Of a DNA stretch of 64,000 nucleotides, positions 1-64,000 are shown one piece after another; the first letter of the stretch is position 1, and every line of letters starts with the position of its first letter. The position numbers were made by a program, and so were the translations under genes. Source of the stretch: Macrostomum lignano (Eukaryota). Under the pieces are notes generated by a model. It did not search any database, was not told the origin of the DNA, and saw only the letters and a list, made by a program, of their open reading frames with translations. The stretch is taken from NCBI GenBank assembly GCA_002269645.1, contig NIVC01000147.1, positions 9,570 to 73,569 of the forward strand, written 5' to 3'.

Positions 1-270
1 AGCCTTGACATCTCAGGAATTCCCAGTAAGCCTTGACATCTCAGGAATTCCCAGTAAGCCTTGACATCTCAGGAATTCCCAGTAAGCCTTGACATCTCAG
101 GAATTCCCAGTAAGCCTTGACATCTCAGGAATTCCCAGTAAGCCTTGGCATCTCAGGAATTCCCAGTAAGCCTTGGCATCTCAGCATTTCCCAGTAAGCC
201 TTGACATCTCAGGAATTCCCAGTAAGCCTTGACATCTCAGCAATCCCCCCGTGAGCCTTGACATCTCAGC
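1..270. repeat. 28-bp minisatellite (AGCCTTGACATCTCAGGAATTCCCAGTA)n, running off the left edge of the window
   Basis: Units start at 1, 29, 57 and so on, and degenerate after about 230. A related motif occurs at about 50770 and 51157-51200. Confidence 0.95.
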
Positions 271-808
271 AATGGCCGTTTTGATTAGGGAATTTATGTG
301 GTGAAGCTGGGTTAGCTTGCGGCAACACTAAACAGTAACGGAGAGCAATAATAACTGATGGGCGAACCATTGCATCTTTGATAATAGAATGAGGATGAAG
401 CAGTGAGGAATTTGAGAAATAGTTGATTATATATATAAGATAGCTTAGTAACTGTGTATATCTATTTTTAGCGGCATTTATTAATTCTCTGTTGCCATCT
501 CATTGATACAGTTTTTGCTCCTCTTTGGCCATGTTTTTGCGCAACATCTGATGTCATCATTAAATTTTGTTTTCATTTTTCCCAGCTATTTTGTTAACCA
601 GCTATTTTTTTAAGAAAGTTCGTTTCTTTCGTTGACTTACTAATGCATACACGCACCTGCATGGATATAGATCGAATAATAGGTTACTCCCTTGTTAGTT
701 TTTCCTTGATTGAGGAGTTATACACTTGCGATAGTGATTACACCATCAAATAGACTGATTATCCATCTCCAATAGGTTAATCAATTATCTTCAATAGTGA
801 GTGATTGG

Positions 809-1603
809 TGATTATCCATCCCTGATAGTGAGTGATTATCCATCACTGATAGGGAGTGATTATTTATCCCTGAGAGTGATTATCCATCACTTAGAGAGTG
901 ATTATCCATCACTTAGAGAGTGATTATCCATCACTTAGAGAGTGATTATCCATCCCTGATAGTGAGTGATTATCCATCACTGATAGTGAGTGATTATCCA
1001 TCCCTGATAGTGAGTGATTATCCATCCCTGATAGTGAGTGATTATCCATCACTGATAGTGAGTGATTATCCATCACTGATAGTGAGTGATTATCCATCCC
1101 TGATAGTGAGTGATTATCCATCCCTGATAGTGAGTGATTATCCATCACTGAGAGAGTGATTCTCCATCACTGATAGTGAGTGATTATGCATCCCTGATAG
1201 TGAGTGATTATCCATCACTTAGAGAGTGATTATCCATCACTGAGAGAGTGATTTTCCATCCCTGATACTCGTAGTGAGTGATTATCCATCACTGAGAGAG
1301 TGATTCTCCATCACTGATAGTGAGTGATTATGCATCCCTGATAGTGAGTGATTATCCATCACTTAGAGAGTGATTATCCATCACTGAGAGAGTGATTTTC
1401 CATCCCTGATACTCGTAGTGAGTGATTATCCATCACTGATACTCGTAGTGAGTGATTATCCATCCCCGATAGTGAATGATTATCCATCCCTGATAGTGAG
1501 TGATTATCCATCACTGATAGTGAGTGATTATCCATCCCTGATAGTGAGTGATTATCTATCCCTGATAGTGAGTGATTATCTATCCCTGATAGTGAGTGAT
1601 TAT
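809..1603. repeat. 24-bp minisatellite (GTGAGTGATTATCCATC[A/C]CTGATA)n
   Basis: Direct tandem units. They explain the SDYPSLIV and MDNHSLSG pseudo-ORFs. Confidence 0.95.
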
Positions 1604-1653
1604 CAGACTCATTGCCAAGATAGAATGACCAGCCTCCTCTGACCCGGCGGCAG

Positions 1654-2604
1654 GAGATGCAGCAGTCTCAGTCGGACGCCGTGGCCGCCACTCTGACCTC
1701 TCTTCGCCTTCTCTTCGCCTGCCGAAGGTGCCTCTGCGCCTGCGGCGGCGGCAGCGGCGTTGGCGGTCCAGCCGAGCTGTTGCTCGACCGGCTTCAGGAG
1801 ATTTTCTCTGCCGCCTCCGACCGGCTGCAGCGGCTGGCCGACAATTCCCAGCAGCTGCGCAGCCGCGGCGGCTTTGGGCCGGGCGCGTCAGCCAAGAAAG
1901 CCGCCGCCGGACTCGTGCCGCCGCTCTGCCTGAAGCGGGAGATGCTGCACCTGCTGCGTCGCTCCATGCTGCGCTGCGGCAGCGGCGGCTCCGACCGCCT
2001 CCTTGGCGACTTCGGCGAGAGTCTGGACCGCCTGCTGCCGGACGATTTCAACGACGAATTCGGGGAGGACGAACTGAGCGCATTCAGCGACACCTCCTGC
2101 CTTAGCGGCGACGGCGGTGACAGCCTGGCTGCTCAGCTGGCCGAGCTGAGGATCGGCTTGGACGCTTGCCTCGTTGTCACCTCGCTGATGGCCGAGAGGG
2201 GCTCGAGTTGCGGCAGAGGCGGCGGCGGCGACTGTGGCGGCAGCGCCTGCGGCGGCGCTGGCGTTTGCGGCTGCTGCCTTCGCTGGTCGGCGCGAGCGGC
2301 GGATTTGGAGGCGGAGGCGGCGCAGCTGCGGGCCGGCCGGCCGGGCCGGTCGACGACGACAGCCGCCGATCCGAGCCGGGCCGTCCTGGCTGACGAGCTT
2401 CGGCAGCTCACGGACGACCTGCGGCGTCTTGTCGGCGTCCCGACTCCCTCCCTGGTCGGCAGTCGACGGGCGATGCCGCTGCCTCCGCCGCCCCCGCCGC
2501 TGCCGGCTCAGCTGCCGCCGCCGCTGCCACCGCGTCCTTGTCGGCGTTCCTCGACTAGCGTCCGTCGGCAGCGAGCCTGGGTTCGCGACTACACGGACGT
2601 TTGA
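1654..2604 (+). CDS. GC-rich ORF or terminal exon of an unidentified protein (helical Leu-rich segments, Pro-rich tail)
   Basis: 315-aa ORF from ATG 1657, preceded in frame by an acceptor-like GGCGGCAG|GAG (AG at 1652-1653). There is a sharp drop from GC-rich to AT-rich sequence after TGA 2604. No family recognised. Confidence 0.6.
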   Translation, partial: EMQQSQSDAVAATLTSLRLLFACRRCLCACGGGSGVGGPAELLLDRLQEIFSAASDRLQRLADNSQQLRSRGGFGPGASAKKAAAGLVPPLCLKREMLHLLRRSMLRCGSGGSDRLLGDFGESLDRLLPDDFNDEFGEDELSAFSDTSCLSGDGGDSLAAQLAELRIGLDACLVVTSLMAERGSSCGRGGGGDCGGSACGGAGVCGCCLRWSARAADLEAEAAQLRAGRPGRSTTTAADPSRAVLADELRQLTDDLRRLVGVPTPSLVGSRRAMPLPPPPPPLPAQLPPPLPPRPCRRSSTSVRRQRAWVRDYTDV

Positions 2605-3149
2605 GATCAGTCACTTGTATTCTAAATGAGCGCTCGCAATGTCTTCAACCCTAGTAGTATTTTTAATATCAGTCAGACGGCCTTATAATAGCTTTTTAAG
2701 TGTTTTTTTACAAAAAGTAATGATAAATCTTTCAGTTACTATCAGTAGAATAATAAAACATTTTTCTCTCGATTTTCTCTGATTTCTATTTTTTTCCGAT
2801 TATTAACGCACTCCTCACAAAATCTGCTTTTTATACGAGTACAAGAAATTCTTAAACTTTTTTTGTGTTCAATAGCATTTTTAGGCGCGTATTAATTCTT
2901 AATCTGATGCTTCCGCAAGCTCAACTTCCTGTGTTAAAGCTGGTTAATCTATTTTGAGCATTTGCAAGGTCTGGTGTTGCACCTAGCTAATATAATAGCA
3001 AGTCAGCTGACTGCCTGCTTTTTACTGATTTTTGGATTGAAGTGCTCTTTGAGTTCTTTCTCTTTGATTTCGGTATGAAGCTATTAGCATTAGTTACACA
3101 GCTCTGTCATAGATTTCATCTCATTTAGTTATAAGCTACTCATCTCATT

Positions 3150-3340
3150 TAGTTGGTCATTAGCTACTAGTCGAATTTGGTCATTAGCTACTAATCAAAA
3201 TCAGTCATTAGCTACCGGTAACACTTGGTCATTAGCTACTGATAAAAATCGGTCATTAGCTACTGGTAGAATTCGGTCATTAGCTACTGGTCAGATTTGG
3301 TCATTAGCTACTAATCAAATTTGGTCATTAGCTACTTATC
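3150..3340. repeat. Degenerate 23-25 bp tandem repeat with core GGTCATTAGCTACT
   Basis: About 8 copies of the core at roughly 24-bp spacing. Confidence 0.85.
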
Positions 3341-3478
3341 TTTGATCTAGTGGATCGCAGGCTACCCAATACCTTTCAATCAGAAGCAATTATCAGGTGC
3401 TTGGTCACCTGTAAATAAGTCGCAAGCCAGCCAAATGTTCCCAAACTTATCCCCGCAACCAACGCGCACCCTGTGCAG

Positions 3479-3880
3479 GCCGAGGTCGTGTCAGGTCGCG
3501 TCAAGAACGCCAGCGTGGTGAAGCCCATAGTCTATGGCAATTCCGCCCGTTTTCTCGGCCGGAAACGGGACGAAGACGGGCACACGCACGAGTGGACGGT
3601 GTACATCCGGCCAGCCGTGAACGACTGCATGTCCGCCTACGTGCGACACGTACAATTCAAGCTGCACGAGAGCTACGCCAACCCCGTGCGCACCGTGACG
3701 GAGCCGCCCTACGAACTCACCGAGACCGGCTGGGGCGAATTCGAACTGTCAATCAGGCTGGTCTGGCATGACCCAGCCGAGAAACCGGTGACCCTGTTTC
3801 ACTTGTTGAAACTGTTCGATCAACGGAATCCGGATGTCACCACTGGGAGGACGGCCTTGACAGTGAGTTGGTAGGCAGAG

Positions 3881-3917
<37 letters not shown>

Positions 3918-3944
3918 GGCTGACAAACAGACAGACAGACAGAT

Positions 3945-4013
<69 letters not shown>

Positions 4014-4522
4014 GGCAGATAGATACTAAGAAAGACATACAGACAGACAGACAGACAGGCAGATAGATACTAAGAAAGACAGACAGACAGACAGACAGGC
4101 TGACAGACACTAATACAGACAGACAGACAGAGAGACAGACAAACTGAGACAGACAGACAGACAGACAGACTCACAAACACGAGACAAACAGACAGACAGG
4201 TACAGAAAGCCTCCCGCCCGCACGCCAGGTGGAGCTCTACGATGAGCTGGTGTTCAACGAGCCGACCAAGGCCACGTACGACCTGCTGACTGCGCCGCGC
4301 CTCTGCCGCTCCGACCGACACTGGGGCAGCGCCGTCGGTGTTGACTACGCGGCTAAAAAGCTGCGCGACCTTGAAATGGTCCGCTCCGGCCGGCGGGAGC
4401 TCAAGGCCGAGCTGGACCTGCTCAAGGATGTCATTCGGAAGCGGCGGGATGCGGCTGACCGGCTCAAGGCCATGGTGGCCCGGCTGGAGGGCGCCGCTTC
4501 CGCCGCTGCCGGCGCTGACTGA
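3479..4522 (+). CDS. YEATS4: YEATS domain-containing protein 4 (GAS41); exons 3479-3862 and 4229-4522; start exon not identified
   Basis: Sequence reads [57 protein letters not shown]. The phase-0 GTGAGT..CAG intron (3863-4228) joins TALT|[12 protein letters not shown], matching the GAS41 pattern, and is followed by a C-terminal coiled coil. The two exons give 225 aa. Confidence 0.93.
3880..4200. repeat. (ACAG)n microsatellite in the YEATS4 intron
   Basis: Directly visible. Confidence 0.95.
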
Positions 4523-4562
4523 CAGCCGACTTTGAGCCTGGGATTCGCCTTGAACCTGCCTC

Positions 4563-5170
4563 TGTCTGTCACTCCTTACCCTTGTGTGTCTGTCACTCCT
4601 TACCCATGTGTGTCTGTCACTCCTTACCCTTGTGTGTCTGTCACTCCTTATCCTTGTGTGTCTGTCACTCCTTACCCTTGTGTGTCTGTCACTCCTTACC
4701 CATGTGTGTCTGTCACTCCTTACCCCTGTGTGCCTGTCACTCCTTACCCCTGTGTGTCTGTCACTATTACCCCTGTGTGCCTGTCACTCCTTACCCTTGT
4801 GTGTCTGTCACTCCTTACCCTTGTGTGTCTGTCACTCCTTACCCTTGTGTGTCTGTCACTCCTTACCCATGTGTGTCTGTCACTCCTTACCCCTGTGTGC
4901 CTGTCACTCCTTACCCCTGTGTGTCTGTCACTATTACCCCTGTGTGCCTGTCACTCCTTACCCCTGTGTGCCTGTCACTCCTTACCCCTGTGTGTCTGTC
5001 ACTCCTTACCCCTGTGTGCCTGTCACTCCTTACCCCTGTGTGCCTGTCACTCCTTACCCCTGTGTGCCTGTCACTCCTTACCCCTGTGTGTCTGTCACTA
5101 TTACCCCTGTGTGCCTGTCACTCCTTACCCCTGTGTCTGTCACTCCTTACCCCTGTGTGCCTGTCACTCT
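4563..5170. repeat. 24-bp minisatellite (CTGTCACTCCTTACCC[C/T]TGTGTG[T/C])n just 3' of YEATS4
   Basis: Tandem units with occasional 23-bp variants. Confidence 0.95.
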
Positions 5171-6124
5171 AATTCCTTGTGCTCTCCAACTGGTAATCAT
5201 TGCGAATTCCCACCAGCATTTGTCTTAAATATTCGTAATCGACTCAAATCTTATTAATATTGCAGTGTAAATAAATACAAGCTGTGTATTATAAATATTA
5301 GTTTCAATTAACTCTGGTGAAAATAAAAAGATCCTATTGATTCGCCTTAATTATTTTCCCCGAATAATCGCTCTGACTGGCTGTGTGGAAATGCAGATTG
5401 CGGGATTTGAGACCCCTATGACGAGGCACGGGGAGTCTTCGAGTCCGCTAATCGATTTTCCTTGTGTCGCCGCGAGGAACGCGACCGGGATTCGAGCCCC
5501 AAGTCAGCGCAGCTCCATTCGCCTTATCAATTGTGTTCTGCATTTTTCCTTCTCCTCGCCGACTTTGCTGATCCTCTGCAATGCTTTGAGTCGCTAACGC
5601 GGCCCCAGCCCCAGCTGATGGCCGATCGATGTCGCTCCTCAGATTTTTAATTGCCCGCCGGCCTTGGTGGCCTGGGAATGGAATAATGCAGGAAGAACTC
5701 CTCCCCTGGGACTTGGGGGCTTCTGTCAGAGCGCCTCTGGCTGCTGCATATAAGATATATATATGGCACAAGTGAGCCGTCCGGAAGTCGCTACTTCATT
5801 TCTTCGGTCTCTCCTTTCTCCATATTTTTGACGCCCCGATTCAGTCCGCGAATGAAGCCTGGCTTTGGTGAGCGCTTTAATATTGCTTAATACTGTTCTG
5901 AAAGCTTAGATCCTCATCTGACACTTGTAAATCCCTGAGCTTGAATTCAGATTTCTTTGAGCAGCTTTGCAAAGACCATCTCAGATTCGTTTGGGTCCTG
6001 GATTTCTAATTCCCTTCAGTAATTTTCTTTAGGTTTAGAGCATTATTTGCTTGGTATGCTACTGCTGAGTAGCTTCCGTGACATTTTCTACTTTCTAATA
6101 ATCGCAATATCCTAAGCTCCGCAG

Positions 6125-6351
6125 GATAATTTCTGAATCCCCCGAAATCCCATTAGCGAAGTCGCGCCAGTCGCGCCGCGCCGGCCTGGTGGCGAAGTGG
6201 CGCCGTCGCCGACTGCTGGCGCTGCCGGGGGCTGGGCGCCGGCGCCGCGAGGCAGGACTTTGCCGCGTTGGCTGGAGCCGCTGCAGCTCTGGGGCCTTCG
6301 GCGGCGGCGGCATCGTGTGCTGCGTGCTGATGCTGAGTGCTGCCGACTGCG
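6125..6351 (+). CDS. Possible orphan internal exon (GC-rich island)
   Basis: Acceptor CTCCGCAG| at 6124 and donor |GTGAGC at 6352, with one open frame. The strand is uncertain because the minus strand is also open. Confidence 0.25.
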
Positions 6352-6509
6352 GTGAGCCTTTCAGAATTTCGGAAGTTAATCTGGGTGGGACTGCAGGGAG
6401 GCCGCGAACTGATGCAAGTAGCGCCATGTGAGTCCAGTAATTGCTGTGAGTGACACCGCACACGGCAGAAGTCTGACCCTGTCTGACACTTATCTGATAG
6501 CATGTGAAA

Positions 6510-6995
6510 CTCATCTCATGACACTCATATGACACCATCTGACACTGTATGACACTCATTTGACACTGTACGAATATGACACTCATCTCATAATACCCAT
6601 CTGACCCTATATGACACCCATCTGGCGCCATATGACACTCATCTGACACCATATATGACACTCATCTCATGACACTCATCTGACACCATATGACAATTAT
6701 CTGACATCTCATGACACTCATCTGACACCATATGACACTCATCTGACACCATATGAAACTCATCTGACATCTCATGACACTCATCTGACACCATATGACA
6801 CTCATCTCATAACACCCATCTGCCCCCATATGACACCCATCTCATAACACCCATCTGCCCCCATATGACACTCATCTCATAACACCCATCTGCCCCCATA
6901 TGACACTCATCTCATAATACCCATCTGCCTCCATATGACACCCATCTCATAATACCCATCTGCCCCCATATGACACTCATCTCATAACACTATCG
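6510..6995. repeat. Minisatellite built from ATGACACTCATCTGACACCAT (about 21 bp) and longer derived units
   Basis: Directly visible tandem units. Confidence 0.9.
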
Positions 6996-8960
6996 CACTT
7001 CTCATCTCATGGCACCAAATGAGAGCCGTCCGAAAACCTTTTTTACATTACGAGCTAAGACGCGGGAATTAGCCCCCCCCTTATTAAATGCTTTCACACA
7101 AATTTTGAGCCGAAAATTTCGGTACTGGCGTTATTATCTTTCAAAGACTGGCTTTTAAGATTTTGATTCCATATATTTTATATTTTTATCCATCTTATCC
7201 AGCGGCATTAGATCGGGATTGGGACCCAGCCGTCTCGGAATGTCGGCCTGCTTCTTCCCCTTGCCCGAAGGGAAATCCCAAAGCAGAGTAGAGGCAAAGA
7301 GGAGAGAGGGGAGTAATTGAGTTTTCCGCTTCCTCCATCACTTTGCCTGCCTGCGCGGCCCCTTTGCTGTCTCACTACAGCAGCGTTCTTAGTCACCGCC
7401 TCCTTCGCTCCGCAGGATCCCAGATCTGGGAATGGGGGGGCGGCTCCTCATCAACTGCGGTCCAGCTGCCGCAGACTCTTCATCCGGGCAGGGCGAGGCG
7501 TCTCACCTTTTCACACGACTTCTTGGAGAGCGCCATCTGGAGTAGCCGCCTCAGACTCTGACGTGGTCGAATGTCCCTGCCCAGTGCGCACTGTGTGGGA
7601 GACTTTCTCTGCTGCGATGACGTAATCTCAGATTGCCCCCCTGCACTGGGGAGGCTTGTGCGTGGGACAGGGAGGAGGGTAGGGTAGGTTCTCCGGCTCG
7701 ATTTTGGGGATGAAGCTCATACATCCAGCCTCCCAGTTTATTTAAGCCCATCATCTCATTAGTATTCGCTGCTTGGGTATTAATAAAAAAATCAAAGCGA
7801 TTCGAAAAAAAATCCAAAAATCCAAAAGGTTGGATTCCAAAATCCAACCCCTAACTTTGGGGAGCAGAGAAGGTCAATCCCAAAATCCCACACCTAATTT
7901 TGGGGAACAGGGAAGGTCAATCCAAAATCCCACTCCTAGCACATACGTGTACTGTCTCTATAAACTTGTTGAGCCTCTGTGTACAACTTCGTACATTCAG
8001 CCAGAAACAGACGAGCTTTTTCTATACCGCACAATGGGTTGCTTACCCAGTAGTCTGTAAAAACTCTTTAAATATGTCAACTAGGATTCTGACACAGGTG
8101 CGGCTTGTTCCGCTGTTCCCCTCTCCCTCCAGTCCTCTCTGTGTTCACCTTCACCCAGACCCCCCCAGCCCAGCGCACTGTGCAGCGGAGAGAGGGGCAC
8201 GGGAGAGAGCAGGGAATCTACGAAGGCAGGGGAATTCACGCTCCGGCAATCCCGGGTCCGCTGCGGGAGGAAGCCGTGAGGGGGGGCAGGCGCGAACGCT
8301 GCAATAGGGGATGAAATGGAAGGGGAAGAGAGAAGAGGCAGATGGGATTATAGGGGCTCACCCTCCTCCTCTTCCTCTCTCCCTCTTCTTCTCTGGCTTC
8401 CCCATCGATCAGAGGGGAATTAGTGGGCGAGGCTTCCCAGCGGAGGGGGAGTCGGACCGCGCGCGGCAGAACGCGGCGCTCTGACCAGCCCTGGGGATCG
8501 CGAACGGCCTAATCCCCGAACGTTGGAGCTGAGCAGAGGGAGGAAATGCGGAGAGGAGGGGGGAGGGGCGGCGTGGGTGCGCGCACTGCAGGGAGCGGTG
8601 CAAGCTTAAGGGGGGCCTCGGCGTGGGGCTGTCGCTGCGGGACAAGCTGCCAGAACCCTGCAGCGAGACAGAAATAGAGCCAGGCAGAGTAAGAAAAAGT
8701 AAAGGCGACAGTCAAGGCCCAGAGAGGCTCAGCCGGTGGGCATAAAAAACCGCAGTTGTTCAGGCATGTCACAGCGCTGAAGTCTGCATTCCGTGAAGAT
8801 CAGAATTCTCATAGCTGGCCAAGCAAGGGCTGCTTCTGCAATTGAAACACAGGGGAAGCAGTTTTATAAAGTTCTGAGTGAGCCGTCTTGAGCTTTGCTG
8901 TCTCTCCTTCTCCCGACATCGCCAGCTTCCTGGAGGCGAAGGTGTCGGCCGCAGTTCGGC

Positions 8961-9629
8961 ATGGGCAACCAGCAGGCGAACAGCGACCGTCAGGGCCAGC
9001 AGCCGCTGCCAGCGCCATCGCAGCAGCAGCAGCAGCATCGTCGGAAGCGTCGATTCAAAGCAAAATCGGACGACTCGGCGAATCATTTGACGTCGATATC
9101 GGCGACTGGCGCGGCTGAGCCCTCGGTTCAACGCCTGCACCGCCAGCTGTGGTGGAGCCGGACGCCGAGGCGGATGCGGACGCTGCCGAGGTGGCCGAGC
9201 CGGGCCTGTCCAGGAGAGATGAAGGCTCCACCTCGGCGGCCTACATGTACAAGCTGCTGCCTCCGCCGGACGAAGAATCGGCCACTTTCGGTGGAGGAGG
9301 GGGCGGCGGCCTCGGCGGGATGAAGCGCTCTCCAGCCTTTGACGCCGACGTCAGCGAGCTGCCCAGCAAGACGGACGAGCAGATCCGCTGCCTGGTGGCC
9401 CGGACAGCCGCCTGCTGCGTTGTCAATGACGACCACATGTTCCCCGACTCCGTCACCCCGTGCAAAGTCGACGGCCGACTGTCGGTCGATTACGACGTGC
9501 CCTACATTGACGACGACTTTTTCATCTTCGACGAATGGTACATCACCGATGACAAGCGCTGGTCCTGCCTGCGGCGGGCGGAGCTGCCCCGCCTGGCCGA
9601 GTGCGAGGACAGCCGGGTCACCGAGTCCG
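8961..9629 (+). CDS. First coding exon of an unidentified gene (MGNQQ... start), with one frame break near 9116-9149
   Basis: ATG at 8961. The Q-rich N-terminus is in one frame and an acidic, globular-looking segment (DDDFFIFDEWYITDDKRW) is in another. Donor G|GTGAGC at 9630. GC-rich, codon-like composition. Confidence 0.55.
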
Positions 9630-9796
9630 GTGAGCTGGGGCCCGGATCTCTGCAGAAGTCTTCTTGGGGATCATTGTTGCGTTTTTATCTGAAATTTTCA
9701 AGGAATAAAATACCAAGGGGTGTCATTTTGGAGCTTTTATACTTCGACCAATTTCAAGAAACAGAGTGTCCCGTACTTCTGGTAGTCCTTGGCAAG

Positions 9797-10677
9797 GGGG
9801 CCCATCACAAGCTCGAAAAATCGCATCGTCGAAAAGCATCCACCATCACAAGCTCGAAAAATCATAAGCTCGAAAAATCACATCGTCGAAAAGCATCCAC
9901 CATCACAAGCTCGAAAAATCATAAGCTCGAAAAATCACATCGTCGAAAAGCAACCACCATCACAAGCTCGAAAAATCATAAGCTCGAAAAATCACATCGT
10001 CGAAAACTGATTTAGCAACCACCATCACAAGCTCGAAAAGTCATAAGCTCGAAAAGTCATAAGCTCGAAAAGTCATAAGCTCGAAAAATCATATCGTCGA
10101 AAAGTCTAGCAACCACCATCATAAGCTCAAAAATTCACAAGCTCGAAAAGTCACGTTGTCGAAAAGGTTAGCAACCACCATCACAAGCTTGAATAGGGTT
10201 GGGGTTAGAGCTTGTGCCTTAAGGTTAGGGTTAGGTTAGGGTTGGGGTTAGGGTTATGGTTCAGGGTTAGGCTAGGGTACTGGTGCCTTAGGGTTAGGGT
10301 TAGTGCCTTGGGGTTAGGGTTAGAGCTTGTGCCTTTTCGAGCTTGTGAGGGCTAAACTTTTCGACGATGTGATGGTGGCTGCTAAATCAGTTTTCGACGA
10401 TGTGATTTTTCGAGCTTATGACTTTTCGAGCTTGTGATGGTGGTTGCTAAAATTTTCGACGTTATGATTTTTTGAGCTTATGACTTTTCGAGCTTGTGAT
10501 GGTGGTTGCTAAAATTTTCGACGTTATGATTTTTTGAGCTTATGACTTTTCGAGCTTGTGATGGTGGCTGCTAAATCAGTTTTCGACGATGTGATTTTTC
10601 GAGCTTGTGACTTTTCCAGCTTGTGATGGAGCCTTGTTTTCGACGATGTGATTTTTCGAGCTTATGATGGCGACCCC
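9797..10677. mobile_element. Foldback-like non-autonomous TIR element with a telomere-like core
   Basis: Inverted arms of about 350-390 bp made of TCA[C/T]AAGCTCGAAAA and TCACATCGTCGAAAA modules. Ends are GGGG..CCCC. A direct TTGGCAAG repeat flanks it (9789-9796 and 10678-10685). Degenerate TTAGGG lies at 10191-10321. Confidence 0.88.
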
Positions 10678-10789
10678 TTGGCAAGACCTTCCCCAAAACC
10701 CGAATTTCGAATACCAAATCCCAATTTTATAATTATAATAACTTCTAAACACTAAAATCTAAACAACTTCTAAACAACTTCTAAACAAC

Positions 10790-11062
10790 TTATGATGTGG
10801 TAGTCTATGGTGTGGTAGCTTAGCTTATGATGTGGTAGTGTATGGTGTGGTAGCTTAGCTTATGATGTGGTAGTCTATGGTGTGGTAGCTTAGCTTATGA
10901 TGTGGTAGTCTATGGTGTGGTAGCTTAGCTTATGATGTGGTAGTCTATGGTGTGGTAGCTTAGCTTATGATGTGGTAGTCTATGGTGTGGTAGCTCAGCT
11001 TATGATGTGGTAGTCTATGGTGTGGTAGCTCAGCTTATGATGCGGTAGTCTATGGTGTGGTA
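10790..11062. repeat. 35-bp minisatellite (AGCTTAGCTTATGATGTGGTAGTCTATGGTGTGGT)n
   Basis: Tandem units, followed by a roughly 110-bp tail that is also found at 12474-12583. Confidence 0.92.
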
Positions 11063-11779
11063 GTGTGGGGTGGGGTGTCTATGGGGTTAAGACGCGTCAT
11101 TCTATTGAGGTAGTGTATGAGCGGTACGGCTATAGTGTAACTTATTCGGTCGCGGTTCCAATTCCTACTGCCAATTCTTACTTCCTACTGTCAATTCCTA
11201 CTGCCAACACTTTAAGCGGATGTCTCTTCAGAAGGACTTCTGCATGAACCAAGCGATTGTAAGCAATAAACCAAGTCTCAAGTCTAGACTGAAACTTTTC
11301 CTCTCAACCTTATGCTGGCACCCTCGCTTAGCAACTGGCTTGTCAAAATTAATCACACCTCAAACAGGGTTTTCCCATCGTTCCTAAAAATGCGGATTTG
11401 CGATGCGCTGCGATGGCGCTGGGCAGGGCCGACGCCCCGGATAAACACTGACCAGGCCGCCAAGGCTTAATCCCTCCGCCTCTAGCTGTAGCTGGGCCCA
11501 CAGTTTCTTCCCGGTACCTACTGATGGGAGATTTCTCCCACGCTTTGGGTGCGGGGGTGGGAGACCGGGAGAGAATCTGATGCGGCTGGCTGTGGTTTCC
11601 CGATCCTCCGTTGCTAGGGGGGGGGGGGGTACTGGCCCGATTCGTGATCTGATTATCGATCAGGCTGATTTTGTTGATGGCTTTTTCTGTATCAGAGTTT
11701 GTTATCCTTTTCCCTGTAGATTAGTTGCTGAGAGTCGGCGTGTTAAGAATCGAACTCGCCGTTGGCTGTTTGCAGTGTG

Positions 11780-12474
11780 GTAGTCTGATGTAGTGTACAG
11801 ATTAGTAGTCTATTTAGTATATGAGAGTTATAGCTCAGATTATGATGCAGTAGTCTATGGTGTGGTAGCTTCAGTCCATTATGCGGTAGTCTATGGTGTG
11901 GTAGCTTCAGTCCATTATGCGGTAGTCTATGGTGTGGTAGCTTCAGTCCATTATGCGGTAGTCTATGGTGTGGTAGCTTCAGTCCATTATGCGGTAGTCT
12001 ATGGTGTGGTAGCTTCAGTCCATTATGCGGTAGTCTATGGTGTGGTAGCTTCAGTCCATTATGCGGTAGTCTATGGTGTGGTAGCTTCAGTTCATTATGC
12101 GGTAGTTTATGGTGAGGTAGCTTCAGCTTATGATGCGCCGCTAGTCTATGGTGTGGTAGCTTAGCTTATGATGTGGTAGTCTATGGTGTGGTAGCTCAGC
12201 TTATGATGTGGTAGTCTATGGTGTGGTAGCTCAGCTTATGATGCGGTAGTCTATGGTGTGGTAGCTTAGCTTATGATGTGGTAGTCTATGGTGTGGTAGC
12301 TCAGCTTATGATGCGGTAGTCTATGGTGTGGTAGCTTAGCTTATGATGTGGTAGTCGATGGTGTGGTAGCTCAGCTTATGATGCGGTAGTCTATGGTGTG
12401 GTAGCTCAGCTTATGATGTGGTAGTCGATGGTGTGGTAGCTCAGCTTATGATGCGGTAATCTATGGTGTGGTAG
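11780..12474. repeat. 36-bp then 35-bp minisatellite of the CTATGGTGTGGTAG family
   Basis: The 36-bp units give the VHYAVVYGVVAS pseudo-ORF. They are followed by 35-bp units and the shared tail. Confidence 0.92.
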
Positions 12475-12826
12475 TGTGGGGTAGGGTGTCTATGGGGTTG
12501 ACATGTCATTCTATTGAGGTAGTGTATGAGTGGTACGGCTATAGTGTAACTTATTCGGTCGCAGTTCCAATTTCTACTGCCAAACGCTGCCTGCACTCAT
12601 TTATTTCGGATGCAGTTTGCTTTTCAAAAAGAACCCCAGCCACCTGGATTTTGGACACAAAGCGTCGGAGCGGCTTCGATTTTAGACTCGAAGTCTCACG
12701 CACTGAAAGCTTCGACTCAGATTTCCAACGAAAATCGGGTTGTTGAATTCTGTTTGGCACTCGAGTGTGTAACTCTGCTCTTGTTGAGCATGAGCTCAGT
12801 TTCTGCTTAGGTAGTGCCTGCCCAAA

Positions 12827-13629
12827 ATGGCACTGTCTAGAATGTACAAGAATATGGCACTGTCTAGAATGTACAAGAATATGGCACTGTCTAGAATGTA
12901 CAAGAATATGGCACTGTCTAGAATGTACAAGAATATGGCACTGTCTAGAATGTACAAGAATATGGCACTGTCTAGAATGTACAAGAATATGGCACTGTCT
13001 AGAATGTACAAGAATATGGCACTGTCTAGAGTGTACAAGAATATGGCACTGTCTAGAATGTACAAGAATATGGCACTGTCTAGAATGTACAGGAATATGG
13101 CACTGTCTAGAATGTACAAGAATATGGCACTGTCTAGAGTGTACAAGAATATGGCACTGTCTAGAGTGTACAAGAATATGGCACTGTCTAGAATGTACAA
13201 GAATATGGCACTGTCTAGAGTGTACAAGAATATGGCACTGTCTAGAGTGTACAAGAATATGGCACTGTCTAGAATGTACAAGAATATGGCACTGTCTAGA
13301 GTGTACAAGAATATGGCACTGTCTAGAGTGTACAAGAATATGGCACTGTCTAGAATATACAAGAATATGGCACTGTCTAGAATGTACAAGAATATGGCAC
13401 TGTCTAGAATGTACAAGAATATGGCACTGTCTAGAATGTACAAGAATATGGCACTGTCTAGAATGTACAAGAATATGGCACTGTCTAGAATGTACAAGAA
13501 TATGGCACTGTCTAGAATGTACAAGAATATAGCACTGTCTAGAATGTACAAGAATATGGCACTGTCTAGAATGTACAAGAATATGGCACTGTCTAGAATG
13601 TACAGGAATATGGCACTGTCCAGAATGTA
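12827..13629. repeat. 27-bp minisatellite (ATGGCACTGTCTAGAATGTACAAGAAT)n, left part
   Basis: About 30 units, interrupted at a TA by the mariner. Confidence 0.97.
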
Positions 13630-14880
13630 TTGGGCTGTTAGGAAAGTTCTGTCCGTTTTGACTAAAATAGGTTGGAACGAGTTTTTATAGGAACGCAGCA
13701 GTGTTACTCAGTAAAATAATTGCCATCGCAATCGATGACCCTCTGCCAACGAGAGGGCAGACTTTGGATGCCAGCTCTGTAGAAATCCTTGGGCTGTGAT
13801 TCAAAAAAGTTAGTAATGCAGTCCTTGACCCCTTTGTCATCTTCAAACGTTTTCTCTTTCAGATGATGGTGCAGCGCTCGAAAAAGATGGTAGTCTGTAG
13901 GGGCCAGATCAGGGCTGTAAGGTGGGTGAGGCAGCACTTCCCAGCCCAGATCCAGCAGCTTTTGTCGGGTCAAATTGGCGGTGTGCGGCCGAGCGTTGTC
14001 ATGAAGGAAGCGAACATGCTGACGCCCTGGACGCTGTGTGCGGAGGCAGTCGGCCACATTCTGCAGCTGGTTACAGTAGAGCTCGGCGGTGATGCTGGTG
14101 TTGGGCGGCAGCAGCTCAAAGTATACAACTCCTTCACTGTCCCACCAACAGCAGAGCATCACCTTCTTAGGGTGCAGTGGAGCCTTTGGCTCTGGCTGTG
14201 GCGGCTTGCCGGCATCGACCCACTGGCGCTTGCGGTGTATATTAACGTACATCACCCACTTCTCATCACCAGTGAGTATTGAGGCCAGCCAGTCTGTTGT
14301 TCTCTTGTAGGAGAGCAGTGAGGTGCAAATGTCTGCTCGGCTTTGACGGTCCCTGTCAGTCAGGTCATGGGGGGTCCACTGTCCGAGCTTGCTTTTCTTG
14401 CCCATGGCAGCCAGGTGTTCAGCGACTTGCACATGGGAGCACCCGAGAGTGGCTGCCAGCTCTCGTGTAGTCTGGTGCGGATTGGCCTCCACAAGTGTCC
14501 GCAGCAGCTCAGTGTCTATCTCAGATGGGCGTCCAGGGCGAGGTTCGTCAGCAAGGCTGTAGTCGCCGCTGCGAAAGCGATCAAACCAACAACGGGCTGT
14601 GCGGTCAGAGACAGCATCCTGGCCAAATGCACTGCACAGGCGTCGAGTCGATTCGGCTGCTGTAATACCTGCTAGAAAATCATATAGCATGCACTGCCTT
14701 AAAGCGATGCTGTTTAATTCAAAATTTCTGGCCATAGTTGGGCGCTGAAAAGCAAATGACTTGGTTAGAATGACCACAACTCTGGCTGTGTATGCATACA
14801 CAAGTATTGGATCCAACACAGCTTCATGATCCTCTGCATAGAAAAATAAAAAAACGGACAGAACTTTCCTAACAACCCAA
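13630..14880 (-). mobile_element. Full-length mariner (DD34D) DNA transposon, 1251 bp
   Basis: 30-bp TIRs TTGGG[C/T]TGTTAGGAAAGTTCTGTCCGTTTT (13630-13659 and 14851-14880, one mismatch). TA duplication at 13628-13629 and 14881-14882. Confidence 0.97.
13704..14735 (-). CDS. Mariner transposase, 343 aa, uninterrupted
   Basis: ATG at 14735. N-terminal HTH region, WTPHDL, TGDEKW, HDNARPH and YSPDLAPTDY motifs, with 34 residues between the second and third Asp. Confidence 0.96.
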   Translation of the reverse strand: MARNFELNSIALRQCMLYDFLAGITAAESTRRLCSAFGQDAVSDRTARCWFDRFRSGDYSLADEPRPGRPSEIDTELLRTLVEANPHQTTRELAATLGCSHVQVAEHLAAMGKKSKLGQWTPHDLTDRDRQSRADICTSLLSYKRTTDWLASILTGDEKWVMYVNIHRKRQWVDAGKPPQPEPKAPLHPKKVMLCCWWDSEGVVYFELLPPNTSITAELYCNQLQNVADCLRTQRPGRQHVRFLHDNARPHTANLTRQKLLDLGWEVLPHPPYSPDLAPTDYHLFRALHHHLKEKTFEDDKGVKDCITNFFESQPKDFYRAGIQSLPSRWQRVIDCDGNYFTE

Positions 14881-16230
14881 TACAAGAATATAGCACTGTC
14901 TAGAATATACAAGAATATGGCACTGTCTAGAGTGTACAAGAATATGGCACTGTCTAGAGTGTACAAGAATATGGCACTGTCTAGAGTGTACAAGAATATG
15001 GCACTGTCTAGAATGTACAAGAATATGGCACTGTCCAGAATGTACAAGAATATGGCACTGTCTAGAATGTACAAGAATATGGCACTGTCTAGAGTGTACA
15101 AGAATATGGCACTGTCTAGAGTGTACAAGAATATGGCACTGTCTAGAGTGTACAAGAATATGGCACTGTCTAGAATGTACAAGAATATGGCACTGTCTAG
15201 AATGTACAAGAATATGGCACTGTCTAGAATGTACAAGAATATGGCACTGTCTAGAATGTACAGGAATATGGCACTGTCTAGAATGTACAAGAATATGGCA
15301 CTGTCTAGAATGTACAAGAATATGGCACTGTCTAGAGTGTACAAGAATATGGCACTGTCTAGAATGTACAAGAATATGGCACTGTCTAGAATGTACAGGA
15401 ATATGGCACTGTCTAGAATGTACAAGAATATGGCACTGTCTAGAATGTACAAGAATATGGCACTGTCTAGAATGTACAAGAATATGGCACTGTCTAGAGT
15501 GTACAAGAATATGGCACTGTCTAGAGTGTACAAGAATATGGCACTGTCTAGAGTGTACAAGAATATGGCACTGTCTAGAATGTACAAGAATATGGCACTG
15601 TCCAGAATGTACAAGAATATGGCACTGTCTAGAATGTACAAGAATATGGCACTGTCTAGAGTGTACAAGAATATGGCACTGTCTAGAGTGTACAAGAATA
15701 TGGCACTGTCTAGAGTGTACAAGAATATGGCACTGTCTAGAATGTACAAGAATATGGCACTGTCTAGAATGTACAAGAATATGGCACTGTCTAGAATGTA
15801 CAGGAATATGGCACTGTCTAGAATGTACAAGAATATGGCACTGTCTAGAATGTACAAGAATATGGCACTGTCTAGAATGTACAAGAATATGGCACTGTCT
15901 AGAATGTACAAGAATATGGCACTGTCTAGAATGTACAAGAATATGGCACTGTCTAGAATGTACAAGAATATGGCACTGTCTAGAATGTACAAGAATATGG
16001 CACTGTCTAGAATGTACAAGAATATTGCACTGTCTAGAATGTACAAGAATATGGCACTGTCTAGAATGTACAAGAATATGGCACTGTCTAGAATGTACAA
16101 GAATATGGCACTGTCTAGAATGTACAAGAATATGGCACTGTCTAGAATGTACAAGAATATGGCACTGTCCAGAATGTACAAGAATATGGCATTGTCTAGA
16201 ATGTACAAGAATATTGCACTGTCCAGAGCG
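14881..16230. repeat. 27-bp minisatellite, right part
   Basis: About 50 units of the same monomer as 12827-13629. Confidence 0.97.
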
Positions 16231-16959
16231 TACACGAAAGGAAGCTGTCACACATTTAGAAAAGAATCATTCATTCACGGACACAAGAGATGAGCCGTGC
16301 ATTCCTGGTCAATCTGTTTTTCTATTTACTTTTTCAAGACTTTGGCTATCTTAGCCTGGGATCTCCAGTTCATGGACTACCAATCTCTGCCGAATCTGTT
16401 AAGTGCGCAGACTGTTATTTCCCACCGAGAGTCGCTCGCATGCCTCCCCCCCCACAGCCCAGTTGCTGCTGCCAATTCCACGCAAAATGCTTCTAACCTT
16501 CAAGAAGTTTCTCCTGCGAACGCGGAAGAATCCCAGTGTGCCTCGGCGCACTAATAGGTGACGCAGAAAAGATGCTGCTTTTAAGGACCGATGCTTGCGG
16601 TGTCGCTACATGGTTGGAATCCCAAGAAAAACGGCTGCATTTGCCTGCTATTCTTGCATTACCTGTTTCAATTTAGCATTATTGATCTAACTGTTCTTCT
16701 CTTCTGCTCGTTAGGCCTGAAGCAGTTCTAGGCCAAACTGCGCACAATTGAATTCTATTTTTATAAAGCAGAAGAAACCTTTATGTCTTTTAGCTGATGA
16801 TGATTTAGCTGCCCTACATTCTCTAAAAGATTGTCCAGTGCAGGGGACGGTGTTTTAAGCAGGATCTTTGAGTGATGTCTGTCTTCTGTTCGGGTTGGTA
16901 AATAACTAAAATTTATTACAGCCAGCCTCCCTGCTATTGCGCACCACATCCTAAAGCTA

Positions 16960-17815
16960 CTCTATGGTGCGGTAGTCCGTGGTGTAGTAGTCTATGATGT
17001 GGTAGTCTATGGTATGGTAGCCGATGGTGTAGCAGTCTATGGTGTGGTAGTCTATGGTATGGTTGCCGATGGTGTGGTAGTCTATGGTGTGGTAGTATAT
17101 GGTATGGTAGTCTATGGTGTGGTAGTATATGGTATGGTAGCCGATGGTGTGGTAGTCTATGGTGTGGTAGCCGATGGTGTGGTAGCCGATGGTATGATAG
17201 TCTATGGTGTGGTAGTGTGGTAGCCGATGGTGTGGTAGTCTATGGTGTGGTAGTATATGGTATGGTAGCCGATGGTGTGGTAGTCTATGGTGTGGTAGCC
17301 GATGGTGTGGTAGCCGATGGTATGATAGTCTATGGTGTGGTAGTGTGGTAGCCGATGGTGTGGTAGTCTATGGTGTGGTAGTATATGGTATGGTAGCCGA
17401 TGGTGTGGTAGTCTATGGTGTGGTAGCCGATGGTGTGGTAGCCGATGGTATGATAGTCTATGGTGTGGTAGTGTGGTAGCCGATGGTGTGGTAGTCTATG
17501 GTGTGGTAGCCTATGGTGTGGTAGTCTATGGTGTAGTAGTCTGTGGTGTGGTAGTCTCTGGTGTGGTAGTCTGTGGTGTGGTAGTCTGTGGTGTGGTAGT
17601 CTATGGTGTGGTAGTCTGTGGTGTGGTAGTCTATGGTGTAGTAGTCTATGGTGCGGTAGTCTGTGGTGTGGTAGGTAGTTTATGGTGTGGCAGTGTATTT
17701 TGTGGTAATCCATAGTGTGGTTGTATATGGTGTGTAGTCTATGGTGTGGTAGTTTATGCTGTGGTAGTCTATGTTGCAGTAATATATGGTGTGGTAGTCT
17801 ATGGTTTGGTAACCT
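16960..17815. repeat. 15-bp minisatellite (GTCTATGGTGTGGTA)n with variants
   Basis: Tandem units sharing the core of the 35/36-bp arrays. Confidence 0.93.
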
Positions 17816-18111
17816 ATGAAGTACTTTCTGATCGGCTGATTCATAGAATTAACAATTGATGTTTGTATGAGGCTACTTATAGAAATGTTTTCGCATGTGA
17901 AAAGAACAATTTACTTAGGCCTTCTAACTAAATACTCTACACACACACAAGCCCTAAATAAATTTGGAACCAGGGGTCGTTTAGCGCGAGATTCAGACGC
18001 GTTTACCGCTCAGCTGCTCTGCCCTATGCTTCTTGACCAAATAAAATTTCATTCTTGGAAAAACTCAGCAAGCAATCTATAATTATGCTTGTCAATCGCC
18101 CCCTCCCACAG

Positions 18112-18227
18112 CCGTAACCAGCGTCAACGCCACACCGCAGCACAAGCAGGCGACTTCCGGCTCTAGAGCCTTCGGCCGCTCCGTGCGACTCTTCCAGCTA
18201 TGCTGCGGCCGGCGGAGACGGTCCTAA
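18112..18227 (+). CDS. Candidate terminal exon (AVTSVNA...RLFQLCCGRRRRS*)
   Basis: Acceptor CCCCTCCCACAG| in a GC-rich island. The phase is compatible with the phase-1 donor at 9630. The linkage is speculative. Confidence 0.25.
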
Positions 18228-21094
18228 CAACCCGGCCGCTAACCGCCCCGATCCCCGGCTCGCTTGACAACAGCTAGACAGGATAAGTGACGGGCTTTAA
18301 ACTGCGCTTTAAACTGCCAAACTTACCGTAGTTCAAATCTTATTACCTGCGGTTATCAAATCCTTAAATTCCGCCGTCATATCTATCCGATCTGTCCCGT
18401 AAATGTTAAATATTGTGTAGTTATGATTTTGAATCTGTAAGAATTAAGCAAGCAGCAATTTACAGGTACGCTGTGGGTGTATAAAATTCCCTATTGGTAC
18501 TGTAACAAGCGCATTTAACTTTCCAATGCGCGGCGCAGTTGGCTCACTCAGCTTTGCACGATAATGTTTTTGCATGAAAATATCTGCTTTAGAAATAATA
18601 ATTCTCACTGTTAGAATCTCTTCTATTGACAGATAGGCGCTAGCTACTGTGCTTGTTTTTATAATTGCAAAGGATTTAGATAGGCCATATTTACCCGTTC
18701 CCTATCTTTATCTGCATTCCCATGTGCACATGCTTAGCTCCTGAGCGGGTTGGAAGCGTCCTCCTCAATGTACATTATTTATCGATCGGTTTAGACTAGG
18801 GCGTGTATGTACATTATTCGTTTTCTATCCCCCCGTGAACGCCCCACAGCCAGCCAAGTCTGTCCCTTATACCCAGCATAGAAAGAGATTGTACATTGAT
18901 CAATGTACATCTTTTGATCGAATTTTTAACCTCGATCTCATCGAAAGGGCAGTCTTAAACTATTTGCTCATAAGTAGTGTATATTGCGCAGAGATTCTCC
19001 TGATTTTGAACAAAACTATTCCTTCTTTCGATCGATATATATTCATAATTTCGGAAGTGTATATAATTTGTTATATTCGTACAAATTTCCAGTCAAGAAA
19101 GCAGTGATGTACTTTTGTTTGGCCCATAGGTTGTGCAACCAATATTAAGCATATCACAGCCTATTTTGCTTAGAAGTCCAGTATTCTAGATAGATAACAG
19201 ACACGCGCAAGAAGTTAAATAGCTTAGCTCGAATTGCGCTTGTCATTATAATTGTGTCAAAGTCGAATTCATTTATATTAGTGCTCGCCATCTCCCTCCA
19301 TTTGTCTTGAATATCAGTCTCGCATAAAGGGATGAAAAACTTCCATTGGGAGAAATCTCAGATCGGAGCTCCCGTCGATTTAATCGAAGGGTTCGGCTCG
19401 TGTTGAGTTGTCCCAGCGTGCGCTGAACTGCCGCGCTCTCAGCGATGAAGCTGGCAGGCAGCTGGGCAACTCGCGAGCGCCGTCTGACATTTCTATGGAA
19501 GTGTGGAAGCGTGAATAACCGGACCGGCTTCTTACTGGAGGCGAGGCAAAAGCAACATCGAATGAAAATCATCAATCCCTTTGATGAATAGCCATTATCG
19601 AAAAATTGTAGTGCTTTTAACAGTTTGTTTCGCCTGTCAGTTCTATAAAAATGTGAATTTCGTGTTCGTTACCAGCTGAAACCAGTTTCGATTTGCTAAA
19701 CAATTAATTTATTGTAGTTTTCAAACTTTCCATCGCTCTGCTCAAACAGATCTCTTGGATGGTCATGATATGTCATGATGGTCATGTATTTCCACTAATT
19801 CGACGAAAGTACGAGACCAGCCAATATAGCATTCATTTAGGCACGATTTTCTGCTTTTTCAGTTTTTTTCTTCTTATTAATAATTTTCGTTTGAGAATTT
19901 TTGTCCGGCAAACAGCCTGTTAGCCAAAAGAGTTTTTTGTTTCGCCTGGTAAATGGGATTAAATTTATCATAGAACGGAGCACAAGCGCACAGCCTTGGA
20001 GAGTCTCTTCATGTTGTTGCTGTTGCTGTTGGTAAGCTGTTGTGCCACTGCATTTGCTTCTTTGATTACTGTGTGTGATGTTTTAATTTGCATCTCAACT
20101 TTGTTTAACTGGAAAGGTATACCTGCAGTTTTTATTAACGCATGTTGTTCCTCGTTGTCTTCAGAATGAACCACCTCAGGCGTTTTTTGAGCCCGCGTCA
20201 CAGTTGCACAAAACGGACCTACATTTCAAATACGCTCGTACTTCACTCGCGAAAGTCACAAATTCAGATGATGTGATCTTTAAGTGTTTCTGAGTCATAC
20301 ACAATAAATACGCTCGTATTGCAGGATGCAGGATACTTGCAGTTGAATGCTTGAAAATAATCCAGACTTTAACTTTTCATTGCCTTTTAGCTAAATTACA
20401 TATGTCCTTCGTTTTTTCATTGGAGGATTGATCGTTTATCTTTGTGTATCCAAGGTTGACTTTGTGTATACCTTGATATTAGGGAATTATAATACCAGGA
20501 TTTCGATTAGGCCTAAATCCCAGGATCACAATTGAAAATCATAACCCAGTTGTCCTGCTTTGATTTATTGATCTTTTAAACATGCAGGCTTGTGAGTAGA
20601 AGGCTAGGGCTGCAGGGATGCAAAACGGGTGTTAGCAGATCGTAAGGAGATTTAAGGTGTAATAATGTATAGAACTTTAAGCAGTTCCTACCTTCAAAAC
20701 TCCTTGGTCATAGTTGGGATTATAACAGTGGGACCTCGCTATCAGATCACAACCCAAGCTATCCAATTCTCCATTTGTAGGGCGGGTGCCTATGTGAAGA
20801 TGAGGTCTCTGATCCCCTTCTACCCCTGGTATCAGTACCTCGGGCCAGTAGCTCTGTAAGCTATCATTCCCCAGACATCACATTCAAGTGTGATGTTCCT
20901 GAGCATGTAAAAAAGCACATCTATTACGCCAGCCCGTACATCACACTCCAATTCAGAGCTCACTGGCAGTTTCTTGTTTGCAAAATATTTTACTCTGTTC
21001 TACTTTTATTATTGTAAGCCTTTTAAAATCAGATTAGATAGCTTTGTAATCCAAAATTGCACCAACCAAGATTAGAAGCTTTTCAAACCCACTA

Positions 21095-21586
21095 ATGGCA
21101 AAACTCTGGATTTTGTACTCGCTACTTGATATGCTCAATTATGAGCTGGTTTGTGCTGCCAGCACTAACCGGCGTTTGTGTACATCGCCAACCCCCCGGC
21201 TTGCGCCCACCCCCCTCCCTCGGGAGGGTTTTTATGCCTGCGGGCTAGCTGAGTTTGTGTCTCGCTGCAATCGTTTGAGGCTACCGCAGCAGGGCCTGTT
21301 CACCATCTCTGGCGGTTCAGCCGGCAGCGCCTCTCTGACATCCCGGATGTTGGACGTGCAGTTCAAGTGCTGGCTCAATAAGGCGGGCATCAGCGCGGCA
21401 GGCTACTCCGTGCACAGCTTGCGGAGGGGTGCAGCCAAATGGGCGGCGCGTTTCGGTCTGTCAGTCAGGGAGATCCAGAGCGTGGGCGACTGGCGCAGCG
21501 ACGCAGTGAACTGTTATTTGTCGCCGGGCGATGCAGCTTTCGGCGCTGCTCGGAAGCTGGCGGTTGCTTTGCTTTCTAGGTGTTGA
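21095..21586 (+). mobile_element. C-terminal fragment of a DIRS/Ngaro-type tyrosine recombinase
   Basis: LNKAGISAAGYSVHSLRRGAAKWAARFGLSVREIQSVGDWRSDAVNCYL contains the HxxR box and the GxWxSDAxxxY catalytic Tyr motif. The N-terminal half is absent. Confidence 0.85.
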
Positions 21587-22115
21587 TCGCCTCCTGGCCC
21601 CTTTGCCTTTTGCGCGTTCCTTTTTCTTTGATTTTCCTTTCGCGCCTGCTTTTGTTTGGTGTTGGGGGCTCCGTTGCCAGGCTCTCTCACCTCGTCTGCT
21701 CGCCAGCTCTGTGTCTTGTGTGTCCTTTGTTGAGGGGGCGGTGTGCACTTACAACGGATTAATGTGTCCTTACGTACGTCTGTCAAGGACACATTATGTC
21801 GTAATGATGGGTCCATAAGTACTTGACTTTTAAATGGGGTGACACGATCAGTGCTAATATGGAAAAAAACCCATGCATTTTCCTTGTTGAGAAAACACAG
21901 CACTCAAGCTGTTTAGTGTAGGAAAGCGCTCCTACTAACAGTTTTTTTATGGTTGAAAGAAGTTGGGAGAATCGTCTCAGTCCGATTGAGCTGGCTCTCC
22001 ATATATCTTAGGGTCACGCCAACTCCTTCGTTAGAGGAGAACGGGTTAGTTAGAAGTTTTAGAAGTTAGAACTCCATCTCAATTAAATCCCATCCGTGAA
22101 ACCCGAACAATGGCG

Positions 22116-22447
22116 GCAGGGGCGTCGCCACCGAGGGGGACAGGGGAACATGTCCCCCCGAGTAAAAGATATGGGGGCATGCCAATGCTTAATTGTCTCC
22201 CCACCCCACCTTGTGACGGCCGTTATGGAAATCAATAATTTTTCTGAAGGGCGACAAAACATAGTGCCTGCGGCGCCAAAATGAGTGCCTGTGGCGCTAA
22301 AGTGAGTGCCTGTGGCGCTAAAATGAGTGCTGACAACACCGATTTCTGAAAACAATGTACATGTAGGAATTTAGTCATGTACAGTATATGTACATGTAGA
22401 ATTCTTGGCTTGTCCCCCCACCATAAAATCCATGGCGACGCCCCTGC
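22116..22447. mobile_element. hAT-like MITE of about 330 bp
   Basis: TIR (G)CAGGGGCGTCGCCA / TGGCGACGCCCCTG(C), flanking direct repeat AATGGCG, and internal GTGCCTGTGGCGCTAAA repeats. Confidence 0.75.
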
Positions 22448-25400
22448 AATGGCGTATTGAATGGCGTACAATCGTAATCTTTATTCGAATCATTACGAGC
22501 GTACCAAGTATGAAATTGTGCTATTTTGTCATTAAATACGAGCGTAAGTTCAAACCCCTCCTTAGCAGCTGATTGATTTTACCCTCTTTTTTCAATACAA
22601 ATAAGGCAGTTACAGCTGTGTGCGAAAACTCATCGTCAACCCTAGCCGCTACGATGATGGCTCTATCAAAATGTACATCTGATAAAAAAGTGTACGAGCG
22701 TAACAGGGCCAAAACTTTAATTGGAGCAGTCTCTCCAATTTTGTGGATCCAGCAAAGAGACTTTATATAAGACCTTTCAGGCGATAAATTTCAAACATCA
22801 ATCCCTGTAAGAACAGGCACAGTCTACAATAGAAAATTCCGTTTTCTCTCGCTCAGCTATCTGATATCTCAGCTCAATCTCCCCGTACCTTATTCTTAAA
22901 ACTCACCAATGCTTATACGCTCGTAGTTTGTTCACTCAGTGTATACGGCACTCAGTGTAATTTAAGTCTATGCATGGCCGACTACCCGAGTTGACTGAAA
23001 TCTCGTCGGCCTTGCCCTTACACTCGCATTCCCTCCGCTGGAAAGAGAAACAGTACGTGCAGCGGTAGGCCGAAAATCCTACTTTTCTGCCTTTTAAGGA
23101 TCTTAAAATACTGAGGATCTTGAGGATCTAAAAATGAGGATCTTAAAAAGGTGAGAAAAAATTAAATAGGCTATCTTCGGTTTTTCCATTTAAGTTTCAA
23201 TGCTGATTTGCCAGTATTTTGGGAGGAGATCGATTTCCAACAGACAAACACGTCAATTTTAGAACGTTAGAGAAGAGTGAAGAGAGACGGAGATCGCAAG
23301 ACAATAAATTAATAGTCTACTAAGTGTTTCGAGTGGTAAAATAAAATTTAATGATTAGAGCCAAATAAAAGTATGGGTCTAATCAAACGACCAACGGCGA
23401 GCAAAATAGAAAGGAAGTCAACCAACAGTAAAGTAAAGTAAGGTCGAAAGGTCTGTTTCGGCTTTTTACTGCTTTTCAACTTGATGCAGCTATAGATATG
23501 AATTACGGCATTTTTGAAGAGTATAACACATCTGTTGTTCAAGATATAGTAGACAGCCCTCTTCTTAGGAAAAAAAATTGTGTGAGTCACTAGAAAAAAA
23601 AGTGTTAAATAATTTCGGAGCAGTGTAATTATGTGAAATCTAAACGTTTTTTTACTGTACTGTAGCATTTCGGACCAAATTAAAAATTTTTGGCTTGCGC
23701 AGCGGGGGCTTAGCCTGTGCTTCGATTAGGCCTCTTAGTTCTCTTCGCGTGTTGTGAAATGCCGTCTCTGTTTTGACCACGTAGCGTACCGCTACCGGTA
23801 TTGAATTCAACATTTAGGTTGTATAGAATCAGGACCACCATTCTGGTGTTGCCTTCACATTTGTTTTGGTTTGGCATAGGCAGACAGACATAGTTTGCCT
23901 ATGCCTACCTATGTAGAATGTAGTAATAAATGATTCATAATCTTAACCTCTATTATGGCATTCTCATAATCTAGTAGAAAGTATAAGTTGATAATAGGCC
24001 TATACGAATTGTTCATACTTGATTATTAGCATAATAGTAAATATGCTAAGTAGGGGCCTAATATAATATAGTAAATAATCTATAATTAAGAACACTTTGT
24101 ATCATTGTATGTACTCAAGAAAAAACTACCTACATTTTTGTGTATACCAATGTAGTCATATTAAAGATAGGCCTACATTACCTTACAGTTACAAAGCTTA
24201 TACAAAGCTCTAAATTATCAATTTTGAAATATTACCATTAGATAGATGATTTTAGTATTTAATTTCAATTAGATTTAAAAACTGTGAATAATAGTTATAT
24301 TTGCCATAGCCAGGGTCATGTAAACTATGTATGCACTAAAGAATTTTTAGACAAAAATGAACAAGCTATCACTAGCTGCGTCTCAGCTACATCAAAATTT
24401 TAAACTAATGCCCCAAATGTGCTTATAATAAAATCTTATAGATCCATAGTGCGGAAGGATTTCTGTATACGACGGAAGGTAAATTTTCATTTTGGCCTGT
24501 TATACGACAGTACGACAGGGATTAGAAAATGGTACTAGTGTTGTACGACAGAGTTAGAGTTTAAGGAAGTGCTGTATGACAAAAATTCTTGATATTGCAT
24601 TTTTTCAATATGCAAAGTAAAACAACAGATATATTGTACTTTTCTGCTTGCAATGTCAAGTATAGTTTTGCGCCAATAAAATTGAATTAAGAGTTTGTAC
24701 AAATATAATACTGATAATTTAAATTACCCTTTGAGTGGAAAAGTGCAACTATTAATTTTTACTTCTTTGCTTCAACGCAATACATTAACAACGACGTTAT
24801 GAGTTATTTACGAGACTACGAGTATCTGGTACTGGTGTCCGATTGTCCATCAAAGGAATACTATGTCTATACTTCACGTATGAGTCGTATGACATTGACA
24901 AGTGTACAACAGACAGACATGTAACATGTTTACATGTACGACATAGCGCCCCCCAAAAATTAGCGATGTACGACATGTACGACAGGCGATCCCTGTGTAC
25001 GACGGAGATTTCTGGCATATACCCGTCCTTCTGCACTATGGTTATAGATTATGGTCCAATAGTTATATCCCAAAAGATTTCAGCTCATTAAATAATACTT
25101 GCTTCATTTCTTAGGCAGTTTTATGAAATAAAACATGATTGTATGATTTAAAAAATCAATAGGCCCTACTAATCAAAATACATGTAGACTTGTCACATTT
25201 CATAATTTTGATCAAAACACAATTAGCACTGTTGATGGATTTCAACTTTACCTAACTAAGTATTCATAGCATTAGCACATTTGCTGAGTGCAACCAGCTT
25301 GTATTGTATACATAAGATATAGTAAATGCATGCAATTAAATTGACCAGATTTTTCCAAATTTAAGAAATGTGCTAGTTTAACAAAATGAATACTTTTTTA

Positions 25401-25724
25401 TTAGGAATATCAAACATTTTGTAAAGTATTTATTATACAAATCATTTATATGATTTCTTTTTTATTATCATCAGTTTGGCATAATAAACTGGGGCACCAA
25501 AAAGCAATCTGGGGCACCTAAATGCTGGGCACTAAAAAGCATAGGCACCAAAATGCATGGAAACTGAATTTTAACCATTACATAGGCTGCTTTATGTTGC
25601 GCTACTGCATCACAACTATACCATATTGCATATATATCAATATATTGAATTGAAAAGGCTTCTATTTGCTGGAGTTTTCTAGGCAAAAGGACATTGGTAT
25701 ATACATTCAAAGTTTAAGGTATTG

Positions 25725-26004
25725 AATTTCTAATCAAACAGTACAAAACTCATAAAAATCGGTTAAGCTATTTTTCTCTATTCTATCCTATCACATATAG
25801 ATTATATATATATGTATATGCCTGCCGAGATCTTGTTGCTAGCAGAGGCCATCAGCCTGATGGACCTTATCAAATTTGTTTATCCATCATTTGAGGCCTC
25901 GGCAGAAAGAGAGGTCTAATCTAATCAAATCATATATATGTGCTAGATTAGAGAAAAATAGCTTAACCAATTTTTATGAGTTTTGTATTGTTTGATTAGA
26001 AATT
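25725..26004. repeat. Foldback/MITE-like inverted repeat with arms of about 70 bp
   Basis: AATTTCTAATCAAACAGTACAAAACTCATAAAAATCGGTTAAGCTATTTTTCTCTA and its reverse complement at about 25945-26004. Confidence 0.8.
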
Positions 26005-26509
26005 TTCCTGTAACAGTACATGTGTCTTGGCTAAGAAATTGCACAATGCTAAAGGAATTAAATATCAAAAAACATGCTTTTTAGCAAAGGTGAAGCAAAC
26101 TTTTCAACTTGAAATGCATTGTAAGAATGCTAGAGAAAAAACTGACTGGTTGAATTCTGATTCTGAAATAGATTGCATTATAACTAAATTGTAATTCCAA
26201 CTTAAATTGAAAATGCAATATGGAAGTGTAGCACCAGACTTGATTTAGATTGTGTAAACATATTGTTAACTGATACTGACTGACTAAGAAATTGATTGTC
26301 ATAACTGCTTTGTGTGATTTACTCTTTACTTGGAGTTTAAGGTATTGAATTATATAGGTGCTAAATTTCATGCTATCAAAACAATAAGAGCTAACCTAGA
26401 GGTAAACAGACTGAACTGCTAAATGCAGCAACAATGGTTCAAATATTCATAGAATAGAATTTTTTAATTAAAGCTTTTTAACAAAAAAAATAAAAATACT
26501 TTTTGAAAA

Positions 26510-26660
26510 AGTGTCATGTAAAAATCATGGAAGTGTCATGTAAAAATCATAAAAGTGTCATGGAATAATAAAAGAAGCATCATGTCAGACATAAAGGAAG
26601 TGTCATGTAAAAATCAAGAGAAGCATCATGTCAAAAATAAAAGAAGCATCACATAAAACT
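26510..26660. repeat. Short degenerate tandem repeat (AAGTGTCATGTAAAAATCAT)
   Basis: About 6 imperfect copies. Confidence 0.7.
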
Positions 26661-27541
26661 GTGCCGTAACTTTTGAGGAGAATTACTATGATATCAAGGC
26701 TCATGAAAATAACTGAGATGTAAAGGATTAAGGGGGAATTTCTGAGATGTCAAGGCAAAAGCCAAGGCAAACCCCACCAACCTTTTGTGTTTAACTATTC
26801 AACTCTAACAACTGAATATGTGATCTCAATTGCAATGGAAATCAATTATGAAAAACTTATCAATTGTATTAGTTGCTACCCATTCTCCACGTTCCTTTTT
26901 ATTTCATGATACCAACAGCTTGACAACACTTAAATGTAACAAGGAATAGATTGCCCTGCTCTGAAATTGTTCATTAGGAGGCCTGTTTTGCGAGCGCGTG
27001 TGCACAGGTGGTCTTGTATTTCTGCATCTTAATACACGGGCTATGTATATAGCTCATAAATCACATCTGATAGCATGATAGGGATAACAGTAATACTCGT
27101 AATTTACACCTGCCTTAATGAGCAGATGCCTTAATGAGCCGGAGCTATTGTGCAGACTTTATTTATTATCTTCAGCATTACCAGACATAGTTGGTTTTAT
27201 ATGATGAAGACATTTGTTTAATAAAATAATACTATAAGTAGGAAATGAGGGCCCGTAACCATTTTCAGCCCAATTACTATAAAATTTTCTCACTGCCTGC
27301 CTAGAAACCCCTGTCTTGGAACTCCAAATCTACCCACCCCAAGCTATCCAAAAAGTAAACTAGCTGTCATTTTCCTGTGGCCATCTTGGTGTGTGGCCGC
27401 TCATCTTAGTCTTACACCATGGCAAAAATGAACATCAAATCCTAACTTAATAACTCGATTTGGTTAAATTGACTGAAATTACCTGAGTACCTGTACCTAA
27501 CTTGAATTTCCAGGCTAAATATCTAGCATATGACTTGTGGT

Positions 27542-29202
27542 ATGGCTGCTGCCTCTAAACCTAGTGAAAGTGCAAAGCACATCATCTTCACTGGGCCACC
27601 TGGTAGGTAAAAGTTTTACTGCTTAATTGGCTCATTACTAACTGACTTGATCATGCTCTCAGCATCCGCCCACAACCTGGGCCTGTTATCTAATCACCAA
27701 TGCAGGTGTAGGCAAGACAACGGCCACTCGTCGATTGGCTGAGCTCTGGCGCAGTCGCGGTCGCCCAGCTGCTGGCTTCTACACAGAGGAGGTCCGGTCC
27801 AGCGGCAGACGGATCGGTTTCGATGTGGTGTCCATTTTCGATGGCAGCCGCGCCACGCTAGCAAGGACCGAGTGAGTGGCTTCAGAATGAATTTTTTTAA
27901 TTTTTATCTGTTTAAGACTTTAAGGCTTCCAGGCTAGAGTTGAACTATTGATATTCCATTATCCGCTACTCTTTCACGAAGTGGCAACCCCTTACCAAGT
28001 CCCTCAGTAGGCGGCAACCCTTTCCCCAGTCCTTACATAGGTGGCAACCCCATCCCCAGTCCTTCAGTAGGCGACAACCCATTCCCCAGTCCTTCAGTAG
28101 GCGACAACCCTTTCCCCAGTCTTTCAGTAGGCGACAACCCTTTCCCCAGTCCTTCATTTGGCGGCAACTCCTTCCGCAGTCCTTCAGTAGACGGCAACCC
28201 TTTCTCCAATCCTTACATAGGCGGCAACCCCTTCCCCAGTCCTTCAGTAGGCGGCAACCCTTTCCCCAGTCCTTCAGTAGGCGGCAAACCATTTCCCCAG
28301 TCCTTCAGTAGGCGGCAACCCTTTCCCCAGTCCTTCAGTAGGCGGCAAACCATTTCCCCAGTCCTTCAGTAGGCGGCAACCCTTTCTCCAATCCTTCAGT
28401 AGGCGGCAACCCCTTCCCCAGTCTTTCAGTAGGCGACAACCCTTTCTCCAGTCCTTCATTTGGCGGCAACCCCTTCCCCAGTCCTTCAGTAGGCGGCAAC
28501 CCTTTCCCCAGTCCTTCAGTAGACGACAACCCTTTCCCCAGTCCTTCAGTAGACGGCAACCCTTTCCCCAGTCCTTCAGTAGGCGGCAACCCTTTCCCCA
28601 GTCCTTCAGTAGACGGCAACCCCTTCCCCCGTCCTTCTGAGGGCTCTCGGTGTTTGGCTATAAAGTCTGTTAATTATAGAAAAATCCCTAGTAAAATGGA
28701 ATACAAAGCAGTAGTACTTAAAAAGTAGTTACTAATGCATCTAGTAACTGCACTCCCAGTCTCCCTGCATCCACACTGCAGACCGTTCGCTGACTTTGTC
28801 CGGTTCGGACAGCCGCCGCCGCCTCGCGTCTCTGCCTATCTAGTCAACACTGGCGCCTTTGAAGCCGCCGCCGAGGCCGCTCTGTCGCCAGCCCTGGCCA
28901 GACTGCAGCAGCCGGATCGGGCCGCTAGCGGGCCACCGCTGCTAGTTGTCATTGACGAAGTTGGCAAGATGGAGTTATTCGGCAGTCAGTTTAAGCGGCT
29001 TGTTGAACACCTGGTTAATCCGGCTCTGACACCACCCTATCAGTTGCTAGTGACCCTGCCAGTAGCTAAGGGGTCGCGGGAGGACCCGTTAATTAGTCGG
29101 CTACGGGCAGACAATAAATTTTTCAAGTACTCGTTGAGTCGCGAGTCGCGCGATGAAGCGCCAGATTCTGCGTTGAAAGCATTGGAATCTGCTGTGTCTT
29201 AG
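27542..29202 (+). CDS. NTPCR: Nucleoside-triphosphatase NTPCR/THEP1; exons 27542-27602, 27706-27871 and 28782-29202 (215 aa)
   Basis: HIIFTGPP|GVGKTT Walker A, GFYTEEVR..GRRIGFDVV, and VVIDEVGKMELF Walker B. The GT-AG phases (1 and 2) are consistent. Confidence 0.95.
27980..28635. repeat. 30-bp minisatellite (GCGGCAACCCTTTCCCCAGTCCTTCAGTAG)n in NTPCR intron 2
   Basis: Tandem units, some of 31 bp. Confidence 0.95.
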
Positions 29203-29369
29203 AATGTTGTCATGCGTAAACTTGTGTCCAATAGAAACCCTAGCTATGATTAATATTAAATAAACTTATTCAGCAACAATAAATTCACACTAATCGCTAG
29301 GATTTTTTAGTTACTTTTTTGTTTTTTTTAGCTTAGGCTTTTTGTGTGTAACTGTTATCTCTACAATTC

Positions 29370-29692
29370 TCAGACCACACCCTGACTTCCTCTGAGACTC
29401 GCAACAGCACACCCTGACTCCCTCTGAGACTCGCAACAGCACACGCTGACTCCCTCTGAGACTGGCAACAGCACACGCTGACTCCCTCTGAGACTGGCAA
29501 CAGCACACCCTGACCCCTCTGAGACTGGCAACAGCACACGCTGACTCCCTCTGAGACTGGCAACAGCACACCCTGACTCCCTCTGAGACTGGCAACAGCA
29601 CACTCTGACTCTCTTCTGAGACTGGCAACAGAACACCCTGACTCCCTCTGACACTGGCAACAGCACACCTGACTCCCCTGAGACTGGCAGCT
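29370..29692. repeat. 32-bp minisatellite (CTGAGACTGGCAACAGCACACCCTGACTCCCT)n between NTPCR and ERCC6L
   Basis: About 10 units with a 32-bp period. Confidence 0.93.
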
Positions 29693-29788
29693 CCGCATGT
29701 GATTTCCAGTATCAAGCCCCGAACCGGGCTCACACCAGCATTATTTGCATCTTGCAGCTTAGTTAAATCGGTCAGTCAGCACAGCGCA

Positions 29789-32700
29789 ATGTCCGCCAGC
29801 CAAAAGGACTTTGACTCAGCAGGCGCCGGCTCCGCATCGCCGCAGAGCGCCGCCCGTCTGCTAGTGAAGCAGGCAAGGCAGCAGTTTAATGCCAACGACT
29901 TCTTAGCGTCTCTGACCAGCCTCCAGGCTGCCTACGCCATCAATCCCAGCGAGTCGCTGCTCAACCGAATCTCGCGCCTGAAGGAATTCCTCGAAGATGC
30001 CAAGGACGGCAGCGATGCTGAAGAAGGCAATGCCGGCAGCGACGAAGAAGCCGGCGGCGCCGACGAGAATTGCAGCGAAGTCGACGCCGACGACGTTGAC
30101 TTTGTAGAGCCGCCTCGCCTGAAGTCGACATTCGCTAAGCCGAAGCCGCGGCCGCGAATTGTCGACGAGGACGACGATGACGAACAGGACGATCGCGACA
30201 ACTGGCGCCGGTCCAAGCATCAGCTGCCGCCGCGAAGGAGGTCGCCGCCGCGGTCGCACATCTCTAAGTCGCCGCTGGCTCTGTCCAACAACAGCGAAGC
30301 CGGACACCGCGATATCGGCGGCGGCAGCAGCAAGTTGGCCGAGGTGTGCCCGGGATTCTCGCTGTGCCGGCCGCTCTTTGATAAGCTGTACGATCACCAG
30401 CGAGCCGGCATCTCCTGGCTGTACAGCCTGCACAAAGCCGGCAAGGGCGGCATCCTGGCCGACGATATGGGACTGGGTGAGTGCTCAACAGCTCTGCAAT
30501 AATCGCCCCTCTCTTACTGATTGCGTGTGAACTCTATCACTATTTTGTTTCACGATAAGCATGTAGCCCCCTTTAAAATCACCCTTCAATATCCCCAACA
30601 TTACCCTTTAATATCCCCAACATCACCCTTTAATATCCCCAACATCACCCTTTAATATCCCCAACATCACCCTTTAATATCCCCAACATCACCCTTTAAT
30701 ATCCCCAACATCACCCTTTAATATCCCCAACATCACCCTTTAATATCCCCAACATCACCCTTTAATATCCCCAACATCACCCTTTAATATCCCCAACATC
30801 ACCCTTTAATGTCCGCCACCATCACCCTTCAATATCTCCAACATCACCCTTTAATGTCCGCCACCATCACCCTTTAATATCCCCAACATCACCCTTTAAT
30901 ATCCCCAACATCACCCTTTAATATCCCCAACATCACCCTTTAATATCCCCAACATCACCCTTTAATATCCCCAACATCACCCTTTAATATCCCCAACATC
31001 ACCCTTTAATATCCCCAACATCACCCTTTAATGTCCGCCACCATCACCCTTGAATATCCCCAACATCACCCTTTAATATCCCCAACATCACCCTTTAATA
31101 TCCCCAACATCACCCTTTAATATCCCCAACATCACCCTTTAATATCCCCAACATCACCCTTTAATATCCCCAACATCACCCTTTAATATCCCTAACGTCA
31201 ACCTCAAAACGCGACTAAATACATCGCCTAGAATCGCCCTGACACCGCACCCACTGTCACCCTTACACTTGCCATAAACATCGGCCCGCGCCACCCGCAG
31301 GCAAGACCATCCAGACCATCGCATTCCTGCGCGGCCTTTTCGATCAAAACGAGATTCGATCCGTTCTGCTAATCATGCCCGTGTCGGTCATCATGACCTG
31401 GCGCCAGGAGTTCGACAAATGGGCCCGCAACTTGCCTGTGTACTTGTACCACGGCCAGACTAAGCGCCAGATGGAATACGATCTGTCCAGGGTGCAGCGG
31501 CGCTCCGGCGTGCTCATCACCACCTACGGCATGGTGGTGTCCTCCTGGCAGAGTCTGGCCTGCGACCAGAATAACCGCACCTTCGTTTGGGACTATGTTA
31601 TTCTGGACGAGGGCCACAAGATCAAGAATTCTAGCCGAAAGACATCCAAGGTCTGTCTGTCTGTCTGTCTGTTTTAGTGTCTGTTTGTCTGTCTGTCTGT
31701 CTTTCTTAGTGTCTGTCTGTCTGTCGTTGTGGATAATTTTAAATAGGTTTTCTTGCACCTAAGTGTATATCTTGAATATGTGAATTGATTTGTTTAAAAC
31801 TATTTATTTTATTTTGTCTTTCAAGGTCACATTTTTTATTTCCTTTTTTGCGTCTTCATTTCCCACACTGACTACTGCCTATATACCACTGCTTAAAAAA
31901 GAACAACAAGCTCCCTGATTTGCCTTCCACAGGGTGTTTTTGCCATCGACGCCAAGCACAGACTGCTCCTCACTGGCACAGCGGTGCAAAACAACCTCAT
32001 GGAGATGTGGGCTCTATTCGACTTCGCCCATCACGGCACCCTGCTGGGCACGCAGAAGACCTTCAAAACCGAGTACGAGCGGCCAATCATTCGGTCCAGG
32101 GAGAAGGACGCCACAGCGTCCGAGCGTCGCTACGGAGACCAGATGGCGCAGAGCCTGAAGGCCCGCATCGAGCCGTACTTCCTGCGCCGGACCAAGCACC
32201 AGATCCAGGCCAGCACCAAGCAGCAGGGCCAGAAGCCCTCGGCCGGGCCGGCAATGCCCTCCCTGACTAGAAAGAACGACGTAGTTGTCTGGCTGTTCAT
32301 GTCTCAGACTCAGCTCAACATCTACCGCGACTTTCTCCAGCTGGACCAGGTCAAGGCCCTGTTAGTGAATAGCAACCGCCGGTCGCCTTTAGTGGAGCTG
32401 ACCGTGCTGAAGAAGATTTGCGATCATCCTCGCCTGCTGTCGGCCAACCAGTGCCAGGATCTGGGCCTGAGCCGCGCCGAGAACATGCTGGATAATAGCC
32501 GGGCCGCTATCCATCTGCCAGTGTCCATGCTGACGGAAGAGAGCGGCAAGATGGCTTTCTTGGCCAAACTAATGGCCCGGCTGAAGGCCGAGGGGCATCG
32601 GACTCTGGTGTTCTCACAGTCGCGCAAGATGCTGGACATTGCCGAGCGAATTCTGGAGGAGCGCGGCCATCGGCTGTCTAGACTGGACGGCCGGGTAACC

Positions 32701-35700
32701 CAGGTGGCTGACCGGCAGCACATTGTCAGCACATTCGCTCGGGACAAGAGCATTGACGCTTTTCTGCTCACCACACAGGTGAGTTTTCATCCATTAGTGT
32801 CGTATCTAAATCTGCAAATCATCTAGAGGTTTCATATCTAATCATTAGATGTGGCGTATCTAAATCATCTAGAGGTTTCATATCTAATCATCCAGAGGTG
32901 GCGTATCTAAATCATCTAGAGGTTTCATATCTAATCATGAGTAACCTGAGTAAGTGTCCGACAGTAGCAGCAGCAGGCCGACTCCCGAGACTTCGCAGTG
33001 GTCCATGTGGACGCGGCTCCATGGAGTTGTCTCCGGTGGCCATATGTCGATTTTGCGATTAGACAGCGGGCGGGACTCAGCGCATGTCCGGCATCTCTCC
33101 ATATACTGTCGCACATCTCGATCCAATCCAGGCCACTAGAATTCCTTGCAGATGTGGGTCTTAGTGCTCTCAAAGCTAGGATGCACTTCATCATGAGCCG
33201 CTTCCAGAATCCTCCGACGAAGCACTGCTGGAGGTACCACTCGAGTTCCATGGATCACCAAGCCGTTATCAGTCGACAGGGAAGTTCTACAGGCTTTAAA
33301 GGGTCGCTCAACCTGAGAAACCTGACCCCAACGCCCGGTTCGGATTCTCTGTTGCAGTCTCTTCAGCACCGAGCAGTTCAGGGTGGCTTCCGGAGCTCCT
33401 GCCGAGTCATCTGCGCTCAGCACTGAATCCGCTTGATGCACCGTGTCCTCATCGACTTCTGCAGTGTAGTTGAGCCTTGACAAGGCATCAGCGTCCAGTA
33501 GCTGCTTTCCTGGAATGTATTCCACAGAGTAATCGAATGCAGACAGTCTCAATGCCCATCTAGTCAGCCTAGCTGAAGCTGTTTTTGACAGGCTTTTGCT
33601 CGGGTTGAAAATAAATCTTAGAGGCTCATAGTCTGTTTGCAAGATAATTTTTTCCCGATCAACATTTTCGCTCGCTCAACTGCCCAGACTATGACTAGCG
33701 CTTCCCTTTCAATGTTAGAGTAGTTGGACTCCGCGGAGGTGAGCATCTTCGATAGGTACATCACCGGGTGACCTGCTTGAGTCAGAACAGCGCCTACAGA
33801 TTTTTCACTAGCATCAACTCGAAGGCAGACTGGCGCATTGATGTCATATGGCTTGGCACACGGCTTGGAGGCGAGACATGCTTTTACTTCGGCAAAGGCA
33901 GCCTCGGCTGCCGGGCTCCCATCGAATGCACTGTCGCTCCTCCTCAGCTCATGCAATACTCGGCAGCGCTCGGAGAAGTTGGGAATCGTCTGCCGTAGAA
34001 CTGTGCGAGTCCTAGAAACTTCTCTAGGTCCTTTTTACTCTTGGGGCTGGCTACCTGTAGCACTCTCTCAACCATCTCTGGGTCTGGTTTGATGCCTTCT
34101 GCATCGATAACATGCCCAAGAAACTTCAGGCTGCTAGTCTCCATAACGTACTTTGACTCGTTAATTTTGACATTGGCCTCTCGCAGTCTTTTCAAGACAC
34201 TTTCCCTGATCTGCTGTAGCTCTAGCGTAGAACTCCCACCAATCAGCACACCATCTTGATAAGTTATAACACTCGGATGCTCACTGATCAGTTCCTCCAT
34301 CTCACGCTGAAAGACTGATGGTGACACCTTGATACCGTAGGGCAGTCTGTTGAAGCAGTAGCAGCCGAATGGGGTGTTGATGGTGGTGACCGCCTTGGAC
34401 TGCTCATCCAGGAGAATCTGGTAGTAGGCGTCTGACAGATCCAGGTCTCTATGGAGGGTGTGAGATACGTCTGGCCTTGAATCAGCTGATTGACGGCCGT
34501 GTAGTCGCCGCAGATCCTCACGGTCTCCCGGCCAGGCTTGGCGGTGACTACGATCGGGCTGCCCCACTCCGATGAGTTCACTTTCTCAGCAATTCCAGCC
34601 GCCTCCATCAGGTCGAGTTCCTTCTTCACCAGCGGTTTTAATGCCATTGGAAGCTTACAGGCCGGTTGGAACACTGGCTCGGCGCTGGACTTGAGTCGGA
34701 TCTCCAACCGCGCCCTTGATTCCAGCCAACTTCAGATATTTGTTGCTCACCTCCTCCGAATGGTGCATCTGCTGGCTGCTTAGCAGATTCCGGCCCAGAA
34801 GACCGAATTGCTGGTGACAGTCTATCACCGGGAGTTCCATTGTCGCAAATCTCCCGTTGTCGCCTTCAGTCTCCACCAGGCACTGTAGGAGGCCAAGCTG
34901 TCTCATCACGTGACCATCATATGACAGCATGCGTGACTTCGGCTTCTTGAGTGCTGGACGTCCAAGGTCGATCCAGATTTTCTTGGAGATCAATGAGCAG
35001 GAGGCGCCGCTGTCCCTCTCCATTTTCACCTGCTTACCGTTGATCTTCACAAAGCAGAAGTCAGCTGGCTTGCCTTCAGTGCAGAAAAACACAGCTTCAT
35101 CCGGGTGGGCTTTGGGCTCCGTGAAGTGCGCCTTGGCGGTGCCGCGACATGCCCTGGCAAAGTGTCCCTGCTTTCCGCACTTGTGGCAAGCAGCTTTCAA
35201 GGCCCGACATTCAGACACATTACGATGCTGAGCCAAGCCGCATCTTCCACACTTGCCCTTGAACTGGTGAACAGTGTGAGCCGATTGCTGCTCCAGCTCT
35301 TGTGACACTGCCTGATGCACAGCTGGCTCAGTTGATGCTCCGATGTTCTGAGCTGCCGATGTTGGTGTCGTGAAGTCGTTGACTAGTTGCAGCTGCTGAA
35401 CAAACTCAGTGATCTGATCTACAGTCAGCTCTTGCGTCATCCCACGCTCCAAAACCTTATTTCTCGTGTCCTGGCTGACTAGGCCAGCGATGAGGCGCGA
35501 TGTCCTCCCACCGCATTCCTGCGATCTTCTTTGGAGCCACCAGCTGTTTGACCTTCATAAGTTGACTTACGCCCAGCGATCCTAGAAATGCGTCTGTCAA
35601 GCCGAGGTTGTTCTCCTCGTCTCTGACTCCTTTGGACCTCGCCTGAGCGTCGAACACTTCTACCCAGGCTTGCAGTTCGTCCACATTTTCCAGAGTCAGT

Positions 35701-38668
35701 TGATCTCGTATCTTAATAGACATTATGGCCGTATGCAGGCATGCGCAATCCTGCTTGCGACGCCAAGTGAAAGTCAATAGCTTTAGCACTCAAGTTGTGA
35801 CAGAAGTTTATTGAAGTCAACCTCAGATCAGAAACACATTTAATAAGCATCGCAGCATAGCATTGGGGTGGGTGACAGAGATAAGGCATGCACGATGGAA
35901 TAGAGAATGAGCAACAATGTACACAGAGTACGCAAACCCTCACCAGACAAATAACCCACCCCAAACACTGACCCCAGAGCCCACAGTCCATAAAAGATCA
36001 GAGTCAGTCAGAGTCCAACAGTGTCTAATCATCTAGAGGTTTCGTATCTAATCACTCATTGGTGGCATATCTAATCATCAATTGCTGGCTTATCTAAACA
36101 TCAATAAGGGGCCTATTTAAACCTCACACATTTATGTCGTCCATTTACCTGTCTGCTGCCACTCTTCCGCAGGTGGGCGGAGTCGGCCTCACTCTGACTG
36201 CGGCAGACCGCGTAGTCATTCTGGACCCATCGTGGAACCCGGCGGTGGACGCTCAGGCGGTTGACAGGGCCTTCCGCATTGGGCAGAGTCGCAATGTACT
36301 GATCTACCGGCTCATCACGTGCGGCACTGTGGAAGAGAAGATCTACCGCCGACAGGTGTTCAAAGATGGTATCACCAGGCAGACAACTGGCATCGGCGAG
36401 GCTGACAAGGATCCTTATCGGTGAGCTTGGGTCTGTGTTCGAGTCTGAGCTTATGTAGTGCTTTTGATCGAGTTTCTCAGCAATATCGATCAAGTTTCCC
36501 AGCATTATCGATCAATATTCTTAGCTCTATCGATCGAGTTTTCCAGCAATATCGATCAAGTTTCCCAGCATTATCAATCAATATTCTTAGCTCTATCGAT
36601 CGAGTTTCCCAGCATTATCGATCAATATTCTTAGCATTATCGATCAATATTCTTAGCATTATCGATCAATATTCTCAGCATTATCGATCGAGTTTCTTAG
36701 CATTATCAATCGACATTCCCAGCATTATCAATCGATATTCTCAGCATTATCAATCGATATTCTCAGCATTATCAATCGACATTCCCAGCATTATCAATCG
36801 ATATTCTCGGCACTGTCGATCGAGTTTCTGAGCACAAATATTTGAGCAATTCATGAGCACTATTGCTGGAGTCTCTAACCCCAAAATTCGCCCACTCCCC
36901 CCTATGCTCAATCCGCCAGCTACTTCACAAAGCAAGAGCTGAGGGAGCTTTTCAAGCTGGACGATCACCTGAAGTCGCAGACGCAGCAGCAGCTGGCCGA
37001 GCTGCACAGCGGCCAGCGTCGCACCGATCCGGAGCTTGACGAGCACCTGGCCTACCTTCACAGCCTGAATGTGTTCGGCATCTCCGATCACGACCTGATG
37101 TTCACGCAGGCCGACGCCACGGAGCCCGACGTGGACGACAACAGCGAGGCCTCAGCCGCCGCTGCCGCCAGTATGTTCGGCGGTCCCGGGCTCGAATCCA
37201 CCACGATCGGAGCCGCTAATTCGGCTAAATTTGCCGAGCAGCGCCGGCGTCAGGTGGAGGAGACACTGGCTAGGGAGAACGAGGAGATGGCAGGCCGCAG
37301 GCTGGACCGCATCGATATGAGCCGCATGGAGCTGTCAGTGCTGCAGCCGGGCTCCGCTCGGCCGGCCAATGTGCGCGACCGGATTGAGGCCACCATGCAC
37401 CAGTTTGTGCCGCTCTCCCGGCCCAAAATTCCTCAGGTATGAAGTTTGCTAAAGTTTTTTAACTGTCTTTCTGAGCACTGATTATTCACTTTCTTCAAAT
37501 CTGAAACTTGCAGCCGCCGCGGCCTCGGCCTGTGTACGCCTCCGACTCGGCCTCGGCCGCCTTGGTTTCAGCTTCCGCCTCATCATCCGCCGGGGTTGAA
37601 GCGGCTGGCGTTCCAAGCCCGCCTCCTAGTCCGCCACTGCGGCAGCCGATGCCGCCGCCTCCGCCACCGCGGCAGCCTATGCCGCAACAGCCAGTGCCGC
37701 AACAGCCCGTGCCGCCGCAGCCAGTGCCGCAACAGCCAGTGCCGCAACAGCAAGTGCCGCAATCGCCGCCGACGCCGCCGCCCTCGGTGGCCCAGCTGTC
37801 TGAGAGCATCCACGCAATGAGCGTCTCCGAGGACAGCGTGGTTAGCGATGACCCGACGTTCGACAAGTCGAATCGAGGCGACACTTCGATGGCTGTCCAG
37901 CAGGCTGCTTCCGCAGCAGCCGACGTCAGCTTCGAGGACTCGCCGCTGGCCGTGCGCCTGCCGTCAGCTGGCCGCCGCAATGTCCGCCGGCTGGCCATCG
38001 ACTCCGACTCCGATGAGGCCGCCGATGATGAGCAGCAGGCGGGCGCCGCGGCTATGGAGGCCTCATGCGCGGCTTCGCCAGCCCCGCCGGCTCCTCAGAA
38101 GCTGATTGTGCCTGCCACGCCGGAGCGCCTCTCAGACAGTGCTCACGCCATGAGCTTCTCGGAAGCTGACGGAGAAGGCGAATTAGTGGAAGAGTCCGGC
38201 TCAGATGCCGGGTCAGATGCTGAGTCAGATGCTGGAGAGAACAACGAACCGATCGAAGTTGTTGAGCTGTCCTCGTCTGACGAGAGCCTTCAGGAGGCGC
38301 TGCAGAGTCGGCCGGTGCACAGCCTGCTGTCGCGGTCACTGGGCGCTGATGCTTCGGCCGCGGCGGCTGGGGACACGTCGGCGGTCTCGGGCGCCAGCTC
38401 GATCATCGGCAACAAGAGCCGCGGCAAGGTGGTCCTGGTGTCCGACTCGCCAGTCCAGTCGCGCTTGTCCACCCCCTCGGCCGCTGCAGCCGCAGGTCTC
38501 ACTGCCGTCGAGACACCGCCGCCGGCGCCTCTTCCGCACTCAGCGATGCAGCGGTGGTTCTCGACTCCAATGGCCTCTGGAGCTCCCGCTGCCACTCCCG
38601 CCACCGCTGCCGCCGACGCTGCCAGCACCCAGGCCGGTAATTGCATGTCCATTGACGGGGACGACTGA
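29789..38668 (+). CDS. ERCC6L: SNF2-family DNA translocase ERCC6L/PICH; exons 29789-30476, 31301-31650, 31933-32778, 36173-36420, 36920-37436 and 37514-38668 (1267 aa)
   Basis: N-terminal TPR-like helix pair, [11 protein letters not shown]|[71 protein letters not shown] and the PICH-type R|[11 protein letters not shown]. Splice phases sum to an open frame of 3804 nt. Confidence 0.96.
30580..31195. repeat. 22-bp minisatellite (AATATCCCCAACATCACCCTTT)n in ERCC6L intron 1
   Basis: About 27 units. Confidence 0.95.
31651..31725. repeat. (GTCT)n microsatellite starting at the ERCC6L intron 2 donor
   Basis: AAG|GTCTGTCTGTCT... Confidence 0.9.
32940..36020 (-). mobile_element. Decayed, 3'-truncated Gypsy LTR retrotransposon in ERCC6L intron 3
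   Basis: 5' LTR 36020-35768 (TG...CA, contains AATAAA). PBS TGGCGTCGCAAGCAGGAT at 35765-35748. Gag has Cys/His knuckles ([14 protein letters not shown]). Protease has DSGAS. RT has [10 protein letters not shown], with YxDD read as YQDG. RNase H has [19 protein letters not shown]. Integrase HHCC and the start of the core are present. Several frameshifts; no 3' LTR. Confidence 0.93.
36460..36825. repeat. Minisatellite of about 22 bp (ATCGATCAATATTCTTAGCATT) in ERCC6L intron 4
   Basis: Degenerate tandem units. Confidence 0.88.
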
Positions 38669-39177
38669 AGATCTGGCGCGGCAATGGGATCGGTGCTCTG
38701 GGGAACAATTACTAGAGCGTCCCGTTTGCAATTACATTCTCTTGACATTTGTTTCACATGAATTCGTCACACACTTTCGTTTACTTTTACTTTCAAATAT
38801 GCGCACGCTTATCTTTAGCTTTTCAATATTTTACGTTTTCTAGCGCATTTTTTGTTCCTTTTAGTGTGTTCTGATCTTCTGCAGCTTACTCAATCAATCA
38901 TGATCTGATGAGCGGGGGTGAAAGCTTGGCAAAATGGTAGAAGAGATCGTGTGGCATTTATGAGCAGTGCTCAAGCACCACAGAACGGCATTTTTCGTAG
39001 GCTGCTACTGTTACTGTTAACTATACTTCTGTGTAATACATCTACTCCAGCTATTATATAAAACCTGTTTGTTCGCTTCCGTTTTTTATTAGGATAATTC
39101 TTTCAACAGACTGATTGGGTTGGCTTCTCTTTCGTGTCCTTCTTTTGTTCGTGAGAATCTTGCAGCGAATTATAATA

Positions 39178-39285
39178 AGTAGTATCTATAGTTGACTAAG
39201 CAGTATCTATAGTTTACTAAGTAGTATATATAGTTTACTAAGTAGTATATGTAGTGCATATTGTTTTACTAAGTAGTATACAATT
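39178..39285. repeat. Short tandem repeat of about 21 bp (AAGTAGTATCTATAGTTTACT)
   Basis: 4-5 imperfect copies. Confidence 0.75.
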
Positions 39286-39309
39286 AACTGATTCAACAGT
39301 TAAGCATTG

Positions 39310-41200
39310 AATTTAGATTTTCCATTCCTCTCTACGCATCAATACCAAGTGGCAGAGCAGATCAGCGGTACACGGGTCTGACTCTCCGCTGTCACATTGC
39401 GATTCACACCCTCGAGGGCCGGGCCAGGCCCAAACCTCCAAGGCACTGGGAGAGTGTACATGTCTAACGATTATAAATTCAGAGCCTCTGTATACCCTGC
39501 GTGAGCGTGAGACGGACCGGACCGCACAGCGCATAAAGCTACCGAGTTCGATGGAATAATACTGCTACGCCGGTCGGGGTTGGCCAGGGTCCCGGCCGTG
39601 CCCACGGCTCCCCCCAGGAGCGGCCTCAGCGTTGGGCTCTCTCCGCCCGTCAACCGCCTGGGTCATATAGCCGCCTCGCTTTTGATTGTCTGTCTGAAGT
39701 GCATGGGAGCAGCTGTAGCTTTGCCATGTGTTGCGTGTACTCATTGTAGGCTCAGCCTATTAGCGCACTTCTATTCTTCATTTCTAAAGCCCTAGTAATA
39801 TACCGGCACTAGTGGTATCTGACTGATCTACGGGTGTTAAGTATAGTATCTGACTTGCAGATGTCAGTAGTATCGGTGCTGCAGATGTCAGTAGTATCTG
39901 TAAAGGTGTCAGTAGTATCTGATCTGCAGGTGTCAGTAGTATCCGTACTGCAGGTGTCAGTAGTATCTGACTTGCAGATGTCAGTAGTATCTGTGCTGCA
40001 GATGTCAGTAGTATCTGTACTGCAGGTGTCAGTAGTATCTGTACTGCAGGTGTCAGTAGTATCTGTGCCGCAGGTGTCAGTAGTATCTGATCTGCAGGTG
40101 TCAGTAGTATCTGTACTGCAGGTGTCAGTAGTATCTGTGCTGCAGGTGTCAGTAGTATCTGACTTGCAGATGTCAGTAGTATCTGTGCTGCAGATGTCAG
40201 TAGTATCTGTGCTGCAGATGTCAGTAGTATATTAAAGGTGTCAGTAGTATCTGATCTGCAGATGTCAGTAGTATCCGTACTGCAGGTGTCAGTAGTGTCT
40301 GTACTGCAGGTGTCAGTAGTATCTGTACTGCAGGTGTCAGTAGTATCCGTACTGCAGGTGTCAGTAGTATCTGTACTGCAGGTGTCAGTAGTATCCGTAC
40401 TGCCAGGTGTCAGTATTTTCAGTTCGACATTGGTCCTGTTTCCCCAGTTGATTGCATGGTTTTGGTCACCCGGATGCGGAGCCGGGCTCCGTCGATGCGC
40501 CACTGCAGATCTCTTGCACGGGCCAGTGAGCACAGTGAGAACAGGTTGACTTGACTTGACTTAGCTGCAGGGCTGTCCCGGAGGGGACACAGCGGGAAGG
40601 CGCGGGCGCCCATTCCGCTAGTCCCTGAACGGCCGACGCGTCGCTATGGACGGAGGGTTGGCGCCGCCCAGGGAGGTCCCCCAGTGTCGCCAGCAGCTAT
40701 GGTGCTCTCTGGAAAGGAGAGTTCAGCCCTGCGTGTGGCCCGAAGGTAGCGCATGAGCTGATTAAAGTTTTCGGGTTTGCACGCTTCAGTAATAGATGTG
40801 TGTGGCCCGAGGTAAGTGAGTCTGGCCCGCGTGAAGGCGGGACAGATGCTGACGAAATGCTCAGCGGTTTCGTCACCTGAGTTGCAGAAACTACAGGTGG
40901 CGTTGGTGGCGTTGCCCTGCAGGTACTGGTGCCTGGAGAAGCAGCCGTGACCAGAGAGGGTCATGGTGGCAGCCCGGATGTCTCTGCGCGAGAGGCGCAA
41001 GAGGAGCTTCCGGAGCTGGTGAGAGGGCTGAGGGACAGCGCCTCTGGATTGCCTGCAGTTCGTGCGGTTCGCCCAAGTCGAGCGGTGCTGAGTCCTGATC
41101 CACGCTTTGATGCGCGAGTCGATGACACAGCCAGGAATCGGGACAAGAGGTTCGGGGCCGAGAGAGGAGCCTTCTTCGATCTAAGCAGGTCGAAGAAGCC
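39310..41200 (-). mobile_element. 5'-truncated non-LTR retrotransposon 3' end (resembles the RNase H-bearing LOA/R1/I group); boundaries approximate
   Basis: The minus-strand frame reads GSSLGPEPLVPIP..AWIRTQHRSTW..NCRQSR..LLLRLSRRDIRAATMTLSGHGCFSRHQYLQG...CSFCNSGDETAEHFVSIC. This is the post-RNase H GPEP motif plus the C-terminal CCHC finger, with the stop at 40644. Confidence 0.78.
39830..40415. repeat. 24-bp minisatellite (GTGTCAGTAGTATCTGTACTGCAG)n
   Basis: Tandem units downstream of the LINE ORF. Confidence 0.95.
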
Positions 41201-41408
41201 GCACAGCAGCAAGGCGCGGCCCTGAAGCTGCGCTGGACTGAGTGGCTTCCCTAAAGATGAGTTCATGCGGACGGTGACGCTGCACCGGACGTGAAAGAAA
41301 AGCAAAAGAACAGGCAAATTTCAGAAAAGTTCAGCAGGAGGCCTTTGTGAGTATGGAGTCTGGATACCAGGTCACTAAACACTTGGAAAGTACCGCGGGG
41401 ACGTGAAA

Positions 41409-42115
41409 TGCTAAGGATCAGATGAAGCTACAACTGGCTAAGGATCAGATGAAGCTACAGCTGGCTAAGGATCAGATGAAGCTACTGCTGGCTAAGGATC
41501 AGATGAAGCTACAGCTGGCTAAGGATCAGATGAAGCTACTGCTTGCTAAGGATCAGATGCAGCTACTGCTGGCTAAGGATCAGATGAAGCTACAGCTGGC
41601 TAAGGATCAGATGCAGCTACAGCTGGCTAAGGATCAGATGAAGCTACAGCTGGCTAAAGATCAGATGAAGCTACAGCTGGCTAAGGATCAGATGAAGCTA
41701 CAGCTGGCTAAGGATCAGATGCAGCTACAACTGGCTAAGGATCAGATGCAGCTACTGCTGGCTAAGGATCAGATGAAGCTACAGCTGGCTAAGGATCAGA
41801 TGAAGCTACTTCTGGCTAAGGATCAGATGAAGCTACAGCTGGCTAAGGATCAGATGAAGCTACAGCTGGCTAAGGATCAGATGAAGCTACAGCTGGCTAA
41901 GGATCAGATGAAGCTACAGCTGGCTAAGGATCCGATGAAGCTACAACTGGCTAAGGATCAGATGAAGCTACAGCTGGCTAAGGATCAAATGAAGCTACTG
42001 CTGGCTAAGGATCAGATGCAGCTACTGCTGGCTAAGGATCAGATGAAGCTACAGCTGGCTAAGGATCAGATGAAGCTACTGCTGGCTAAGGATCAGATGA
42101 AGCTACAGCTGGCTG
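41409..42115. repeat. 27-bp minisatellite (GCTAAGGATCAGATGAAGCTACAGCTG)n
   Basis: About 26 units. They explain the KLQLAKDQM pseudo-ORF. Confidence 0.96.
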
Positions 42116-42967
42116 GGATCAGTGCTGCTCTGGGTTTATTTTCTCACTCCGCCTTGGGTAATGATTGAACAATGCATTGTTGAAGTGAAAAAAAGTTTTA
42201 TTGCCAATGCTTTGAGATTAAACCTGCCACCACATACTGAACTCGTGTTGACTCAGTCATATTTACCCAGCTCTGTAAAAGTTCACTGTTGTCTCTCAAT
42301 GCAGCAGCACCAGCTGCCCGTGGTCGCCAGGGGTTAGTGAAATGAGCTGCAACGCCTCGCTGCATCCGGATGTCCGGAGCCCCCAGCAGCTAAGTCAAGT
42401 AATTCTCTCAATGCGTGTTTTCTGTTGTCTTCTGGATGTGGCTGTGCTGCACGTGATTAGTGATGGATGCAGGCTCTGCTTCAGGGTTTTTTTAGTCAGA
42501 GGCAGGAGGCTGTGTGCACCCTGCATGGCACACTTTAAGCGACATTGCCACACAACCGGCGAGAGGCATTGCTGCCCATTCTGCCGACTCCAGTCATGCT
42601 CAGACGCAGTCATACGCACAGGCACGCACTCACACAGTAGTGTACAGCGCCTCTAACTTCACTGTGCCTTGGGGGTTGGCCCTCAAGGGCATTAATTGCA
42701 CGAGCACAGCCAAGCCGAGATTCCAATTTTAGCCCCAAATACCGGTAAATGACTGTACTTGAAATCAAGTCTGGGCCGATGGCGCATCAAGCCGTTTGCA
42801 GCTGGCCGCTAGTCCCGGCAATAGTCGGGAGACAGAATTCCCACTCGAAGGGCCAGTTGTCTCATCTCGCTAATTGTATTTAAAAGCAAATCGGCCATCA
42901 AAGCGAGTCAAGTGTCAATTACTTTTGCTTTTAAGCGCCGGCATTTGTGCAATTGCTGACTTGGAAA

Positions 42968-43234
42968 TCAGCCGGGGTACGCGGCCGGCCCGTACTGCTG
43001 CAAGTAGCGCCGTCGCAGGCGCAGCTGAACCGCACCTCCGCCTAGAAGGCCACCGTTGATCCGCTTCTCCTCATCCTCCCAGGAGTCGTCGTCGTCAACT
43101 TCTTCAGCGTCGCCGTCGTTGTCGTCGTTCTCGACGTCCTCGACAGAGACGGCTAGCCGCAGAGCAGACAGGTGCAACAGGAGCAGCAGTGGGAGCAGAG
43201 CTTGGCAGAACCGTGAGCTCATCTCCATTCGCAA
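42968..43234 (-). CDS. Putative secreted neuropeptide/prohormone precursor, 88 aa
   Basis: Hydrophobic signal peptide, acidic propeptide, KR and RLRRR cleavage sites, and a C-terminal Gly immediately before the stop. GC-rich single exon. Confidence 0.72.
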   Translation of the reverse strand: MRMEMSSRFCQALLPLLLLLHLSALRLAVSVEDVENDDNDGDAEEVDDDDSWEDEEKRINGGLLGGGAVQLRLRRRYLQQYGPAAYPG

Positions 43235-43288
43235 ATGCCGAATCGCTTGGAGATGTGAGAGCGGCGCAGCTCTTTATTTTGCTTGCTG

Positions 43289-43324
<36 letters not shown>

Positions 43325-43699
43325 GACGGCTGGATGGCGAGTGCTCAACTTGGACTCAGCTCACGCAGAGTCGCATGGATGTACACTTGGTCTTTTCTTT
43401 TTGCGTTTTGTAACTGTCCAGCATTATTCTCTCACTTGAGAAGGCCAATGTTAGTTCAGATTTGAGAGTCGGAAAAGATGTGAGATTAGGGCAGTTTTGA
43501 GCTGTTTGGTGTGCAAACATTCGTTTGGTTAGAGATTCACATCTACCTGGCACTGGCTGTGTGCTGTAACTGTCTGTCACCTTATATTTACCTGGAGAAG
43601 AGGTGGAAATTAATGTACATGGTTTGAATATATAAATGTGTGGATAAATCTGATTTCCTCATCATGTTGCACCATTCCAGTAACGTTTGGGCAGATAAA

Positions 43700-44000
43700 G
43701 CTGTGGGTAGAGTCAGGCAGATCAAGCGGGTACAGTCAGAATTCTCAACCCGCACGGAACAATTTGTATCCTTGAGCAGCAAGACACTTAACTCTGCATT
43801 GCTCCAGTTCACCCAGCTGTAAAATGGGTGCCAGCATTAGCTGGGGTAATTGAGGGCGTGTGTGGCGACCCCCAGACCTTGGACTGAACAGCCGTACGCA
43901 GCCTTCAGATGCGCCGCGCAATAGCTGCGGCTGAGCTGTCGGTTGCACATCTGCCCACTAGGGCAGTTGTAATCAATTATTATTATCATTATTATTATTA
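43700..44000 (+). mobile_element. tRNA-derived SINE, copy 1, with (ATT)n tail
   Basis: Body TCCTTGAGCA..AAGACACTTAACTC..TTCACCCAGCTGTAAAATGGGTGCCAGCATTAGCTGGGG is shared with three other copies. Confidence 0.8.
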
Positions 44001-44269
44001 GTGAGCAAAAAGAGATCATTTGATTAGCTTAAATTTGCAGCTAGCATTGGCTCAGCCATGCTGCCAGTCCAGATGTCTAACTTGTAATGTCCCTGAACGT
44101 CCCTTCTCCGACAAGCCCCCTCTCTCGATGCCTCGTATTCTCCTGAGCTATAAGACCAGTTAGATAACAGATTCCGTCTTGCCGTTTTGGTTCCGGGTTC
44201 GGCAAACTTTACCTCAAGGGCCAGGGTAAAGAATCCAGATCGTGGCTGCGGGCGAGATGAGAGATGAGA

Positions 44270-44710
44270 GGAGAGGGGAGAGCCGAGATAGGAAATGAGA
44301 GGGAAAATGAGATAAGAGCTAGGAAGAGATAAGAGAAGAGAAAGAAAATGAGATGAGAGCTAGGATGGGATAAGAGAAGAGAAAGAAAATGAGATGAGAG
44401 CTAGGATGAGATAAGAGAAGAGAAAGAAAATGAGATGAGAGCTAGGATGAGATAAGAGAAGAGAAAGAAAATGAGATGAGAGCTTGGATGAGATAAGAGA
44501 AGAGAAGAAAATGAGATGAGAGCTAGGACGAGATAAGTGAAGAGAAAGAAAATGGGATAAGAAGAGAGCCAGGAAGAGATAAGAGAAGAGAAAGAAAATG
44601 AGATGAGAGCTAGGAAGAGATAAGAGAAGAGAAAGAAAATGAGATGAGAGCTAGGATGAGATAAGAGAAGAGAAAGAAGATGAGATGAGAGCTAGGATGA
44701 GATAGGAGAT
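44270..44710. repeat. Purine-rich minisatellite of about 41 bp (GAGATGAGAGCTAGGATGAGATAAGAGAAGAGAAAGAAAAT)n
   Basis: About 10 units. Confidence 0.92.
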
Positions 44711-44876
44711 TATTTAATTTGATGATAGTTTTATGAAGAGGACGCACATTTTTTCAATCTTAAAACCGCACATTTAGCTTCGATGCGCCTCTTCCCCTAC
44801 TATCAGTAGGCTAGCCTAGGATTTTCTCTCTATTCTCTCACCTAGGCCGAGTCCTATGCTATCTTATGACATTACT

Positions 44877-44910
44877 CAGGGACTACTCAAACATGTTTGA
44901 GTAGTCCCTG
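44877..44910. mobile_element. 34-bp perfect palindrome flanked by an 8-bp target-site-like duplication (TIR-only hAT-like element)
   Basis: CAGGGACTACTCAAACA|TGTTTGAGTAGTCCCTG with flanks ACATTACT and ACATTGCT (7 of 8 identical). Confidence 0.7.
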
Positions 44911-44922
44911 ACATTGCTATGC

Positions 44923-45810
44923 ACTTTTGGTGACAATAACACGCGCGTGGGATGCGTGTTAATGTCATTTCGGACATTAACACGCAACGGCAATTTAAAC
45001 AATAACAAAGGGTAAATTTTATTTTTTATGTTAGAAAAACATCAAAAACTGTTCAACAAAGAAATCGTATGTTAATCATTTAATACCAGGCCTACACAGA
45101 AACGTCACTCAAAAAGAATATCGATCAGATTGCGACTGCCACCAATGGTCACTTTCATCTTCTTTGACGGAGCAGCCTGCACACGTAGTGCGCCGTCGGT
45201 CTGGACAGGCTCTTGATAAACGTCCGCACATTCCTCCATCGTAGCCTCGCTTATTGTGATTGGATTTTGGACGAGCTAGCTTAACGATCTTTCACTTTCG
45301 CCCAGTGATGAGCAAGATCTCCTGGATAGTCTGGCCACAGGCATCCAGGTGGCACGCTTTTGGTGCTTTTGGTGACTTTTGGTGACAATAACACGCGCGT
45401 GGGATGCGTGTTAATGTCATTTTGGACATTAACACGCAACGGCAATTTAAACAATAACAAAGGGTAAATTTTATTTTTTATGTTAGAAAAACATCAAAAA
45501 CTGTTCAACAAAGAAATCGTATGTTAATCATTTAATACCAGGCCTACACAGAAACGTCACTCAAAAAGAATATCGATCAGATTGCGACTGCCACCAATGG
45601 TCACTTTCATCTTCTTTGACGGAGCAGCCTGCACACGTAGTGCGCCGTCGGTCTGGACAGGCTCTTGATAAACGTCCGCACATTCCTCCATCGTAGCCTC
45701 GCTTATTGTGATTGGATTTTGGACGAGCTAGCTTAACGATCTTTCACTTTCGCCCAGTGATGAGCAAGATCTCCTGGATAGTCTGGCCACAGGCATCCAG
45801 GTGGCACGCT
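44923..45810. repeat. Near-identical 436-bp tandem duplication (44923-45358 and 45375-45810)
   Basis: Period of 452 bp. The 16-bp junction is made of TTTGGTG stutters. Confidence 0.95.
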
Positions 45811-46010
45811 CTAGTTACTCTGCAGTTTAAGAAAAGTTGGCAACTGATTTGTCTAGATTCAAATGTGTTCACAGAGACACATGAATATGGTGGGCAAAAG
45901 TACAGGTCAAACTACCTACCATATGCAGCGGTCGGTGTACACCTTAGTAAGGCCTGCTTTCTCACTGACGTTCTTCATAAACTCAAGAAGATAGCGAAAG
46001 CCTCTAGCAG
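45557..46010 (-). pseudogene. Decayed Crypton-type tyrosine recombinase, C-terminal region, with a 100-bp GT-AG intron (45919-45820)
   Basis: LLEFMKNVSEKAGLTKVYTDRCI[*]|VTRACHLDACGQTIQEILLITG~(K)SERSL resembles the Crypton pattern MKxISxxAGLxxxYTNHxLRAT...IMxxTGHKSxxSL. It has an in-frame stop at the splice junction and a frameshift at the TGH position. Confidence 0.72.
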
Positions 46011-46547
46011 CCTTTCTCAGAGAATCTATAGCGGTTCGCTGCATCTCGACTGTCTAATGACCTTGGGCATGATCGAATGACGTGCAGATCAAGTCGAATT
46101 CGCCGGATGTTACTCCTGAAATCTCACCATTCGGCATAGCTCCGTAGTTAAATAGAGGAGGCAGAACTTCTGCCACTGTAGTTGGCTCTGCGTCAGCCAT
46201 GGCGATTTCGTTTGCGTAAATGAAAGATGCAAGCAATCAAATCTGCTGTCTTTCTACTCAGCTCTCTTAAACCTTCTGTCTCCCTCTTTATGGGATCAAA
46301 AAACTACAGTGCATATTAATGTCGATGTGGGCCATAGACTAAAATTTATTTAAATTTCATTGTAGAAAGTGGGGGCTTTGCCCCAACACCCCCATTCTCA
46401 CTCTCCCCCTCCTCGACTCCTTCCGGCGCCAACTAATTAAAAATAAATCGATTTTTGTGTGCCAAACTCGTGGCAGAAGTTCTGTTTAATACTAAAAGTA
46501 GCTATTCGCTCCGACTCAACCTAAGGCGTTTAGGATTGTGATTTATA

Positions 46548-48697
46548 CTGTCTAACAAAAGTTCTTGTACGGTTGCTTCTGTTGCCTCTGGTATCCATAA
46601 TTTCCATCCGTTTCAAATGAAAATTAGTGCAAATGAAAGCTGGGAATCTCTGCAACATTTTCTGTTTCACCGTATTTTTTTATTCTGGAGTGGCTCGGAA
46701 CAGCTTGCCGTTTAGCACAGACAGATCGAATAAAAAAAGTGACAGAATGACATAGAGCAAGCAGTCTATGGCCAACTTAGCTGTCTAGGCCTTATTTTTT
46801 CGTCACTAAATGTCTAGAAAACCACTTAATCGATCTTTTCCTTGTTGTCTCGCTATTAATTAAGGTAAAATGCGTCCTCTCGAAGCGAAACAATTCTCCA
46901 ACGAATTTCTTGGCTCACAACAGGCATGTCTCTCAGAAAGGACAAGTTAAGTCATGGAACTTTGCGAGGAACCACAGGGTTATACAGTGTGCGACAGTTT
47001 AGGCCATAGACATGTCGCCTGGGTGAAGAAGTAAAGCAAACCCCACACACAGAGCGATCGATCGACAGAAGGCTTCCTAGACACTGTGGAGTTTGTCAAC
47101 GCGTAAAGAAAGTTGGCCATGCCATAAAGAAATTGCCTGCCATAAAATGCACAATTGGCATTATATCCTGGCCCATAGTACATAAACAATGTCTTAAATT
47201 AACTGATAGTATGTAATTCATGATGGCATTGCCATAGACAAATAAAAAAATAAGAAGCTAGACCTAATATAGTAGGGATAAAAATATCATAGGAGCCTAA
47301 AAATCTGGCTTTATTTAGGCCATTTTAGACTTTTCAAATCACAGGATTTATGACCTAAGCTAGATATCATTCCTACAGTTAAGTTATGGTAACTCCTATT
47401 GCAATCCTATACTTTTCAACATTTTATCATGAAAATATGCTTTTTGTAGATAAATTGTTTAGTAAAATTTCCATTTAAGAATCTTGAGCTAAGTCCAGGA
47501 TTTGGGACGCGACAAGAAATTCTTCTCCTCGGATTTATTCACTTTTAACTCCTAGATAACTATTTGATGGCCATTCTGAAAATAGCTGGTGAATTGCCAT
47601 CGTAATATGTCTAATTATCATTAATGAAAACATATTTCATACGCCTATTCATAAATTGTAAGCAAATCTTCATTAAACCCAAAAAAGCAAGTTTACATTG
47701 CATTACAGTGTAGCTATAGTTCAATTAGTTACGGCTTAACTGTAATACTAAGTATGTCTCTGGAATTTTTGCCGAAACATCTAAATGCTTCCAAAGAACG
47801 TGTAATAAAAATAATAACTAAGAAGCTAAATGAATTGCCACGTTAAAAAGAGCTAGACACTGTTTACAATTGACTTGACCTGCACGGGAGCAATATATTC
47901 AAATGAATGGCAAAAAATGAGCAATAATTACGCCTTAAGTAAATTCTAAAGCAGTTAATTATTTATTTATATTTTTACTAACGAAGCTATGTTCTTTTAT
48001 CTGGTAAATTACTCATATATATAATTGTTAAAATCCAGTACTTCGAATTTTCCGTACCTATAACGCATGCACTTCATGGTCGTCTCGAAGGAGAATAAAT
48101 CCATAAAAGTCAAATCACCTACTCAACGAGGAAACTAATTCAGTAAAAACACAATTAGTATGTGTAAAAAGCACATTACACCACTTTGGTGGATCAAAAG
48201 TGCTGTATGATTGCGTTGTTTTTGTTTATTGCAAAAGAGTCACTTTTTCAGTGTAAATTATTCATCTATATTTATGCGGGGTTTTTTTTAATCATATTGA
48301 ATTCATTAGCGTAGGTAAATTCTGCTTAATTGATTAAAACTTTTAATCGGTTAACGGCGCGGCACCCCGAGGTTCTACCGAGTTCGGGCCGACGTCGGCT
48401 GGCCGACTTTAGTATGGCCGATCGAATGCCGAGTGGCCGACGTCGGCCCGAGCTCGGACCGAGCTCGGCTTTGCCACTGGGTGCTTGCTCTATGTCATTC
48501 TGTCACTTTTTTTATTCGATCTGTCTGTGCTAAACGGCAAGCTGTTCCGAGCCACTCCAGAATAAAAAAATACGGTGAAACAGAAAATGTTGCAGAGATT
48601 CCTAGCTTTCATTTGCACTAATTTTCATTTGAAACGGATGGAAATTATGGATACCAGAGGCAACAGAAGCAACCGTACAAGAACTTTTGTTAGACAG
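46548..48697. mobile_element. Inverted repeat pair of about 216 bp (46548-46763 and 48482-48697); possible non-autonomous TA-targeting TIR element
   Basis: The arms are nearly identical in inverted orientation and flanked TA|CTGTC...GACAG|TA. The interior is AT-rich with no recognisable ORF. Confidence 0.6.
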
Positions 48698-49927
48698 TAT
48701 AAGTGAGAAAGTTTAACCTGTAAGTTAAATAATTAACGTTTTTTTTTCTTTTTCGCAATGCCAACTGAGATGAGTGGCTAGACCTAGAGGCAGGGGTCAC
48801 AGTGAACCGGAAGCGACACAGTTCCCAGTCAATCAGTCGATCTAAGCAATCATGATAAACATGCAAACTAAGTGCCAGACCGGTGCTTTCGCGCAGTCTC
48901 AGGCAGCTAAGCGGCTAAAACGAGTTAATTGTTAGGCTAAGGGTCTCCAAAGGTGACAATACACCAACATCATCGCTATTGTCGATGTGTTAACACATTT
49001 AGTGCCAAAGGCGTGCAGTTACGTGTACTTGTACATGTACTTCTGGGAATTTGGTAATGAGGTAGTACATTTGGCAGTGTATAAAGGCTCGCCAGCGCAA
49101 GAACCCCCTGCAAAAGTCCTCTCTGTCCCTGCATGGCCAATGCGATCTTAGTCCCAGCAGCGTCCCTTCTATTCGGCTATGACTTCGAGATAGACAGCTA
49201 AAAGACACTAGGTGGCAGGTAAGTGCAGTGCCCCTCTAGTCGGAAGTCCGATTTCAATAGCTCCGGTTTGGTCAGCCGGGGCGCACGGACTGGTGGCAGC
49301 GGGTTAGTTAATCGGTGGATTAGCTAATCTCTACCTTTCAAACTCTCCCTGCTTGTCTCTCGCTGTCTTCTCTTAGCTATAGGACCTAGCTGCTCGCCCA
49401 CAATCTAGCTACCATGGGGCTGACCATCTGACAGAAGTGAGAGGTCGAGTTCTAAGAGATTCATTTCTGAGTTCTCAGGCCCGAAGCTACAGGCTTAAAA
49501 GGCCGAACCCATAATTTAATAAAATAATAAGCTACTGAATATCAAGAGATTCTTGGGTTTTGAAAAGTTAAAAATCAAATTTTCTTGATGACAGAAAGGT
49601 TCAAGAATTACAAAATGGAAGAAAGCTTGGACCAGAACCCAGCACTGCAAGTTTGACAAAAGGATGAGAGTAAGAGCCAACAGAGGGCTTCCCATTGGCT
49701 GCAGATTGGCTCTCCAGCTTAAACTCTTCCACCTGCTACCTGCATTTGTACGCTAGTGTATATTATTTTCCATCTATAATCCTGTTTATTAGCTTCAATA
49801 TTTTGCCAGTTCTGAGACACCAAACTTTACAGCCCTATCGTTTCTATTGAAAAGCTTGCATGGCCGTAGCGGTGAGTTGTCGCACATTGTTTTGAGGTCT
49901 GACTGCGTAGTCCATAATTACGAGCAA

Positions 49928-50212
49928 ATATAATTAATATAATTAATTAATCTCAATGGGCAGATGTGCAACCGACAGCTCAGCCGCAGCTATTGCACGG
50001 CGCATCTGAAGGCTGCGTACGGCTGTTCATTCCAAGGACTGGGGGGTCGCCACACACACCCTCAATTACCCCAGCTAATGCTGGCACCCATATAAAAGCT
50101 GAGTGAACTGAAGCAATGCAGAGTTGGGTGTCTTGCTCAATGGCACAGTTTGTTCCGAGTTAGGTCGAGAATCGAACCCCTGACTGACCTTTCAGTTTCT
50201 AGTGTGGTCAAC
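49928..50212 (-). mobile_element. tRNA-derived SINE, copy 2
   Basis: Reverse-complement copy with a B-box-like GGTTCGATTCTC at 50178-50167. Confidence 0.8.
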
Positions 50213-50533
50213 TAAGTAGTATATATTAGATGGAAGGGGCGCAAAACTCGGTTCTAGTTATTTTCTAGTTTTTTGCTTCCTTTCCGCTTTCTACTGCGTT
50301 CAGTTTGGTGCATTGCACAGAGTCTAGCAGAGTTCCATTCACCATAGAGAGAAAACTGAAATCACCAGGCAATTCGTTTTTTTCGATGTTCGGGCATCAG
50401 GGTCGAAACTTCATAGCTCAGTGCTGAAGCATACAAGAAACTGCAAATTTCTATGGGGATGGCCATTCTTTCTCCTCGTTGTTCAGTTTAGAACCGTAGA
50501 CAAATTTTCATGGTCTTAATTTATAGGCTTAGA

Positions 50534-52080
<1,547 letters not shown>

Positions 52081-52531
52081 TACAGACAACTCATTTTTTT
52101 GTATATACGAAGATTCACCGTAATAGGAAAGAGAATTTCTAGAATTAATTTTAATTTCTAAAAAGTTTTTTTCCTACCGCTTTATAAACATGCTCAACTA
52201 TGCGCCTGGAGAAATGGCTTCCGCTACGTCGACCGAAGAGCTGGCCTGGATTTCTCGACATTCCAGACAGACGTATCTTTTTTTAAGCTACATTGTATGC
52301 GTCTGTGTTTCTGTGTTGCCTAACTCAGAGTAGAGGAGAGGAGAGGAGAGGCGAGGAGAGGAGAGGAGAGTACTATTTAAGGCTAGCTGGTTAAATTATT
52401 TTCGATCTAATGGCTTTTCTCAAGGGACCAGAAAAAGTAATGAGCAGCAAATCAGAATAATTCTGACACGGCTCTTACCTGTAAATCTAAGTAAAAGCAT
52501 CGTTTTTCCTACTCAGTGTTGGCTCCGCGGC

Positions 52532-53897
52532 ATGGGAAAGCCACCACGACGAGTCATAGCGACCGCCGGGTTTGCACTGCTGCTACTGCTGCTCTGTACC
52601 TGGTCTTTGAGTGACATTAAAGACAAGGCGACAATCAACAAAAACTTTTTCAAGGACCCGGTCGATTTGGAGTCCATCGGGCACTTCGTGTACAGCGCCT
52701 ACTTCGACACCAGACCGACGCTCAATGGTCGCAAGTACGTCCGCGTGATCACTGTGCTCGATACGAAGGCCTACGAGAAGGAGCTCATCTGCCAGTTCAT
52801 GCACCAGTCCGGTCACCTCTCCTTCAGCACAGTCGCCAAGAGGTCTGCTATCGGCGCTGGCATGGGTCACAAGCAGCACTATTACAAGGAGTTCGTGCTG
52901 TCTTGCCCCGTCGCAGATGACCTCCGCTTTGCTGCCTTCGTCTTCATTCAAACTGGCGACGCCTCTCTGAGATCGCAGGTGATGCGAGTGAGACACAACC
53001 CTCTGTCTCTGGGTCAGAGTCCAAACAACCCTCGTCAGATCATCAACTGCGTGTCGGTGACCTTTGGCAAGCCGGATGAGTACAGACTGATCGAGTGGCT
53101 CGAGGCTCAGAGACTGCTCAAGATGGACAAAGTGCAGCTGCACTTTTATCACATGACGAACAAAAACTTTGAATCAGTAGCTCAAGCCTACAGTGCAGAA
53201 GGATTTGTGAATGTGAGAAAGCTCGGATGTCGGTTTTGTGAAGCCGGTCAGGAAGAGTGGCTGGGACTGCTGCTGATGTCTCCCGCCATCAACCAGTGCT
53301 TCTATGAGGTAATAGACACGTCATGGTGGACAGTTTTCAGATTCGTGGCGTCACTCGTCCTTCCTTATCGAATTGCAGAACCTCGGCCGCTACACGTACA
53401 CGGCGGTGTTCGACCTGGACGAGATCATCGTGCCACAGCAGCACCCGGACTATCCCACTCTGCTGAGCGCGCTGGAGAAACGAGCGAACTCGAGCTCGTT
53501 CGCCTTCAGGAACTGGTACCACTTCAGCGAGCTCGGAGAGGACTCCTCGGTGGACCCCAGGATGTACATGCTCCGGCACCCGTACAGCACGAAACAGGAG
53601 AGCCCGCCTGACTATTCTATCAAGTCGATTCACAAATCCTGCTGTGTGGTGGCCTTGCACAACCATTTCAGCTGGGAGGACGTCCCCAAGCCAAACACGA
53701 AACGATCCCGCTACAACGCAGAAGTCCAAATCGGCGTCAATGAGCACTACAAGCGCTGTCACTTAGATAAGGAAGCTTGCAAGGAGATGACGGATGTCAA
53801 GCATAATAAGGACGGCTTCAGACTCCGTCAGCTGTTGGGCAAGGAGCTTACGGCAGCTTTTCGCGGCAAAGTAAAGCAAATATTTGGCGCAAGTTAA
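52532..53897 (+). CDS. Glycosyltransferase family 92 (DUF23) type II membrane protein, copy A; exons 52532-53308 and 53379-53897 (431 aa)
   Basis: N-terminal TM segment, FVYSAYFD, LIEWLEAQRLL, and NQCFYE|NLGRYTYTAVFDLDEIIVP (DxDE). The intron is 70 bp, phase 0. Confidence 0.88.
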
Positions 53898-54852
53898 GGC
53901 TGATGCAGCGTCCTAAGCCAGCACTGTGGAATTTAGCAATTTCAAGCGATTTATAGAGCGCATTTGCTCCTGTTCCACGTTGTGTTTGTACCGTTGCAGT
54001 GCAAGTGCATCCCTCCCTGAGTCATCCCCATGCGTCTCGTCCCCACTTTGATGTCTGCGTGAATTACCCTGTGTGACACACCTCAATGTATGCAAGGTGT
54101 GTCTCAGCCAGTTAGCTTAAGCCCTAGTTTTCTATTTTATCGTTTAACCCTCCGTTAATTATCCCCTTGTTTGTTGTGCGATGATTGGCTGCAGCCAGGC
54201 CATCTCTTGCAGTACATTTCTGTAACTCTGCGCTGTGATTGGCTAATGGGGCTCTGAGCCAGCCTTTCCCCTTGCGTACTGTGGCTAATTTATTTTAGCG
54301 CAGCGTCGCTTGCCCCGCCTCTCGCGCGCTCGGGCTTGAGATACGTCGTATTGTTTCACTACCTAGCTGTACAGCTGGAGCTGCCAGCCGTAAACACGGT
54401 CCCTTACTGCGAACGCCCAACGTACTTAATAGTCCGTGTAGTTCGGTTCCAGACATACCACATTACGGAATTATCTCAAATATAAATCGGTTGAGACGGC
54501 AGGCCGCGAGTTTTAAGGACTTATGCCAACTCATCGTTGCCAACGAAGTAAGTGCTTTGTTCTGTCTTCTTTCATTCGGTTGCCAGAGGCTGCCAGAGGT
54601 CTGGTCCAGGTCCAGGTTGACATACATCTACTGTATGCTCGTATTGCATCCTCTGCCTCTTGCCTGCGGCCGTCCTGACACCTTGCTGAAGGCAGCCTGC
54701 ACCACCTGACGCCCCAGACTCAGTGAGATTGTGAGCTGTGAGCTCTCGCGCCGTGCGCACGACAGCAAGAACTCGTGTACTTGAGTACTGCACTCTGTAT
54801 GACCCACCTTTCGAGTACTGGCTTACTGCCTAGACAGGGAATTCAGAGATGC

Positions 54853-54954
54853 ATAATAATAATAAATAATAATTGATTACACCTGCCTTAATAGGCAGAT
54901 GTGCGACCGACAGCTCAGCTGCAGCTATTGTGCGGCGCATCTGAAGGCTGCGTA
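54853..54954 (-). mobile_element. SINE 3' fragment, copy 4
   Basis: The last roughly 100 bp plus tail match copies 1-3. Confidence 0.75.
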
Positions 54955-55621
54955 GGGCTCAATGCGAAAAGAGAAGCCGGCTCCGTTTTTCAACTGCACA
55001 ATTCCGAACACCCAAGCACGGATGACATCGTTGGCGACCTTATTCACCCGGTTGCGATTTTATCACTGGTGCAAAGTTCAGCGGTCAGCATTGCGTGTCT
55101 CCAAACGGAAAATGGCAGTATCCGCTGCTACCGCTGCTCAACGTAAACTGAGACGGTTGGGTCCCAGTTTGGAACAGGCACAGATACTAGAATAACTAGA
55201 TGGGCCACTCAGGCATATATACTTGACAAAACAGCTTTCTACTTTTAGTTCAGTAGCAATGAAGAATACATAAGCTATTTTATAACAATAAAGGCAGCTG
55301 AGATGACTTTGATAAATTTAGAAGCTTTCAGACCTAAACAGCTTGCTAATTGGTTCAGGCATAATGTACATTAGCCACTGAAATGTACATGGCAGATTTA
55401 GGCTGGAACAAGCGAGGAAGGCAATAAAAATTGGGTGGCGGGGCAGGGGTTGAGGTTCTGTGTGGAGTTTGAGGGCTTAATTAAGCTTGGTGGGGAAGAG
55501 CCAATAAATGAGCCTTGTCTTTAAAAATAGATTAAAATGCTTCAGCTTAACTTACTACTCAACTTAAGTAGCTTGCACGCAAATGTGCTGAATGACCCAT
55601 CGAGTTATTCTAGTATCTGTG

Positions 55622-55820
55622 TTCACCCAGCTGTACGAGTAAACTGGGTGCCAGCATTAGCTGGGGTAATTGAGGGTGTGTGTGGCGACCCCCCCCCCCC
55701 AGTCCTTGGACTGAACAGCCGTACGCAGCCTTCAGATGCACCGCGCCAAAGCTGCGGCTGAGCTGTCGGTTGCACATCTGCCCACTAGGGCAGGTGATAA
55801 TACTGTAAATTATTATTATT
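55622..55820 (+). mobile_element. SINE, 5'-truncated copy 3
   Basis: TTCACCCAGCTGT..GGGTGCCAGCATTAGCTGGGG..GCACATCTGCCCACTAGGGCAG..(ATT)n. Confidence 0.8.
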
Positions 55821-56243
55821 AAATTAGTTTGATGATTCTAAGCATTTTGTTCACAGCGAATGAACACATACATACTCATTTCACATCCCTATTTGTTGGT
55901 TAACGAACAAAACAGTGCATTTCAGTTTTCCCTAGCGATGTCATTCCGTAAAACATCAAAGTAGGCCGCATGTTAGAACAACTGGCTATTATCGTCTGAA
56001 GTGCTTTTTGTCTGATTTTTTGGCTTTAATTGCTGAAAATCAGACTCATCTACGAGTAGTGTGAGCATCGCAGTATAAATATTTGAGACAGTAGAATTTC
56101 TAGATCTAATTACTTACAGTAATCAATGCTTGAAAATGCGTCAAAATTATTGAAAAAGTCAAGCATCACCGAACAAACTGCTATATGAATTGTATTCACT
56201 AGTAGACTACACCTATGGAAACAACGTTGTGCACTGAGACTAA

Positions 56244-56459
56244 TCAATACTAGGGGTGGAAAGCGAATGACGTTGGCGGTCGATCCATTAATAACTTAGT
56301 CCTCAAACCAAAAAGCATTACTTGGATAGGTCTTACTACTAGGTCATTACTTCTATTGCCTGTGGTAAAAACAAATCCGAGTAATGGTTTCCGAGGACTA
56401 AGTTATTAATAGATCGGCCTATAACTATTGTAGTTGTAGTTTTCCGTCCCTAGTATTGA
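56244..56459. repeat. Hairpin-forming MITE-like element of about 215 bp
   Basis: Terminal TCAATACTAGGG/CCCTAGTATTGA and internal ATTAATAACTTAGTCCTC/GAGGACTAAGTTATTAAT inverted pairs. No clear TSD. Confidence 0.7.
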
Positions 56460-56608
56460 ATGGTTCCTGGCTTTACTATATGAGAATGTGCATATAAGAA
56501 TATAGTTGGAATTCAGCTGACAGAACCAAGAAAATTTAGTTGTAAGCATCAAGCAGTATATGAAGTTTGCAAAAAAACTAGAGATAGTAACTCCTTCGGG
56601 TACTCAAG

Positions 56609-59188
56609 TCACCCAAAAATCTGCTTCACTCTGCTACGAAATGACTCCGTGAGCACCTTGCCGAGCAGTTGACGAAGCCGCAATCCGTCTTTTCTGTCTT
56701 TCACGTCAGTCATCTCCTTGCAAGTTTTCTCGTCAAAATGGCACTTCTTGTAGTGCTCATTGAGTCCCAGATCGATAGGCACTGGGAGATGACCGCTTTG
56801 GGTGTTCGGCTTGGGGACGTCCTCCCAGCTGAAATGGTTGTGCAAGGCCACCACACAGCAGGATTTGTGAATCGACTTGATAGAATAGCCAAGCGGGCTC
56901 TCCTGTTTCGTGCTGTACGGGTGCCGGAGCATGTACATCCTGGGGTCCACCGAGGAGTCCTCTCCGAGCTCGCTGAAGTGGTACCAGTTCCTGAAGGCGA
57001 ACGAGCTCGAGTTCGCTCGTTTCTCCAGCGCGCTCAGCAGAGTGGGATAGTCCGAGTGCTGCTGTGGCACGATGATCTCGTCCAGGTCGAACACCGCCGT
57101 GTACGTGTAGCGGCCGAGGTTCTGCAATTCGATAAGGAAGGACGAGTGACACCACGAATCTGAAAACTGTCCACCATGACGTGTCTATTACCTCATAGAA
57201 GCACTGGTTGATGGCGGGAGACATCAGCAGCAGCCCCAGCGACTCTTCCTGACCGGCTTCACAAAACGGACATCCGAGCTTTCTCACATCCACAAATCCT
57301 TCTGCACTGTAGGCTTGAGCTACTGATTCAAAATTTTTGTTCGTCATGTGATGAAAGTGCAGCTGCACTTTGTCCATCTTGAGCAGTCTCTGAGCCTCGA
57401 GCCACTCGATCAGTCTGTACTCATCCGGCTTGCCAAAGGTCACCGACACGCAGTTGATGATCTGACGAGGGTTGTTTGGACTCTGACCCAGAGACAGAGG
57501 GTTGTGTCTCACTCGCATCACCTGCGATCTCAGAGAGGCGTCGCCAGTTTGAATGAAGACGAAGGTAGCAGAGCTGAGGTCATCTGCGACGGGGCAAGAC
57601 AGCACGAACTCTTTGTAATAGTGCTGCTTGTGACCCATGCCAGCGCCGATAGCAGACCTCTTGGCGACTGTGCTGAAGGAGAGGTGACCGGACTGGTGCA
57701 TGAACTGGCAGGTGAGCTCCTTCTCGTAGGCCTTCCTATCGAGCACAGTGATCACGCGGACGTACTTGCGACCGTTGAGCGTCGGTCTGGTGTCAAAGTA
57801 GGCGCTGTACACGAAGTGCCCGATGGACTCCAGATCGATCTGGTCGCGGCGCAGCTGCTGCTGTATGACTTCGCTAGCAGTTTGTTTAAGCTCTGCTGCA
57901 TGTGGCATGGTTGCTGGTATTCTGAACTTGTCATTGCCTGCAAGTTTGTGCGTGCTTCTTAGAAACAGAATGGTCAGCAGCAGCAAACCGACTCCGAGCA
58001 GTATGACTGTAGTGAAGCTTTTGTGCCCGGTGAACTGCGGGTTTTATGTCAGCAACGGTTCAAGGTCAGTTCAAAGACTGCACTTGGGGAGCTGTTTTGA
58101 TTACCTGTTCTCAGCGAGATGAAGATGAAATCACTTATAGTTTGCCTGTACTCTTAATGATAGACTTCAGGACTGTTTCTACAGACAGTCCTGAAATCTA
58201 TGGCTGCAGGGACAGTATCTGAGTCTGGTTTCTGAGTCTTGCCAGTGCGAGAGGCTTGTCGGTTCCAGTGCAGTTAGGCTTTGAGAATTGGGCTTTGGGC
58301 TGCTGAGTAAACCATATGCTATATAAATTATTTGCCCATGTCCCCCCCCCCCCGAGACTTGTCTATGGCTTTAGCGATTGCAACAATCCCTTTAGACTTT
58401 GAGTTCAATAAGTTTTAGATATTGAAGCAGCGCATAGCAAATCAAACTTGCTGATGCAGATAAAGTGCGAGCACAAGCAGCGCTGAGTTGCTGCGTGCGA
58501 GGCTGTACAACAGACCCTACTTTCAGTATCCAGGGAAGTTCGCATTCATTAAAGCATTCTCGATTTTTTCTCTTTAAATTCGATATCTTCAGAATGTTAG
58601 ACATCATGTTAAAATAATTTCATTAGTATTTAACATTAAAATTAGTTCTAAAATGGCGCACAGACGAGTCGTGATGGGCTGGGGAGCGCGAAGGCTGCTT
58701 CTTCTACGCCGCCGCCCCTATGTGTACTTGCAGCCTTCCGCCACAGAAATTCATTAATTTGGAGTTTTATAAATACGTTTTATGTAGTCTATGGCCGGAC
58801 CCCATTGCCCAGCTGGCTTCATTGATTGTGGCCGGAAACAAAGACAGGGGAAGGGAAGTGTTTCTGTAGTCTATGGCCGGACCCATTGCCCAGCTGCTTC
58901 ATTGATTGTGGCCGGAAACAAAGGCAGGGGAAGGGAAGTGTTTCTGTAGTCTATGGCCGGACCCCATTGCCCAGCTGGCTTCATTGATTGTGGCCGCAAA
59001 TGGCTGAGGACTGGTTTATGGGCGAGGGCGAAGCCTATCGGGGAAGTAACGCGCCCTATGACAATAAATCGTATATTTCTCTCAACTCGAGAACGGAGAT
59101 ATCCAGCGAAATTGGTTTTTTAGGGTAGCTGCATGTTTTTTCTTCCTCTGAATTCAATATAAAGACAGAAACTTGCACTCACCAACAT
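56609..59188 (-). CDS. GT92 (DUF23) glycosyltransferase, copy B; exons 59188-59183 (ATG TTG, tentative), 58034-57192 and 57121-56609 (453 aa)
   Basis: Core nearly identical to copy A, including the 70-bp intron. The TM segment begins after the acceptor CCCGCAG| at 58035. An ATGTTG|GTGAGT at 59188 would supply an in-phase start. Confidence 0.82.
58783..58997. repeat. Unit of about 80-82 bp repeated 2.6 times (TGTAGTCTATGGCCGGACCCCATTGCCCAGCTG...)
   Basis: Copies start at 58783, 58865 and 58945. Confidence 0.9.
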
Positions 59189-60490
59189 TGTCACTGCGGT
59201 TGATATTGCTGCAACAGCTGCAGTGCTGGAATGGCGGGCTCGCACTCGCGGAGTAACCAACAGATATCGACTGGTCGACACAATAGACAGCTTGTTATGC
59301 AGCTCGCGACCCGAGCCAAGAAGTTCTAAAAAGCATTTATATGGCAAGGGAATAACCAGCCCAGTTCTTTCTTATACCACAACAAAATCTATCGAAAGCA
59401 ATGCGCTAATAATCATGTAATAATCTTCCGCATAAACGATTTTTGACTCTCGTGATGTGCATCGGATGGCATTAAAATCGACTTTCAAATTCTGATTAAA
59501 TATTGGACAACTGTGGTTTCGCCATCCAGACTCCAAGTGGAGTAGTCCATGACGGGCTATTGTCCGTTCCAGTGCTGGAGGAGGGGCGGTGACTGGGTGC
59601 GGGGCATCTTGACTGTCTTGCCTGACCCGAGCAGCCTGGGGATAATGAATAAGCTGTACAGGCGGCCATTGTTAATGCCTGGCTACTGTGCGCGTGGAGA
59701 CTAAATTCGAGCAGGCTTTTGTGCTAAAAAAGCAACAGAGCAGTTGTGCAGAAGCAGACACGTCGCGTAAACTCTTTGCTATTGAGGCGAGCTGGCTTTT
59801 CTGCGAGGCGAGTAACGAAAATGATGAAAATACGGCGTGTCTGTTATCCAATGAAATTGGCCAAACAGTGCACTGAAACAGAGGCACAAAACCTTAATAC
59901 TTGTTTACCTCAACGGCCAGATAAAGAACCCAGCTGGGATCAGAATGGGATGAGAGAAGAAAAGAGGAGAGAGGAGAGAGGGAAGTTAAGAGAGCTGAGA
60001 AGAGACACAAGGCTTGAGCCGGCCGGATCGATGTTGTGAAGTTTCAAAGACCGAGGGCGGATAGAGAGGCTTAGCGGGCCGCAGTTATGGTCTATTTCAT
60101 TGAATTTTTCGCTTTGTTGTTTACGCGAAGAGAATAATATTGGGGCAATTTTTCCCCCAAAGAGAATGCAGAGAATGCTGTACTGACCTTTTTTAGTACA
60201 GTTGGGAGGTGACGCACCACCCGAGAGGGAGCCGACCGTCCTTCACTGAATGGCCATCAGGAGGGGTCCAATACCTGGCGGCGGATCCTCTTTGGAAGGG
60301 CTTAGCGTTCTTGCGCTCTTCCCTAATTTAGAGCCGCGGGAGCAACAGACTGCGTTTCACTTTTCCCAGTCCTTGGCGCAGGGGAAGCCTATTAGTATCG
60401 ACCGTCTTAGCAAGACTAAAGCAGCTGCAAAATTTCTAGACTTCTACAGCAGCAGCAGCAGCAGTAGCAGCAGCAGGAGCAGCAAAAGCA

Positions 60491-63400
60491 ATGTCGAACG
60501 TGAAGGCGGCGGCGACCGTGCTTACTGAGTACGGGCACCGGTCCACTCTGCACGGACTGAGCCACATGTTTCAGAGCGGCGACCTGTGGCGCAAGGCGTT
60601 CTGGCTTGTGCTGACCTTCGCAGCCAGCGGGGCCTGCGTCTATCACATCTACGCCACGGTTAGCAACTACCTGGAGTCGCCCATCACCAGCATCTACCGG
60701 GACGAAGGCCCGCAGGCCCTGTTCCCCGGCGTGACCATCTGCAACCTGAAGCCCGTGTCCGAGGCGCTGCTTCACGCCGAGGAAGAGAAAGCCGCGCTGT
60801 TCCACCACCTGGACCAGGTGTGGAATTTTTTTGATAACTGGCTGTTCGGATTGCGAAGCCGGAAACACAGCGAGACCCGAGTCGATACAAGGAAAGGCAG
60901 CGCGAACTGCTCAAGACGTACACGGACATTTTCTGGGTATCGGACGACACCGCAGAGTTCGGCTCAGTGACAGACACACGCTGCTGATGTGCCTGTATAA
61001 GAACAAGCACTGCAATGCCTCCAACTTTAAATTAGTTCAGCACCACCGTTACTGGCAACTGCTACACGTTCCAGCCCCTCGATGGCGACCGCACGATTGA
61101 CAACAGCGATCAGGACAGCGGGCTGAGGCTGATTCTGTTCACCGACTCAAACTTCGACAGCAACAGGCTGGACGACTCGGTGAATTATCTCCGAAGCATG
61201 ACCAGAGAGGACGAGATCACCAATCCGTATTCGCTGCCGCACGTACTTGGGTCGCGGAAATCGGACCTTAAATCAGGTGCTTACCGGCAACAAATGGGAG
61301 GCTGAAGGCCTGAGAATCTTCATACACAATGAGAGCCAGTTTCCACCACATCAGATATTGCCTTTGACGTGTCGCAGCGGCGCCTCAACCACCATTGAGG
61401 TCAACACAAAGCAGGTGAACACGTTGAACAGGCCACCATCGCATGTGTGCAAGCAGAAGAGCGGAGACCATCTCCTATGTGAGGGTACTTCGGCCCGAAC
61501 GTCACTGGACTACGGAGCTATCGTTTAACTCAACCGCGAAGCAGTGATGGAGGCCCAGCAGAAGATGATATTTGACAAATGCGGTTGCCTACACTCATCT
61601 GCTGCCGTTCAAGTTCAACACCAGCTTGTTGTGCCTCTACGCTGATCCGCAGCACAGAATTCACCCTTCCATGGAGTTCATGCAGCGGCTCGCCTGCCAC
61701 ACCAACTCATTCAAACTGGCTGAGCAGAAAACCTCGGAACTGCTGCAGCAGAAAGATGAATACAAGCCTTGCACCAGCTGGAAGCTGCAGGCCACCAAAG
61801 TGCAGGTGCCCTGGCCGCGAAGTGACGAGCTGATTGACTTTGTGAACTACGTCTTCATGCCGTCTTACATCGCCGAGCTGCAGAATGAGGACCAGGTTAT
61901 GCACCTGCTGAAGTCGCGGAACAGCCGGGCCGAGGCCATCATTCGGCACCTGTTCAACCCGGACTGCCGGAAGGAGAATGGCACGGACGCACCCTTGGTA
62001 GACTCGTGGTGCATCTCCAGAGCCAAGTTGAAGGCAAACGTTGCCCAGATCTGGATCAAACCTGCCTCGACCCACGCGGGCGTCTACATGGAGGAGTACA
62101 GCTACGACTGGCCGGAGGCGCTCAGCGAGGTTGGCGGCATCTTCGGCCTGTGGATGGGTGAGGCTGAGGTTTTTGAAGATCTCTGAATTTTTTTATCCCC
62201 ATTTAACGATCTACTAATAGTAATATGTAGCCCAAGGCCCAGCTGGTTGTACTTAATACAGCCTAGGGCATAAATGCACTCGCACTTGCGGTGTCAGATC
62301 CCGTTGCTAGTGAGCAAAAAGGTAAGAAAGTGCAGCCCGCACACACCGGGATCCCGCTGATACCAAGGGACTCGGAGGGCCTCCTTCAACCGTCCTTCTC
62401 GGTGCAGCAGCAAAGCGAAATGTCAAGCTTCGAGCCAACGGCGCGCCAGGCCGGTAATCTATTCCCAGTCTTGCATTTCTCCCCCTGTCTCTGCCTCGCT
62501 TCCTGCCTGCCTGCCGCAGATGGCTGCGATAAGACAAATTGCACAGGTAGGCCTGTGCCGGGTCTAGAGAGGCCAAACTACATGTGCATTTTCTGAGGGA
62601 GGCGAATTACGAAATTAGTTGTCGAAGTGGATGCACTGTGCATAGCAAGGCTGGAATACCCACCAGCATTGCCCAGCATCTATATAAAATAAACCCAAGC
62701 TGTGCATTTCGGTATCTGTCTCGGAGCAGAGCTTCAATTTATCTGCACAAGCGGGCTCTCCGGCAGAGGAGGGTCGCAAGACAGCTTGGTAGCGGCTGTT
62801 CCTGCCCATCTTTGCAGTCAGTCGTCCCCATATTCCAATTCTCCCATCGCGAAGTCCTGCCCAATACTATTGGTTGATGGGGCAACCGTGCCGCAGCTGT
62901 CAAGTGAACAACAGAGCCCGAAACTCTTGCCCCCCCTCTGGCATGACCAGCCCATCAGTAAGTGATTTTTGTGCACTCGAACACACAGAACGTCACAATG
63001 TGGGAACGTCGTACTCTGTGTGAACTGTGCTGTCAAACTATTTGAAGCTGTAGGAAGCTGAATGAGCTCTGGCCGAACGCGCCATCACTGTGCCACTCAG
63101 CTGACACCAACCCATCCCCAGCTGACACCAACCCATCCCCAGCTGACACCAACCCATCCTCCAGCTGACACCAACCCATCCCCAGCTGACACCAACCCAT
63201 CCCCAGCTGACACCAACCCATCCCCAGCTGACACCAACCCATCCCCAGCTGACACCAACCCATCCCCAGCTGACACCAACCCATCCTCCAGCTGACACCA
63301 ACCCATCCTCCAGCTGACACCAACCCATCCTCCAGCTGACACCAACCCATCCTCCAGCTGACACCAACCCATCCTCCAGCTGACACCAACACATCCTCCA

Positions 63401-63871
63401 GCTGACACCAACCCATCCTCCAGCTGACACCAACCAATCCTCCAGCTGACACCAACCCATCCTCCAGCTGACACCAACCAATCCTCCAGCTGACACCAAA
63501 CCATCCTCCAGCTGACACAAACGCATCCCCAAGCTCACACCAACCCATTAGCAGCTGACACAAAACCCATCCTCCAGCTGACACAAACGCATACCCCAGC
63601 TGACACAAACCCATCCCCCAGCTGACACAAACCCATCCCCCAGCTGACACAAACCCATCCCCCAGCTGACACAAAACCCATCCTCCAGCTGACACAAACC
63701 CATATCCCAGCTGACACAAAACGCATACTCGCCTGCCCCGCAGGAATTTCGCTGCTCAGCGTCATGGAGTTCATCGAGCTGCTGTGCATCCTGATGAGCG
63801 TCTGCACCAGCCGAGACGCGGGCAAAAGGTCTTCAAACGTTGGCAGTGCAGCAGCCTCTCGAAACAGGTAG
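60491..63871 (+). CDS. DEG/ENaC/ASIC-family sodium channel with multiple frameshifts (pseudogene or assembly errors); coding pieces 60491-62157 and 63744-63871
   Basis: STLHGLSH pre-TM1 motif, TM1, FPGVTICN, GNCYTF, GLRLIL, GLRIFIH, CGC, and LSEVGGIFGLWMG|ISLLSVMEFIEL TM2 with GxS joined across a phase-1 intron. Confidence 0.85.
63100..63720. repeat. 21/22-bp minisatellite (CCAGCTGACACCAACCCATCC[T])n in the ENaC intron
   Basis: Tandem units running almost to the acceptor at 63743. Confidence 0.95.
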
Positions 63872-64000
63872 CTCAAGTTTAAGCGACCGAAACGCTTCTA
63901 TGGAAAAGATACGACTACTGCAAGTAATATACGGGACATCTGCATCGCTAAATCATTTCAGGATGCCGCAAGATTTCGAAGCCATACTAAGGTACCTGGC

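What the first reader, a model, noticed from the sequence alone, without database searches (positions are those of the whole stretch)
42968..43234. Candidate unrecognised amidated neuropeptide precursor
Seen: MEMSSRFCQALLPLLLLLHLSALRLAVS (signal-like), then VEDVENDDNDGDAEEVDDDDSWEDEE (acidic spacer), KR (43066-43061), INGGLLGGGAVQLRL, RRR (43015-43007), and YLQQYGPAAYP-G-stop. Established: a signal peptide, acidic spacer, dibasic or furin-type sites and a terminal Gly amide donor are the hallmark prohormone architecture. Inference: it yields YLQQYGPAAYP-amide and a 15-residue Gly-rich peptide. LRRRYLQQ loosely recalls NPY/NPF, but the RxRF-amide end is missing and I cannot place it in a known family. 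A gene this short is easily missed by annotation.
Basis: partly seen in the sequence, partly recalled or inferred. Interest (0 to 1): 0.72.

Follow-up and report, generated by a model that had tools for sequence, protein, structure and literature searches.

The report
Orphan secreted-peptide gene in Macrostomum lignano
A real, transcribed 86-codon flatworm gene (Macrostomum lignano) has the layout of an amidated peptide-hormone precursor, but it is already deposited as a "hypothetical protein", has no detectable relatives, and its role as a neuropeptide is unproven.

Summary
A minus-strand ORF (ATG 43228, stop 42970-42968) encodes a signal-like N-terminus, a 26-residue acidic spacer (net -17), KR, INGGLLGGGAVQLRL, RRR, and YLQQYGPAAYP-Gly-stop. 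The window is Macrostomum lignano contig NIVC01000147.1. The gene was not missed by annotation. Three 95-99% identical homeologous copies carry RNA-seq-derived GenBank models (PAA89577.1, PAA56432.1 = UniProt A0A267E6Y2), all named "hypothetical/uncharacterized". All three copies keep the ORF intact. The reading frame has the best codon bias of the six frames. The CDS is better conserved than its 3' flank. A TATA-like box lies about 30 nt upstream of the implied transcript starts.

No relative was found in 5.8 billion proteins (word index), in 1.84 billion representatives (HMMER), in Pfam, in JGI metagenomes, or in the planarian/schistosome prohormone tables. The NPY/NPF hint fails every defining feature tested.

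The best reading (about 0.4) is a lineage-restricted prohormone giving YLQQYGPAAYP-NH2. Its cell type, its processing and its conservation across species could not be tested here. Rivals are a non-neuronal secreted or defence-type peptide and a young low-complexity ORF with coincidental motifs. Interest is modest.

The parts
43292..43322 (.). (CT/GA)n microsatellite upstream of the promoter. Its length varies among the three homeologs.
   Evidence: TRF; alignment
43272..43280 (-). TATA-like element AAAATAAAG. It contains the in-frame upstream stop TAA (43275-43273). It lies about 30 nt upstream of the transcript 5' ends implied by the deposited partial CDSs. It reads AAAATGAAG in copy L002.
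   Evidence: 5' ends inferred from P0003 (IRHLRMEM..., first codon at 43243) and P0001 (HLRMEM...)
43229..43245 (-). Inferred short 5' UTR of about 15-17 nt. The start codon context is GCGAATGG (A at -3, G at +4).
   Evidence: inference from deposited partial CDS starts
42968..43228 (-). Single-exon CDS of 86 codons plus stop. Deposited on the homeologs as BOX15_Mlig007992g1 and BOX15_Mlig027741g2, and as P0003 on this contig.
   Evidence: codon-usage log-odds best in this frame
43145..43228 (-). Predicted signal peptide, residues 1-28 (MEMSSRFCQALLPLLLLLHLSALRLAVS). Predicted cleavage is AVS|VED.
   Evidence: hydropathy; AF2 helix 5-29; rule-based only, SignalP not run
43067..43144 (-). Acidic spacer, residues 29-54, net charge -17. 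Partly encoded by a degenerate (GAC)n tract. D35G in copy L002.
   Evidence: disordered in AF2
43061..43066 (-). Lys55-Arg56 dibasic site (P1' is Ile).
43016..43060 (-). Predicted peptide 1, INGGLLGGGAVQLRL. It has no Gly amide donor. Predicted [M+H]+ is 1437.85.
43007..43015 (-). Arg72-Arg73-Arg74 tribasic site. RLRR|R also fits the R-X-R-R furin-type consensus.
   Evidence: consensus from general knowledge
42974..43006 (-). Predicted peptide 2, YLQQYGPAAYP. Predicted amide [M+H]+ is 1269.63. Copy L001 has YLQQYGPPAYP.
42968..42973 (-). Gly86 (potential amide donor) followed directly by TGA.
42850..42967 (-). Block of 3' flank shared by all three homeologs, a likely 3' UTR. It has no canonical AATAAA and is more diverged than the CDS. 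Copy L001 loses collinearity beyond it.
   Evidence: Fisher test, CDS 5/261 vs 3' flank 13/130, p = 6e-4

Best explanation
This is a real, independently transcribed, single-exon gene of Macrostomum lignano. It is present on three homeologous or duplicated contigs and encodes an 86-residue preproprotein with no globular domain.

Inferred mechanism:
1. The signal peptide is removed after Ser28.
2. In the regulated secretory pathway a PC2-type convertase cuts after Lys55-Arg56 and within or after Arg72-74.
3. A carboxypeptidase trims the basic residues.
4. Peptidylglycine alpha-amidating enzymes use Gly86 to give (R)YLQQYGPAAYP-NH2.
5. INGGLLGGGAVQLRL and a highly acidic spacer peptide are released as co-products.
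6. The amidated peptide would act as a lineage-restricted signalling peptide (neuropeptide or peptide hormone), presumably through a GPCR.

Shown: the gene, its transcript-based annotation, the ORF anatomy, its intactness in three copies, its codon bias, and its lack of relatives.
Inferred: signal cleavage, convertase cleavage, amidation, cell type and receptor.
For: - ORF and motifs are exactly as described.
- The window is 100% identical to M. lignano NIVC01000147.1.
- There are three deposited protein models. They derive only from RNA-seq/transcriptome evidence plus TransDecoder (PMC5730564).
- The CDS is a single exon in all copies.
- There are no frameshifts or stops in the three copies. 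The 5 substitutions comprise 3 synonymous third-position changes and 2 replacements.
- The CDS is more conserved than its 3' flank, p = 6e-4.
- The sense frame has the highest codon log-odds of the six frames and falls in the top 0.7% of random windows.
- The N-terminus has a hydrophobic core followed by AVS|.
- AF2 gives only a signal helix, a disordered acidic linker and one C-terminal helix, so there is no folded domain.
- The composite motif is about 100-fold rarer than expected per window.
- M. lignano has a nervous-system-expressed PC2 homologue whose RNAi is lethal (PMC4490696), so the processing machinery exists.
- Flatworm neuropeptidomes contain many lineage-specific 'spp/npp' prohormones (PMC2953531).
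Against: - No orthologue or paralogue was found outside the three near-identical copies, so the key test, conservation restricted to cleavage sites and mature peptides, could not be made.
- One of only two replacement changes (A82P) is inside the predicted bioactive peptide.
- The poly-Leu and poly-Asp parts are low-complexity and partly repeat-derived. They could mimic a signal peptide and an acidic spacer.
- The window holds 14 'signal-like' ORFs, against about 6 expected per simulated window. Many of them read through simple or tandem repeats.
- Genome-wide, roughly 100 chance matches to the composite pattern are expected.
- KR|Ile is a disfavoured convertase context.
- No expression-site, peptidomic or functional data were found for the gene IDs.
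Confidence: 0.4

Rival explanations
1. It is a non-neuronal secreted peptide, either a gland or epidermal product or a host-defence-type peptide. The precursor layout (signal, acidic propiece, KR, cationic C-terminal peptide, Gly amide donor) is also the layout of many antimicrobial-peptide precursors, for example amphibian skin peptides. In this reading the RRR is not cut. The product is the 29-residue, net +4 amide INGGLLGGGAVQLRLRRRYLQQYGPAAYP-NH2, which the acidic propiece neutralises until secretion.
For: - The anatomy is the same.
- The uncleaved C-terminal peptide has net charge +4 against a spacer of -17.
- AF2 predicts one continuous helix across residues 53-79, spanning the RRR.
- The gene is an orphan, as is typical of fast-evolving secreted or defence and reproductive-gland proteins. 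M. lignano is known to have many such rapidly evolving genes (PMC7336406 title and abstract).
Against: - Amphipathicity is only moderate. The maximum helical hydrophobic moment is about 0.5 and mean hydrophobicity is about 0. The N-terminal third is Gly-rich and uncharged.
- A tribasic site in the middle of a secreted peptide is normally a convertase target.
- No expression data are available either way.
Confidence: 0.2
2. It is a young, lineage-specific transcribed ORF with no specific peptide-signalling role. A TATA-driven short transcript happens to read through (CTG)n-like and (GAC)n-like low-complexity DNA. This gives a pseudo-signal and an acidic run, and the basic sites and terminal Gly are coincidental.
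For: - There are no relatives at all.
- A degenerate trinucleotide repeat lies under the spacer.
- The window is full of repeat-derived 'signal-like' ORFs.
- About 100 chance matches to the composite pattern are expected genome-wide.
- The homeologs are too similar (95-99%) for the intact ORF to prove selection.
Against: - Codon bias in the correct frame also holds for the non-repetitive C-terminal third (+0.32 bits per codon, best of the three sense frames).
- The 3:2 ratio of synonymous to replacement changes and a CDS more conserved than its 3' flank point towards constraint.
- The start context is strong and the promoter-like element is well placed.
- The model passed the 'coregenes' filter, which removes repeat-overlapping transcripts.
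Confidence: 0.25
3. It is a divergent member of a known family. One option is NPY/NPF, the reader's hint from LRRRYLQQ. The other is the flatworm myomodulin-like NPP-6/mpl family (AVRLMRL-amide), suggested by ...GAVQLRL|RRR.
For: - The short strings 'YLQQ' and 'AVQLRL' loosely resemble the helix of flatworm NPF (from memory) and AVRLMRLa (PMC2953531).
Against: - There is no Pfam Hormone_3 or any other hit at E<=10, and no HMMER hit to any NPY/NPF or mpl protein in 1.84 billion representatives.
- The C-terminus is ...AAYP-Gly, not RxR[FY]-Gly.
- An acidic spacer, not the peptide, follows the signal peptide.
- The CDS has no intron, whereas the planarian paper reports a gene-structure feature shared between chordate and planarian npy genes (PMC2953531; that this feature is a conserved intron is from memory).
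- AVQLRL has no Gly donor and occurs only once.
Confidence: 0.03

Closest known systems
Lineage-specific flatworm prohormones (Schmidtea mediterranea spp-1..19 and npp genes; schistosome Sm-npp genes)
   Same: They are small precursors with a signal peptide and mono- or dibasic sites, often with C-terminal Gly amidation. Many lack homologues outside flatworms or even outside a genus. They are processed by PC2 (PMC2953531; PMC13026224).
   Different: No sequence or motif match was found to any of them. The strings AYPG, YGPA, QQYG, QLRLR, LLGGG and YPG are all absent from the Collins et al. prohormone tables. A Pro-amide terminus was not seen in the catalogues I could read. There is no peptidomic or expression evidence for this gene.
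NPY/NPF superfamily
   Same: Both are secreted, C-terminally amidated peptides with a predicted helix before the C-terminus. There is a loose 'RxYLxQ' resemblance.
   Different: It lacks RxR[F/Y]-amide. It lacks the peptide placed directly after the signal peptide. It gives no PF00159 hit. Its CDS has no intron. Its predicted products are 11 or 29 residues, not 36-40.
Myomodulin-like flatworm NPP-6 / mpl (AVRLMRL-amide)
   Same: The AV-x-L-(x)-RL string lies immediately before a basic cleavage site.
   Different: There is a single copy, no Gly amide donor, and different spacing. There is no detectable precursor homology.
Antimicrobial/host-defence peptide precursors with an acidic propiece (e.g. 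amphibian skin peptide precursors)
   Same: The order is the same: signal peptide, strongly acidic propiece, KR, cationic C-terminal peptide, terminal Gly amide donor.
   Different: There is no sequence similarity. The mature region is only moderately amphipathic and contains an internal tribasic site. No such family is known to me in flatworms.

Membership tests
Amidated neuropeptide / peptide-hormone precursor (generic architecture) | N-terminal cleavable signal peptide | tested here: met
   Arg6, hydrophobic core at residues 8-22, then A-V-S|V. AF2 gives helix 5-29. This is rule-based only; SignalP is not available.
Amidated neuropeptide / peptide-hormone precursor (generic architecture) | Di- or multibasic convertase sites flanking the peptides | tested here: met
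   KR55-56 and RRR72-74 are present in all three copies. Whether they are actually cut was not tested, and KR|I is a less favoured context.
Amidated neuropeptide / peptide-hormone precursor (generic architecture) | Gly amide donor at the C-terminus of the peptide | tested here: met
   Gly86 is followed directly by TGA in all three copies.
Amidated neuropeptide / peptide-hormone precursor (generic architecture) | Cross-species conservation concentrated in mature peptides and cleavage sites | tested here: inconclusive
   No orthologues were found. Among the homeologs, the 2 replacements are one in the spacer (D35G) and one in the predicted mature peptide (A82P).
Amidated neuropeptide / peptide-hormone precursor (generic architecture) | Expression in neurons or endocrine cells, and mature peptides detected by mass spectrometry | not testable with these tools
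   No expression or peptidomic record was found for Mlig007992 or Mlig027741 in the papers and supplements searched.
NPY/NPF superfamily | C-terminal R-x-R-[F/Y]-amide | tested here: not met
   The C-terminus is ...GPAAYP-Gly-stop.
NPY/NPF superfamily | Profile similarity (Pfam PF00159 Hormone_3) and a 36-40 residue peptide directly after the signal peptide | tested here: not met
   Pfam gives no family at E<=10. An acidic spacer follows the signal peptide. HMMER finds no relatives.
NPY/NPF superfamily | Gene-structure feature shared by chordate and planarian npy genes (a conserved intron in the coding region, from memory) | tested here: not met
   The CDS is contiguous in all three annotated copies. 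The feature is as reported for planarian npy genes in PMC2953531; that excerpt does not show the word 'intron'.
Myomodulin-like (flatworm NPP-6/mpl) | -[M/L]RL-Gly followed by basic residues, giving -RLamide peptides, usually in several copies | tested here: not met
   There is a single AVQLRL followed directly by RRR, with no Gly.
Acidic-propiece antimicrobial peptide precursors | Cationic, strongly amphipathic mature peptide | tested here: inconclusive
   Net charge is +4, but the maximum hydrophobic moment is about 0.5 and mean hydrophobicity about 0. AF2 gives helix 53-79 at pLDDT 65-72.

The most novel reading that the evidence does not exclude
The gene founds a new Macrostomum-restricted neuropeptide family with an unusual C-terminal Pro-amide, (R)YLQQYGPAAYP-NH2. 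It would be made in peptidergic neurons by PC2 and amidating enzymes and would act on an orphan flatworm GPCR.
Probability: 0.3. Interest if true: 0.45.

Novelty: new member of a known kind. Interest (0 to 1): 0.3.

Why it matters
If it is confirmed, M. lignano would gain a new, taxonomically restricted signalling peptide. M. lignano is a transgenic, regenerating flatworm model for which I found no published neuropeptidome in the library searched. The gene has a compact TATA-type promoter of under 200 nt that is nearly invariant among homeologs, which could serve as a cell-type-specific driver. It would also be one more example of how fast flatworm peptide repertoires turn over.

If it is not a neuropeptide, the case is a caution. 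In a repeat-rich genome, (CTG)n- and (GAC)n-derived low-complexity ORFs can imitate the signal-spacer-dibasic-Gly 'hallmark'.

Tried and rejected
1. Exact look-up of the 86-aa protein found nothing, because the deposited model on this contig is the 91-aa 5'-open version.
2. Pfam gave no family at E<=10.
3. The word-index search of 5.8 billion proteins and the exhaustive HMMER search of 1.84 billion representatives returned only the M. lignano protein itself.
4. The JGI metagenome scan matched 600 pattern stretches, none confirmed by tblastn.
5. Full-text searches for the peptide strings and for the gene and protein IDs gave 0 papers.
6. Supplement searches for Mlig007992 and Mlig027741 in Wudarski 2017, Brand 2020, Grudniewska 2018 and the 2026 ploidy paper gave nothing. 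The Brand tables contain no IDs of the 'Mlig0079/Mlig0277' form at all, so that absence is uninformative.
7. McVeigh 2009 and Koziol 2016, the main flatworm neuropeptide catalogues and the former including M. lignano ESTs, are not held. Identity with a peptide named there cannot be fully excluded. The UniProt and GenBank names are 'uncharacterized/hypothetical'.
8. Motif search of the Collins 2010 prohormone tables gave 0 hits.
9. The Thiel 2021 spiralian and 2026 schistosome peptidome papers contain no 'Pamide' string, and the schistosome paper no 'YPG'.
10. The bacterial-type promoter/terminator scan is irrelevant to a eukaryote and was ignored.
11. The plus-strand antisense ORF 43056-43439 (Ser-rich, TTG start) was rejected as the antisense reading of the (GAC)n tract. 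Its codon score is lower.
12. Conservation of the ORF against its general flanks is not informative, because typical flank bins vary by about 2-3% per 87 nt, like the ORF. Only the immediate 3' flank is clearly more diverged.

Full report
**1. What is in the sequence.**
- The mechanical ORF 42968..43234 begins at a TTG. The first ATG is at 43228-43226 (context GCGAATGG).
- It encodes 86 residues: MEMSSRFCQALLPLLLLLHLSALRLAVS / VEDVENDDNDGDAEEVDDDDSWEDEE / KR / INGGLLGGGAVQLRL / RRR / YLQQYGPAAYP / G / stop.
- The frame is closed upstream by TAA at 43275-43273, with no earlier in-frame ATG.
- Hydropathy gives a hydrophobic core at residues 8-22, preceded by Arg6 and followed by Ala-Val-Ser|Val. 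This is a textbook n/h/c signal-peptide layout, though I could not run SignalP.
- The spacer has net charge -17. The two predicted peptides have net charges +1 and 0. The uncleaved 29-mer has net charge +4.

**2. Where it comes from, and whether it is a gene.**
- The word-index search of 5.8 billion proteins returned one cluster, 'hypothetical protein BOX15_Mlig007992g1, partial [Macrostomum lignano]', at 99% identity.
- The cluster has three members: PAA89577.1 (89 aa, A82P), PAA56432.1 (= UniProt A0A267E6Y2, 86 aa, D35G), and a 91-aa model identical to the window.
- They lie on three contigs of assembly GCA_002269645.1. The window is 100% identical to NIVC01000147.1 over 20 kb. The other two contigs are 90-99% identical homeologous or duplicated blocks.
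- This fits the genome paper's statement that the assembly carries 180 Mb of non-repetitive blocks duplicated at >=95% identity (PMC5730564).
- The same paper states that the GenBank annotation is the 'coregenes' subset of a genome-guided RNA-seq transcriptome (StringTie/TACO plus a de novo assembly, TransDecoder ORFs, repeat-overlapping and non-coding transcripts removed). So a deposited BOX15 model implies a transcript. The gene is therefore transcribed, and it was not missed by annotation. It is simply unnamed.
- All three models are single-exon CDSs ending at the same Gly-stop.
- The partial models start 15 and 9 nt upstream of the ATG (IRHLRMEM..., HLRMEM...). This places transcript 5' ends near 43245-43237, about 30 nt downstream of a TATA-like AAAATAAAG (43280-43272). 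This step is an inference.

**3. Is it more than chance?**
- A scan of all ATG-initiated ORFs of 40-300 codons finds the composite pattern (signal-like N-terminus, at least two KR/RR sites, C-terminal Gly) once in the window. The mean over 200 second-order Markov simulations is 0.01.
- For a genome of several hundred Mb, that is still of the order of 100 chance occurrences.
- The real window has 14 'signal-like' ORFs against about 6 expected. Many of them are read-throughs of simple or tandem repeats.
- The acidic spacer itself overlies a degenerate (GAC)n tract (TRF, 43085-43142).
- Independent support comes from four observations:
  (a) The transcript-based models above.
  (b) Codon usage. 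With codon frequencies trained on the Pfam-supported exons of this window, the annotated frame scores +0.44 bits per codon. That is the best of six frames and falls in the top 0.7% of random 258-nt windows. The non-repetitive C-terminal third alone is also best in that frame.
  (c) All three copies keep the ORF, with no indel. The 5 substitutions comprise 3 synonymous third-position changes and 2 replacements.
  (d) The CDS (5/261 variable sites) is significantly better conserved than the immediately following 3' flank (13/130; Fisher p = 6e-4). The 190 nt upstream are almost invariant, apart from the (CT)n length and one change in the TATA-like box of L002.
- These observations favour a functional gene. 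They are weak, because the copies are young.

**4. Relatives.**
- There are none. Pfam gives nothing at E<=10.
- The exhaustive HMMER scan of 1.84 billion cluster representatives finds only the M. lignano protein.
- A back-translated pattern scan of JGI metagenomes gives no tblastn-confirmed hit.
- The peptide strings and gene IDs occur in no paper of the library.
- Six motifs from the precursor, including 'YPG', are absent from the planarian and schistosome prohormone tables of Collins et al. 2010.
- Two recent catalogues (spiralian, schistosome) contain no 'Pamide' string.
- The two main flatworm neuropeptide surveys, McVeigh 2009 (which used M. lignano ESTs) and Koziol 2016, are not held. 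A prior naming there cannot be formally excluded.

**5. Structure.**
AlphaFold2 without an alignment (mean pLDDT 67) gives helix 5-29 (the signal peptide), a disordered segment at 30-52 (the spacer), and helix 53-79 spanning peptide 1, the RRR and the start of peptide 2. There is no globular fold. This is what one expects of a precursor for small peptides, and equally of a single helical secreted peptide.

**6. Most likely mechanism.**
I commit to a lineage-restricted prohormone, with confidence about 0.4.
- Signal peptidase cuts after Ser28.
- A PC2-type convertase cuts at KR56| and at RRR74| (or RLRR73|R). M. lignano has a nervous-system-expressed, essential pc2 homologue (PMC4490696).
- A carboxypeptidase trims the basic residues.
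- Gly86 is converted to a C-terminal amide.
- The products would be (R)YLQQYGPAAYP-NH2 ([M+H]+ 1269.63 or 1425.73), non-amidated INGGLLGGGAVQLRL (1437.85) and an acidic spacer peptide.
- Everything after 'the ORF exists and is transcribed' is inference from the general rules of prohormone processing.

**7. Rivals.**
(i) A non-neuronal secreted or defence-type peptide (about 0.2). The signal, acidic propiece, KR, cationic peptide and Gly layout is also that of many antimicrobial-peptide precursors. AF2 draws one helix through the RRR, and the 29-mer is +4. However, its amphipathicity is only moderate (maximum hydrophobic moment about 0.5).
(ii) A young low-complexity ORF whose motifs are coincidental (about 0.25). 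Supporting this are the total lack of relatives, the repeat origin of the spacer and the genome-wide chance expectation. Against it are codon bias, the 3:2 synonymous-to-replacement ratio and the CDS being more conserved than the 3' flank.
(iii) A divergent NPY/NPF or myomodulin-like peptide (about 0.03). For NPY/NPF, every defining feature tested fails: no RxR[FY]-amide, no Pfam Hormone_3 hit, an acidic spacer directly after the signal peptide, and an intronless CDS. For the flatworm mpl/NPP-6 motif AVRLMRL-amide, the look-alike AVQLRL has no Gly donor and occurs only once.

**8. Novelty and verdict.**
- The gene is already in GenBank and UniProt as an uncharacterised protein. What would be new is the functional assignment.
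- As a candidate it is a new member of a known kind. Flatworms have dozens of lineage-specific 'spp/npp' prohormones (Collins et al. 2010).
- A specialist would find it plausible but unsurprising, and unproven until ISH and peptidomics are done.
- Interest is 0.3. The most novel reading not excluded is a Macrostomum-specific Pro-amide neuropeptide family, with probability about 0.3 and interest about 0.45 if true.

Noticed in passing
window 60491-60970 (+) and 61572-62186 (+): Two exon-like ORFs match Pfam ASC (amiloride-sensitive / DEG-ENaC channel), at E = 1.4e-18 for the N-terminal part and 9e-6 for the C-terminal part. Some invertebrate DEG/ENaC channels are peptide-gated. The gene lies about 17 kb from the candidate prohormone. 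No link was tested.
   Followed up: partly
window 52532-53897 (+) and 56609-57986 (-): This is an inverted pair of near-identical glycosyltransferase family 92 (PF01697) genes. Long stretches of the translated ORFs are identical, so the duplication is recent. A GT92 gene also flanks the homeologous copy in L001 (763-2894).
   Followed up: partly
window 12765-16293 (both strands), with 13704-14900 (-): A Mos1/mariner-type transposase ORF (Transposase_1 at 6e-31, HTH_48 at 1e-19) is embedded between two long minisatellite arrays. The arrays read open in several frames and create artefactual ORFs of 250-840 aa.
   Followed up: partly
window 33136-35452 (-): LTR-retroelement remnants are present: reverse transcriptase (RVT_1 at 2.6e-21), plus by eye a gag-like zinc-knuckle/protease ORF and an RNase H/integrase-like ORF. 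They lie next to or inside the SNF2/ERCC6-like helicase gene (31984-32826 (+); SNF2-rel_dom and Helicase_C).
   Followed up: partly
window 41410-42122: A 27-nt minisatellite of 26 copies (94% matches) reads as MKLQLAKDQ repeats. It lies about 850 nt downstream of the candidate gene's stop. A 41/209-nt AG-rich array lies at 44285-44709, upstream of the gene.
   Followed up: no
window 21095-21586 (+): This ORF has a weak tyrosine-recombinase (Phage_integrase) match, E = 2.7e-4, below Pfam's cut-off. It may be a Crypton/DIRS-like mobile-element remnant.
   Followed up: no
L002 about 9950 (equivalent to window 43275): In the third homeolog the TATA-like AAAATAAAG reads AAAATGAAG, which weakens the box and creates an out-of-frame upstream ATG. 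That copy's deposited model is 'g2' of a longer transcriptional unit and is 5'-complete. The copies may therefore differ in how they are transcribed.
   Followed up: no
window 28735-29202 (+): An exon-like ORF matches Pfam NTPase_1 (E = 4e-12). It lies immediately upstream of the SNF2-like gene region.
   Followed up: no
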